Part shown: piece by piece, positions 1 to 24,000 of the stretch
How the letters are laid out: each line of letters opens with the position of its first letter
Position numbering within the stretch: position 1 is the first letter of the stretch
Source of the DNA: an uncultured Methanosarcinales archaeon
GTDB taxonomy: Archaea; Halobacteriota; Methanosarcinia; Methanosarcinales; Methanosarcinaceae
NCBI GenBank assembly: GCA_964434965.1
Contig: CAYSWX010000023.1
Location: forward strand, 1 to 24,000
Direction: 5' to 3'
DNA length: 24,000 bases
Notes under the pieces: model-generated
The model's input: the letters and a program-made list of their open reading frames with translations, nothing else
The model's database searches: none
Told to the model about the DNA's origin: nothing
Program-made: the position numbers and the translations under genes

Positions 1-399
1 CATTGCTATCCTCTTATAAGATATTTTCATCTCAGATAAAGTTTGCTTAAAGCTGCTTTGCCTGGAAGCTACAGGAATAATCCGAAGCAGCCGGACAAAA
101 GATCCTGGTAATAGACCCGTATTCAGGTACTGGTCTTCACGTGTTTTTGTTCCAGGTATTTCTGCTAATTATTGATCTAATATGCAGATTTACTGTTTAT
201 TGATATTGATTTCAGGTTAGATTGACAATCTATATTTATTTAATTATTGGTCTCAATCGTTATCAAGCTAACCATTATATTTATTTCCCAGTTCGATAAT
301 TTCATAATTTCTACAGGTGCAATTAACCTGATGTGGCTTTTATACAGATTCAGGACTTGAGCAGAATCTCCAGTTCAAAAACATATCTCAACTCAAAAT

Positions 400-1857
400 T
401 TAACCTGATTTATATTTTCCGTTTTCTCCGGCAAACGGGATTTTTTCACCTGTTAAAGGTAATGTGAATGCGAAGGTGCTGCCTTTTCCCACCTCACTTT
501 CCATCCATATTTTCCCGCCGTGCAGTTCCACAAGTTTCTGGACAATAGTAAGGCCAAGTCCGCTTCCTTTGTACGTGTGTGTCTCCGTGTTTTCTATCTG
601 GCTAAAAGGCTTAAATAGCTTCTTCTGGTCCTCTGGCGATATCCCAATACCGCTATCCTTTACGGAGATTTCGGTAAAGTCCCCTATAATTTTGGCCCTT
701 ATGGTCACTGAACCTTCACAGGGCGTGAACTTTATTGCGTTGCTAATAAGGTTATAGAGGATCTCTTTGAATTTTTCCAGGTCTGCGTGGAGAACCCTTA
801 AATTTGGGTCAAGATCTTTATCAAGATTGATATTCTTTTTTGATGCCAGAGGAAGGAGTGTTGTCACAACTTCACAAATGGACTCCGGTACAGAGATCTC
901 TGTGTATCGCAGCTCCGTCTTTCCTGCTTCGATCCTCGATAGGTCAAGGAGATTATTAATTAGGGACAGCTGGTGTTTTCCGTTCACGGAAATATTAGTA
1001 ATATACTTTATTTGCTTTTCATTCAAAGGTCCGATTACCTGCTCAAGCAAAAAATCCGAATACCCAATAATAGAGTTAAGCGGTGTCCTCAATTCATGGC
1101 TCACGTTAGCCAGAAACTTGGACTTGGTGTTGTTTGCCTCTTCAGCCGCCTTTTTGGCTCGGACCATCATCTCTTCTGCCCTTATCTGCTCTGTTATATC
1201 AATCCCCATGCCTCCGTATAATGTAATTCCTTCACCCAGATTGATAGGAAACCTTATGGTGCGGTAGAAAAGTTCGTTTCCCTCCAGGTCTACAAGAGAT
1301 TCTGTCCTGGTGATGCTGTCTTTTTCTTCAGATACCGCATCCCTGATCCACTCCTCTTTCCTGAAGTGTTCCTTCAGATAATTATTCGAATATACAATAA
1401 GTCCCCTGTCATCTTTTATGAATGCGGTCGCGGGCAAATTGTCCATAAATGTGGTAAATTGCTTTTTGCTCTGCTGAAGTTTTTTGGAGTATTTTTTAAG
1501 TTCTCTATTCGTCTGCTCCAGTTCTTCAGCATATCTCTGAAGTTCTTTCCGGCTTTTTTCTGAAGCTTCGATCCATTCTCTGAAGGCAAGGCCATATGCC
1601 ATCATTATTTCCATCAGAGGAGTAGATAGATAACGGATAGACTCGAGAAGTTTTGTGTCTGGATAAGTTTCTGAAAGGCAAGCTATTGCGTCCTCATGGA
1701 TCTCTGCAATGTCCTCAGGGGGTATGTTTTCCTGGACCATCTCCCGCCCGAGTTCACCTATTTCAAAAAGGTACTTTTCATCGGGGGAATCAACATAATT
1801 TTTTAGAAGGACATTATATCTTTGTTTGAACTTTTGAATTGGCATAGGGCAAATCAT
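400..1857 (-). CDS. Sensor histidine kinase with RsbU-N-like (RsbT-docking) N-terminal domain, coiled coil, PAS-like segment, HisKA and HATPase_c
   Basis: 485-aa ORF. The N-terminus ([10 protein letters not shown]...[14 protein letters not shown]...[10 protein letters not shown]) aligns by eye with the N-terminal domain of Bacillus RsbU. Coiled coil [26 protein letters not shown]-box [19 protein letters not shown]-box [12 protein letters not shown]-boxes DSGIGI and GSGLGL. ATGA start/stop overlap (1854-1857) with the upstream phosphatase gene. Confidence 0.9.
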
Positions 1858-2423
1858 CCTTTATATATTAGAATTGCAGCATCGTCTGTTTCTTTTGCAT
1901 AGTCTCTAAGTATTCGATTTGCCAGTTTTTGCACGTCCATGCAGAAGGACTCTTCATAACTGGAAACTTCGAGGCTTTCTGAGATGCCGTCAGTCCACAT
2001 AAGCACAAGATCGCCATCAGTCAGGTCTATAGTATTTATATTTAATTTCCGGTAACCTCCCCCAATGATACCCCAATCGCTACTCAAATTTATTTTTTTT
2101 CTACCCCATATTGCTACATTGATATTTCCTATCCCTCCATGAGTCAGTGTAGCATTTTTTTTATCCACAATGACTATGCTCATTGCCGTCCCCCTTGTGT
2201 ATTTTATCCCCCGGTCACACTTCTCAAATATATGGGGCAATGGTTCACAAAGGTTACGGGATACGCAGTCGATTGCTGCTATTGCAGCCTTTTCAGCTTC
2301 AATTCCGTGCCCAAGACCATCAACCATACATAGTATGATACTATCCTCGTTTTCCCACCATCTACACTGATCCCCACAATAAGGGTCATTTAAGAAAGAA
2401 TGAGTTGCAGTACTAATATTCAT
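1854..2423 (-). CDS. PP2C/SpoIIE-type serine phosphatase, RsbX-like
   Basis: 189-aa ORF, the size of RsbX. Motifs CGDQ...[15 protein letters not shown]...MWTDGISE are typical of the SpoIIE/PP2C fold. Sits directly downstream of the RsbR/S/T-like genes. Confidence 0.8.
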
Positions 2424-2469
2424 GTTTCATCCTATTCAGGCCATATAATTCTACCTGATGGTCTGCCTG

Positions 2470-2580
2470 TTATTCCAGATCCTTGACAACTGGCTCTGGT
2501 TCTGGACATTTCTTTCCATAGGATCCATGCTGATCTTTCCCGCAGTTCAGCTCAACAATTAAATGGCTTCTCTTTTCCAT
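2470..2580 (-). CDS. Possible 36-aa small ORF in the rsbT-like/rsbX-like spacer
   Basis: My own translation of the minus strand: MEKRSHLIVELNCGKDQHGSYGKKCPEPEPVVKDLE, then a stop. It is below the ORF-track size cutoff. I recognise no homology and see no clear SD. Confidence 0.2.
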   Translation of the reverse strand: MEKRSHLIVELNCGKDQHGSYGKKCPEPEPVVKDLE

Positions 2581-2588
2581 AATGAATT

Positions 2589-2612
2589 TTTTATGTTGGG
2601 TTTTATGTTGGG
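2589..2612. repeat. Perfect 12-nt tandem duplication TTTTATGTTGGG x2
   Basis: Read directly: 2589-2600 and 2601-2612 are identical and are followed by TTTTTT. Lies just 3' of the rsbT-like stop on the minus-strand transcript. Confidence 0.8.
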
Positions 2613-2631
2613 TTTTTTGCGCCACCTCAAA

Positions 2632-3030
2632 TTATTTCCGGCTCCTTTTGATTTCCATGGTAATTTTTGTATATCCTGGCTCTGATGCTATGTCAAAATT
2701 GTTTACAAGCCTTTTAGCTCCCGGAAGTCCTGCTCCCAGCCCGTTTCCCGTAGTGAACCCATCTTCCATGGCCAGGTTAAGATCTGCAATCCCTGGGCCG
2801 TAGTCTTCTACAACTACTTTAATAGCCATTTCCTTTTCATCCTGTTCATTATGAATGGAGCAGTTCCCTTCTCCTGCATATTTAAGAACATTCCGGGCCA
2901 GTTCGGAGATGGCAGTTGCCATACGTGTCTGATCTGCCGAACCAAACCCCATCTCCTTCATAATATCCCTTGCTGTCTGCCTTGCAAACAGGAGATCACT
3001 CTCGGTTTTAATCGGTATTTTCTTATTCAT
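2632..3030 (-). CDS. RsbT-like serine protein kinase (anti-sigma-regulatory-factor type HATPase)
   Basis: 132 aa, collinear by eye with B. subtilis RsbT: AISELARNVLKYAGEG, EDYGPGI, MEDGFTTGNGLGAGLPGAKRL. Confidence 0.85.
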   Translation of the reverse strand: MNKKIPIKTESDLLFARQTARDIMKEMGFGSADQTRMATAISELARNVLKYAGEGNCSIHNEQDEKEMAIKVVVEDYGPGIADLNLAMEDGFTTGNGLGAGLPGAKRLVNNFDIASEPGYTKITMEIKRSRK

Positions 3031-3196
3031 TGATTATTCCCTCTTAGGTTATCCCCTCAGTAATCGGGTAGTTTCCATAATTTCCCCTGTCCATTATTCT
3101 ATCTGTTACTTTCTATCACTGCACTATCCGGGTGCTCTGGTACAGCTAACTATGGAATACATATCCTGAGGTAAGAGAAGTACAGTCTCCAACAGT

Positions 3197-3577
3197 TCAA
3201 CTTTGTAACGAGGTATGACTTCCTTTTTTTGAGTGGAGTATTTTATCAAGCCCCTTACCAAGGTTAAGTGCCGTTTGCACGCCTATGAGTTCTCGTCCCA
3301 TTTCAACAAGGGTTAGAGCAACCATAGGCTGCATTCCGCAGAGTACTACTTCTGTCCCCATAATTCGTGCCATATTTGCCGTCTCATTGATAACTCTCGC
3401 CATAAAAGAATCGACTATTTCCATACCCGTTATATCAATGAGGACCCCTATAGCTTCGGTTTTTTCAAGCATTTTCAGCATTTGAGACTGGAATTCAAGT
3501 ACCTCGTTGTCTGTAAGGTCCCCTGGTATCGAAGACAGCAAAACATCATTTACTTTCAGTATTGGAATCATTCCCAT
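3197..3577 (-). CDS. RsbS-like single STAS-domain protein
   Basis: 126 aa. IPILKV...VLIDITGMEIVDSFMARV...VVLCGMQPMVALTLVEMG matches RsbS by eye. Ser57 in the DSF motif corresponds to the phospho-acceptor Ser59 of B. subtilis RsbS. TAATG overlap with the upstream gene. Confidence 0.8.
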   Translation of the reverse strand: MGMIPILKVNDVLLSSIPGDLTDNEVLEFQSQMLKMLEKTEAIGVLIDITGMEIVDSFMARVINETANMARIMGTEVVLCGMQPMVALTLVEMGRELIGVQTALNLGKGLDKILHSKKGSHTSLQS

Positions 3578-4383
3578 TACTCCTCACATGATACCACTTT
3601 CATTCCCATCAGGCTGATGGCTTTTGAGATCCCTGTTTTCAGTGAACCACAGGTGGTGATATTGCTCAGGTCTATTCCGAGAGTTACCAGAGTCTGTGAG
3701 ACCTCAGGGCTGAAACCGGTGAGAATCGTCTTTGCCCCAAGCATTTTTGCTGCATTTACTGCCTTGATTATATGCCTTGCAACTGCAGTGTCTACTACCG
3801 GCACTCCTGTAAGGTCCAGAATCGCCAGTTCAGCTTCATTTTCCACAATTGAGTTTAGCAGGTTTTCCATAATATGCTGTGCACGTGCTGTATCGATGGC
3901 TCCTACCAGAGGCAGCAACAGGATCCCATCCCATATTTTGATCACAGGTGTTGCAAGCTCCAGAATTGTCTGGCTCTGTACACGAAGGTCATTTTCCATC
4001 TTCACTCTGTTAGTAATATCTGCAATATATTCAAGCCCTCCAACAATGTTTCCATCCTCATCTTTTAAAGGCACAGCCGTTACCTCTATGTTGATCGTTT
4101 CTCCATGGTCCGAAATTTCATAACGACCTGTATATTTTTTGTCGTTGTCTATTGCTTGTTTGATTCCGCATGTGGATGCACTTACGCACCTTGATTCAAG
4201 AACTTTGTAACATTTTTTTCCTTTAACTTCCTCAAATTTTCTCCCAAATAAATCGCAACCTGCGGGGTTGATAAACAAAATATTAAAATCCTTATCCACA
4301 ATCATAATAGGAATTGGAATTGATTCAAGAAGAGCGTTTTCCATATCAAATGACCCTATGTTATATTTGCCTGTAGCGTTCAT
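3577..4383 (-). CDS. RsbR-like stressosome sensor: N-terminal PAS domain plus C-terminal STAS
   Basis: 268 aa. PAS-like N-terminus (IMIVDKDFNILFINPAGCDLFGRKFEEVKGK...). The C-terminus ILDLTGVPVVDTAVARHIIKAVNAAKMLGAKTILTGFSPEVSQTLVTLGIDL matches the RsbR STAS domain, including the VVDT threonine. SD-like GGGGA upstream. Confidence 0.8.
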   Translation of the reverse strand: MNATGKYNIGSFDMENALLESIPIPIMIVDKDFNILFINPAGCDLFGRKFEEVKGKKCYKVLESRCVSASTCGIKQAIDNDKKYTGRYEISDHGETINIEVTAVPLKDEDGNIVGGLEYIADITNRVKMENDLRVQSQTILELATPVIKIWDGILLLPLVGAIDTARAQHIMENLLNSIVENEAELAILDLTGVPVVDTAVARHIIKAVNAAKMLGAKTILTGFSPEVSQTLVTLGIDLSNITTCGSLKTGISKAISLMGMKVVSCEE

Positions 4384-4497
4384 TTTTCGTCCCCTGTTAC
4401 ATGATTTCTTGCCTTAAAGACCAATGGTCTCTGGCATCTATAATTGGTGAAACTAAAACCAATTATAATAGATTTTCAATTTTTGTTGTATTCTGTG

Positions 4498-4514
4498 TAA
4501 AGAAATGATATGAT
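4498..4514. repeat. 17-nt motif TAAAGAAATGATATGAT, copy 1 (the exact second copy is at 14714-14730)
   Basis: Exact 17-mer seen in two separate intergenic regions. Each copy lies about 95-130 nt upstream of a minus-strand start codon (4383 and 14620), and each is followed by TAAA(A)TGGT. Confidence 0.6.
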
Positions 4515-4814
4515 TAAATGGTAAAAACTTTATTATAATATTCATATTCTTTGCCGAGATTCTATATAACTTTTTTTATACTATTAATCGAACTTATTCA
4601 TGCCGAGATTTAAAATCAAGGATAAAATTCTCTAAAAATGGAGAAATGATTAGATTCAGAACCAGGTTTTCAAAAGAGTAGGGGACATTCTGGATCTGGG
4701 AAACAACATAAATACGATCATACTTATCAGTAATCTATTGATTGAATACAAATTCTGATGGACAAATAGACTTATACCCCATTAATCTTAAAAAAAGAGG
4801 TAGGTGACCCCTGG

Positions 4815-5117
4815 ATGCACAAAACACTCAATCTTGATGATTTAATCGCCAAAAAGACGAAAGAGAATGTTGAAAAAGACCCCGAAATGGGATATGAAGA
4901 GCTCTACGACTTGATTATCCCCCCCGGAACGGTTGTATCCATTATCTACGATATCGTAGAAGAATTTGGGCTTGAACCCATAACGCGGAAGATGCCTTTT
5001 AGTATTGCAAACAGTGAAGAAAGGGAAGTTCTTGTCCTTCGCGGTCCTCTTGAAAAGGTTCAGGCTGCAGAAGAATTCCTCTATAAGGAAATGAAGGACT
5101 GGATCGAAAATCCATAA
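4815..5117 (+). CDS. Hypothetical protein (100 aa, acidic)
   Basis: The ORF has SD-like GAGGTAGGTGA about 8 nt upstream and natural-looking composition. The overlapping antisense ORF (4842-5198) is Phe-rich and looks like a shadow frame. No family recognised. Confidence 0.55.
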   Translation: MHKTLNLDDLIAKKTKENVEKDPEMGYEELYDLIIPPGTVVSIIYDIVEEFGLEPITRKMPFSIANSEEREVLVLRGPLEKVQAAEEFLYKEMKDWIENP

Positions 5118-5242
5118 GATCCGCTGGTCTGGAAAAAGGGGATAATAGCAATAGGAGCAGGTGCTGGATAAGTGAAATAACAACTTTTCAGCAAACAAAT
5201 ATTTTTTCTTGAAATAAGTAAAAATATGAGGAAAGGTCCCGG

Positions 5243-6223
5243 TTATTCGGAACCTATACCTGTAATACTGTCTTTTGAAAAGTCAAAAACGGTTACCCTG
5301 TCTGTTTTCTCGTACATATCGAGCTTTGCTCCCTCTTCAATTATTCCTATAACGGAAGCTGTAAGCCCTGCCTTTTCAAATACATTTACACATTCTTCGG
5401 CTTTTTCCGGGGCTGCGGTAAATACGTAACCTGTTCCGGGGTGCACTTTCAGCCACTGCTCAAAGTCCACACCTTCAGGTCTTGGGACTTTTTCAAGGTC
5501 CACCAAGGCTCCTACCCTGCTCGTCTCGCAAAGCATTCCAAGCGTTCCTATGAGCCCAGGGTTGCTGATATCCTTGCCGGCGGTAGCAAGCTTTTTCTGT
5601 GCTATTTCCTGGGTTACAAGGTAGCTTTCCCTCAGCACTGCAGGTTCTTTAAAGGATGTAGTATCCCAGCTGTAAGGGGAATTCGGACCGATTCTTCCGT
5701 CCATATCATAGGCTGCAATTATCAGGTCTCCGGGGCTTGCAGTATCACTTCGGATTACACAGTCCTTTTTTACAATCCCTATAATAGCAACGGAAAGGGA
5801 ATTATACTTAGTATCAGGATGGACGTGCCCTCCAACCACAGGAACTCCGAATTTTCTTACTCCTTCAGCCAGTCCTTCCATCAGTTCCCTGCAGGCTTTT
5901 GGAGAATTTGAAGAGGCGATATCCACCATGGCAAGGGGTTTTCCGCCCATGGCTGCAATATCATTTATATTCACAACAACAGCCCCATAACCTGCCCACC
6001 AGGGGCTTGCGTCCAGCAGCCTCCCCCATATGCCATCTGCTGCAAAGAGGATAACGTCATCTCCCCCAATATCAATCACAGCAGCATCATCTCCGAAATC
6101 CACGATAGCGTTCCCGTATTCCGGGCGGACAGCTTCAAAGATGGAGACTATGTCCTCTATCTCTTTTTTTCGGGTGACTCCTTCAAAATTCCTTATACTT
6201 TCTGCTAACTGTTCCAGGTTCAA
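5243..6223 (-). CDS. AIR-synthase-related protein (PurM/ThiL/HypE superfamily), possibly methanogenesis marker protein 2
   Basis: 326 aa with the N-terminal FGDDAAVIDIGG motif and a later VVGGHV segment, typical of the PurM-like ATP-binding fold. The marker-2 assignment is from memory only. Confidence 0.75.
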   Translation of the reverse strand: MNLEQLAESIRNFEGVTRKKEIEDIVSIFEAVRPEYGNAIVDFGDDAAVIDIGGDDVILFAADGIWGRLLDASPWWAGYGAVVVNINDIAAMGGKPLAMVDIASSNSPKACRELMEGLAEGVRKFGVPVVGGHVHPDTKYNSLSVAIIGIVKKDCVIRSDTASPGDLIIAAYDMDGRIGPNSPYSWDTTSFKEPAVLRESYLVTQEIAQKKLATAGKDISNPGLIGTLGMLCETSRVGALVDLEKVPRPEGVDFEQWLKVHPGTGYVFTAAPEKAEECVNVFEKAGLTASVIGIIEEGAKLDMYEKTDRVTVFDFSKDSITGIGSE

Positions 6224-6274
6224 TCAAAAGCTCCTGTATGTTTTTTAGTTGTATCAAGTAGTTTAACAAATAAT

Positions 6275-6316
6275 GGTAAGACCAGATTGCGGTAAGACCG
6301 AATTAATGGTAAGGTC
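6275..6316. repeat. Three direct repeats GGTAAGACC / GGTAAGACC / GGTAAGGTC spaced 16-17 nt apart
   Basis: Read directly at 6275-6283, 6291-6299 and 6308-6316. The first and third are preceded by TAAT. Lies 52-93 nt upstream of the minus-strand start at 6223. Confidence 0.6.
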
Positions 6317-6667
6317 ACAGTAAACAGATGATAACTGGTGTCAAAGTTGAAATAAGTTATTAAATCTAATTGCAAGGTTCTGAGAGGTTAATAATAAACT
6401 TATTGCAGGTCAATGCAAGATATGATATTTATTATGAGCTTGGAGGCAATTGACATATTTATAGGCTCGATTTACTCATCTTTCCTTATAGCCGGGCAAT
6501 ATGGGACGAAATGATATACGTAATTAAGGTTATACTTTATCTGTTTTTCTTTGTTTTTGGGGGACGGAAGCGACAGCTTTTTATTAAATTATTATCTCCT
6601 AATATGCCAACCTTATATATTTTTCGACTTTATAAAAGTCTCCATTATAAAATAAGGAGTCAAAAAC

Positions 6668-6844
6668 ATGGTAGCAAAAATCGATGCCGATGCCTGCACA
6701 GGCTGTGGAACCTGTATAGATGAATGCCCTGCAGCTGCAATCTCCCTCAGTGATGATGATATTGCAGTTGTAGACGAAAACGAGTGCCTTGACTGCGGTG
6801 CATGCGAAGATGCCTGCCCGAACGGGGCAATCACCCTCGAGTAA
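6668..6844 (+). CDS. 2x[4Fe-4S] ferredoxin (58 aa)
   Basis: My own translation: [58 protein letters not shown]. It has two CxxCxxCxxxCP motifs, and AAGGAG lies 9 nt upstream of the ATG. It is absent from the ORF track (under 60 aa), which shows only antisense shadow ORFs here. Confidence 0.85.
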
Positions 6845-6867
6845 CACTTTAAAAGTAAGTCAGAGAA

Positions 6868-6893
6868 GCGGAGTTCTTGAACTCCGCCTTTTT
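6868..6893 (+). terminator. Hairpin plus T-tract downstream of the ferredoxin gene
   Basis: GCGGAGTT (6868-6875), loop CTTG, AACTCCGC (6880-6887), followed by CTTTTT. Confidence 0.45.
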
Positions 6894-6944
6894 GGCTCAG
6901 GGTTCATATCTTTTTTAACCCGGAGCCAGGATTAATAAAGCTAT

Positions 6945-7976
6945 TCAGTCCTCTTCTTTTCCGTTCTTTTCCAGGATCTCTCTTGCTTTTTCCATCTCTT
7001 CCTTCGTATGGATCTTTATCATCTTTCTGCGTTCTTCACTCATCTGCGACATGTCCTGGGCAAGGAGGCCGTAAGCATCAGCCCTGCACTGCCTGCAGTG
7101 GCGCATTTGCATAACATAAGGTTCGCAGGCTTCCTGGACTGCTTTTCTTTCTTCTGCTGTAGGAGGCTCTATGTCTGCAAAGGCTCCCTGGTTGATCAGG
7201 GGCATGACATTCATAATGTAAACCCCAAGTTCGTTGAGTTTTCTGGCAATCTCAATTACGTGCTTATCATTTATTCCAGGGACAAGCACAGTGTTAACCT
7301 TTATAACCAGACCTGCATCAATAGCAGCCTTAATCCCTTCAAGCTGGTTTTTGACCTGAATTTCTGCAGCTTCGACTCCCCTGTAGACCTTCCCGTGATA
7401 AACTATGTGGTCCACTATTTTTGCCTGAATTTCGGGGTCGATAGCGTTTACCGTTACAGTCAGCGTGGAAACTCCAACCCTCAGAATGTCCTGCAGCTTT
7501 TCGGGAAGCAAGAGTCCGTTTGTACTCATGCAGAGAGTAAGCTCCGGAAACTCTTTTTTTATCAGCTCAAATGTCTCAAAGGTCGCATCATTAGCCAGAG
7601 GGTCACCTGGACCTGCAATCCCGACAACTTTGATGAACGGATAATCTGCCACTATCTGCCTTGTCTTCTCAAGAGCTTCCTGCGGGCTCAGGACCTTACT
7701 GGTAACCCCGGGCCTGCTCTCGTTTACACAGTCAAATTCACGGACGCAGAAATTGCACTGGATATTGCATTTCGGAGCCACAGCCAGGTGAATTCTTCCG
7801 TATTTATGCTGCGCTTTCTTATCATAACAGGGGTGCTCGGCAATCTTTCTAAGGAGTTCCTCTCCAGATGCGGGGCTATTATCGGTGTTGTTTACAGATT
7901 GGTTTTTTTCTGGCAAATTATTCTCCTCCGTTCGGAACTTAAAAGTGAAGTAAGATCTCAGTAAAAGGGATTTCAA
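6945..7976 (-). CDS. nifB: Radical SAM FeMo-cofactor biosynthesis protein NifB (short archaeal form)
   Basis: HPCYDKKAQHKYGRIHLAVAPKCNIQCNFCVREFDCVNESRPGV and the C-terminal MRHCRQCRADAYGLL are hallmark NifB motifs. 343 aa with no NifX-like extension. Confidence 0.85.
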   Translation of the reverse strand: MKSLLLRSYFTFKFRTEENNLPEKNQSVNNTDNSPASGEELLRKIAEHPCYDKKAQHKYGRIHLAVAPKCNIQCNFCVREFDCVNESRPGVTSKVLSPQEALEKTRQIVADYPFIKVVGIAGPGDPLANDATFETFELIKKEFPELTLCMSTNGLLLPEKLQDILRVGVSTLTVTVNAIDPEIQAKIVDHIVYHGKVYRGVEAAEIQVKNQLEGIKAAIDAGLVIKVNTVLVPGINDKHVIEIARKLNELGVYIMNVMPLINQGAFADIEPPTAEERKAVQEACEPYVMQMRHCRQCRADAYGLLAQDMSQMSEERRKMIKIHTKEEMEKAREILEKNGKEED

Positions 7977-8075
7977 GATGCCTAAAGCACCTATGACACA
8001 GCCCCTTGATATACATTGTGGAATCCTTTCGTAATTACTTCATAATGCAGATATAAAACCAGTCTGAAAACATAT

Positions 8076-8438
8076 TTAATTTGAAAAGTTGTCCATCTCG
8101 CACCATTTGCCTTCTCCTTCCCAGACCCTCACCAGAAGAGAAAAGCCGAATCTCTCCAGGAGGCGGGAATGGATATGCTGGCAGAGGTGCTCGGAACTTG
8201 GGAAGTCCAGGATCTCATTTAATAAAGTATGGTCATACTCCTGAAGAGTTTCCTTGATACCTTTTTTCAGGTCATAGAAATCAATCACCATCCCATTCTC
8301 CCTGACCTCACCTTCTACCACCACTTCGATTTTATATGTATGGCCGTGTACCCTTCCGCACTTCCCGTGCCCTGGAAGGTAGTGCGCGCTGTCAATATAA
8401 TCAATAACTCCCAATCTCATATTTGCCATTTCATTCAC
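8076..8438 (-). CDS. queD: 6-carboxy-5,6,7,8-tetrahydropterin synthase
   Basis: 120 aa. CGRVHGHTYKIEV and the overall PTPS/QueD pattern. Clustered with queE and queC. Confidence 0.9.
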   Translation of the reverse strand: MNEMANMRLGVIDYIDSAHYLPGHGKCGRVHGHTYKIEVVVEGEVRENGMVIDFYDLKKGIKETLQEYDHTLLNEILDFPSSEHLCQHIHSRLLERFGFSLLVRVWEGEGKWCEMDNFSN

Positions 8439-8460
8439 CTCTTTTTTGATTTTCTTTAGG

Positions 8461-9228
8461 TTATAAGCAACCCCACATCCTGTGGGTCTGTGGAATAATT
8501 CGCGTGTCGGTCAGCTCAAGCAGGTTTTTCTGCAGCTTCAGGAGAGTCTGCACGGATGCCTGCGTAAACCCCGGAGCCCTTGCTGCACTGCCCAGAGGCG
8601 TTTCAGGCTGAAGAACTATACAGGATACATAGGGTGCTATTGCTTCTGCAGCCATTGTTACGGTATCCGTGTTTGTTTCCCTGCCTATTACAATCTTGCA
8701 AAAGCAGTCTCTTGAATTACTTTTTCTCAGGAGCTTGAAGCACTCAATCGTATTTTCCACATGTGTTTCCCTGTTTTCAGGGCAGATGTCCTCAATAGCC
8801 TCTGGTAGTTTAAAATCCCCTGAAACATATGCGATATTTTCACGCAGCTTTCTTGCCTGCTCAGGCAGGGTCATATTGGATTCCAGGTACAGGGGCACGG
8901 AAACGTCAAGTTTTTCTATGAAATCCGCATGCAGAAGAGGCTCTCCTCCTGTCAGGGAAATGGAATGGAGCTTTTTGAAAGGATGCAGCATGGATTCCAG
9001 CTTTTCGATACTTACAGGGTTTGGAACCTTTTCAAAAACTCCACTGCCCTCTTCTCTTTCGTAGTCGCAGGTTCCAGGATTTCCAAAATCCGTGTCACAG
9101 TAATTGCAATTAAGGTTGCAGCCTGAAAACCGGACAAAAGCCTGCCTCACACCAACATACGGGCCTTCTCCCTGCACGGAACAGAAGACCTCTCTTATAT
9201 GAGCAGATTCATGGTTTTGAGAGGACAT
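8461..9228 (-). CDS. queE: 7-carboxy-7-deazaguanine synthase (radical SAM)
   Basis: [32 protein letters not shown] is the characteristic QueE N-terminus with a Cx3CxxC-type cluster motif. Confidence 0.9.
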
Positions 9229-9789
9229 TTACACTACTCCGAGAGGCCGTGACTTCCTGAGGTCCTTTTCAATATCCTCAAATTCCCTTACATAAGCATC
9301 TCCGATTCCCTTCATTAGCCGTACAATACTTTCATCGTCTTCTATTCCGGCTTCTTTCAGGTTTCCGTATACTTCATGTGTGACATTCATGCCGAAGTGG
9401 ATCTTCTGGGAAACCGCCGAAGTGCTGGCAATCGATACGGTCAGCTTCTTTCCCTTAAAAAATAAATCATCTCCTTCCCTTGTGGTATGGATTCCAAGCC
9501 CTGCAAGGTATTCCCTTACAATTGCAGTAAAAAGGCGCTGGCGTGCATAGATCAGTTTAAGGTCAGTAGAATCGAAGTGTTCTATAATGAAATTCAACAT
9601 ATCTTCGGACCAGATCGACTCGTTTGCCTTCCGGTCTTCTAGGTCAATCATGTGTTCTATTTTTACGTCACATGCACCTCTAAAAACTATAATGGAATCT
9701 TCCTGCACTCCAAAGCTGTTATAAGCCCAGAGCGAAGAAATCTGGCTCCCGTCGTAATCAAGTTTTTCGGGTAAAATAATACACTTCAT
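9229..9789 (-). CDS. Uncharacterised 186-aa protein inside the preQ0 operon (possibly the archaeal DUF366/COG2029 family)
   Basis: Intact ORF whose stop abuts the queE start with no gap (9229 vs 9228). I recognise no catalytic motif. The family name is recalled from memory, not verified. Confidence 0.6.
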   Translation of the reverse strand: MKCIILPEKLDYDGSQISSLWAYNSFGVQEDSIIVFRGACDVKIEHMIDLEDRKANESIWSEDMLNFIIEHFDSTDLKLIYARQRLFTAIVREYLAGLGIHTTREGDDLFFKGKKLTVSIASTSAVSQKIHFGMNVTHEVYGNLKEAGIEDDESIVRLMKGIGDAYVREFEDIEKDLRKSRPLGVV

Positions 9790-9846
9790 GGAACTCTCTC
9801 TATCTCTCTATTATTGTTTTTAATCTCTCTAACGGATTATTCGGGT

Positions 9847-10542
9847 TTAAACCCCAGGCTTTTCCAGAAGCGGGTCTTTTGAACCTGCGTTTTTGAATGC
9901 CCTTTCCCTGCGCACGCAGCTTTCACACTCTCCGCAGGGGATTTCCCCGCCGTGATAGCAGCTCCAGCTGTATTCAAGTGGAGCATTTGCTTCAAGAGCC
10001 CTTTTAACAATTTCAGTTTTCCCCATTTCTATAAGAGGAGCCAGTACCCGCACCCCGTTCTGTGTGGAGTAAGAAAAAGCATGGTCCATTGCCTTTACAT
10101 AATCAAGTGAATTGTCAGGGAAGGTCCCGGCTTCTTCTCCATTAAAGCCCACCACTATGTAATCACAGCCCCTGCTTTCAGCAAAGCTCCCTGCAATGTT
10201 TAACATAACCCCGTTTCTGTTTGGGACCCAGACAGCCTTTGCAGAATTTTCGGTAATTACGGCAGGCGCAGCCTCATCAATATCTTCAAGGGATAGAGAA
10301 GGGACTTCCTCACTCCTGTTTACAAGGGATGTATGTGTTATTTTCCCAAGCCAGTCCAGCTTGATTATCCTGTGCTCTATTCCAAAGTATTCGCAGACCT
10401 TTCTGGAATACTCTATTTCCCGCTGCCCGGCTCTCTGCCCATAATCAAAAGTAATTGCCATATCAATTTCCAGGCTTTCGGCTGCGATCGCAAGCGCTGC
10501 GACGGAATCAAGCCCGCTGCTCATGAGGGTTATAGCTTTCAT
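9847..10542 (-). CDS. queC: 7-cyano-7-deazaguanine (preQ0) synthase
   Basis: N-terminal PP-loop [14 protein letters not shown] and the C-terminal zinc motif [18 protein letters not shown]. Confidence 0.9.
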
Positions 10543-10715
10543 TCTTTTCTCACTTACTCTAATTCTATGGAAAAATCCCTGTATTTAGCATTCTCTCAGG
10601 ATTCTCCCAATGCTCTCAAGATCTTATTGGGATAATACCTGTAACTCCTATTTAAAAATAGCTGCTTTCCTGAGCCTCTGAGTATGTATTAAATATTCAG
10701 GACGTCTAATATTAA

Positions 10716-11231
10716 ATGAGGTGGGATTGTTTGATAGGAATTATTTCGGATTCACATGATGACCTGGCATCTATCCGGAAGGCCGTGGAATTCTTCAACA
10801 AAAAGCAGGTAAAAGTGGTGCTGCATGCAGGAGACCTCATCTCTCCTTTTACTGTGAGGGCTTTTAAAGAACTAAATTCAAAACTCTATTTTGTCTTCGG
10901 AAACAATGATGGAGATAGAGTAACTCTTGTAAAGAGGTTTGAAGAAATAGATGCCATCTCCTGCGGAGATTTTGGTGACCTGACAATTGACGGGCTTCAT
11001 ATTGCCCTCCTTCATGGGACAGATGAGACTCTGGTCAAAGCACTTGCAAAATCAGGGGATTTTGATGTCGTTATCAGAGGGCATACTCACGAACCCGGGG
11101 TCCGGATTCTCGAAGGAACCCTGATTATAAATCCCGGAGAATGCTCAGGGGTACTTTCCGAAAAGCACACAGTTGCGATTCTTGAGATTGCAAACCTGAA
11201 CGTTGAGATTACGGAACTTGAATCTGATTGA
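10716..11231 (+). CDS. YfcE/MJ0936-family metallophosphoesterase
   Basis: GIISDSHDD, HAGDLISP, GNNDGD and RGHTHEPG motifs. The true start may be the in-frame TTG at 10734, giving (M)IGIISDSH. Confidence 0.85.
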   Translation: MRWDCLIGIISDSHDDLASIRKAVEFFNKKQVKVVLHAGDLISPFTVRAFKELNSKLYFVFGNNDGDRVTLVKRFEEIDAISCGDFGDLTIDGLHIALLHGTDETLVKALAKSGDFDVVIRGHTHEPGVRILEGTLIINPGECSGVLSEKHTVAILEIANLNVEITELESD

Positions 11232-11245
11232 CTGCTCCCCATATA

Positions 11246-11266
11246 TTTTTTATTTTTATCTTTTTT
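11246..11266 (+). terminator. Oligo-T tracts (archaeal-type terminator) after the phosphoesterase gene
   Basis: TTTTTTATTTTTATCTTTTTT begins 15 nt after the stop codon. Confidence 0.4.
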
Positions 11267-11282
11267 CTGGCAGCGCTCTGCC

Positions 11283-11310
11283 TGACTAATTGCTATTTGA
11301 CTAATTGCTA
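11283..11310. repeat. Tandem direct repeat TGACTAATTGCTA x2 (15-nt period)
   Basis: Read directly at 11283-11295 and 11298-11310. Lies about 130-155 nt upstream of the DGC-domain gene. Confidence 0.7.
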
Positions 11311-11438
11311 ATTATAAAGTTATTCTCCGTCCCGTCTGGGTGTCAGTTGAAAGGAAAATATGAATTATATAAAGGTGGACGCCCTTCTTTTATTTCAATA
11401 TCATTTGAAACAGTATTTCACTAAAGGTTGTTATAACA

Positions 11439-11870
11439 ATGGAATCAAAAGAAAAAGAGCAAAATGAATCAATGGAGCAGAAAGAACCCATGCCAGGCAG
11501 GCTTAACAAAACGGAAAACTCTTCAGGAAAAAGGAGACGTACTCTCATTTTTGCCTGTTCCGGTTTATCAAATACGGGGAAACTCACAATGCAGGCAGCG
11601 TCAACCCTTGCTTTCAGGAGTCCGGACCTTTACAGGGCTGCATCTGCACTGAAGGGGACCTGCGCTGTTGAAGATGCATTATCAGAGGGCTTTAGAATCC
11701 TTGCTCTTGACGGCTGTGCGGACAGGTGTGCTACAAAAAAGCTTGGCGAGGCAGGAATGCAGGCCGAAGTCTATCTTATGGTTACTGAGCTAGGAATTGA
11801 AAAAACAAAACCCGCAGATGTGAAACTGGAGTATATAAACAAAATTATACGTGCAATAAAAGAAGCCTGA
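11439..11870 (+). CDS. DGC-domain putative zinc-binding protein
   Basis: LIFACSGLSNTGKL...ILALDGCADRCATKKL matches the DGC-domain signature: a conserved Cys near the N-terminus plus DGC-x3-C. Confidence 0.75.
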   Translation: MESKEKEQNESMEQKEPMPGRLNKTENSSGKRRRTLIFACSGLSNTGKLTMQAASTLAFRSPDLYRAASALKGTCAVEDALSEGFRILALDGCADRCATKKLGEAGMQAEVYLMVTELGIEKTKPADVKLEYINKIIRAIKEA

Positions 11871-11925
11871 ATTAAACTTCTGAACTTTCTACTGCACAGG
11901 ATTTTTCTTTAACTGGACTCTACCC

Positions 11926-12627
11926 TCAATAACCCCGTCTTAGAATACCTGTCAGTTCCTCTGCATGAGGCATCCTTTCTTCGATTTTTGCACAGACTGC
12001 ATCAATATCATACTCCAGGCGTAAGAATTCCATCTCTCCTGTTTTGGTATCTAAAACCGCACAGCCTGCTCGGGCGTCCCCGTCTCTTGGCTGCCCCACA
12101 GAACCAGGGTTTATGATTTTCAGGGCCCCGAGTTTCCTGTTCATAGGGATATGAGAGTGCCCGACCACCAGAAATTCGGCATCAACAGGTTCCATCGGTT
12201 CTGCAAGCATTGCCACTATGTCTTCATCTGGGGTTTCGGGTTTTATATATTCGAACATGGAGCGTGGGCTTGCATGGGTAAGGTAAAGCTTTTTTCCATC
12301 AATTTCTTCTTTTATCAGGAGGGGGAGCTTCTGCAGGTACTCCATCCTGGGTCGGTCAAGAATTTCCCAGGTATATTCCCGGGTTGCAATTGAGAGATGT
12401 TTGTATTTGTATCCGCACTTGCAGTCCATTTTAAAAGCAACAGCATTGTCGTGATTGCCCCTTATTGTTGGAATATTCTTTTTTTGCAGGAGATCTATAC
12501 ACCTGTCCGGGTCAGGTCCGTAGTCCACAATGTCTCCCAGGCAGATTGCCTTATCATGTGGGACATCGAGGACTGTCTGCAGTGCTTCAAGATTAGCGTG
12601 GATATCGGCAATCAGTAGAAGTCTCAT
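11926..12627 (-). CDS. Calcineurin-like metallophosphoesterase
   Basis: LLIADIHAN, LGDIVDYGPDP, RGNHD and VVGHSHIP motifs. Confidence 0.85.
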   Translation of the reverse strand: MRLLLIADIHANLEALQTVLDVPHDKAICLGDIVDYGPDPDRCIDLLQKKNIPTIRGNHDNAVAFKMDCKCGYKYKHLSIATREYTWEILDRPRMEYLQKLPLLIKEEIDGKKLYLTHASPRSMFEYIKPETPDEDIVAMLAEPMEPVDAEFLVVGHSHIPMNRKLGALKIINPGSVGQPRDGDARAGCAVLDTKTGEMEFLRLEYDIDAVCAKIEERMPHAEELTGILRRGY

Positions 12628-12691
12628 ATTTTTTACCTTTGCTTTTTACTTCCTCTTTGTTCTCATCTGTCATCTTTTTAATCTTCAGTTT

Positions 12692-14620
12692 TCAAACATG
12701 TAGTCCCCGCATCCCCACTCCCATTACAAGCAGGTTTGTTTCCATAGGAGGGTGGTTCCAGCCGTCAGGAGAGATAATTTTCTTCTCTATAGAAACCTCA
12801 ACCTGGTTTCCGCTGAGTCCGCAGTCTTTCATATAATCTTCAATAAGTTTTTTTCCAATTTCGGTTGCAGCACTCAGGGCTTCTGTGTATGCATCGAACC
12901 TCAACCTGTTGCCGGGTGCAAAAACAAGGAAATCTCTCTCTGGAGACATCAGACTTGCAGGCCTGATTAAAATTTCTACTCTTTTGATGCCTTTTCCTGC
13001 AAGGGCTCCGACTGCATTTCCTACCTCAGCATGTTCGGGAACGAGAATTTCAGCATCTATAAACTCCTCCAGTTCTTTCCTGTATGCACGTACAGGGCCT
13101 CCGAGCAGGATAACAGGGACTCTCAGCTTGAACTTTGCAGGATAATTTCCGTCAAGGATTTTTTCAACGGCTGTGTACGGTACTCCCTGAAGGATATATG
13201 AGAGGAGGTGAAGTGCCATATTCCTTGCAACTCTCCTTTTTACAGCAGTGCAGAACTCATGGGGTGTCATACGCATGAGCCTCGCAAGCCTTTCAGCTCC
13301 TATTCTGGAAGCTTCTTCGTTCCAGGCTGTATATTCCCCGAGCACATGCAAAGCATCGGTTGGAGTAAAGCCAATTGCCTGAACAAGACGTTTTTTGATA
13401 AGGGAGTCCAGGGTTTGAGGGTGGAGGTCCTTTCTTATGAGGGCTTTTATCTCATGCACGGAAACCGGTTCGTCTACAATTGCGCCAAGAACTTCCGCTT
13501 CAACTTTACTCAACTCACCTGCTGGGTAGCCTGACCTAACGAAAAATTTCGTGGGCTGGATATTTTCTTCCAGGCCTTCTCTGAGAGGCATGGGCGTTCT
13601 ATTCAGGTTATTTAGGAAACCTGGATACTGGACTGCAGCGACTGCAAGGGGTATAACCCGTCGAGGCCCGAGGAAGAGTTCCCTATCTACTGTCCATATA
13701 TGGCTGTCTCCGCCTGTAGCTGTTGTCGCCATTCTTATCGCCCGCACCCGCGTCTTCCATCCGCCCACAACTGCTCCTTCATCGCTCAGGTCAGGAACTC
13801 CCATACAGATCGAGGAAATATCCGTACTCGTTCCCCCAACGTCTACAACTGCACAGGTTTGCAGCCCTGAGAGATAAGAGGCTCCTACAAGGCTTGCTGC
13901 AGGGCCTGAAAAGATCGTTTCTATCGGCTTTTGCAGGGCATCTCTTATCCCTATCACCGAACCGTCGCATTTGAGCATAAGAAGCCTTGCATTAATTCCT
14001 CTTCCTGTCATATCTGCAATAATGGATTTCACAAACTGCCTGGTTATGGGAATCAGCTGGGCATTCAGGAAAGCTGTTACCGTCCTCTCGTAAGCTCCAA
14101 GTTCCTGCGAGAGTTCGTGTCCGCAAACCGCAGGCAGCCCTGTAAGCTTCAGTATTCTGTCCTTTACTTTAAGCTCGTGTTCAGGGTTGCGTGTACTGAA
14201 ATAAGAAGATATGGCAAAAGCCGATACTTTGTCCTTTACAAGCAGGGCGAATTTTTCGATGGCTTCCAGGTCAAGAGGAGATGCTTCTTCTCCATTATGG
14301 TTATGCCCTCCTCTGGCAAAGAGAACATGCCCTGTTGGCAGTTCCTTTTCAAGCGGGTGGTCCCCTATGAGGATCAGGGCTACGGGAAAACCGGTTCCTT
14401 CAAGTATGGTATTTGTGGAAAGAGTGGTGGAGACAGATACCAGTTTTACGTTTTCAATGTACTCCGGATTAAGCCCGTCAATTGCCTTTTTGATGCCGCC
14501 AAGAGGGTCAGGATAGGTGGTCAGGGCTTTATTTGAGTCTACAATTTCCCCATCCGAGTCCCTTACGAGCACCGCATCTGTGTAAGTTCCACCAGCGTCA
14601 ATTCCAAGGCTGTAGTGCAT
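12692..14620 (-). CDS. Hydantoinase/oxoprolinase-family (ASKHA-fold) protein
   Basis: N-terminal GIDAGGTYTDAVLV and a second VVDVGGTSTD phosphate-binding motif. 642 aa. Confidence 0.8.
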   Translation of the reverse strand: MHYSLGIDAGGTYTDAVLVRDSDGEIVDSNKALTTYPDPLGGIKKAIDGLNPEYIENVKLVSVSTTLSTNTILEGTGFPVALILIGDHPLEKELPTGHVLFARGGHNHNGEEASPLDLEAIEKFALLVKDKVSAFAISSYFSTRNPEHELKVKDRILKLTGLPAVCGHELSQELGAYERTVTAFLNAQLIPITRQFVKSIIADMTGRGINARLLMLKCDGSVIGIRDALQKPIETIFSGPAASLVGASYLSGLQTCAVVDVGGTSTDISSICMGVPDLSDEGAVVGGWKTRVRAIRMATTATGGDSHIWTVDRELFLGPRRVIPLAVAAVQYPGFLNNLNRTPMPLREGLEENIQPTKFFVRSGYPAGELSKVEAEVLGAIVDEPVSVHEIKALIRKDLHPQTLDSLIKKRLVQAIGFTPTDALHVLGEYTAWNEEASRIGAERLARLMRMTPHEFCTAVKRRVARNMALHLLSYILQGVPYTAVEKILDGNYPAKFKLRVPVILLGGPVRAYRKELEEFIDAEILVPEHAEVGNAVGALAGKGIKRVEILIRPASLMSPERDFLVFAPGNRLRFDAYTEALSAATEIGKKLIEDYMKDCGLSGNQVEVSIEKKIISPDGWNHPPMETNLLVMGVGMRGLHV

Positions 14621-14713
14621 ATTGAAAATAACTCCTTCTTTCTTTTTTCGGAAATGCCTTTTGACAGGTTTTTGTTTCTCTTTTAGTGGTTAAGGAAAAG
14701 AATAATTTCGGGA

Positions 14714-14730
14714 TAAAGAAATGATATGAT
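14714..14730. repeat. 17-nt motif TAAAGAAATGATATGAT, copy 2
   Basis: Exact match to 4498-4514. Lies 94-110 nt upstream of the minus-strand start at 14620. TAAAATGGT follows after 7 nt. Confidence 0.6.
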
Positions 14731-15059
14731 AACGAAGTAAAATGGTGTGATAATGCAAAATAATATCTGAAATTATTAAATATATATCTATTTCAATAAG
14801 ATTTGAAATGGTTAAAATATAGTTTGAGCTGATCAAACCGAATGTGATAGAGAGTCCATAACCTAACTTTAAAAATTACTTGCAGTTGTTCAGAACGGTA
14901 GATGAAATCCAGAGAACAGGGGCAGGCGTGGACCAGTAAATCAGGGGGCACTCTTTTAGGGCAAACCATTAATTACTTTCTTTTCCAAAAAATAGAGAAA
15001 TAAAAAAGTAGAGAATAGCCTTCAATTAGATGCTAAGTTTAAGAGAAACTTAAAAGGAA

Positions 15060-15770
15060 TTGACTGTTATGACTCCAGCAAAACCCGCTCAGAATTCCAT
15101 TCCCCATCTCCCTGAGGACTACGATGCCCGGATATCTCTTATTCTCCCTTACTACTCGTCTTTTCATCAGGAAATTATCAACTTCGTCAAATCCCTGCCT
15201 TCAAGCCCGAAGGTATGGATGGATACCGGATGTGGGACAGGCTCTCTGATTAATAAGGCAATTGAAGAATTTCCCTATACGAAATTCCTTTTACTTGACC
15301 CTTCGGAAGGAATGCTGGAGCAGGCAAAGCAAAAACTATCGGCTTACCCTTCCGCAAAGGTACAGTTCCTGAAAGCTTCCCCTACTCAGGAATTTTCTCA
15401 GGAATTGGAAGAAAAGCCGGACGTTATCACTGCTATACAGTGCCATCACTACCTCAGCCGCGAAGGGCGTGCCAGAGCTGCCAGTAAGTGTTATAATTTA
15501 CTAAAAGAAGATGGAATTTACATTACCTTTGAGAACATCAGGCCGCTAACAAAAGAAGGTGTGACCATAGGAAAAAGATACTGGGGAGACTTTCAATCAA
15601 CGCATGGGAGGAACGACGAAGAGATACAGAAGTATCTTGAGCGGTTTGATACTGAGTATTTCCCAATAACTGTTGAAGAACATCTGAAACTGTTGAGAGA
15701 GACAGGGTTCAGGGCTGTGGAGTTATTCTGGTACTCTTATATGCAGGCTGGGTTTTACTGCATTAAATAA
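15060..15770 (+). CDS. Class I SAM-dependent methyltransferase
   Basis: Motif I WMDTGCGTGS, with an acidic residue at LLLDPS. The ORF-track start is a TTG, and the ATG at 15069 is an alternative. Confidence 0.8.
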   Translation: MTVMTPAKPAQNSIPHLPEDYDARISLILPYYSSFHQEIINFVKSLPSSPKVWMDTGCGTGSLINKAIEEFPYTKFLLLDPSEGMLEQAKQKLSAYPSAKVQFLKASPTQEFSQELEEKPDVITAIQCHHYLSREGRARAASKCYNLLKEDGIYITFENIRPLTKEGVTIGKRYWGDFQSTHGRNDEEIQKYLERFDTEYFPITVEEHLKLLRETGFRAVELFWYSYMQAGFYCIK

Positions 15771-15832
15771 TTCAGAAGCCTTGCAACCTCAGAACTCTGA
15801 AAAAACGCACGTTAATCTCTTCGAACAACAGG

Positions 15833-15867
15833 CAAAAAGAAATGAAAGTACTTGAAAGCACTTTCAT
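15833..15867 (-). terminator. Hairpin plus T-tract downstream of the helicase gene
   Basis: 8-bp inverted repeat ATGAAAGT (15842-15849) / ACTTTCAT (15860-15867), 16 nt past the stop. On the minus strand it is followed by TTTCTTTTT. Confidence 0.45.
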
Positions 15868-15882
15868 GCTAAAGAAATAGAT

Positions 15883-17601
15883 TTAGTACGAAGAATCTTT
15901 TCTTTTCGTTGTATTTCTACTTCTTGTGTAATTTGTGCCGTTATTGCTGCGAGATTCGCTTCGGGAATTACCTCGATAATCTCCACGGGAATCTCCTGAG
16001 CCTCTTGAGTTTCTTCCCCTGGATTTTTGGGCAAGTTCCACAAAGGGTTTACTTCCTCTCCTCTTGTTTTTGAAGATTTCGATAAGGGATTCAGCCTGAG
16101 CAAAGGGGAGGGTCACAAAGGAGAAGTGCGGGAAAATCTCTGCGTCCTTTACTATGAGTTCGCTGTCCCCGAGTTCTTCCTGAATGAAATATGAAAGCTT
16201 GTCCGGGGTCATGCCGTCGGCTTTACCCATGGCTATAAAGAGCCTGGACTTGCCTTTCCTGTCAACGTAGGAGCTGCCGCTGGAAATTTCAGTGTACATG
16301 CTTTCGTCGAACTTGTCTTTGAAAGTGTACTTCAAAAGGGCAGCCAGAATCTTTTCTGCGGGGTATTCTTCAAGGAGCTTTTCGCTCATTTCAAGGCAGT
16401 CCCCGTATTCTTCCGTTTTTATGGTCTCTTCAAGTTCGGTTCTTACTCTCGCTCTTTTGGCTTTAATTACATCTTTTATTTCGGGAAGGCGGCCTTTTTT
16501 CATTTCGGACTTTGATGTCTTTTTAATGTAAGTGAGACGCCTGAATTCCGTGGATGTGACAAAGGTAATAGCAGTTCCCTGTTTGCCTGCCCTTCCTGTC
16601 CTTCCTATCCTGTGCACATAGGACTCAGGGTCCTGAGGCAGGGAATAGTTAATGACGTGGGTCAGGTCCATGATATCGATGCCTCTTGCTGCGACATCGG
16701 TTGCTGCGAGGATGTTTATCTTCTGCTTCCTGAACTTGTTAAGGATCTTTTCCCTTTCCTGCTGGGAAAGGTCTCCATGAAGGGCATCGGATAAATAACC
16801 CCTATCGCTGAGCTTCTGGGCAAGCTGGCTGGTGTCGGTTTTTGTCCGACAGAATACGAGACCGTAAAATTCGTCTTCGATGTCGATAATCCTGCAGAGG
16901 GCTTCAAACTTATCGCTTTCCTTGACCTCAAAATAAATCTGTTCGGTAAGGGTTTCTGTAAGCTCCTCTTTCTCAATCGTGATATGCTCATAGTTCTGCA
17001 TGTACTTCTTGACGATTCCAAGGATTGCCTTTGGCATTGTAGCTGAAAAGAAAAGCATTCTTTTGTCAGGGCCAGTTGACTTTAAGATATCTTTTATGTC
17101 ATCAATAAAGCCCATGTTCAGCATTTCATCGGCTTCATCAAGCACGAAATATGCGATATGTTCGAGGTTGAGGCTCTTTCTTTCGAGGTGGTCAATGACC
17201 CTCCCCGGAGTCCCGACGACAATGTCCACGCCGCTCTTCAGTACGCGGAGCTGCTGGGGCATGGACTGTCCGCCGTATATGGGGACGATGTGAATTTTTT
17301 TATCTCCTTTTATGGAGTTAAGCTCTTCAGAAACCTGAATTGCGAGTTCCCTTGTAGGAGTCAGGATTATTGCCTGTACGTGTCCTGATTTCTCCTGAAT
17401 TTTCTCTATTATGGGGGCTCCGAAGGCTGTTGTTTTTCCTGTCCCTGTCTGAGCCTGCCCTATAATGTCTGATTCTCCTTTCAAAAAAAGCGGAATGACC
17501 TTTTCCTGAATTGGTGTTGGTTCTTCGAACCCTTTCTTTTTGAGGGCTTTCAATGTACTGTCCGAGAGCCCAAGTGCCTTAAATTTTGCTAGTTTTTCCA
17601 T
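15883..17601 (-). CDS. deaD: DEAD-box ATP-dependent RNA helicase (DeaD/CsdA-like) with a C-terminal RNA-binding extension and RG/RS-rich tail
   Basis: Q-motif GFEEPTPIQ, motif I AQTGTGKT, motif II VLDEADEM, SAT, and motif VI HRIGRTGRAG. The tail reads SRGRNSRGSGDSRGDYRGNSRSESRS. Confidence 0.95.
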   Translation of the reverse strand: MEKLAKFKALGLSDSTLKALKKKGFEEPTPIQEKVIPLFLKGESDIIGQAQTGTGKTTAFGAPIIEKIQEKSGHVQAIILTPTRELAIQVSEELNSIKGDKKIHIVPIYGGQSMPQQLRVLKSGVDIVVGTPGRVIDHLERKSLNLEHIAYFVLDEADEMLNMGFIDDIKDILKSTGPDKRMLFFSATMPKAILGIVKKYMQNYEHITIEKEELTETLTEQIYFEVKESDKFEALCRIIDIEDEFYGLVFCRTKTDTSQLAQKLSDRGYLSDALHGDLSQQEREKILNKFRKQKINILAATDVAARGIDIMDLTHVINYSLPQDPESYVHRIGRTGRAGKQGTAITFVTSTEFRRLTYIKKTSKSEMKKGRLPEIKDVIKAKRARVRTELEETIKTEEYGDCLEMSEKLLEEYPAEKILAALLKYTFKDKFDESMYTEISSGSSYVDRKGKSRLFIAMGKADGMTPDKLSYFIQEELGDSELIVKDAEIFPHFSFVTLPFAQAESLIEIFKNKRRGSKPFVELAQKSRGRNSRGSGDSRGDYRGNSRSESRSNNGTNYTRSRNTTKRKDSSY

Positions 17602-18121
17602 GTACTCACTCTAAAATTTACAATTGTTTTCTACAGGCTCTGCAGATTGCAGACCTGCTGTTTGCATACTATCTGCCGCATGCCTGGCAGTTTTCCATTA
17701 CGGAAAAGCCCACTTCTCAACACAGGTATATGATACCAGCTAAAGCAGGTATACATACTGCATAAATGGTTGATCTCCCCGGCACTGCGAAAAATTGCCT
17801 AAAACCAGGGAAATTCAGAATTAGTATAAATAAACTTATACAGCAAAAAATGGCTTCTTGGATAAGTTCCGGACACTTTTTGAATTCTTCCCTGTGATAC
17901 AGGCAAAAGAGTAATTAGATCTTTGTCTTTTACTCCAGTAGATACACACTACACCCCTTTCCTGTATATAATCTTTTGCTATCTTTTGGGTAGAATCCGC
18001 CTGAAAATGGCTGTTATATCCGGAAAATCTATTATTGAAAACCTTTTAATTCACAACTGGATCTATATTTTTTCCACTCAAAATTATATTTTTAATGTGT
18101 TATTTTAAAGTCAGGGCTCAT

Positions 18122-18553
18122 TCAGTACCAGCCCTTAAGGTGAAGCTCGTCTGTTAACATATCCTTTAAAAGGTTCAGCCTGTCGATGGAATTCCTGATC
18201 TGTTCAGGCTTATCTTGCAGTTCTTCGCATCCGGTTTCTTCCTGAATGGTTGTAACCCTCAGGAGTTCAGCAAAATTTACACACTCGTCAAGAAAGCTGT
18301 TAAACAGCCTTCGAGCCTTCACAAAATAGTCCGAGGTCCTGAAGTCCGGCTGAAGGGTTTTTTCATACTCTGCCCTTTGCTTCATTTCTGCAGCCAGTAC
18401 TCGTGCTTCAACATAGTCCCCGATATTCAGAAAATTTCCCAGATTCTGCAGGTTTGTCCCGATGTGCTGGATAAAATATGCAACCTCAAAAGCCCACTGT
18501 TTATCATAGTCCGTTCTGGAGCCGGAGTTATAAGAAAAGGAGTTCATCTGCAA
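18122..18553 (-). CDS. Hypothetical protein (about 141-143 aa, predicted helical)
   Basis: Intact ORF. The ORF-track start is a TTG. The ATG at 18547 with AGGAG 13 nt upstream is the likelier start. No family recognised. Confidence 0.5.
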   Translation of the reverse strand: MQMNSFSYNSGSRTDYDKQWAFEVAYFIQHIGTNLQNLGNFLNIGDYVEARVLAAEMKQRAEYEKTLQPDFRTSDYFVKARRLFNSFLDECVNFAELLRVTTIQEETGCEELQDKPEQIRNSIDRLNLLKDMLTDELHLKGWY

Positions 18554-18759
18554 GGGTCATCTCCTGTAATTTGTACTATCAATTTACTTCTACTCACTTC
18601 TTCTCTGCTATTTCATTCTTCCTTTTTACTTCTCTTTAAACTTTCCAGAATGATAACTGTATTTAATTGGGGTACCGGGTAATCGGGATGCTGGGTGTTT
18701 TACGGAGCGCCTCCTCGTCACTTTCTCTCCTTAATTCGCATACTACTCTTTATTTCTTT

Positions 18760-18779
18760 ATATCAATTATTTTTGATAC
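18760..18779. promoter_or_regulatory. Operator-like inverted repeat ATATCAA-TTATTT-TTGATAc overlapping a TTTATATC TATA-like box
   Basis: Read directly. Near-identical to the repeat at 20389-20408. Lies upstream of the small ORF and first AhpD-like gene. Confidence 0.4.
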
Positions 18780-18868
18780 TCGTGCATGGTTTTTTAATGC
18801 TGATTTTCAATATTTCTTAAAAGGAATTGAGTTTGGATTAAGAATTGTCGAGCTAAGGAGACAGGATA

Positions 18869-19021
18869 ATGGAAAATAAAAAGGAGATTTTGCCAGAGGA
18901 AGAGAGTTCAGAAAAGGATAAACTGGACGATGATGAAGACCTTCTATATACACATAAGCCCGAGTCCCGCGGCAATGAAATGCGCTGGAACACCAGTTTG
19001 TGCAGAAAACCCGGCCGCTGA
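18869..19021 (+). CDS. Possible 50-aa acidic small ORF
   Basis: My own translation: MENKKEILPEEESSEKDKLDDDEDLLYTHKPESRGNEMRWNTSLCRKPGR. AAGGAG lies 8 nt upstream. The competing antisense ORF (18853-19044) is Ser-rich and low complexity. No homology recognised. Confidence 0.25.
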   Translation: MENKKEILPEEESSEKDKLDDDEDLLYTHKPESRGNEMRWNTSLCRKPGR

Positions 19022-19096
19022 TACTGGATAAATACCTGAAACATATTAACTTTTTGAATATATTATTTCATTTTAACTTTAACCGGAGGAATTTAA

Positions 19097-19444
19097 GTGT
19101 CATTTTTAAACGACATGTTACCTGAAACCGCTGAAGCTTTCGGACAGATGAGGAATTCCATTTTCAAGGATGGCTTCCTTGATGTCAAAACAAAAGAGCT
19201 AATCGCAATTGCCTCTGCGGTACTTATGCGCTGCCAGTTCTGTGTTGATGCGCACTCTCAAAGGGCAGTTGCTGCCGGGGCTGCAAAGGAAGAAATTGCC
19301 GAAGCAATTGCCGTTGCCATGTTCGTTGCTGCCGGGTCGCAGATTGGGTGGGCGAACGTGTATGGTGAAAGCATATATGATAAAATCTTTAAAAAGGATA
19401 AAGACGAAGAGGACTCCTGCTGTTGCTGTGGAGAGAGAAAGTAA
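19097..19444 (+). CDS. AhpD/carboxymuconolactone-decarboxylase-like CxxC protein with a C-terminal CCCC tail (copy 1)
   Basis: KELIAIASAVLMRCQFCVDAHSQRAVAAGA is the CMD/AhpD CxxC..H signature. The C-terminus reads DSCCCCGERK. GTG start with GGAGGA 6 nt upstream, and the N-terminus is collinear with copy 2. Confidence 0.85.
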   Translation: MSFLNDMLPETAEAFGQMRNSIFKDGFLDVKTKELIAIASAVLMRCQFCVDAHSQRAVAAGAAKEEIAEAIAVAMFVAAGSQIGWANVYGESIYDKIFKKDKDEEDSCCCCGERK

Positions 19445-19499
19445 ACTCTGAATTTCCCGAATTTTACGGACCTCACACATGCTTAGATAGACTGTGGTT

Positions 19500-19859
19500 T
19501 TATTCCAGTTTTTTGTTTTGTACCTGAGATATTGTCTTTAAAATTCCTGCAAATTCAGGGTTCAGCCTGTAAAACCGCCATTTTGAGCTGTTGTAGGCTT
19601 CGATGATCCCGCAGTTTTTCAAAATTGACAGGTGATGGGAAACAAGGTTCTGCCTCTCGTTTAACTTGAATATCAGTTCGCAGACACAGTGGTCTCTCTG
19701 GGAGAGAAAGTAGGTAATCTTCAATCGAATCGGATGTCCGAGAGCGCTGAATATCTCACTGGCTTTTTTGATGTCATTGTCCAGAAAATCTATTTCCTGA
19801 ATCATTTTCTCTTCCCATTCTTTCTTTTTCTCGGGGTCTGCAGGGCAGCAATAACTCAT
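19500..19859 (-). CDS. arsR: ArsR/SmtB-family metalloregulator with a CVC As(III)-type site
   Basis: The HTH region LGHPIRLKITYFLSQRDHCVCELIFKLNERQNLVSHHLSILKNCGII contains the CVC motif in helix 3. There is also an additional vicinal Cys pair at the N-terminus (MSYCCP). Confidence 0.85.
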   Translation of the reverse strand: MSYCCPADPEKKKEWEEKMIQEIDFLDNDIKKASEIFSALGHPIRLKITYFLSQRDHCVCELIFKLNERQNLVSHHLSILKNCGIIEAYNSSKWRFYRLNPEFAGILKTISQVQNKKLE

Positions 19860-19985
19860 AATTAAAAGAAGTTAAGTTTTCTAAATAAGAGTTTTCATAT
19901 CAATTTCAGAATTCATTCCCGGGCTATTTCATGCCTGGTTTAATGTTTATTTACTTTCCCCTTGTTATTTTTTCCTTTGAATAGC

Positions 19986-20300
19986 TCAATTAAATTCAAT
20001 ACTGATACTCCTTGCTTTTTTTGCCAGTGACTTTGCCATAAAACCGCTTTCCAATTTGCAGAGATTAAGTATTGCACAGGGCACAAGGCAGTTTGAGGAA
20101 CACTGTGCTTCCTGTGCTTTATCGATTACATAGTTCTTCTTGATGTCCAGAGTTTCCATCATGGGAATTTGCATATGTGAAAACTTTTTTATTTTTTCAC
20201 ATGGGGTTTCAATATCTACAATAATCTTATCTCCTTTCATGCTCCCCTTGATTTTGTGGGTAAAACCGCAAATGGTAGAACTTACTATAATTTCGCTCAA
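19986..20300 (-). CDS. Small six-cysteine protein of unknown function (copy 1, 104 aa)
   Basis: Intact ORF, about 79% identical (82/104 by manual alignment) to the ORF at 23033-23353. Conserved Cys residues are at 11, 34, 67, 71, 75 and 81 (C-x3-C-x3-C-x5-C). It lies upstream of arsR on the same strand. Confidence 0.7.
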   Translation of the reverse strand: MSEIIVSSTICGFTHKIKGSMKGDKIIVDIETPCEKIKKFSHMQIPMMETLDIKKNYVIDKAQEAQCSSNCLVPCAILNLCKLESGFMAKSLAKKARSISIEFN

Positions 20301-20388
20301 TCTGTCACCTTTTTTCTTGGATTATTATCATATCACGGATTCTCTTTATTTCCTTTTTATTATTTTTCTTTTTATATCCCTATTTTGA

Positions 20389-20408
20389 ATATCAATTCTC
20401 TTTGATAT
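20389..20408. promoter_or_regulatory. Operator-like perfect inverted repeat ATATCAA-TTCTCT-TTGATAT in a divergent promoter region
   Basis: Read directly. Lies between the six-Cys gene/arsR operon (minus strand) and AhpD-like copy 2 (plus strand). Second occurrence of the motif seen at 18760-18779. Confidence 0.45.
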
Positions 20409-20461
20409 GTGGCTTTCTGTATTTTATAAACCAAGATTGTAGAATTAAGTGGAGGAATAAT

Positions 20462-20812
20462 ATGCCATTCATAAACGAAATACTGCCTGATACCGCTGAA
20501 GCATTCGGAAAACTGAGAGATTCTATCTTCCAGGGTGGAGAGCTTGACCGCAAGACCAAGGAACTCATAGCCATTGCCTCTTCTGTCCTTATGCGCTGCC
20601 AGTTCTGTGTTGATACGCACTCCCAGAGAGCTGTTGCTGCCGGGGCTAGCAAAAAAGAAATTGCAGAGGCTATTGCCATTGCTATGTTTATAGCCGGAGG
20701 CTCTCAGCTCGGTTGGACAAATGTTTATGGCAAGAGCGTTTATGACATCATCTTTGGAGAGAAAAAGCCTGAGGAGTCCGAAAAAGAGAAAGGTTGCTGT
20801 TGTGAAAACTGA
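20462..20812 (+). CDS. AhpD/CMD-like CxxC protein with a C-terminal CCC tail (copy 2)
   Basis: About 75% identical to copy 1 over 98 aa by manual alignment. Has the same MRCQFCVDTHSQRAVAAGA core and ends KGCCCEN. I place the start at ATG 20462 (GGAGGA 5 nt upstream, collinear with copy 1) rather than the ORF-track start at 20402. Confidence 0.85.
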   Translation: MPFINEILPDTAEAFGKLRDSIFQGGELDRKTKELIAIASSVLMRCQFCVDTHSQRAVAAGASKKEIAEAIAIAMFIAGGSQLGWTNVYGKSVYDIIFGEKKPEESEKEKGCCCEN

Positions 20813-20950
20813 AGAATAACTGAAGAACAAGTAAAAAATAATTGAAGAAATAACTGAAACTTTGAGCTTCAAGCTCATTATTTAATGACTCATCAGTTAT
20901 TTTTACGAGTTTTCTGCTTCTTTCTTTTCTCTCTTTTCTCTATAACCTTA

Positions 20951-22003
20951 TCAAAACCTGAATTTTTCCCTGTTCCTTTCCATAATCTTCACAAGGGAAA
21001 GCATAACAGGCACTTCCACAAGCACTCCCACAACTGTTGCTAGAGCAGCTCCTGATTCCATCCCGAATAGAATTAAGGCTACTGCCACTGCCAGTTCAAA
21101 GAAATTGCTGGCGCCGATAAAGGTTGAAGGTGCAGCTTCCATGTAAGGGATTTTCAGGTATTTTGCTCCTGCATAACCGATCCAGAAGATCAGGTAAGTC
21201 TGAATCACCAGAGGGATTGCGATCAGGAGAATGTGCAGGGGATAATTTATGATGTTTTTTCCCTGGAATATAAAAATCAGGACCAGAGTAATTAAGAGCC
21301 CGGCAGGAGTGATCCACTGTGTTTTTTGAATGAGTTTGTTTTCAAACCAGTCAATGCCTTTTTTCCTTATCACCACCTGTCTTGTAAGCACAGCAAGGCC
21401 GAGGGGAATTGCAACATAAAAAAGGACAGAAACGAAGATTGTCATAAGAGGGACAGGAAAGTCAGTTGTGACTCCGAGGAGAAACTTTCCTAGTGGGGCA
21501 AAAAGGACCAGGATGATAAGGTCATTTACTGAGACCTGAATCAGAGCATAATTAATATTCGCTCTTGCAAGATAAGTCCAGACGAGTACCATAGCCGTAC
21601 AGGGGGCAATCCCAAGCAGGATCATGCCTGCGATATACTGAGCCTGAAGGTCAGCATTGATCAGGGATTCAAAGAGCACGCGCATAAAGAGCCATGCAAT
21701 AAATGCCATTGTAAAGGGCTTGATTACCCAGTTTATGACGAGAGTCAGAAGGAGGGGCTTTAGATTTGCTTCAACGTTCAGAATTTCTTCAAAGTTGATT
21801 TTAAGCATGATAGGGTACATCATGATCAGGAGCACAACAGCTACGGGAATTGAAACATTTGCAATCTCAATCCCTCCAAGAGTGTCCGCAAAACCTGGAA
21901 AAATATAGCCTATTGCAGTCCCGAGTATTATACAGACCGCAACCCAGATAGAGAGATATTTACTGAAGAAATCTAGTTCCCTTTCTTCCTCCTCTTCAGG
22001 CAT
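20951..22003 (-). CDS. acr3: ACR3-family arsenite efflux carrier
   Basis: 350 aa and polytopic. MYPIMLKI, LLGIAPCTAMVLVW (the conserved transport Cys), GASNFFELAVAVA and VGVLVEVPVML are characteristic ACR3 motifs. Confidence 0.9.
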   Translation of the reverse strand: MPEEEEERELDFFSKYLSIWVAVCIILGTAIGYIFPGFADTLGGIEIANVSIPVAVVLLIMMYPIMLKINFEEILNVEANLKPLLLTLVINWVIKPFTMAFIAWLFMRVLFESLINADLQAQYIAGMILLGIAPCTAMVLVWTYLARANINYALIQVSVNDLIILVLFAPLGKFLLGVTTDFPVPLMTIFVSVLFYVAIPLGLAVLTRQVVIRKKGIDWFENKLIQKTQWITPAGLLITLVLIFIFQGKNIINYPLHILLIAIPLVIQTYLIFWIGYAGAKYLKIPYMEAAPSTFIGASNFFELAVAVALILFGMESGAALATVVGVLVEVPVMLSLVKIMERNREKFRF

Positions 22004-22883
22004 ATTCCTCCCCTTCGTCCCACTCTTCTCCGTCGAACTCTTTGCTTGCAGGGATGATCATCACAGGCTTTGCGGTTTTCCGGAGTACGTTTTCTGCCGT
22101 ACTCCCGAGCAGTATGTCCATTAAATCTCCTTTCCCACGGGTGGTCAGCATAATCAGGGTGATATCTTCTATACTGGCAAGCTTAACAATTTCATCGGAT
22201 GGGATGCCCTCAACGACAAGGCACTGGCTTTTTATTCCTTCAACCCGTTCCTTTATTTTCCTGAGCTTTTCTTTTGCCTCTTCTCTCTGTTCATCCAGAA
22301 GGTCCATATCTTTTATATCATCTATCACATGGATGAAAAGAACCTCTTTTATGACCTCTTTAAGCTCCTGAAGCTGTTCGACCGCTTTCATTGACCCTTT
22401 CGAAAAATCCAGAGGCATAAGGATCCGCGAGAAAGTTGCCCTGCACGCCTTCTCATAAACTTCTTTTCCTTCTTTCAGAGCATCATACTTTTCGACCAGC
22501 AGCATTTTTTTTGAACTGCGTGCTATATATTCCGTAGTCCTTCCGAGAAATTTCCCTTTTATAAATCCTTCAGTGGTGGCTCCCATTATTATAGCATCAA
22601 CATCTTTTCTGTCGGCTATTTCCGAAATTGTCCTCTTTACATCTCCTACTATTACCAGGGGTTCGGTTTCAAGTTCAAGTTCGCTTGCAAAGCCTGTGTA
22701 GTCCTCGATTCTTTTCTCTGCATTTCGTTCAAACATAGGGGTAAGCCCCTGGCTTTTATGTATGTCCACCACATGCAGCAAAATAACCTTCTTCAAGCCT
22801 GCGTTTTTAAGTTCCCCTATGCAGCCAAGCAAATCTTCCGTTTCGATAGAAAAATCCACAGGAACGAGTACTGTGCTTATCAT
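21996..22883 (-). CDS. Tandem universal stress protein (2x UspA domain)
   Basis: Two Usp-like halves begin VLVPVDFS... and ILMPLDFS..., and each ends with a G-x2-G-x9-GS-like ATP motif (TTRGKGDLMDILLGSTAENVLR). Its last 8 nt overlap the acr3 start. Confidence 0.85.
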   Translation of the reverse strand: MISTVLVPVDFSIETEDLLGCIGELKNAGLKKVILLHVVDIHKSQGLTPMFERNAEKRIEDYTGFASELELETEPLVIVGDVKRTISEIADRKDVDAIIMGATTEGFIKGKFLGRTTEYIARSSKKMLLVEKYDALKEGKEVYEKACRATFSRILMPLDFSKGSMKAVEQLQELKEVIKEVLFIHVIDDIKDMDLLDEQREEAKEKLRKIKERVEGIKSQCLVVEGIPSDEIVKLASIEDITLIMLTTRGKGDLMDILLGSTAENVLRKTAKPVMIIPASKEFDGEEWDEGEEYA

Positions 22884-23032
22884 CTGCTGTCAGCAGCCCC
22901 CTTTTATCTTCTATTTGCTTTTTCAGGTCTTACTTTTCAGCAACCTGATCTTTCTCAAGCCCATAATTATGTCTTTATCAGTAATAGCTTGATGCACTGA
23001 AGTTAAAAAAGAAGAGGTGTTTTTCACCCAGC

Positions 23033-23353
23033 TCATACTTCATTAAAATCAATACTGAGGCTTCCTGCTTTTTTTGCCAGTGACTTTGCGATAAATCCGC
23101 TTTCCAGCTTGCAGAGGTTAAGCACCCCACAGGGCACCAGGCAGTTTGAGCAGCATTTTGCTTCTTTTGCCCTGTCTATCACATAGTTGTCTTTGATATC
23201 CATGGTTTCCATCATGGGAACTTCCATATGCGAGATTTGCTTTATTTTTTCACACGGAGTTTCGATATCCACAATGATTTTTCCACCTTTCATGCTTCCA
23301 CAAATTTTGTGGGTAAAGTCGCATATTGTAGAGTTGACGGTAATTTCAGCCAT
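23033..23353 (-). CDS. Small six-cysteine protein of unknown function (copy 2, 106 aa)
   Basis: Paralog of 19986-20300 with the same six Cys positions plus two extra (Cys18, Cys68). Confidence 0.7.
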   Translation of the reverse strand: MAEITVNSTICDFTHKICGSMKGGKIIVDIETPCEKIKQISHMEVPMMETMDIKDNYVIDRAKEAKCCSNCLVPCGVLNLCKLESGFIAKSLAKKAGSLSIDFNEV

Positions 23354-23405
23354 ATGCCCACCTCAATTCATTTTTGAATTCAATTTTCAGGTATCTGAAG
23401 ATATT

Positions 23406-23439
23406 AATTAATCCTTACCATGGTTAATAATTAATCCTT
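23406..23439. repeat. Direct repeat AATTAATCCTT x2 flanking the palindrome ACCATGGT
   Basis: Read directly: 23406-23416 and 23429-23439, with ACCATGGT at 23417-23424. Lies in the spacer between the thioredoxin-fold gene and six-Cys copy 2. Confidence 0.7.
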
Positions 23440-23499
23440 CTCCAAAGATGGAAATTTGTATTAATTCTGAATATTTTGGGTCTGGCAGGTTCAAGATGC

Positions 23500-23730
23500 T
23501 CATTCAATCCATTTTCGGATTTCCTTTTCATCCGGAACCTTGCCTGCAAGCTTAACTTCGCCATCAACCACAACTGCAGGTGTGACCATTACGCCGTAGT
23601 TCAGGATCGTTTCAATGTCCTCCACTTTGACGATTTCAGCTTCAACACCATTTTGCTTCAATACTTTTTCAATTGTTTCTTTTGTTTTCTTACATTTTGA
23701 ACAACCAGTTCCAAGAATTTCGATTTTCAT
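23500..23730 (-). CDS. Small thioredoxin-fold redox-active disulfide protein (CxxC)
   Basis: 76 aa. MKIEILGTGCSKCKKT...VMVTPAVVVDGEVKLAGKVP matches the pattern of the 'small redox-active disulfide protein 2' family, which commonly sits next to DUF318-type permeases. Confidence 0.8.
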   Translation of the reverse strand: MKIEILGTGCSKCKKTKETIEKVLKQNGVEAEIVKVEDIETILNYGVMVTPAVVVDGEVKLAGKVPDEKEIRKWIE

Positions 23731-23775
23731 ATTTTTAACCTCGTGTTTTGTTTTCTATTGTTTTGGTTTCTCGAA

Positions 23776-23809
23776 ATTTTATTCTGTCTTAACATTTTAT
23801 TCTGTCTTA
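23776..23809. repeat. Perfect 16-nt direct repeat ATTTTATTCTGTCTTA x2 (18-nt period)
   Basis: Read directly at 23776-23791 and 23794-23809. Lies in the 101-nt spacer between the permease stop and the thioredoxin-fold gene start. Confidence 0.8.
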
Positions 23810-23831
23810 TTAAGTTTCAGAACTCTTAATC

Positions 23832-24000
23832 TCATAGAATTATGTTAAATAGATATCCCGTAATAATTATGGATATACTCACAATTATCACAAAGGCAGC
23901 TATCAGTTCGTTTTTAAGCACTTTTTTCAAGATTATCATTTCTGGAAGAGAAAGCGCAGTTACTCCCATAAGGAAGGCAAGAGCAGTGCCTACTGGAAGT
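23832..24000 (-). CDS. C-terminal end of a DUF318/ArsP-like permease (partial, continues beyond the window)
   Basis: My own minus-strand translation: ...LPVGTALAFLMGVTALSLPEMIILKKVLKNELIAAFVIIVSISIIITGYLFNIIL, then a stop. The hydrophobic SLPEMIILKKV segment resembles the C-terminus of the predicted-permease (DUF318/ArsP) family. Only 55 residues are visible. Confidence 0.55.
   Translation of the reverse strand, partial: LPVGTALAFLMGVTALSLPEMIILKKVLKNELIAAFVIIVSISIIITGYLFNIIL

Follow-up and report, generated by a model that had tools for sequence, protein, structure and literature searches.

Which signalling system is encoded by the five co-directional open reading frames (ORFs) on the minus strand at positions 400-4383 of the window (the whole 24,000-nucleotide stretch of DNA analysed here), and does it function in its archaeal host? 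The ORF list with its translations gives a stressosome-type gene set (Table 1), and we consider it likely that these genes make up a functional partner-switching module of the stressosome type, minimal in having a single RsbR, whose output is a histidine kinase. The preliminary description had read the locus as five same-direction genes for RsbR-, RsbS-, RsbT- and RsbX-like proteins and a histidine kinase in an archaeon, and this reading is borne out. The ORF coordinates agree; all five proteins have Pfam assignments above the curated cut-offs (STAS, HATPase, SpoIIE, RsbU_N and HisKA were all matched), and the identities are further supported by matches to solved stressosome proteins. The host genome is that of a Methanosarcina, a methane-producing archaeon: mcrA was found in it, the regions on either side of the operon share synteny with 57 other genomes of the genus, and close homologues carry the name Methanosarcina.

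Table 1. Features of the stressosome-type locus, in the order of the operon strand.
Feature	Positions	Strand	Basis or remark
Candidate archaeal BRE/TATA element AAAAAAAGTTATATA, ~180 nt upstream of rsbR	4563..4580	-	Sequence
rsbR-like gene, 268 aa: PAS sensor, J-helix, STAS	3577..4383	-	Pfam, Listeria match, AF2, Foldseek
Cys-bearing PAS loop of the RsbR-like protein (Cys58, Cys66, Cys72)	4168..4212	-	Alignments
rsbS-like gene, 126 aa from Met1: single STAS, Ser57	3197..3577	-	Pfam, solved-structure matches
rsbS-rsbT gap, 166 bp	3031..3196	-	Poorly conserved except ribosome-binding region
rsbT-like gene, GHKL serine kinase, 132 aa	2632..3030	-	Pfam, annotated homologues, motifs
rsbT-rsbX gap, 208 bp	2424..2631	-	Position of second GHKL gene (T2) in related cassettes
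rsbX-like gene, PP2C phosphatase, 189 aa	1854..2423	-	Pfam, solved relatives, motifs
Histidine kinase gene, 485 aa from Met1: RsbU_N, coiled coil, PAS-like insert, HisKA, HATPase_c	400..1857	-	
RsbU_N domain, kinase residues 12-91, predicted RsbT docking site	1585..1824	-	Pfam, B. subtilis structures
PAS-like insert of the kinase, about residues 144-220	1198..1428	-	Alignment, AF2
Kinase core: HisKA with H-box SHELRTP (His254), HATPase_c with N, G1, F and G2 boxes	451..1125	-	
Candidate archaeal terminator, first oligo-T run past the kinase stop codon	377..381	-	

The RsbR-like protein combines a PAS_4 domain at residues 19-127 (E 2.9e-18) with a STAS domain at 146-240 (E 1.1e-16) and matches Listeria RsbR (7B0U) with an E value of 1e-33. 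Its AF2 model (pLDDT 82) places the PAS domain at residues 26-122, the helix at 124-144 and the STAS domain at 148-258, and Foldseek places full-length YtvA and the RsbR of the Listeria innocua stressosome (rmsd 1.9 A) at the top of its matches to this model. The PAS domain bears a cysteine loop. In aligned orthologues from Methanosarcina, Methanolobus and bacteria, the loop reads C-x8-C-x4-C, often with a His preceding the second Cys. It is an insertion relative to the TyrR PAS structure in the phmmer alignment, its positions are occupied by other residues in the BvgS PAS, and AF2 models it at low confidence (pLDDT 58). The protein of the window has Cys66/Val67 where most orthologues have Cys67; this lack of an otherwise conserved cysteine is a point against the main reading. 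A LOV identity was rejected, since the protein reaches 100 bits with the NCBIfam YtvA model, whose cut-off is 250, and its PAS part, taken by itself, gives no significant match to the YtvA sequence.

The RsbS-like protein (STAS, E 3.3e-10) matches Listeria RsbS 6QCM (E 4e-27), B. subtilis RsbS 6JHK and Moorella MtS 2VY9. Phospho-acceptor positions had been proposed at Ser57 (DSF) in this protein and in the VVDT motif of the RsbR-like protein, and gap-free alignment to Listeria RsbS and RsbR, entries of which show Ala for Ser/Thr at two sites, places both as proposed. Ser57 (VDSF) corresponds to Listeria Ser56, where entry 9O4R has Ala, and Thr199 (VVDT) corresponds to Listeria Thr209; Thr165 (IDT), a site absent from the preliminary description, aligns with Listeria Thr175, such that both RsbR Thr positions are conserved. 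The RsbT-like protein is matched by HATPase_c (E 1.6e-11) and HATPase_c_2 (E 4.7e-9), has the N-box ELARN (43-47), G1 DYGPG (76-80) and G2 GNGLG (95-99), and is 55-61% identical to RsbT-annotated homologues in named bacteria. The RsbX-like protein (SpoIIE, E 8.1e-7) has the metal-binding motifs CGD (16-18), DGLGHG (35-40), TDG (144-146) and TDD (179-181), and its closest relatives of solved structure are the stressosome phosphatase of Moorella (3ZT9, E 2.7e-19) and the RsbX of B. subtilis (3W40, E 4.9e-10).

Would these proteins assemble as a stressosome? The Rsb-like proteins might instead constitute a small partner-switching set, like SpoIIAA/SpoIIAB, following the same logic with no pseudo-icosahedral megadalton hub. 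Assembly is not readable from sequence, a whole-genome scan found the module in single copy with one RsbR and no paralogues, and the PAS-J-helix-STAS layout resembles that of YtvA, the B. subtilis LOV-STAS blue-light RsbR paralogue. Bacillus YtvA requires other RsbR proteins for entry into the complex. However, the STAS domains share 42-45% identity with RsbR chains from the solved stressosomes of Listeria and Vibrio, on which they superpose with an rmsd of ~2 A. Moreover, the Vibrio vulnificus module, with its single RsbR, does form a stressosome (PMC9237108), and we regard a small set of this kind as unlikely.

The kinase N-terminus had been suggested to resemble the N-domain of RsbU, and this is the case: it matches RsbU_N (PF08673; E 1.1e-14, 54.8 bits vs the Pfam cut-off of 25.5) and the B. 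subtilis RsbU N-domain structures 2J70/1W53 (E 5.5e-9). The whole-genome scan returned the same coordinates and found this to be the sole such domain in the genome. HisKA (245-312) and HATPase_c (359-469) follow. The RsbU_N domain is ~50% identical to that of Methanolobus, but identity in the core drops to 26-29% against the Methanolobus cassette kinase and is 50-60% against 11 or more paralogues from its own genome. On these sequence comparisons the kinase is read as chimeric, with an RsbU_N adaptor on a resident-type Methanosarcina core that carries a PAS-like insert. The insert is modelled as five strands and short helices (pLDDT 47-75), and its Pfam PAS and Cache matches are sub-threshold only. 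The kinase's own PAS-like domain could permit independent regulation, an observation that counts against the main reading. The preliminary description had seen no response regulator in the operon; a receiver domain is absent from the 50-kb contig and its 2.5-kb neighbour. That a receiver gene is not linked to the operon is likewise a point against the main reading.

In B. subtilis, the signal is passed by RsbT binding to RsbU_N, and RsbU_N on downstream kinases has been read in the same way (PMC9237108). In Vibrio, RsbT could not be shown to bind the downstream kinase, although that protein is without RsbU_N (PMC9237108). The Methanosarcina kinase might escape control by RsbT docking on RsbU_N, being either transiently phosphorylated by RsbT or governed mainly by its own PAS-like insert, in the latter case with RsbU_N as no more than a dimerisation helix bundle. 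It did gain the PAS-like domain, which alignment shows to be missing from the Methanolobus cassette kinases and one likely bacterial cassette kinase. Unlike the Vibrio kinase, however, it has a strong RsbU_N match, and this domain was kept at ~50% identity while the remaining kinase was exchanged, which argues for selection on the adaptor as the connection to the module. In addition, relatives join RsbU_N to many different outputs adjoining RsbRSTX genes. Among the sampled Halobacteriota RsbU_N proteins, all those with a resolved C-terminal part are histidine kinases (17 of 21 scanned). RsbT and/or RsbX was seen at 18 of 25 RsbU_N loci, within the short loci fetched, which is the expected signature of a link from RsbT to RsbU_N. 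We judge a kinase that is not controlled through RsbT docking on RsbU_N to be improbable.

Translational coupling had been proposed at TAATG (3579-3575) and ATGA (1857-1854). Both strings are present, but the true start codons probably do not lie in these overlaps. Three orthologous operons have conserved starts at RsbS Met3 (position 3571) and kinase Met5 (1845), and Shine-Dalgarno-like spacing fits these better than the upstream starts; the R-S and X-kinase junctions are therefore probably spacers of 5 and 8 nt, which are still tight. In the database, the kinase gene is called at 481 aa. The rsbS-rsbT and rsbT-rsbX spacing, on which the preliminary description was silent, is not tight. In species G057 and in Methanolobus, rsbS and rsbT abut or overlap without the gap, and no relic of T2, which lies between rsbT and rsbX in Methanolobus and bacterial cassettes, is detectable in the rsbT-rsbX gap. 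The intergenic gaps contain no oligo-T runs; other runs of at least five T on the operon strand, from 4383 to 400, occur only within the kinase coding region. The A/T-rich block of the candidate BRE/TATA element is partly conserved in three of four species.

The cassette is common to Methanosarcina, Methanolobus and bacteria. The closest archaeal relative is the Methanolobus cassette (R-S-T-T2-X-RsbU_N kinase), which has the same PAS cysteine triad (identities: RsbR 55-59%, RsbS 67-70%, RsbT 65-69% and RsbX ~50%) but retains T2 and encodes a shorter kinase (~340 aa). Loci named or inferred as bacterial also carry RSTX with an RsbU_N kinase, and a Deltaproteobacteria MAG has this cassette too, including the Cys-bearing PAS sensor. 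In the RsbT tree, Methanosarcina and Methanolobus fall in a clade (support 99/97) with five named bacterial RsbTs, and the RsbTs of other Halobacteriota lie outside it. Archaeal RsbT monophyly was rejected by an AU test (p = 0.006) that used 136 columns and five named bacterial sequences only, with the group set after the first tree had been viewed. The tree, the AU test and the Deltaproteobacteria cassette support inter-domain transfer, in line with the horizontal acquisition suggested previously; the cassette would have crossed between bacteria and Methanosarcinaceae.

Within Methanosarcina, the operon is present in 4 of 59 species genomes, always at the same chromosomal site. Other species have empty sites, among them the closest sampled relative (G011), and G047 retains only a frameshifted rsbR fragment. 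The empty sites and this relic indicate that loss accounts for at least part of the patchy distribution. Together with the shared site, a flank dS similar to that of the operon and an operon GC equal to that of the genome, they support vertical descent with loss. The cassette would have been inherited at one chromosomal site and then repeatedly lost; the second GHKL gene would have disappeared in the Methanosarcina lineage, and the RsbU_N adaptor would have been joined to a resident-type core carrying the extra PAS-like domain. Although this scarcity, the empty site in G011, the G047 relic, the loss of T2 and the replaced Cys67 might suggest a decaying remnant headed for loss, as in sister species, and without present function, that reading is disfavoured and very improbable, given that the five frames are open, the phospho-acceptor residues and every catalytic motif are intact, and dN/dS is 0.06-0.27 for each of the five genes in every one of the six pairwise comparisons among four Methanosarcina species, so that purifying selection acts on the whole set.

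How, then, might the likely single-RsbR module work? The signalling steps, the RsbT-kinase contact among them, are taken from the Bacillus/Listeria paradigm, and co-transcription is inferred. By this analogy, RsbR and RsbS would use their STAS domains to form a scaffold holding RsbT. Upon a signal sensed by the Cys-bearing PAS of RsbR, RsbT would phosphorylate RsbS Ser57 and RsbR Thr165/Thr199 and leave the scaffold. Free RsbT would then bind the RsbU_N domain of the kinase and alter autophosphorylation at His254, with the phosphoryl group passing to a receiver protein whose gene lies elsewhere in the genome. RsbX would dephosphorylate RsbS and RsbR and thereby reset the system.

The stressosomes of Bacillus subtilis and Listeria monocytogenes have the same four protein types, Ser/Thr acceptor positions and an RsbX-type feedback phosphatase. 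Their output, however, is RsbU-RsbV-RsbW-SigB, whereas the Methanosarcina output is without sigma factor, RsbV and RsbW; RsbU_N is common to both but heads a PP2C phosphatase in the former and a histidine kinase in the latter. Bacillus and Listeria have RsbR paralogues with a non-haem globin in contrast to a single RsbR with PAS, and in Methanosarcina, an archaeal host, rsbX directly follows rsbT. Vibrio vulnificus has rsbR-S-T-X followed by VvD1 and VvD2, with one RsbR and a two-component output in place of SigB (PMC9237108, PMC10014275). Both modules are patchy within their genus. The Vibrio RsbR is a haem globin oxygen sensor, VvD1 lacks RsbU_N, and the response regulator is linked. Alpha-, beta- and gamma-Proteobacteria (Pane-Farre et al. 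2005, Heinz et al. 2022) have the same architecture of RSTX and then RsbU_N-HisKA-HATPase; the Methanosarcina version differs in the resident archaeal-type core and insert and in lacking the second GHKL gene.

Alternative outputs are known in bacteria, and rsbRSTX has been mentioned in "some archaeal species", with RsbU_N on downstream kinases (PMC9237108). As the preliminary description had supposed, our literature search found no experimental work on an archaeal stressosome copy. Archaeal rsbRSTX modules and RsbU_N outputs are thus already part of published comparative work. Specific to the Methanosarcina version are a contig without a receiver gene, the PAS cysteine triad, the loss of T2 and an RsbU_N domain placed on a resident-type kinase core.

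The preliminary description had read the operon as a complete stressosome-type set of genes leading to a histidine kinase, and the domains of all five proteins are borne out by Pfam and by matches to solved proteins. The small STAS protein matches RsbS of Listeria, Bacillus, and Moorella (E 4e-27 to 2e-25, the lowest value being that for Listeria), and the STAS half of the RsbR-like protein matches stressosome RsbR of Listeria and Vibrio (E 1e-33), with 42% identity to 7B0U and an rmsd of 1.9 Å. In the AlphaFold model of the RsbR-like protein (pLDDT 82), a long helix lies between the PAS and STAS domains. Over its full length the model is closest in structure to YtvA, and the STAS portion fits the Listeria innocua stressosome RsbR at 1.9 Å. 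Identification of the sensor as a YtvA or LOV photoreceptor was rejected, with an NCBIfam YtvA_fam score of 100 bits versus a cut-off of 250 and no significant match of the PAS part to LOV sequences. The best solved relatives of the RsbX-like phosphatase are the Moorella stressosome phosphatase MtX (3ZT9) and B. subtilis RsbX (3W40). Homologues of the RsbT-like protein carry the RsbT annotation, and a sequence search for a solved RsbT structure gave no match at E ≤ 0.001. The module is single-copy in the window's genome, where an RsbR paralogue is absent.

Genes of the stressosome-type operon and the Pfam domains of their products
Gene	Length (aa)	Coordinates	Strand	Pfam domains
rsbR-like	268	4383..3577	-	PAS_4 + STAS
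rsbS-like	126	3577..3197	-	STAS
rsbT-like	132	3030..2632	-	HATPase_c / HATPase_c_2
rsbX-like	189	2423..1854	-	SpoIIE-type PP2C
histidine kinase	485	1857..400	-	RsbU_N 12-91, HisKA 245-312, HATPase_c 359-469

The predicted link between the Rsb proteins and the kinase lies in the kinase N-terminus, which had been aligned by eye with the N-domain of RsbU. This assignment now has firm ground: the RsbU_N domain (PF08673) scores 54.8 bits versus the curated cut-off of 25.5, the segment matches B. subtilis RsbU N-domain structures (E 5.5e-9), and it forms a helical bundle in the structure model (pLDDT about 90). The phospho-acceptors are likewise conserved in alignments to the Listeria proteins that are free of gaps. 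Ser57 of the RsbS-like protein corresponds to Listeria Ser56, and Thr199 (in the VVDT motif) and Thr165 of the RsbR-like protein correspond to Thr209 and Thr175. Alanine replaces Ser or Thr at two acceptor positions in related PDB entries, among them 9O4R at the position of Ser57, which fits engineered acceptor-site variants. The N, G1, and G2 motifs of the RsbT-like protein, the metal-binding Asp motifs of the RsbX-like protein, and the H, N, G1, F, and G2 boxes of the kinase are all present, the H-box reading SHELRTP (His254) and the G2 box GSGLGL.

With the identities of the genes in hand, the mechanism can be drawn by analogy with Bacillus and Listeria. The RsbR/RsbS scaffold, in stressosomes a pseudo-icosahedral particle of about 1.5-1.8 MDa, would sequester RsbT until a signal leads to phosphorylation of RsbS and RsbR and to release of RsbT. 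The freed RsbT would then dock on the RsbU_N domain of the kinase, and RsbX would reset the system. The rsbRSTX module has been described in diverse bacteria "and even some archaeal species", and some downstream signaling proteins, including kinases, carry RsbU_N, which was read as the target of RsbT (Heinz et al. 2022, PMC9237108). Since the literature already lists such modules in archaea, there is little new in kind here. An archaeal two-component census and a review of archaeal phosphorylation do not mention the system, and full-text literature searches turned up no experiments on an archaeal copy, in agreement with the earlier statement that it is not known to have been characterized experimentally. 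The finding is real, and its interpretation as a stressosome-type module wired to a histidine kinase is supported.

The genome carrying the operon (3.98 Mb, 98% complete) contains mcrA, and close homologues are found in Methanosarcina sp. 2.H.A.1B.4, KYL-1, and M. horonobensis HB-1. Within the genus, 4 of 59 species genomes have RsbU_N; across the phylum, 16 of the 401 sampled genomes do. A histidine-kinase domain accompanies it in 17 of the 21 archaeal RsbU_N proteins scanned, the other four being cut by the end of the locus or having PAS/GAF domains only. Most of these proteins adjoin RsbR-S-T(-T2)-X genes, where T2 is a second GHKL gene between rsbT and rsbX; RsbT and/or RsbX occur in 18 of 25 archaeal loci, which were fetched as short segments, a linkage that would be expected if RsbT acts on RsbU_N. 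Six archaeal RsbU_N kinases stand without Rsb genes in such short loci (L117 in genome G234, L103, L110, L116, L119, and L120), some of them PAS-rich and cut at the locus end. Next to Rsb genes, relatives of the domain are linked to kinases (simple, hybrid, and HisKA_3), to a GerE-type DNA-binding domain, and to HD-GYP and GGDEF. This variety of outputs fits RsbU_N as a portable receiver for RsbT. At one related locus (L126, on a 1.1-Mb contig, 2823-7723), an R-S-T triplet with a STAS-only RsbR of 148 aa is present in two tandem copies. Behind them come T2, RsbX, and an RsbU_N kinase of the Methanosarcina type, PAS-like insert included.

The kinase itself appears to be a mosaic. Its RsbU_N domain is about 50% identical to that of Methanolobus, whereas the catalytic core reaches only 26-29%. 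At least 11 paralogues from its own genome share 50-60% identity with this core (70-72% in the DHp region), and a PAS-like insert of about 115 residues lies between the coiled coil and the DHp. It seems that the RsbU_N adaptor was kept while the kinase body was swapped for a resident type. The operon also differs from the Methanolobus cassette in gene content. T2 is retained between rsbT and rsbX in Methanolobus and several related cassettes, including one in a Deltaproteobacteria MAG, but the gene is absent from Methanosarcina, and a search for a relic in the gaps of four species (tblastn, word size 2) found nothing below E 0.2.

Orphan kinases are frequent in archaea, and the stressosome kinase is an orphan. 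The genome has 24 REC domains, none of which lies on the window's 50-kb contig or on C110, a 2.5-kb neighboring contig, confirming that no response regulator is encoded with the operon. The window starts at a contig end, and the last 55 bases of C110 are identical to its positions 1-55; C110 probably continues the locus. It encodes proteins of 113 and 162 aa, and the gene for the former also comes after the operon in M. horonobensis. The sole leads for a partner are receivers beside paralogous kinases. Two regions of the genome (C48:1419-3444 and C1:260751-263755) hold paralogous kinases with 61-72% DHp identity beside stand-alone receivers; in the first, the most DHp-similar kinase of all (72%, C48:3139-3384) adjoins the receiver at C48:1419-1754. 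In a contig search with the whole kinase, the catalytic core dominated the matches, and Rsb genes were absent from all 79 loci returned.

How the operon came to its present distribution can be read from its relatives. The four Methanosarcina operons are syntenic, with nucleotide identities of 74-83%, and dN/dS lies between 0.06 and 0.27 for all five genes. In three other Methanosarcina species, the flanking genes are adjacent without the operon, separated by about 600 bp (G013), 373 bp (G011), and 1.7 kb (G041, 5,751,492 bp). In a further species with a complete 4.14-Mb genome (G047), only rsbR codons 1-144, the PAS part, persist, broken across three frames (C1:3507500-3512500, at about 2940-3430 of this segment). 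The flanking genes are the same, and nothing else of the operon is left between them. This remnant documents the deletion and is direct evidence of loss. The GC content of the operon (42.0%) equals that of the genome (41.4%), and the dS of the flanks (0.53-1.21) resembles that of the operon. On these values a recent acquisition was rejected. The operon has thus been in the genus for a long time and has undergone repeated loss.

Methanosarcina and Methanolobus cluster together in the RsbT tree, and their group sits with named sequences of Acidobacteriota, Syntrophobacteraceae, Magnetovibrio, and Ectothiorhodospira (support 99/97), whereas RsbTs from four other families of Halobacteriota lie outside. 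Monophyly of the archaeal sequences is rejected by an AU test (p = 0.006), within the limits of a group defined after the first tree had been seen, an alignment of 136 columns, and only five bacterial rows with names. In the Deltaproteobacteria MAG, the cassette is the same and so is the type of sensor. Together with the RsbT phylogeny and AU test, this cassette gives good support to inter-domain transfer, so that the horizontal acquisition suggested earlier gains a bacterial link. The direction, from bacteria to archaea, we infer from how widely the system occurs among bacteria.

The overlaps TAATG (3579-3575) and ATGA (1857-1854), previously taken to indicate translational coupling, are in the sequence, but the true starts are likely elsewhere. 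In three orthologous operons, the starts of RsbS and of the kinase correspond to Met3 and Met5, respectively, and the database call for the kinase gene is 481 aa, which makes spacers of 5 nt and 8 nt the likely junctions. The rsbS-rsbT (166 bp, 3031-3196) and rsbT-rsbX (208 bp, 2424-2631) gaps are both poorly conserved. An Rfam search of positions 1-5200, gaps included, gave nothing at or near the gathering score. Neither gap contains an oligo-T run; the nearest one downstream of the operon lies 19 nt beyond the kinase stop codon. All genes are on one strand, two junctions are tight, and gene order is kept in four species, an arrangement that would fit, short of proof, a single transcription unit. 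A sigma-70 promoter scan (14 sites versus 13 expected) was set aside, as the model does not apply to an archaeon. The rsbT-rsbX gap also contains a 12-bp tandem duplication (CCCAACATAAAA twice, about 2589-2612) and a 36-codon ORF (2580-2470). The three orthologous operons conserve neither, and the ORF was rejected as a gene. Elsewhere on the minus strand of the window, a cluster of genes for a radical-SAM protein, DUF366, and QueC (8461-10542; 7-deazaguanine/archaeosine-type pathway) is unrelated to the module, and a tandem universal-stress-protein (Usp) gene overlaps at its end with one for an SBF-family transporter (20951-22883).

What the sensor perceives may be indicated by its PAS domain. 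Alignments reveal a cysteine triad (C58, C66/67, and C72; C-x8-C-x4-C), often with His before the second Cys, which is common to the Methanosarcina, Methanolobus, and bacterial orthologues. In the window's RsbR, this loop (4168-4212) has Cys66/Val67, one other Methanosarcina-like sequence (P0123) has Cys66/Gly67, and nearly all orthologues have Cys67, many with His or Cys at 66. The cysteine loop is the lowest-confidence part of the PAS model. None of the three matching solved PAS sequences has the triad, and the best of them, TyrR, aligns the segment as an insertion. It is reasonable to suppose that the triad may sense redox state through a metal, a cluster, or a disulfide. A wider proposal, which we consider rather doubtful, is that the triad binds a metal or Fe-S center or forms a redox-active disulfide, making the module an oxygen/redox alarm of a strict anaerobe, and that its output was re-plugged into the existing Methanosarcina two-component network of orphan receivers by grafting RsbU_N onto a resident kinase core.

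To our knowledge, experimental work on stressosomes is confined to a few bacteria, and few of the activating signals have been identified. The present finding is of moderate interest, mainly as an experimental opportunity. In the archaeal copy, the hub would work without any sigma factor, and the system is compact, with five genes, one sensor, one output, and no paralogues. The conserved cysteine motif provides a concrete candidate signal, redox state or metal. Moreover, in model Methanosarcina species with genetic tools, such as M. acetivorans, the operon is naturally missing at an identifiable empty site, and such species could serve as clean recipient backgrounds.

Follow-up and report, generated by a model that had tools for sequence, protein, structure and literature searches.

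In the window, a 24,000-nt stretch of DNA from an uncultured Methanosarcinales archaeon, the genes between positions 18760 and 24000 look, from sequence comparison, like one ArsR-type regulon and not a chance cluster. All ten genes listed in the preliminary description of this segment were found (Table 1), and their co-localisation is far beyond chance. The description had bounded the island by these two positions, but the system runs past both ends: DGC, metallophosphoesterase and hydantoinase-like genes and operator sites lie at 10.7-15.8 kb of the window, and beyond the equivalent of position 24000 sister genomes carry more ArsR/ArsP/Trx_3/DGC modules. For comparison we used 77 Methanosarcinaceae genome loci holding 91 DUF6951 genes.

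Table 1. Genes and dyad sites of the island and of the region upstream of it.
Feature	Position	Strand	Description
YfcE-type metallophosphoesterase	10716..11231	+	171 aa; PF12850 113.5 bits, TIGR00040 121.8 bits
Class 2 dyad TTTCAA-N6-TTGAAA, perfect	11393..11410	.	29 bp upstream of DGC gene
DGC-domain protein	11439..11870	+	143 aa, Cys-rich, putative metal site; PF08859, 80.7 bits
Metallophosphoesterase	11926..12627	-	233 aa; PF12850, 82.5 bits
Hydantoinase/oxoprolinase-like protein	12692..14620	-	642 aa; PF01968 and PF05378
Class 2 dyad TTTCAA-N6-TTGAAA, perfect	14791..14808	.	divergent intergenic region, hydantoinase-like / SAM methyltransferase
SAM-dependent methyltransferase	15060..15770	+	236 aa; PF08242, 70.1 bits
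Class 1 dyad TATCAA-N6-TTGATA, perfect	18761..18778	.	91 bp upstream of small50
small50	18869..19021	+	conserved 50-aa protein, leads small50-CMD1 operon
CMD/AhpD thiol oxidoreductase 1 (CMD1)	19097..19444	+	115 aa; PF02627 76.8 bits, TIGR00778 59.7 bits
ArsR/SmtB repressor	19500..19859	-	119 aa; PF01022 (HTH_5) 53.4 bits, NF033788 77 bits
DUF6951 copy a	19986..20300	-	104 aa, 6 Cys; PF22263, 79.7 bits
Class 1 dyad TATCAA-N6-TTGATA, perfect	20390..20407	.	divergent promoter; 55 bp to CMD2, 90 bp to DUF6951 copy a
CMD/AhpD thiol oxidoreductase 2 (CMD2)	20462..20812	+	116 aa; PF02627, 80 bits
ACR3 arsenite/antimonite efflux permease (predicted)	20951..22003	-	350 aa; TIGR00832 equivalog, 381 bits, cutoff 282.8
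Tandem universal stress protein (Usp)	21996..22883	-	295 aa; PF00582, 141.5 bits, two domains
DUF6951 copy b	23033..23353	-	106 aa, 8 Cys; PF22263, 75.2 bits
Trx_3, MTH895/ArsE-type thioredoxin fold	23500..23730	-	76 aa, CSKC; PF13192 101.5 bits
ArsP_1/DUF318 permease, C-terminal 55 residues	23832..24000	-	PF03773, 47.2 bits; gene runs past window

Exporters, partner genes and gene order

By sequence, the island has two exporters, whose genes are interleaved with the DUF6951 and CMD families and an ArsR of the CC/CVC type. ACR3 shows the motifs APCTAMV and NFFELAV and is translationally coupled to the tandem Usp, the Usp stop and the acr3 start overlapping by 8 nt; this pairing is kept in 26 loci. 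The second is an ArsP-family CSC permease with an ArsE/MTH895 partner. Its complete form (323 aa, with an FCSCSS motif) was read from the identical contig L002, and it scores under the SaoE and SO_0444 equivalog cutoffs. The partner, Trx_3, also matches TIGR00412 ('MTH895/ArsE', 108.5 bits, cutoff 62) and PDB 1ilo (MTH895, E=3.6e-15). The ArsP-Trx_3('ArsE')-DGC module is known already: in Pseudodesulfovibrio mercurii ND132, As(III) and As(V) raise expression of an ArsR-ArsP-ArsE(PF13192)-DGC operon (bioRxiv 10.1101/2022.10.17.512643).

The absence of arsC, arsD and arsA from the window, noted earlier, was upheld. No ArsC, ArsM, ArsA or ArsD turned up when every ORF of at least 120 aa was scanned against Pfam, a floor at which an ArsD-sized gene below 120 aa is not exhaustively excluded, and LMWPc-ArsC and ArsM of sister genomes used as tblastn queries gave no match in the window. 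Genes for LMWPc-type ArsC-like proteins and for ArsM (NF008823, 366 bits vs cutoff 263) are embedded in sister Methanosarcina islands. The missing arsC and arsM are a trait of this window, not of the whole system.

The paired copies are 79% (DUF6951 a/b) and 74% (CMD 1/2) identical in DNA. In the context tree, each DUF6951 copy belongs to an orthologous group with a gene order of its own in many Methanosarcina species: ACR3>(CMD<)[DUF]>ArsR> CMD< small50< for copy a, and ArsR>ArsP>Trx3>[DUF]>Usp>ACR3 for copy b. DUF6951>ArsR operons are also present in Methanomethylovorans and Methanolobus. A partner family (ArsR, ArsP permease, Trx_3/ArsE, CMD, ACR3, DGC, ArsM, MtrA-like, metallophosphoesterase or the 50-aa gene) lies within three genes of 68 of the 91 DUF6951 genes in the 77 loci; for 55 of the 91, one of these close neighbors is ArsR, ArsP, ACR3, ArsM or LMWPc-ArsC. 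DUF6951 is thus enriched next to metalloid-resistance genes within Methanosarcinaceae, and poly-Cys CMD genes travel with it in these loci.

The 50-aa ORF, which had been called dubious, is a conserved gene. Searches of Pfam and NCBIfam gave no family match for it, but the C-terminal half, EDLLYTHKPE..M(R/Q)WN..(L/F)CR(K/R)PG, is kept in 25 loci across three genera (Methanosarcina, Methanomethylovorans and Methanolobus), with a variable N-terminal half. The single conserved Cys lies within the C-terminal LCRKPGR motif.

ArsR and a shared operator dyad

The window ArsR is the second gene of the DUF6951a-ArsR operon and has Cys at positions 4, 5, 58, 60 and 83, giving an N-terminal CC and a CVC motif (Cys58-Val-Cys60). 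CC and CxC are kept in 22 of the 25 members of this paralogue class. Three thiolates bind As(III) in ArsR, ArsD and ArsM; in CgArsR, the site is made of an N-terminal Cys-Cys pair and a third Cys of the opposite subunit.

Four perfect dyads were found in the window, and both class 1 sites (TATCAA-N6-TTGATA) are in island promoters; shuffled windows gave about 2 matches to this dyad even when 2 mismatches were allowed. The site upstream of small50 has its equivalent in sister loci, where 16 sites fill the position 66-113 bp ahead of the gene, and the 55-bp spacing to CMD recurs in loci L006, L008, L010 and L011. Throughout the 77 loci there were 83 perfect class 1 sites (81 of them intergenic); 59 control dyads of the same composition gave a median of 0 sites and never more than 7. 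The class 1 sites lie upstream of ArsP (17), ArsR (16), small50 (16), HTH+FeS (12), DUF6951 (6), CMD (6), Trx-DsbD (5) and CCCC101 (4). For class 2 (TTTCAA-N6-TTGAAA), 45 perfect sites were counted in 1.22 Mb of Methanosarcinaceae loci, compared with 0-2 for other NNTCAA dyads; they are upstream of ArsP, DUF6951, Trx3, CCCC101, ArsR and DGC, and ahead of 5 of 6 DUF6951>ArsR operons of the Methanolobus/Methanomethylovorans ArsR class. In sister genomes, dyads precede ArsP-Trx3(-DGC-DUF6951), ArsR, CCCC101, Trx-DsbD, HTH+FeS-DsrEFH and, in one island, ArsM. As a stand-alone gene, the window-type ArsR has class 1 dyads ahead at -56 and -136; a perfect dyad lies within 200 bp of only 9 of 25 operons with this ArsR.

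The two class 2 dyads of the window point to possible outlying members. The window DGC protein is a divergent paralogue (32% identity) of the island DGC, whose gene comes after ArsP-Trx_3 in sister islands. Next to it, the 233-aa metallophosphoesterase is orthologue-like (59% identity over 232 aa) to cluster c29, whose members separate ArsP from Trx_3 in Methanomethylovorans/Methanolobus islands. Hydantoinase-like genes (cluster c10) adjoin small50, ArsR, ACR3 or DUF6951 in 18 loci, inside or beside these islands in Methanosarcina, Methanomethylovorans and Methanolobus. From its position beside the DGC gene and dyad, the YfcE-type metallophosphoesterase is a possible outlying member, and the SAM methyltransferase is a possible regulon member via the dyad at 14791; the latter matches the CpaM 'corrinoid protein-associated methyltransferase' model weakly (48 bits, cutoff 180).

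It is most improbable that the cysteine-rich genes are unrelated passengers of a mobile resistance island, brought in by chance or hitch-hiking. Island gene content does differ from genome to genome, and 23 of the 91 DUF6951 genes in Methanosarcinaceae are 'lone', in unrelated contexts. However, species and genera share the gene order, each context has orthologous groups of its own, small50-CMD and DUF6951-ArsR persist as operon pairs, the recurrent neighbor clusters of these loci contain no transposase or integrase, and the shared operator is more than ten-fold above every control dyad. Context-specific synteny and dyad enrichment effectively refute the passenger reading.

The dyad regulon may respond to a signal other than arsenite, because in the 77 loci neither Usp nor ACR3 ever has a perfect dyad immediately ahead of it, and 11 canonical ArsR>ACR3 pairs in other Methanosarcina genomes are without one. 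It could then be a thiol, persulfide or redox-stress response, in which the ArsR paralogues, like BigR/SqrR-type ArsR, are sensors of reactive sulfur species or of disulfide stress, CMD, Trx_3, DsbD-Trx and DsrEFH-like proteins repair or relay sulfur, DUF6951 is a small redox or sulfur carrier, and ACR3 is merely parked nearby. The regulon has DsrE/DsrF/DsrH-like sulfur-relay genes, an HTH+PF04060 'FeS' regulator, DsbD_TM with thioredoxin, and AhpD-type oxidoreductases; the DsrEFH-like, HTH+FeS and Trx-DsbD genes would be as much at home in a response to sulfur or redox stress as in one to metalloids, and the lack of arsC in the window fits too. The window ArsR also matches the BigR model, but at 42.6 bits, far under the cutoff of 155, and its CC and CVC layout agrees with known metal(loid) sites. 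ACR3 lies inside a conserved order between two DUF6951 groups in many species, ArsM and LMWPc ArsC-like genes occur in sister islands (one ArsM behind a dyad), and a sulfate reducer responds to arsenic by inducing its homologous ArsR-ArsP-ArsE-DGC operon. On balance, we regard a redox-stress regulon in place of a metalloid one as unlikely.

DUF6951 and CMD proteins

The preliminary description had called both duplicated families unknown, the first of them a six-Cys protein of 104-106 aa. Six cysteines hold for copy a but not for copy b, which has eight. This family is indeed a rare DUF (PF22263), with 169 representatives among 1.84 billion. In the alignment, Cys11, Cys34 and Cys71 are the only invariant cysteines across the entire family; His15 is invariant inside Methanosarcinaceae and is lost as a conserved position outside that branch. 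The AF2 model of copy a has a pLDDT of 91.8, and a comparison of its predicted fold with solved PDB structures gave nothing significant (best E 0.54).

DUF6951 is not arsenic-specific, since distant relatives sit in FecCD-type importer operons and beside corrinoid methyltransferases. A distant clade forms the closing gene of Peripla_BP_2/FecCD/ABC_tran importer operons in 29 of 65 metagenome loci, other relatives sit among URO-D/MtrH/B12-binding/RACo/CobW genes, and ars context is absent altogether from distant members. The transporters recurrently beside DUF6951 are ArsP, ACR3, EamA and FecCD-type ABC. Three invariant cysteines and this recurrent siting beside transporters make hand-off or sequestration the candidate role that fits best, and DUF6951 is best read as a putative Cys3 protein that binds soft metal(loid)s and hands them on.

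Alternatively, DUF6951 could be a Zn(Cys3His) or three-Cys Fe-S protein whose part is structural or in electron transfer, such as reductant of a Trx_3/CMD disulfide relay or of corrinoid proteins, and which does not carry toxic metalloids. The three cysteines with the lineage-specific His15 would suit such a center, residues 1-42 resemble the bL33 zinc ribbon non-significantly (E 0.12-0.9), and neighbors in other lineages are redox, corrinoid and metal-insertion genes (RACo, B12-binding, URO-D, CobW). Yet His15 is unconserved outside the Methanosarcinaceae branch, likeness to ferredoxin or rubredoxin families was found neither by sequence nor by fold, and recurrent adjacency to transporters and a repressor is typical of chaperones and buffers, not of electron carriers. 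We therefore consider this alternative improbable.

For the CMD proteins, 'unknown' did not wholly hold: they have the full AhpD redox signature, and AhpD-type domains are tied to arsenic by NCBIfam models, which cover a fusion of ArsM with AhpD and a peroxidase-like protein associated with arsenosugars, although the window proteins fall far under the cutoffs of these models. CMD1 carries E-X11-CQFC-X3-H and a CCCC run (end ...SCCCCGERK), and CMD2 ends with CCC (...GCCCEN). Among 120 close homologues, 119 keep E-X11-CXXC-X3-H and 116 have a run of 2-5 Cys at the C-terminus. The nearest solved structure to CMD1 by sequence is 3bey (MTH O27018, E=5e-14). The CMD proteins are best read as predicted poly-Cys-tailed thiol oxidoreductases.

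A possible route for metalloid handling

To our knowledge, the Methanosarcina host has no glutathione. Taken jointly, the data suggest, at about even chances, the core of an ArsR-type regulon for thiol-seeking metalloids, with DUF6951 as buffer or hand-off protein and CMD for thiol redox. ArsR paralogues would occupy the two classes of dyad until their cysteines are bridged by a soft metalloid, for which As(III)/Sb(III) or a methylated species is the likeliest candidate, and would then come off the DNA. This metalloid would be held by DUF6951, a compact, folded protein, through its three invariant cysteines (together with His15 in this lineage); as a buffer in the cytosol or a hand-off chaperone, DUF6951 would stand between the ArsR repressor and the exporters, a role similar in function to those of ArsD for ArsA, CopZ for CopY and SmtA under SmtB. 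The flexible C-terminal poly-Cys tail of CMD may capture substrate or touch partner thiols, and the CXXC-H site of CMD would then reduce disulfides or metalloid-thiol adducts formed in this way; in MerA, a C-terminal Cys pair feeds the redox site. CMD and the Trx-fold protein would jointly hold the cysteines of the system in the reduced state.

The thiol-based function proposed earlier, feeding ACR3 and the permease, gains from synteny, the dyad and the cysteine pattern, but it has to be loosened where DUF6951 is not arsenic-specific and CMD is not wholly unknown. Reduction, sequestration and transfer are each candidate functions, and arsenic is a candidate inducer. Because gene order and a common DNA control site tie both DUF6951 and CMD to the exporters and the repressor, these two little-studied Cys-rich families become testable candidates for protein-based handling of toxic metalloids.

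Gene content of the island

Employing an ORF listing and profile searches against Pfam and NCBIfam, we assigned the genes of the island, and all ten proved real at the positions given in the preliminary description, with corrections to their content. The 104-106-aa proteins, described as a six-cysteine pair, belong to DUF6951 (PF22263); copy a has six Cys as stated, but copy b has eight. The repressor ArsR does carry the CVC site ascribed to it, but that account was incomplete, as an N-terminal CC is also there (Cys at positions 4, 5, 58, 60 and 83). Cys4, Cys5, Cys58 and Cys60 are kept in 22 of 25 paralogues; such a layout may provide a three-cysteine As(III) site but is equally compatible with CadC-type Cd/Pb sites. 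The 50-aa ORF (small50) had been called dubious. It is a real gene, of which 25 loci from three genera preserve the C-terminal half while the N-terminal half drifts. DNA identity within the two duplicated pairs is 79% and 74%.

Island genes and dyad operators of the window
Feature	Position	Strand	Score or placement
Extra dyad	11393		29 bp upstream of DGC-domain gene; outside the island
Extra dyad	14791		between hydantoinase-like gene and methyltransferase; outside the island
Class 1 dyad	18761-18778		91 bp upstream of small50
small50 (50-aa ORF)	18869-19021	+	
CMD/AhpD copy 1	19097-19444	+	PF02627 76.8 bits; TIGR00778 59.7 bits
ArsR	19500-19859	-	PF01022 53.4 bits (cutoff 22); NF033788 77 bits (cutoff 55)
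DUF6951 copy a	19986-20300	-	PF22263 79.7 bits (cutoff 27)
Class 1 dyad	20390-20407		55 bp upstream of CMD copy 2; 90 bp upstream of DUF6951 copy a
CMD copy 2	20462-20812	+	PF02627 80 bits; TIGR00778 64.3 bits
ACR3	20951-22003	-	TIGR00832 equivalog 381 bits (cutoff 282.8)
Tandem Usp	21996-22883	-	8-nt overlap with acr3
DUF6951 copy b	23033-23353	-	PF22263 75.2 bits (cutoff 27)
Trx_3 (MTH895/ArsE-type)	23500-23730	-	TIGR00412 108.5 bits (cutoff 62); CSKC motif
ArsP_1 permease, C-terminus	23832-window end	-	PF03773 47.2 bits on 55-aa fragment

The permease is cut by the window end. In identical contigs of a public run (L001-L004; full-length protein from L002) it has 323 aa with an FCSCSS motif; it did not reach the equivalog cutoffs for SaoE and SO_0444. 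With its ArsP_1/DUF318 fold and vicinal Cys-X-Cys in a transmembrane helix, it has the features of ArsP, the methylarsenite efflux permease, and is a candidate for that activity. The thioredoxin-fold protein Trx_3 matched PDB entry 1ilo (E=3.6e-15). As stated in the preliminary description, arsC, arsD and arsA are not in the window: Pfam searches on all ORFs of at least 120 aa and tblastn with LMWPc-ArsC detected no ArsC, ArsM, ArsA or ArsD in the 24 kb. An Rfam search of the window detected no RNA family. At 23400-23440, in the intergenic DNA preceding DUF6951 copy b, is a short direct repeat, TTAATTAATCCTT ... TAATAATTAATCCTT, which is not a dyad operator.

The DUF6951 and poly-Cys AhpD families and their neighbourhoods

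DUF6951 is not mentioned in any paper of the searchable literature. The family is rare (169 matches at E<=1e-3 among 1.84 billion cluster representatives in a profile search), and its close relatives are all from Methanosarcinaceae. Only Cys11, Cys34 and Cys71 are invariant family-wide, and both window copies keep all three; the Methanosarcinaceae members additionally conserve His15 and several more Cys. The AlphaFold2 model is confident (pLDDT 91.8) and consists of a four-stranded sheet followed by helices; the best PDB match to this fold in Foldseek had E=0.54. Two-domain fusions of 202-255 aa (P0224, P0228, P0279, P0302 and P0320) and two to four tandem genes in Methanolobus genomes (L072, L076, L077 and L081) are hints that the unit may work as a dimer or oligomer.

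Identity with the arsenic chaperone ArsD was rejected, as DUF6951 showed no ArsD match in Pfam or NCBIfam and no fold match in PDB; the only window protein with any similarity to ArsD is Trx_3, at a sub-threshold 21.4 bits (cutoff 27). DUF6951 could also be a Zn or Fe-S redox protein, the second of the alternatives to metalloid binding that we considered. A PDB profile search gave only non-significant matches to bL33 zinc ribbons, and we take this similarity as a hint, not as evidence.

Both window CMD proteins and 119 of 120 close homologues carry the signature E-X11-C-X2-C-X3-H, which is the Glu118/Cys130/Cys133/His137 pattern of Mycobacterium tuberculosis AhpD. Since 116 of these 120 homologues end in a run of 2-5 Cys, the poly-Cys tail is a defining, selected feature of the subfamily. 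Arsenic-linked AhpD-type models exist in NCBIfam, namely an ArsM/AhpD fusion selenoprotein (NF041537) and an arsenosugar-associated peroxidase-like protein (TIGR04169). The window proteins scored 36.9 and 38.7 bits with the former (cutoff 510) and 52.2 and 50.2 bits with the latter (cutoff 120), and so have a related domain and are not members; they fell below the cutoff of every NCBIfam equivalog. The core of PF02627/TIGR00778 and the complete redox signature are shared with characterised AhpD/CMD proteins (M. tuberculosis AhpD; PDB 3bey, 5dik and 1vke). Unlike these, the window proteins are single small domains of 113-117 aa with the conserved C-terminal Cys run, and they have no AhpC partner nearby. 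In the searchable literature, we found no ars operon with a CMD protein that has been characterised.

We scanned one genome per GTDB species, within Methanosarcinaceae (narrow alignments as query), and obtained 77 loci with 91 DUF6951 genes. ORFs of these loci were labelled with window proteins as queries, the remainder were clustered, and recurrent clusters were named by Pfam and NCBIfam. Of the 91 DUF6951 genes, 68 have a partner family no more than three genes away, and 55 have ArsR, ArsP, ACR3, ArsM or an LMWPc ArsC-like gene at that distance; by our rough estimate, a random gene would show such proximity in a few per cent of cases. DUF6951 splits into orthologous groups specific to context, as listed below.

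Orthologous groups of DUF6951 in Methanosarcinaceae
Group	Gene order	Members
(a)	Usp>ACR3>(CMD<)[DUF]>ArsR> CMD< small50<	contains window copy a
(b)	ArsR>ArsP>Trx3>[DUF]>Usp>ACR3	contains window copy b
(c)	ArsP>Trx3>DGC>[DUF], then MtrA-like and ArsM on opposite strand	
(d)	Trx3<MPE<ArsP< [DUF]>ArsR>small50>	Methanomethylovorans and some Methanolobus
(e)	EamA>CMD>[DUF][DUF]	other Methanolobus
(f)	unrelated contexts	'lone' copies

The conserved operon pairings are small50-CMD, DUF6951-ArsR, ArsP-Trx3-(DGC)-DUF6951 and Usp-ACR3; the tandem Usp gene lies directly upstream of, and overlaps, acr3 in the window and in 26 sister loci of Methanosarcina. Sister islands further hold ArsM (NF008823, 366 bits), LMWPc ArsC-like genes (10 loci; 120 bits, below the equivalog cutoff of 174), proteins with a DGC domain (PF08859), a Cys-rich metallophosphoesterase, DsbD_TM with thioredoxin, a hydantoinase-like protein, and a regulator with HTH and PF04060 domains accompanied by DsrE/F/H-like genes. 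In Methanolobus loci L072, L075, L077 and L081, EamA>CMD>DUF6951 adjoins a 122-aa protein of the glyoxalase/bleomycin-resistance fold, a large PAS sensor and a corrinoid protein of the B12-binding type. The C-As lyases known as ArsI are members of the glyoxalase superfamily. DUF1638 and a DEAD helicase were rejected as functional partners, being conserved chromosomal flanks of the Methanosarcina island. A 143-aa protein without a Pfam or NCBIfam family, encoded beside the island (window 18122-18553, minus strand), is conserved with 89% identity at the corresponding flank in sister Methanosarcina (clusters c28/c40).

Outside Methanosarcinaceae, members were located by exact-sequence look-ups and by a metagenome scan, the latter biased to one distant clade. 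Among 65 metagenome loci, an ABC ATPase gene lay immediately upstream on the same strand in 29, preceded by FecCD in 19, and a histone-deacetylase-family gene lay downstream in 28. The order Peripla_BP_2-FecCD-ABC_tran-DUF6951-Hist_deacetyl is conserved in this clade (L082, L091, L092 and L094-L135) and is followed by Csa3/HFX_2341-like and CBS-ParB genes; in L092, the DUF6951 start overlaps the stop of the ABC gene. Other members are found amid genes for corrinoid methyl transfer (URO-D, MtrH, B12-binding and RACo), and one in Methanococcoides directly follows a CobW GTPase gene, between URO-D genes. Some distant contexts were uninformative. Because distant members adjoin FecCD/ABC, corrinoid and CobW genes, DUF6951 is not an arsenic family as such; its common denominator is a position beside transporters and genes for metal or corrinoid handling. 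The interpretation in the preliminary description is thus supported in part. The link to metalloid genes is real, and stronger than could be known from the window; specificity for arsenic and the particular chemistry are conjectural, and the wider family points to a more general trafficking of soft metals or corrinoids, not to arsenic alone.

Dyad operators and the regulon

Repeat analysis revealed that the island's two promoter regions share a stretch of 19 nt, which resolved into a perfect dyad, TATCAA-N6-TTGATA (class 1). This dyad occurred 83 times in 1.22 Mb of sister loci, 81 times in intergenic DNA; 59 control dyads of identical half-site composition were found 7 times at most (median 0). 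The sites lie at stereotyped distances upstream of ArsP (17), ArsR (16), small50 (16), the HTH+PF04060 'putative Fe-S' regulator (12), DUF6951 (6), CMD (6), Trx-DsbD (5), CCCC101 (4) and ArsM (1). CCCC101, a protein of 101-106 aa that matches no family, has SCCCCGP as its N-terminal motif (L012:1594-1899, L014, L017, L023, L027 and others); it recurs beside ArsR-ArsP pairs, and a class 1 dyad precedes it by about 25 bp. The window does not encode this protein, which is another Cys-rich member of the regulon.

A second dyad, TTTCAA-N6-TTGAAA (class 2), occurred 45 times, compared to 0-2 times for all other NNTCAA dyads. It is often present as tandem pairs about 39 bp apart, is found upstream of the larger ArsP-Trx3-DGC operons, and precedes five of the six DUF6951>ArsR operons of the Methanolobus/Methanomethylovorans ArsR class. 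Based on autoregulatory placement only, we infer that ArsR paralogues are the regulators acting at the dyads.

The window has exactly four TCAA-N6-TTGA cores, all within full dyads. The preliminary description covered ten genes in about 5 kb; the core of the system does lie there, but two of the four dyads do not. Next to these two is a metallophosphoesterase gene whose product is 59% identical to one embedded in Methanomethylovorans islands. In view of the shared dyads and the extra sites, the system appears to be a regulon larger than the 5 kb.

Elsewhere in the window, a partner-switching module of bacterial style was seen in this archaeon at 400-4383 (minus strand), composed of a HisKA/HATPase kinase with RsbU_N, a SpoIIE/PP2C phosphatase, a small HATPase_c_2 anti-sigma-like kinase, STAS and PAS-STAS proteins. 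A 7-deazaguanine (archaeosine/preQ0) cluster at 8076-10542 (minus strand) encodes PTPS/QueD-like, radical-SAM QueE-like, DUF366 and QueC proteins. A second radical-SAM gene is at 6945-7976; the 318-aa ORF antisense to it (7008-7964, plus strand) has no family match and is probably spurious.

In ten loci (L015, L019, L023, L026-L028, L030, L038, L059 and L060), the HTH+PF04060 regulator (about 266 aa) is followed by DsrE-, DsrF- and DsrH-like genes, with the TATCAA dyad 120-170 bp upstream; this arrangement suggests a sulfur-relay branch within the same regulon. Such members, together with Trx-DsbD, favour the main alternative to metalloid control, a regulon for sulfur or redox stress. Also in its favour, no class 1 dyad was found directly upstream of ACR3 in the window or the sister loci, and canonical ArsR>ACR3 pairs of other Methanosarcina genomes lack the dyad. 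Indirect external support for control by metalloids comes from Pseudodesulfovibrio mercurii ND132, in which a homologous ArsR5-ArsP-ArsE(PF13192)-DGC(PF08859) operon was up-regulated by As(III) and As(V) (bioRxiv 10.1101/2022.10.17.512643).

Relation to described systems and a possible mechanism

The core of the system is of the ars kind (ArsR with ACR3, ArsP with ArsE). Like classical ars operons, the island has an ArsR/SmtB repressor with CVC, a bona fide ACR3 above cutoff and a putatively autoregulated layout with a dyad operator; ArsM and ArsC-like genes of the LMWPc type come in addition in sister islands. It differs from classical operons in lacking arsC, arsA and arsD, in having the repressor as the second gene, behind DUF6951, in the coupling of ACR3 to a tandem Usp, and in having no dyad directly upstream of ACR3; most of its genes encode Cys-rich accessory proteins absent from textbook operons. 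With the P. mercurii operon it shares the module of ArsR, ArsP_1 permease and Trx_3 (plus DGC), and sister loci of Methanosarcina have exactly ArsP>Trx3>DGC>DUF6951. The operon as described has no DUF6951, poly-Cys CMD, small50 or ACR3/Usp.

The closest described analogue in spirit may be the selenocysteine-assisted organometallic (SAO) locus of Clostridia, with an ArsP-family CSC permease (SaoE), thioredoxin-like SaoT, DsrE-like SaoD, CC-ending SaoC and FecCD-type/ABC uptake; its proteins are CC-rich and were proposed to handle a soft metal or organometallic (Haft, bioRxiv 10.1101/2022.07.06.499078). The theme of ArsP-family permease, Trx-like protein and CC-rich proteins is common to both. 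Window proteins failed every equivalog score for membership (SaoE, 113.7 bits against 325; SaoT, 22.5 against 65), and Pfam on ORFs of at least 120 aa detected in the window no MerB-like SaoL and no ABC genes that could stand for the SaoPAB transporter. Selenoproteins are absent here, and DUF6951, CMD and small50 are not SAO components. The ArsP-ArsE-DGC module has a published precedent. Within the literature that could be searched, we found none for the association of DUF6951 with islands under ArsR control, for a poly-Cys AhpD subfamily and a 50-aa protein among the conserved members, for the coupling of a tandem Usp to ACR3, or for the two regulon-defining dyad operators, which we regard as new.

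We propose that ArsR paralogues would repress from the dyads and be released by a soft metalloid. DUF6951 would bind the metalloid on three thiolates and either buffer it or pass it between repressor and pumps. By role, not by fold, it would resemble the partners in ArsD-ArsA, CopZ-CopY and SmtA-SmtB, in each of which a small Cys-rich protein of the cytosol is encoded beside an exporter, together with a metal-sensing repressor that also controls it; the Cys12/13/18 three-thiolate site of ArsD may be a counterpart of its three Cys. In sequence DUF6951 does not resemble ArsD (thioredoxin fold), CopZ (ferredoxin-like) or SmtA (metallothionein), and no likeness in fold was detectable either. In CMD, a relay could run from the flexible poly-Cys tail to the CXXC-H active site, as from the C-terminal Cys pair of MerA, reducing disulfides or metalloid-thiol adducts with Trx_3 as partner.

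A broader reading, which we consider improbable, is that DUF6951 represents a new Cys3 'hand-off' family of anaerobes operating between transporters and corrinoid/methyl-transfer chemistry and, with poly-Cys AhpD, MtrA-like proteins and ArsP, a dedicated pathway for methylated As/Sb in methylotrophic methanogens. The transporters would be type II FecCD ABC importers and ArsP/ACR3/EamA exporters. The pathway would capture and expel, and possibly demethylate, methylated As/Sb side products of methyl-corrinoid:CoM methyl transfer, with protein thiols in the role that glutathione plays when bacteria and eukaryotes handle arsenic. Demethylation of arsenicals by Methanosarcina via DUF6951/MtrA-like proteins is of low probability; speaking against it, M. 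mazei CZ1 was reported not to demethylate DMAs(III) (PMC10579292).

The locus yields a concrete conserved set, namely DUF6951, poly-Cys AhpD, the 50-aa protein, tandem Usp and ArsP/ArsE/DGC, and a precise operator motif by which a regulon is defined throughout Methanosarcinaceae. In rice paddies and aquifers, the methylation and demethylation of arsenic are driven by methanogens; to our knowledge, what is known of how they handle arsenic comes solely from homology to bacterial ars genes, and glutathione, which elsewhere is the thiol that buffers As(III), is missing from them. For DUF6951 the prediction, simple to test, is a three-thiolate metalloid site, and for poly-Cys AhpD a tail-to-CXXC relay. 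If DUF6951 is a chaperone, it would represent a new metallochaperone fold. The operator could serve directly for regulon prediction in any Methanosarcina genome and for building archaeal biosensors.

Follow-up and report, generated by a model that had tools for sequence, protein, structure and literature searches.

The stretch of DNA analysed here (the window, 24,000 nucleotides) encodes two small paralogous proteins of the carboxymuconolactone decarboxylase (CMD) family, each with a C-terminal run of cysteines, among the genes of a Methanosarcina arsenic-resistance island. The locus raises the question whether the cysteine tail is a working part of these proteins and, if so, whether it works on arsenic.

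Two CMD Proteins and Their Relatives

Both genes lie on the forward strand. CMD1 (19097–19444; 115 amino acids) starts with GTG, preceded by a GGAGG Shine-Dalgarno sequence, and its product ends in ...KKDKDEEDSCCCCGERK; according to the sequence, the pLDDT profile and ortholog conservation, this end consists of a charged linker, KKDKDEEDS, four cysteines and the residues GERK (19391–19441, forward strand), the tail proper being SCCCCGERK with the cysteine codons TGC TGT TGC TGT at 19418–19429. CMD2 (20462–20812; 116 amino acids, 68% identical to CMD1) starts with ATG and ends in ...EKEKGCCCEN; in its tail, GCCCEN, the cysteine codons TGC TGT TGT (20795–20803, forward strand) are followed by GAA AAC TGA, that is, C-C-C-x-x-stop. 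The original prediction had described two AhpD/CMD-like CxxC proteins with poly-cysteine tails at these very positions, and the coordinates, the sequences and the profile matches given below agree with it.

By profile score, catalytic signature and predicted fold, CMD1 and CMD2 are members of the CMD/AhpD-core superfamily. The Pfam CMD profile (PF02627, cut-off 23 bits) is matched by CMD1 with 76.8 bits (E = 1.3e-21) and by CMD2 with 80 bits (E = 1e-22), and the profile TIGR00778 (ahpD_dom, cut-off 27.8 bits) with 59.7 and 64.3 bits, respectively. The AhpD-type motif RCQFCVD[AT]H noticed earlier is indeed present in both copies, as part of MRCQFCVD[AT]H and together with the upstream glutamate, within a full signature E34-x11-C46-x2-C49-x3-H53 (19196–19255 in CMD1, from the sequence and homolog conservation; 20561–20620 in CMD2, from the sequence and alignment; both on the forward strand). 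In an alignment of 64 homologs C46 and H53 are invariant, and E34 and C49 are at least 90% conserved. The AF2 model of CMD1 (pLDDT 84.7) has six helices and is all-helical over residues 1–100, its best Foldseek matches being the small CMD proteins 3BEY, 7Y4R, 1VKE and 5DIK (probability 1.0; target-normalised TM-score 0.85 at most); for residues 104–115 the pLDDT drops under 50, which predicts a flexible tail. Mycobacterium tuberculosis AhpD and the small hexameric CMD proteins (3BEY, 1VKE/1P8C, 5DIK lpg0406, 7Y4R RclX) share E-x11-CxxC-x3-H and the all-helical fold with CMD1 and CMD2, whose identity to 3BEY and 7Y4R is 35–40%, but none of them has a cysteine tail.

The narrower families that were tried do not accommodate the two proteins. 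The model of AhpD proper (TIGR00777) has a cut-off of 191.95 bits, of which CMD1 and CMD2 reach 23.0 and 22.4; their 115–116 residues compare with about 175 in its duplicated fold, and the island contains no peroxiredoxin/AhpC partner gene. The arsenosugar-associated peroxidase-like family (TIGR04169) gives 52.2 and 50.2 bits versus a cut-off of 120, and there is no radical-SAM (ArsS) neighbour nor any other radical-SAM gene in the island; the GSU3128 family (seleno)protein model (NF041047) gives 38.7 and 32 bits versus 110. In the ArsM/AhpD-domain fusion selenoproteins (NF041537) and MduS (NF045649) an AhpD-type CxxC/CxxU domain is fused to a methyltransferase of the arsenite type. Alignment of CMD1 and CMD2 with this domain (E = 1e-9 to 1e-10) yields 37–41 bits versus cut-offs of 380–510, whereas their own domain is free-standing and Cys-tailed, and ArsM is a separate gene of the same island, 8 kb away.

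One more CMD protein of this kind is MdrA (MA3736) of Methanosarcina acetivorans, which is described as a disulfide reductase with an Fe-S cluster and has been linked to oxidative stress rather than an ars island (PMC3426412, PMC5615479, bioRxiv 10.1101/2024.03.05.583561, citing Lessner and Ferry 2007). Like CMD1 and CMD2, it is a Methanosarcina protein with a small CMD fold, a catalytic CxxC, additional cysteines and a thiol-redox gene setting. It is, however, a separate paralog: the MA3736 sequence matches a protein encoded on another contig (C6) of the genome studied here, and not CMD1 or CMD2. This ortholog is about 33% identical to them and has a CE[SR]C site (CESC in MA3736), and the extra, cluster cysteines of MdrA are internal, without a C-terminal tail.

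Conservation and Origin of the Cysteine Tail

All 197 of 197 full-length homolog cluster representatives, covering both paralogs, have at least two cysteines within the last 12 residues, and in 183 of the 197 clusters exactly two residues stand beyond the last cysteine. Of 196 terminal triplets, 155 read CCC and 32 read CxC. CMD2 orthologs terminate in GC[CSGNI]CG[NKQRD], and CMD1 of the present genome is atypical in that four residues (GERK) follow its last cysteine versus the usual two. The linker ahead of the tail is 8–25 residues long, consists of Glu, Lys and Asp by 74% and varies in sequence. Thus, the earlier statement that the cysteine run is retained while the linkers have diverged stands as far as retention and linkers are concerned; it does not stand for a run of fixed number, since tails hold from 2 to 5 cysteines and the conserved unit is C-x-C-x-x-COOH, with x often being Cys.

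Among orthologs, the tail Cys codons vary synonymously (TGC/TGT), and their TGC:TGT ratio is the same as that of the genome. Scanning the entire genome in six frames yielded 50 CCC-containing ORFs of at least 60 amino acids, most of which are short unsupported frames; three of these ORFs fall within 7.2 kb of this island. Judging from these sequence patterns, the tail is not a product of chance and is under purifying selection in both paralogs, in line with the earlier argument from its retention to its function. Its fixed position, two residues before the C-terminus, and its constant pairing with a catalytic CMD core argue for a defined mechanism. The literature that we searched contains no account of a Cys tail on CMD/AhpD proteins, in agreement with the original prediction, and no CMD protein described as an ars gene, which does not prove that such descriptions are absent.

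In a tree of the core alone, with the tail excluded, the tailed proteins form one clade (support 99/98) and copy 2 (CMD2) is nested inside copy 1 (CMD1); on this topology, the tail arose once. Orthologs with about 60% identity from sister genera of the Methanosarcinaceae lack any Cys tail and have no ars genes nearby; the tail is therefore a lineage-specific gain and not a family trait. The expectation that close orthologs share it, whose failure had been named beforehand as speaking against the idea, is therefore borne out in the clusters of both paralogs and fails for the sister genera.

The Arsenic Island and a Candidate Operator

The following neighbours of CMD1 and CMD2 in the window are encoded on the reverse strand. 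An ArsR/SmtB regulator with an N-terminal MSYCCP and an internal CVC (19500–19859; PF01022, E = 2.4e-14; NF033788, 77 bits, above the cut-off) also adjoins CMD1 orthologs in other Methanosarcina genomes. Two copies of a DUF6951 protein are found, copy a at 19986–20300 (PF22263, E = 2.3e-22) and copy b at 23033–23353 (PF22263, E = 5.8e-21). The gene of an ACR3 arsenite efflux carrier (20951–22003; TIGR00832, 381 bits, cut-off 282.8) is convergent with CMD2, and further on lie the genes of a tandem universal stress protein (21996–22883; PF00582, E = 3.4e-41) and of a CxxC-containing Thioredoxin_3 protein (23500–23730; PF13192, E = 2.6e-29; TIGR00412, 108.5 bits, cut-off 62), whose family bears the NCBIfam name MTH895/ArsE, which connects it by name with the ArsEFG module of Shewanella putrefaciens 200, and which is a candidate reductant or partner of CMD1 and CMD2. 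The 3' part of an ArsP_1-family permease gene (23832–24000; PF03773, E = 3.9e-71; TPFCSCS motif) closes the window, its ORF continuing to contig position 24803. Several more Cys-rich proteins are encoded in the island. With ACR3, ArsM, ArsP_1 permeases, a thioredoxin-fold neighbour and ArsR present, the arsenic gene-cluster setting proposed earlier is supported. The island has neither ArsA nor ArsD, and no match to the ArsC families PF01451 and PF03960 was obtained in the genome, which is 97.9% complete. Comparison of genomes revealed no pattern of complementarity between ArsC and the tailed CMD either way: an island LMWPc gene and a tailed CMD1 coexist in G108, and in three genomes that have no intact tailed CMD, LMWPc is missing too.

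An island-specific, operator-like palindrome precedes both CMD genes. One copy, TATCAATTATTTTTGATA (18761–18778), overlaps the TATA-like box TTTATATC upstream of a small ORF and CMD1 and is a candidate ArsR operator; the second, TATCAATTCTCTTTGATA (20390–20407), lies 55 nt upstream of the start codon (ATG) of CMD2, where this gene and the DUF6951a-arsR operon diverge. Of the six matches to the consensus TATCAA-N6-TTGATA in the whole genome (3.98 Mb), five fall on this contig, and the palindrome occurs upstream of CMD orthologs in other genomes as well. CMD1 and CMD2 are thus putative members of the island's ArsR-type regulon.

Tailed and Tailless CMD Genes in Other Genomes

In each of the six Methanosarcina-type islands examined, a tailed CMD gene stands among genes for ArsR, ACR3, DUF6951, Trx_3, ArsP_1, ArsM and CcdA+Trx. 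A genome of another family (G460) has the order ArsR, ArsP_1, Trx_3, tailed CMD, DGC, with gaps of 20–45 nt. In the genome G090 a CMD1 pseudogene adjoins a fragmented ACR3 gene, which suggests that the two decayed together. On the other hand, two tailless orthologs from another family of the order (L046 and L047) are encoded directly behind ArsR-ACR3; therefore, linkage to arsenic genes does not require the tail. The supposition that the tail tracks with ars contexts accordingly applies to the Methanosarcina-type islands, six out of six, and not to these tailless proteins.

The terminal motif recurs in a second, distant CMD subfamily of 1126 homologs distributed across bacterial and archaeal phyla (Firmicutes, Thermodesulfobacteriota, Chloroflexi, Planctomycetes, methanogens), which also end in CxCxx-COOH and have a single Cys in place of the CxxC site. 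Five of the seven contexts examined for this subfamily adjoin an ArsR regulator or module genes (ArsP_1, Trx_3, DGC, DUF6951, DsbD, ACR3).

Radical-SAM/SPASM genes flank two bacterial loci of the second subfamily and none of the Methanosarcina islands. A reading of the tailed proteins as RiPP precursors was set aside, given that such flanks are missing from the Methanosarcina islands and that the proteins are built on a folded enzymatic domain whose catalytic site is intact. Lipidation at motifs resembling the Rab CXC/CCXX prenylation sites was set aside as unlikely; no prenylation machinery for such motifs is known in these bacteria.

Proposed Function and Alternatives

In our opinion, the tailed CMD proteins are probably an undescribed arsenic-handling helper, and the tail is most likely a flexible thiol arm that would bind trivalent arsenicals or act as a disulfide carrier that connects the CxxC site with partners. 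A more definite proposal, which we put forward tentatively as one that may well be right without counting on it, is that the arm is a ligand-exchange device for trivalent metalloids, handed over to partners by thiol exchange. CMD1 and CMD2 would then be small cytoplasmic thiol-disulfide proteins, probably oligomeric like their solved relatives, and inducible by arsenite. Their arm, comprising the Glu/Lys/Asp linker of 8–25 residues and the terminal cysteine cluster, would operate next to a complete Glu, CxxC and His site. The arm thiolates could bind As(III) via three sulfurs, or methyl- or aryl-As(III) and possibly Sb(III) via two, and thiol exchange would then transfer the bound species between the CxxC site of the same protein and the cysteines of a partner. 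Likely partners would be ACR3, ArsM, DUF6951 and the ArsP_1 permeases with their CSC motif; the CxxC site and the adjoining Thioredoxin_3 protein would keep the arm reduced.

Metalloid binding by CMD1 and CMD2 is what we infer from sequence and gene context, and a few observations were counted against the arm. S3 coordination by three adjacent thiols, as originally envisaged, is not required by the data, because the invariant core has only two cysteines (CxC), whereas inorganic As(III) prefers three sulfurs. The tailless L046 and L047 indicate that any ars role of the core is independent of the tail, the tailless orthologs of the sister genera lie away from ars genes, regulators of the ArsR/SmtB type respond to other metals and to redox signals as well, and the paralog MdrA employs its extra cysteines for an Fe-S cluster.

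The proposed mechanism has analogues in other protein families. The C-terminal Cys-Cys tail of the mercuric reductase MerA and the GCUG/SCCS tail of large thioredoxin reductases are flexible arms that capture a soft metal or a disulfide and exchange it with an internal Cys pair; these flavoprotein disulfide reductases have an unrelated fold and no sequence homology to CMD proteins, so the analogy is one of mechanism only. ArsD is, similarly to the role proposed here, a small soluble ars-operon protein that binds As(III) by the vicinal Cys12-Cys13 plus Cys18 and hands it over to a transporter; nevertheless, its fold is thioredoxin-like and it works for the ArsA ATPase, and since CMD1 and CMD2 give no ArsD match, membership in this metallochaperone family is rejected and the likeness is confined to the way of working. 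C-terminal Cys/Sec motifs in metal(loid) operons, such as those of the Cys-Cys-COOH protein SaoC and the UXX-star families, are presumed ligands (PMC13188914, review). As in the tailed CMD proteins, their Cys/Sec lies two or three residues from the C-terminus and their operons encode ArsP_1-like efflux (SaoE) and a CxxC thioredoxin-like protein (SaoT), but they belong to other families: neither CMD1 nor CMD2 is matched by any NCBIfam Sao or UXX-star model, and the permeases of the island score 114 bits at most, the SaoE cut-off being 325.

The tail could also carry a disulfide rather than a metalloid. In this case a substrate such as As(V), a pentavalent organoarsenical, a peroxide or a protein disulfide would react at the CxxC site, or at the lone Cys in the second subfamily; the disulfide thus formed would be transferred to the tail cysteines, which would swing out for reduction by the neighbouring Thioredoxin_3, in a manner likened to the Cys10-Cys82-Cys89 cascade of thioredoxin-coupled ArsC or to the GCUG tail of large thioredoxin reductases. 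The complete AhpD signature, the Trx_3 gene adjoining or co-operonic in several lineages, the absence of matches to both ArsC families in the genome, the relay's need for two cysteines, which fits the minimal CxC core, and the fusion selenoproteins of NCBIfam, tying the domain to arsenic enzymology, are consistent with such a redox arm; we consider it somewhat unlikely all the same, as four or five consecutive cysteines exceed what a relay needs, complementarity with ArsC is not seen, and arsenate is only a minor form of arsenic in methanogenic environments. Alternatively, the tail cysteines, possibly from several subunits, might hold an Fe-S cluster as the extra cysteines of MdrA do, making the protein a redox-sensing or electron-transfer component. 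That precedent and the Cys-rich ends of other CMD paralogs in the genome speak for a cluster; but MdrA is another, tailless paralog with internal cluster cysteines, consecutive cysteines on a disordered tail are no known cluster-binding geometry, and the setting is an ArsR-regulated efflux and methylation island, all of which makes the cluster improbable.

Equally doubtful is a general soft-metal sink, i.e., a mini-metallothionein-like buffer for Cd, Zn, Cu, Hg or other thiophilic ions, or added thiol capacity under stress, with neither a specific partner nor arsenic specificity. Although Cu/Zn efflux proteins occur among the ArsP_1 relatives (NF033936 matches), many metals are sensed by ArsR/SmtB regulators, and the island includes Usp and several other Cys-rich proteins, a mere buffer is at odds with the fixed position of the tail, always attached to a catalytic CMD core, and with the bona fide ACR3 and ArsM of the island. 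Finally, the cysteine run might have no function at all, having arisen by slippage in a TGY repeat and being tolerated at a disordered C-terminus. The varying cysteine count, a TAG stop ahead of the tail in one genome and its absence from the sister genera could be cited in favour of this. However, none of the 197 clusters has lost the tail, its codons are a synonymously varying mixture of TGC and TGT, both paralogs kept it after duplication, and the same terminal motif exists in the distant subfamily across phyla; this reading is already disfavoured by the data, and we give it hardly any credence.

Implications for Arsenic Handling in Methanogens

The recurrence of C-x-C-x-x-COOH in a second CMD subfamily extends the question past one genus. 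In the broadest form, which we regard as rather unlikely, CxCxx-COOH CMD proteins would be an unrecognised core part of ArsR-controlled ArsP_1/Thioredoxin_3 modules in anaerobes, either as a carrier loading trivalent (organo)arsenicals onto ArsP-type permeases or as the missing thioredoxin-coupled As(V)/methyl-As(V) reductase where ArsC is absent, and poly-Cys would be a lineage-specific elaboration. For annotation, the combination of a CMD domain with a terminal CxCxx separates such proteins from generic "carboxymuconolactone decarboxylase family" entries.

In aquifers and rice paddies, methanogens are among the major agents that methylate and demethylate arsenic, and their ars islands, which are rich in unnamed cysteine-rich genes, often do without ArsC, ArsA and ArsD. 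An AhpD-fold protein with a tethered cysteine arm, encoded behind the island's own candidate operator, is a candidate for a missing arsenic step, in which it may carry, present or reduce arsenicals.

Two Tailed CMD Proteins and Their Relatives

Both predicted genes, CMD1 (19097-19444, plus strand) and CMD2 (20462-20812, plus strand), are present exactly as originally proposed in the window, which makes up the first 24 kb of a 50.4-kb contig (C23) of a Methanosarcina genome (G000) of 3.98 Mb that is 97.9% complete. CMD1 begins with GTG nine bases after GGAGG, at the same position as the MSFLNEML start of its orthologs, and CMD2 with ATG after GGAGG. Their products are 68% identical, single-domain proteins that match PF02627 (E 1e-21 for CMD1 and 1e-22 for CMD2), exceed the cut-off of TIGR00778 ('AhpD core domain') and carry the full AhpD-type signature E34-x11-C46-x2-C49-x3-H53; 64 aligned homologs all share C46 and H53, and E34 and C49 reach at least 90% conservation. 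Foldseek neighbours of the CMD1 AlphaFold2 model are the small CMD proteins 3BEY, 7Y4R (RclX), 1VKE/1P8C and 5DIK. By every test made, CMD1 and CMD2 are thus ordinary members of the CMD/AhpD-core superfamily. In the same model residues 1-100 are all-helical and confident, and the pLDDT of residues 104-115 is below 50, so that the tail is predicted to be flexible.

No NCBIfam model claims either protein, and both fall far below the cut-offs for the arsenosugar-associated peroxidase-like proteins, GSU3128, the ArsM/AhpD fusion selenoprotein and MduS. MdrA (MA3736), the Methanosarcina CMD protein that has been characterised, is reported to reduce protein disulfides in a CxxC-dependent manner and to hold an Fe-S cluster (Lessner and Ferry, 2007, via PMC3426412, PMC5615479 and bioRxiv 10.1101/2024.03.05.583561). 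Identity with MdrA is ruled out, as the MA3736 sequence is a different paralog, which, unlike CMD1 and CMD2, lacks a tail, has CESC as its site and carries its extra cysteines internally; its ortholog in this genome lies on contig C6.

Conservation of the Cysteine Tail

Homolog searches covering 5.8 billion proteins yielded 374 and 344 homologs. The Cys run, noted as retained in both copies, proved far more widely kept: the last 12 residues of every one of the 197 listed full-length cluster representatives include at least two Cys (two in 32, three in 55, four in 56 and five in 54), and in 183 of these 197 the last Cys is followed by exactly two residues. Of 196 terminal triplets, 155 are CCC and 32 CxC. 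Since the copy-1 lineage ends in [SC]CCCC[EGK][DE] and the copy-2 lineage in GC[CSGNI]CG[NKQRD], the conserved unit in these sequences is C-x-C-x-x-COOH, where x is usually Cys and copy 1 adds Cys upstream. CMD1 of the window itself has four residues, GERK, after its last Cys (19430-19444), and its closest relatives end in CCCCGE followed by the stop codon. A linker of 8-25 residues, 74% of them Glu, Lys or Asp, connects the last helix with the tail.

The tail cysteines are encoded by a mixture of TGC and TGT (45:33 vs 4288:3357 genome-wide) that changes synonymously between species, which points to selection on the amino acid rather than to a repeat artefact. A six-frame scan of the genome gave only 50 CCC-containing ORFs of at least 60 aa, most of them unsupported short frames. 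Three of these 50 ORFs, namely CMD1, CMD2 and a small one that starts with MGTNKSCCCGSS, map within 7.2 kb of the island. On four counts the Cys tail is more than chance, and that it has no function at all is hardly credible.

Origin and Distribution of the Tail

Among 151 genomes of the order, matches extending through the tail occur only in the genus of the window and a closely related one (g1, g7). The tail could have been expected to be present in close orthologs; this stands for all 197 listed full-length representatives and fails in three sister genera of the family, whose approximately 60% identical orthologs (93-100 aa, CE[KR]C site) have no terminal Cys. Two other family members have short tails, LCCGNPK (G055) and NKCCCGGSK (G487). 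When 15 billion proteins are clustered at 50% identity, hardly any Cys tails occur outside these clusters among the best 150 relatives.

In a maximum-likelihood tree built from residues 1-95 only, so that the tail could not drive the topology, all tailed Methanosarcina sequences form one clade (99/98), with copy 2 as a subclade (100/98) nested within copy 1. The tail thus arose a single time, and after a later duplication both copies retained it. The sole 'tailless' member of this clade, the CMD1 ortholog of G134 (locus L008, contig C3), results from a single GAG-to-TAG change in the linker, at codon 105; downstream, the DCCCCCDD codons and the normal TGA stop are unchanged. Read-through of this TAG is conceivable in a pyrrolysine-decoding Methanosarcina and would yield tailed alongside tailless forms; failing that, the truncation is very recent.

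A second, distant subfamily of tailed CMD proteins is represented in the same genome by a 107-aa protein (contig C31, about 28520-28843, minus strand) that ends in GNISCSCEK, is 28% identical to CMD1 and has a single-Cys RS[KR]PC site. The best 120 of its 1126 homologs are all at least 79% identical and come from Methanosarcina, Methanolobus, Desulfotomaculaceae, Eubacteriales, Dethiobacteria, Spirochaetes, Thermodesulfobacteriota, Planctomycetes and Chloroflexi; such identity between phyla suggests that a constrained protein has spread horizontally. Nearly all of these homologs end in GN[IV]xCxCxx-COOH, expanded in some Methanosarcinaceae to SCCCAGDEEK or SCSCCGDEDK. Another paralog (contig C2, about 146001-146400, plus strand), with an RCQHC site, has a different Cys-rich end, EQCCDPDCDVCNIAGVNIK, so that Cys-rich C-termini are a repeated feature of the CMD paralogs in Methanosarcina.

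The Arsenic Island and Its Regulation

The island, which runs past the window end and was read further on contig C23, comprises, in order, a candidate operator, a small ORF and CMD1; ArsR and DUF6951a (minus strand), a candidate operator and CMD2; ACR3 and Usp; DUF6951b, Thioredoxin_3 (Trx_3, MTH895/ArsE family) and an ArsP_1 permease; ArsR, the CCC small ORF, ArsR and an ArsP_1 permease; ArsM (NF008823, 360 bits) and ArsR; CcdA/DsbD with a membrane thioredoxin; and a DGC protein with an ArsP_1 permease. The 88-aa ORF beginning MGTNKSCCCGSS (C23:25996-26262, plus strand), 2 kb past the window end between two ArsR genes, has no match in Pfam or NCBIfam and is kept (61-85%) at the same place in G108, G015 and G477. 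ArsM (C23:28237-28998, minus strand) bears a further vicinal-Cys extension, an N-terminal GGSCCSGSSCCGDSS stretch. The ArsR adjoining CMD1 (19500-19859, minus strand) has an N-terminal MSYCCP and an internal CVC. The CCP motif recurs in ArsR genes beside other CMD genes (MRCCPEDP in G055, EICCPGD at locus L046), which suggests an N-terminal vicinal-Cys sensing site.

The palindrome TATCAA-N6-TTGATA, the candidate ArsR operator, occurs six times in the 3.98-Mb genome, and five copies are on contig C23 (18761-18778, 20390-20407, 25908, 30888 and 38397), that at 25908 belonging to the 88-aa ORF. The palindrome also precedes CMD orthologs in five other genomes and, in another family, an ACR3-CMD pair, and every CMD-adjacent copy overlaps or follows a TATA-like box, TTTATATC, the usual place of an archaeal repressor. 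Its rarity, recurrence and position make it very probable that CMD1 and CMD2 belong to the ArsR regulon of the island, a putative regulon that would also include the CcdA/thioredoxin operon and something near 38.4 kb. A 50-aa acidic ORF (18869-19021, plus strand) separates the palindrome/TATA box (18756-18778) from CMD1; were transcription to start near 18790, this ORF and CMD1 would share one transcript with a leader of about 300 nt.

The expectation that the tail tracks ars contexts stood only in part. The six Methanosarcina-type islands examined all surround the tailed gene with the same ars-type genes, the short-tailed genes of G055 and G487 adjoin an ArsR with the same N-terminal CCP motif, and ten tailless sister-genus orthologs have no ars-like neighbours within about 9 kb. 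Against this, tailless orthologs stand directly behind ArsR-ACR3 in another family of the order (L046, L047, L058, L060), so that the link of this CMD subfamily to ars genes is older and wider than the tail. In one complete Methanosarcina genome (L049, G090:C1:717000-736000) a stop in frame after residue 33 makes the CMD1 ortholog a pseudogene, and the ACR3 next to it is broken up into four fragments; this island appears to be decaying as a unit.

Possible Function of the Tail

The original observation is real and stronger than could be known from the window, and its reading as As(III) capture or a shuttle disulfide is plausible. We tentatively favor a ligand-exchange arm: the flexible thiolate cluster of the tail would bind a trivalent metalloid and exchange it both with the CxxC site of the same protein and with cysteines of partners, for which the TPFCSCS motif of ArsP_1 permeases, ACR3, ArsM and DUF6951 are candidates, and Thioredoxin_3 would act as the reductant. 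The likeness of such an arm to MerA, thioredoxin reductase and ArsD is one of analogy only.

A close rival, which we nevertheless hold to be rather unlikely, is the disulfide-relay arm of a thioredoxin-coupled reductase. It gains some interest from the lack of any match to the arsenate reductase families LMWPc (PF01451) and ArsC (PF03960) in the whole genome, which does encode ACR3, ArsM and three ArsP_1 permeases; however, the distribution of ArsC among relatives gives it no support. Fe-S ligation by the tail, as in MdrA, seems improbable, and we give equally little credence to a non-specific soft-metal sink.

According to a 2026 review (PMC13188914), C-terminal Cys/Sec motifs in metal(loid) operons are presumed ligands, as in the Cys-Cys-COOH protein SaoC and the UXX-star families; an ArsM/AhpD-domain fusion is listed there as well. 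In the literature searched, no CMD protein is described as having a Cys tail; as far as found, a tethered C-x-C-x-x-COOH arm in ArsR-type modules is undescribed, although an earlier account may exist.

Five of the seven subfamily-2 gene contexts examined contain ars or module genes (two do not): ArsR, ArsP_1, Trx_3 and CMD in Desulfotomaculum arcticum; ArsR, FmdE, CMD, ArsP_1, Trx_3 and ACR3 in a Thermodesulfobacteriota genome; three DGC genes, ArsR, CMD and Usp on a Firmicutes contig; CMD followed by DUF6951 in Methanolobus; and ArsR, Trx_3, Trx and DsbD divergent from CMD on another contig. In G487 a DGC, Trx_3, ArsP_1 cluster located 1.5 kb away from the CMD1-type gene includes a subfamily-2 gene whose tail is CCC, and in G460, of another family, a CMD2-type gene ending in GCCCGR belongs to a tight operon of ArsR, ArsP_1, Trx_3, CMD and DGC. 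That two distant CMD branches share this C-terminal motif amid a common gene repertoire speaks most strongly for a defined role of the tail, tied to ArsR/ArsP_1/Trx_3-type modules.

Follow-up and report, generated by a model that had tools for sequence, protein, structure and literature searches.

The known arsenic chaperone, ArsD, carries a Cys12-Cys13-Cys18 site and has the ArsA ATPase as its partner, and to our knowledge no chaperone is known for permeases of the ArsP and Acr3 types that are found here. Among Fe–S scaffold proteins, IscU is recognized by an aspartate two residues after its first cysteine (Cys-1), by a histidine preceding its third (Cys-3) and by an LPPVK co-chaperone motif. 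In rice paddies and sediments, much of the arsenic methylation and methane production is the work of Methanosarcina and its relatives, whose arsenic islands contain several small cysteine-rich genes without an assigned role. In Pseudodesulfovibrio mercurii ND132, an ArsR5–ArsP–ArsE (PF13192)–DGC (PF08859) operon is described as up-regulated by arsenic (bioRxiv 10.1101/2022.10.17.512643). The window analysed in this study, the whole stretch of 24,000 nucleotides, contains an island of ars and thiol-redox genes in which a small protein, DUF6951, is encoded twice. This protein is probably a metal- or arsenic-handling helper, and its relation to the systems named above is considered here from its predicted fold, its conserved cysteines, its gene context and its presumed regulation.

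An earlier note on this DNA had described the two ORFs as paralogues without giving their strand; both are real, and the minus strand encodes both. Copy 1 (19986..20300, 104 amino acids) starts with a TTG codon, 4 nt 5' of which stands a Shine–Dalgarno-like AAGGTGA that is invariant across eight orthologous regions, and the product matches Pfam PF22263 with E = 2.3e-22. Copy 2 (23033..23353, 106 amino acids) starts with an ATG preceded by GAGGTG and matches the same model with E = 5.8e-21. In one public gene call (P0077) copy 1 is given as 84 amino acids, with an internal ATG as the start. The protein identity of about 79% estimated earlier was reproduced by BLASTP (82 of 104 residues, E = 8e-63), and the differences between the two genes are distributed over codon positions 1/2/3 as 15/9/43, with a Nei–Gojobori pS of 0.64, a pN of 0.11, a dS of about 1.46 and a dN/dS of 0.08. 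The dS of about 1.5 together with the low dN/dS therefore indicates an old duplication with strong purifying selection on both copies, which the earlier note had already taken to be under selection, and on the same grounds a recent duplication or a pseudogene was rejected. In a neighbour-joining tree, copy 1 groups with orthologues in which DUF6951 precedes ArsR and copy 2 with orthologues ordered Trx3, DUF6951, USP, Acr3; each copy is a member of its own orthologous, synteny-conserved subclade. Both products are single-domain cytosolic DUF6951 proteins of ~105 amino acids.

The family had been called unrecognized, which is not the case. Copy 1 scores 79.7 bits against Pfam DUF6951 (PF22263; residues 3-94, model positions 2-99) and copy 2 scores 75.2 bits (residues 3-95, model positions 2-100), the gathering threshold of this model of 101 positions being 27 bits; all 47 diverse relatives tested also match it, and relatives already carry the NCBI name 'DUF6951 family protein'. 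DUF6951 is a catalogued family without an assigned function. The proteins have no match in NCBIfam, searches of the PDB by sequence or family profile found no solved structure and returned chance matches to ribosomal L33 alone (E > 0.2), and no paper on DUF6951 was found in the literature searched by family name and protein accessions. A match to a characterized family unrelated to metals, which the earlier note had named as evidence against its own reading, was likewise not found. The family is rare, with 142 clusters at E <= 1e-3 among 1.84 billion representatives in an exhaustive profile search, and its members are mostly from methanogens, the bulk of them from the Methanosarcinaceae (Methanosarcina, with Q8TJ45 as the M. 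acetivorans homologue, Methanolobus, Methanohalophilus, Methanomethylovorans and Methanococcoides), with others in Methanomassiliicoccales, Methanomethylophilaceae, Methanohalarchaeum, Archaeoglobales and Hadesarchaea. A few contigs with DUF6951 are labelled bacterial, and the gene neighbours there look archaeal.

The two copies have C11, C34, C67, C71, C75 and C81 in common, exactly the six cysteines listed in the earlier note, and copy 2 has two more, C18 and C68. Conservation was assessed on 116 DUF6951 representatives of <=60% identity, 22 of which have exactly three cysteines. Here the expectation that the cysteines are kept among homologues held for one half of them: 115-116 of the 116 representatives have C11, C34 and C71, whereas C67, C75 and C81 are each found in only ~22-26%. 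Within the Methanosarcinaceae there is no variation at C11, H15, C34, C71 and C81, very little at C67 and some at C75, and a six-cysteine site built on the C67-x3-C71-x3-C75-x5-C81 cluster must therefore be given up. The other strongly conserved positions are P74 (107/116), G86 (99/116) and E84 (92/116), and no fourth universal ligand is conserved among the 116 representatives. As a fourth ligand E84 was rejected, being found in only those 92 sequences and lying 13 residues down the helix from C71, and so was a conserved histidine at Cys+2 or Cys+4, which is found in only 40. The residue three before C71 is a histidine or cysteine in about half of the set. H15, H42, C67 and C81 co-occur across DUF6951, a pattern confounded by shared ancestry, and in the Methanosarcinaceae clade these four residues may form a second site. 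A reading as a ferredoxin- or metallothionein-type protein was rejected: there is no CxxCxxC motif, the domain is well folded and the conserved cysteines are few.

AlphaFold2 models of copy 2 (pLDDT 89.3, pTM 0.82) and of a Methanomassiliicoccales member that is ~25% identical to it (pLDDT 93.4, pTM 0.86) have an identical architecture of three antiparallel strands followed by helices. When the models were compared with the PDB using Foldseek, the top match of the first was the NifU-like N-terminal domain 5uft (E 0.8, TM 0.49), and about 20 of the top 50 matches of the second were IscU/ISCU, NifU-N, SufU, SufE or CsdE, with a probability of up to 0.94 and TM values of 0.50-0.55 for the IscU-type structures and an rmsd of 3.6-4.5 Å over ~100 of 109 residues; the matches to SufE were lower, with TM values of 0.37-0.49. 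The E-values, from 0.14 to 1, are all individually non-significant, and the argument for an IscU-like fold is made because two independent models converge on one small superfamily. An IscU/NifU-N/SufE-like fold is thus predicted for DUF6951, an assignment that is supported but not proven. In the models C11 falls in the loop that joins strands 1 and 2, C34 closes strand 3 and C71 opens the long helix at its N-terminus; judged by the strand order, C11 and C34 would lie together at one edge of the sheet, with C71 at the helix start, as in IscU.

At the sequence level the relationship to IscU is distant. Pfam NifU_N (PF01592) has no match in any of the 47 members with E up to 10, and an IscU HMM gives at most 7 bits against DUF6951 with the filters off. 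Alignment of DUF6951 with an IscU alignment by hhalign gave scores of 18.3-22.5 at a probability of only 2-7%; the controls were lower, at 14.5-16.3 for reversed sequences and a maximum of 17.0 among 40 column shuffles. The alignment places C11 and C34 on Cys-1 and Cys-2 of IscU, and Cys-3 falls on the variable C75, which stands one turn of the helix beyond the invariant C71. The cysteine spacing is 23/37 residues in DUF6951, compared with 25/44 in the archaeal NifU_N seed. In the DUF6951 alignments the ligand aspartate is never found at Cys+2 (the residue there is F, H, K or Y), the residue preceding C71, the position of the IscU-type histidine, is variable, and the LPPVK motif is absent. Cysteine desulfurase does not recur among the neighbours in 77 DUF6951 loci, and the sole NifS nearby (in locus L083) lies at a distance of 3 kb and has a genuine NifU_N of its own as its partner.

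The island was described correctly in the earlier note as to the immediate neighbours, with ArsR downstream of copy 1 and copy 2 placed between Thioredoxin_3 and USP–Acr3. On the minus strand the order of transcription is ArsP_1, Thioredoxin_3, DUF6951 copy 2, USP and Acr3. The ArsP_1 permease, the first gene of the ArsP, Trx3, DUF6951 unit, is cut by the window edge, so that only its C-terminal end is seen (23835..24000, minus strand; in tblastn 80% identical to permease cluster residues 269-323). The complete ArsP gene of 323 amino acids is present where the locus recurs in three independent assemblies (as in locus L094), and the closest genome locus is that of a Methanosarcina MAG with 96% identity. 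Directly upstream of copy 2 is Thioredoxin_3, a CxxC protein of the MTH895/ArsE family (23500..23730, minus strand; Pfam E = 2.6e-29, TIGR00412 108 bits), and a weak ArsD-like match falls on this gene and not on the DUF6951 proteins. Downstream of copy 2 follow a tandem universal stress protein, USP (21996..22883, minus strand; two Pfam Usp domains), and the ACR3 arsenite efflux transporter (20951..22003, minus strand; TIGR00832 381 bits against a cut-off of 283 bits), the two genes overlapping by 8 nt. A consensus scan found a hairpin followed by a T6 run at 23005..23029 on the minus strand, a possible transcript end between DUF6951 and USP; such sites occur at chance rate, and it is the position alone, 4 nt after the copy 2 stop codon, that supports it. 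ArsP, Trx3 and DUF6951 may accordingly form a transcript separate from USP–Acr3.

Copy 1 is followed after 126 nt by a gene for an ArsR/SmtB-family regulator with an N-terminal CC and a CVC motif (19500..19859, minus strand; Pfam HTH_5, NCBIfam NF033788). Divergent from copy 1 is CMD2, a CMD/AhpD-like CxxC protein with a C-terminal CCC tail (20462..20812, plus strand; Pfam CMD), and beyond ArsR lies CMD1, a paralogue of CMD2 with a C-terminal CCCC tail (19097..19444, plus strand); the two genes have 74% nucleotide identity, and CMD1 is preceded by a small ORF (18869-19021, plus strand).

A perfect palindrome, ATATCAA-N6-TTGATAT, is found at 20389..20408 (without strand) upstream of copy 1, where it adjoins a TATA-like box in the divergent promoter region that copy 1 and CMD2 have in common, and is presumed to be an ArsR-family operator serving both genes. 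In an alignment of this region with seven orthologous regions, comprising eight species, the arms of the palindrome are invariant and the spacer is variable. Operator-like palindromes also occur at 18760..18779, with one mismatch and 90 nt upstream of the small ORF, and at 14790-14809, with two mismatches, giving three sites in the window against 0.23 expected; the arrangement of operator, small ORF and CMD1 is seen also in three other loci (L007, L009 and L042), and in the present locus as assembled elsewhere (L094) an operator copy precedes ArsP by 56 nt. The 77 loci together contain 55 copies of the core motif against 0.77 expected, with a spacer of 6 nt in 53 and an intergenic position in 51. 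It is located upstream of ArsP in 17 loci, at ~55-60 nt, and upstream of ArsR in nine, often in tandem at 39 and 119 nt, as well as upstream of CMD (five cases; 55 nt upstream of the CMD orthologues), DUF6951 (five), the DsbD operon (five) and ArsM–MtrA (one). This distribution therefore defines a palindrome-marked regulon of ars type, of which the DUF6951 genes in Methanosarcinaceae are members, and the palindrome is a newly seen motif heading the DUF6951/ars operons of these archaea. We infer that it is bound by the adjacent ArsR. A sigma-70 promoter scan was uninformative, the host being an archaeon. Copy 1 and arsR had been proposed to form a two-gene operon, and the gene order is indeed conserved, DUF6951 preceding ArsR in eight other loci. 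No operator was found in the 126-nt gap between the two genes, which, together with the operator upstream of copy 1, fits co-transcription from an operator-controlled promoter; co-transcription itself is plausible from the sequence.

The wider gene context was surveyed in the same 77 genome loci by de novo clustering of the neighbours. In Methanosarcinaceae a recurrent operon is composed of ArsR, ArsP_1, Thioredoxin_3, a DGC domain protein (PF08859) and DUF6951, and MtrA-like and ArsM-like genes in convergent orientation often lie beyond it. The gene directly upstream of DUF6951 is CMD in 15 cases, DGC in 14, another DUF6951 in nine, Trx3 in five and Acr3 in four, and the gene directly downstream is ArsR in eight and USP in seven. 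The neighbour-joining tree of DUF6951 divides by gene context: in addition to the subclades of copies 1 and 2, a third clade follows DGC, and a fourth has only DUF2099, TetR and permease neighbours and no ars genes. In Methanolobus, EamA, CMD and DUF6951 form tandem arrays with up to four copies. An ars or thiol-redox neighbour is found within three genes of 62 of the 86 Methanosarcinaceae DUF6951 genes, and the linkage to arsR and acr3 suspected in the earlier note was borne out in that 45 of the 86 have ArsR, ArsP, Acr3, ArsM or ArsC nearby. About a quarter of the Methanosarcinaceae copies are without ars neighbours, and an ArsA-like ATPase is not among the recurrent neighbours of DUF6951.

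The arsenic setting extends beyond this family of archaea in one respect. In one Methanomassiliicoccales member, at ~25% identity, a divergent ArsR is accompanied by ArsP_1, an 84-amino-acid ORF, Thioredoxin_3 and DUF6951, and the ArsP, Trx3, DUF6951 module is thus conserved across orders, which is a new element. Distant members elsewhere have different surroundings: one follows an ABC importer operon of the Fe/B12 type that includes a radical-SAM gene, and others lie within a dapA–dapB–asd (lysine-biosynthesis) operon, adjoining a HEAT-repeat gene, beside methanogenesis-marker genes, or near AglB and ThiI. With at least five distant lineages in other contexts, a family-wide ars linkage was rejected. 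These contexts, together with the quarter of Methanosarcinaceae copies that lack ars neighbours, therefore suggest that the ancestral role of DUF6951 was probably not arsenic-specific. A link to methyl-based methanogenesis, prompted by the taxonomic spread, was also rejected, as no methyltransferase or corrinoid gene is consistently adjacent.

The earlier note asked whether the cysteines would suit an Fe–S cluster or a trigonal As(III)-thiolate site; the question remains well posed, and the three invariant cysteines and the predicted IscU-like fold have sharpened it. From the predicted topology, C11, C34 and C71 would form one thiolate site at the place where IscU holds its cluster or zinc. 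In its arsenic-regulated setting this site might form a three-sulfur complex with As(III) or methyl-As(III), and DUF6951 might buffer the metalloid or pass As(III) to the exporters ArsP and Acr3, with the neighbouring CxxC proteins Trx3 and CMD keeping its thiols reduced and with As(III) releasing ArsR from the palindrome. It would in that case be a functional analogue of the ArsD chaperone on an unrelated fold. A cytosolic three-thiolate protein that hands off or buffers As(III) or a metal is the reading that we favour over the others, although we would stop short of calling it probable. The fuller proposal, in which DUF6951 represents a new class of thiol-based As(III)/methyl-As(III) chaperone on an IscU fold, delivers to ArsP/Acr3 and is controlled together with a dozen cysteine-rich genes by one ArsR operator, is put forward tentatively. 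Counting against an arsenite-binding role are the distant members outside an ars context and the lack of a recurrent ArsA-like ATPase; an IscU-like fold with three cysteines also suits Fe–S or zinc at least as naturally.

An Fe–S protein, with a [2Fe-2S] or [4Fe-4S] cluster on the IscU-like three-cysteine site, is the main rival, a serious though doubtful candidate. It could act as an alternative scaffold or carrier that sustains Fe–S supply while arsenite attacks assembly proteins rich in thiols, or it could be a small redox protein that gives electrons to the neighbouring CxxC proteins. The folds nearest to the models are Fe–S scaffolds, the cysteines occupy the same loop and helix-start positions with the similar spacing given above, and the clade-specific C67 and C75 could provide a fourth ligand, although such a ligand is not conserved in the family. 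Outside ars operons, the member that follows the importer operon with the radical-SAM gene and another that adjoins a CopZ-zinc-finger/BFD-like protein also agree with a cluster. However, none of the 47 members matches NifU_N, the aspartate at Cys+2 and the LPPVK motif of IscU are missing, and no cysteine desulfurase is adjacent, the lone NifS–NifU case lying at a distance with a NifU_N of its own; the strongest and most widespread linkage of DUF6951 joins it to a module of efflux permease and thioredoxin that has an ArsR-type operator.

The same superfamily includes persulfide carriers, and the appearance of SufE, CsdE and SufU among the fold matches could be read as a sign that DUF6951 is a SufE/SufU-like carrier, for example for thio-arsenicals or for the repair of thiol proteins. 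DsrE/TusB-like small proteins (clusters c24 and c29, judged by reading their sequences) are present in some islands, and the bacterium with the related ArsP–ArsE–DGC operon produces what may be thio-arsenicals (bioRxiv 10.1101/2022.10.17.512643). This role appears very unlikely, as SufE fits the models less well than IscU does, one cysteine would suffice for a persulfide whereas three are invariant here, and no desulfurase or rhodanese gene recurs adjacent to DUF6951. Only slightly less remote is the reading in which DUF6951 carries a structural zinc or serves as an adaptor in regulation, modulating for instance ArsR or the permease, and in which the cysteines would only hold the fold. In crystals of IscU and SufU the same three cysteines bind zinc (1q48 for IscU–zinc), copy 1 is conserved directly upstream of arsR, and the clade-specific and co-occurring H15, H42, C67 and C81 are of the composition expected for a Cys2His2 zinc site. 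Yet shared ancestry confounds this co-occurrence, arsR is not adjacent to most copies, and nothing in the proteins points to a DNA-binding or protein-interaction motif.

This study adds to an already catalogued family an IscU-like fold assignment at the level of prediction, a three-cysteine core, a cross-order ArsP–Trx3–DUF6951 module and an operator motif. The combination of the predicted fold, the three cysteines and the ArsR-type regulon makes a nameless domain a testable hypothesis, and the operator motif is directly usable for regulon prediction in Methanosarcina genomes. If DUF6951 is an arsenic chaperone, it would be a second and structurally unrelated answer to the task of ArsD, and it would serve permeases for which we know of no chaperone; if it is an Fe–S protein, it would tie arsenic stress to iron–sulfur supply in methanogens.

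Compared with the N-terminal domain of IscU/NifU (PF01592), DUF6951 is predicted to have a similar fold of a sheet followed by helices, with three cysteines at matching places and with similar spacing. However, it is ~25 residues shorter and lacks the N-terminal helix, as read from the secondary-structure strings, and it is found in ArsR-type operons and not with a cysteine desulfurase. The order ArsR, ArsP_1, PF13192, PF08859 of the ND132 operon is also the central part of those Methanosarcina operons in which DUF6951 comes last. The ND132 operon as described is without DUF6951, whereas in the methanogen operons it is added at the end, and in the lineage of the window DGC has been lost and the unit has been joined to USP–Acr3. 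The likeness to ArsD (PF06953) is by analogy: as proposed here, DUF6951 would likewise be a small cytosolic protein of ars operons that uses three cysteines to feed As(III) into efflux. Neither DUF6951 protein has a sequence match to ArsD in Pfam, and ArsD is thioredoxin-like whereas the predicted fold of DUF6951 is not. The partners differ as well, since ArsD works with ArsA, whereas the exporters beside DUF6951 are ArsP and Acr3.

Focusing on the presumed ArsR-family operator, the palindrome ATATCAA-N6-TTGATAT was observed 55 times in the 77 genome loci compared, against an expectation of 0.77. It is present at 20389–20408, 18760–18779 and 14790–14809 in the window and, beyond it, among the DUF6951 (PF22263) loci L001–L053. 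The palindrome marks a whole Methanosarcina regulon, the operons of which include ArsP–Trx3–DGC (ArsP_1 permease, Thioredoxin_3 and PF08859 domains, respectively), ArsR, CMD, ArsM–MtrA and DsbD. The third site in the window, 14790–14809, carries two mismatches; a hydantoinase-A-like gene (12692–14620, minus strand) flanks it on the left and a SAM methyltransferase gene (15060–15770, plus strand) on the right, homologs of both of which are found repeatedly near ars islands elsewhere.

Between the second operator-like site (18760–18779) and the first CMD/AhpD-like gene lies an acidic 50-residue ORF (18869–19021, plus strand), for which the Pfam search returned no match; L007, L009 and L042 have a small ORF at the equivalent position. 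The two CMD/AhpD-like paralogs (19097–19444 and 20462–20812, both on the plus strand) share 74% nucleotide identity, and their top NCBIfam matches, which are below the cut-off, are arsenosugar-associated peroxidase-like proteins and ArsM–AhpD fusion selenoproteins. Each paralog contains a CQFC motif and ends in a poly-cysteine tail, CCCC in the former and CCC in the latter.

A second, stand-alone DGC-domain gene (11439–11870, plus strand), flanked by two metallophosphoesterase genes, is located 8 kb away from the ars island of the window. In sister species, a DGC gene lies immediately 5' of the DUF6951 gene. Since a DGC gene fills the equivalent position in related species, the 146-nt gap between the Thioredoxin_3 gene (23500–23730, minus strand) and the second DUF6951 copy (23033–23353, minus strand) may be a remnant of DGC gene loss; the direct repeat AAGGATTAATTA is present twice in this gap, at about 23400–23440 (minus strand).

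In Methanolobus, L052, L055 and L070 contain DUF6951 arrays of three to four copies adjoining EamA–CMD; in related Methanolobus loci, genes for a heavy-metal P-type ATPase and for a cytochrome c lie a few genes away. Two DUF6951 genes outside ars operons (L098, encoding P0126, and L041) likewise adjoin metal-related genes: one member lies 3' of an importer operon made up of Peripla_BP_2, Radical_SAM, FecCD and ABC_tran genes, and another follows a cysteine-rich protein with zf_CopZ and BFD-like [2Fe-2S] domains. The contigs of L048, L050/L051 (one contig, shared with L096) and the protein P0043 are annotated as Desulfobacterales, delta-proteobacterium or Alphaproteobacteria. Their DUF6951 proteins are 70–76% identical to those of Methanosarcina, and the surrounding genes, such as one for an HVO_A0114-type HTH protein, have an archaeal look; these contigs are probably mislabelled bins rather than cases of transfer to bacteria.

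The left end of the window holds a partner-switching module (400–4383, minus strand), comprising an RsbU_N histidine kinase, a SpoIIE/PP2C phosphatase, an anti-sigma-like HATPase, and STAS and PAS-STAS proteins, which is unusual in an archaeon and is unrelated to the DUF6951 finding.

The ArsR of the window (19500–19859, minus strand) has a Cys-Cys pair at its N-terminus (C4 and C5), and its putative metal-binding helix carries a CVC motif. This cysteine layout is, as we take it, similar to that of CadC-type sites, so that any soft metal or metalloid could be the inducer.
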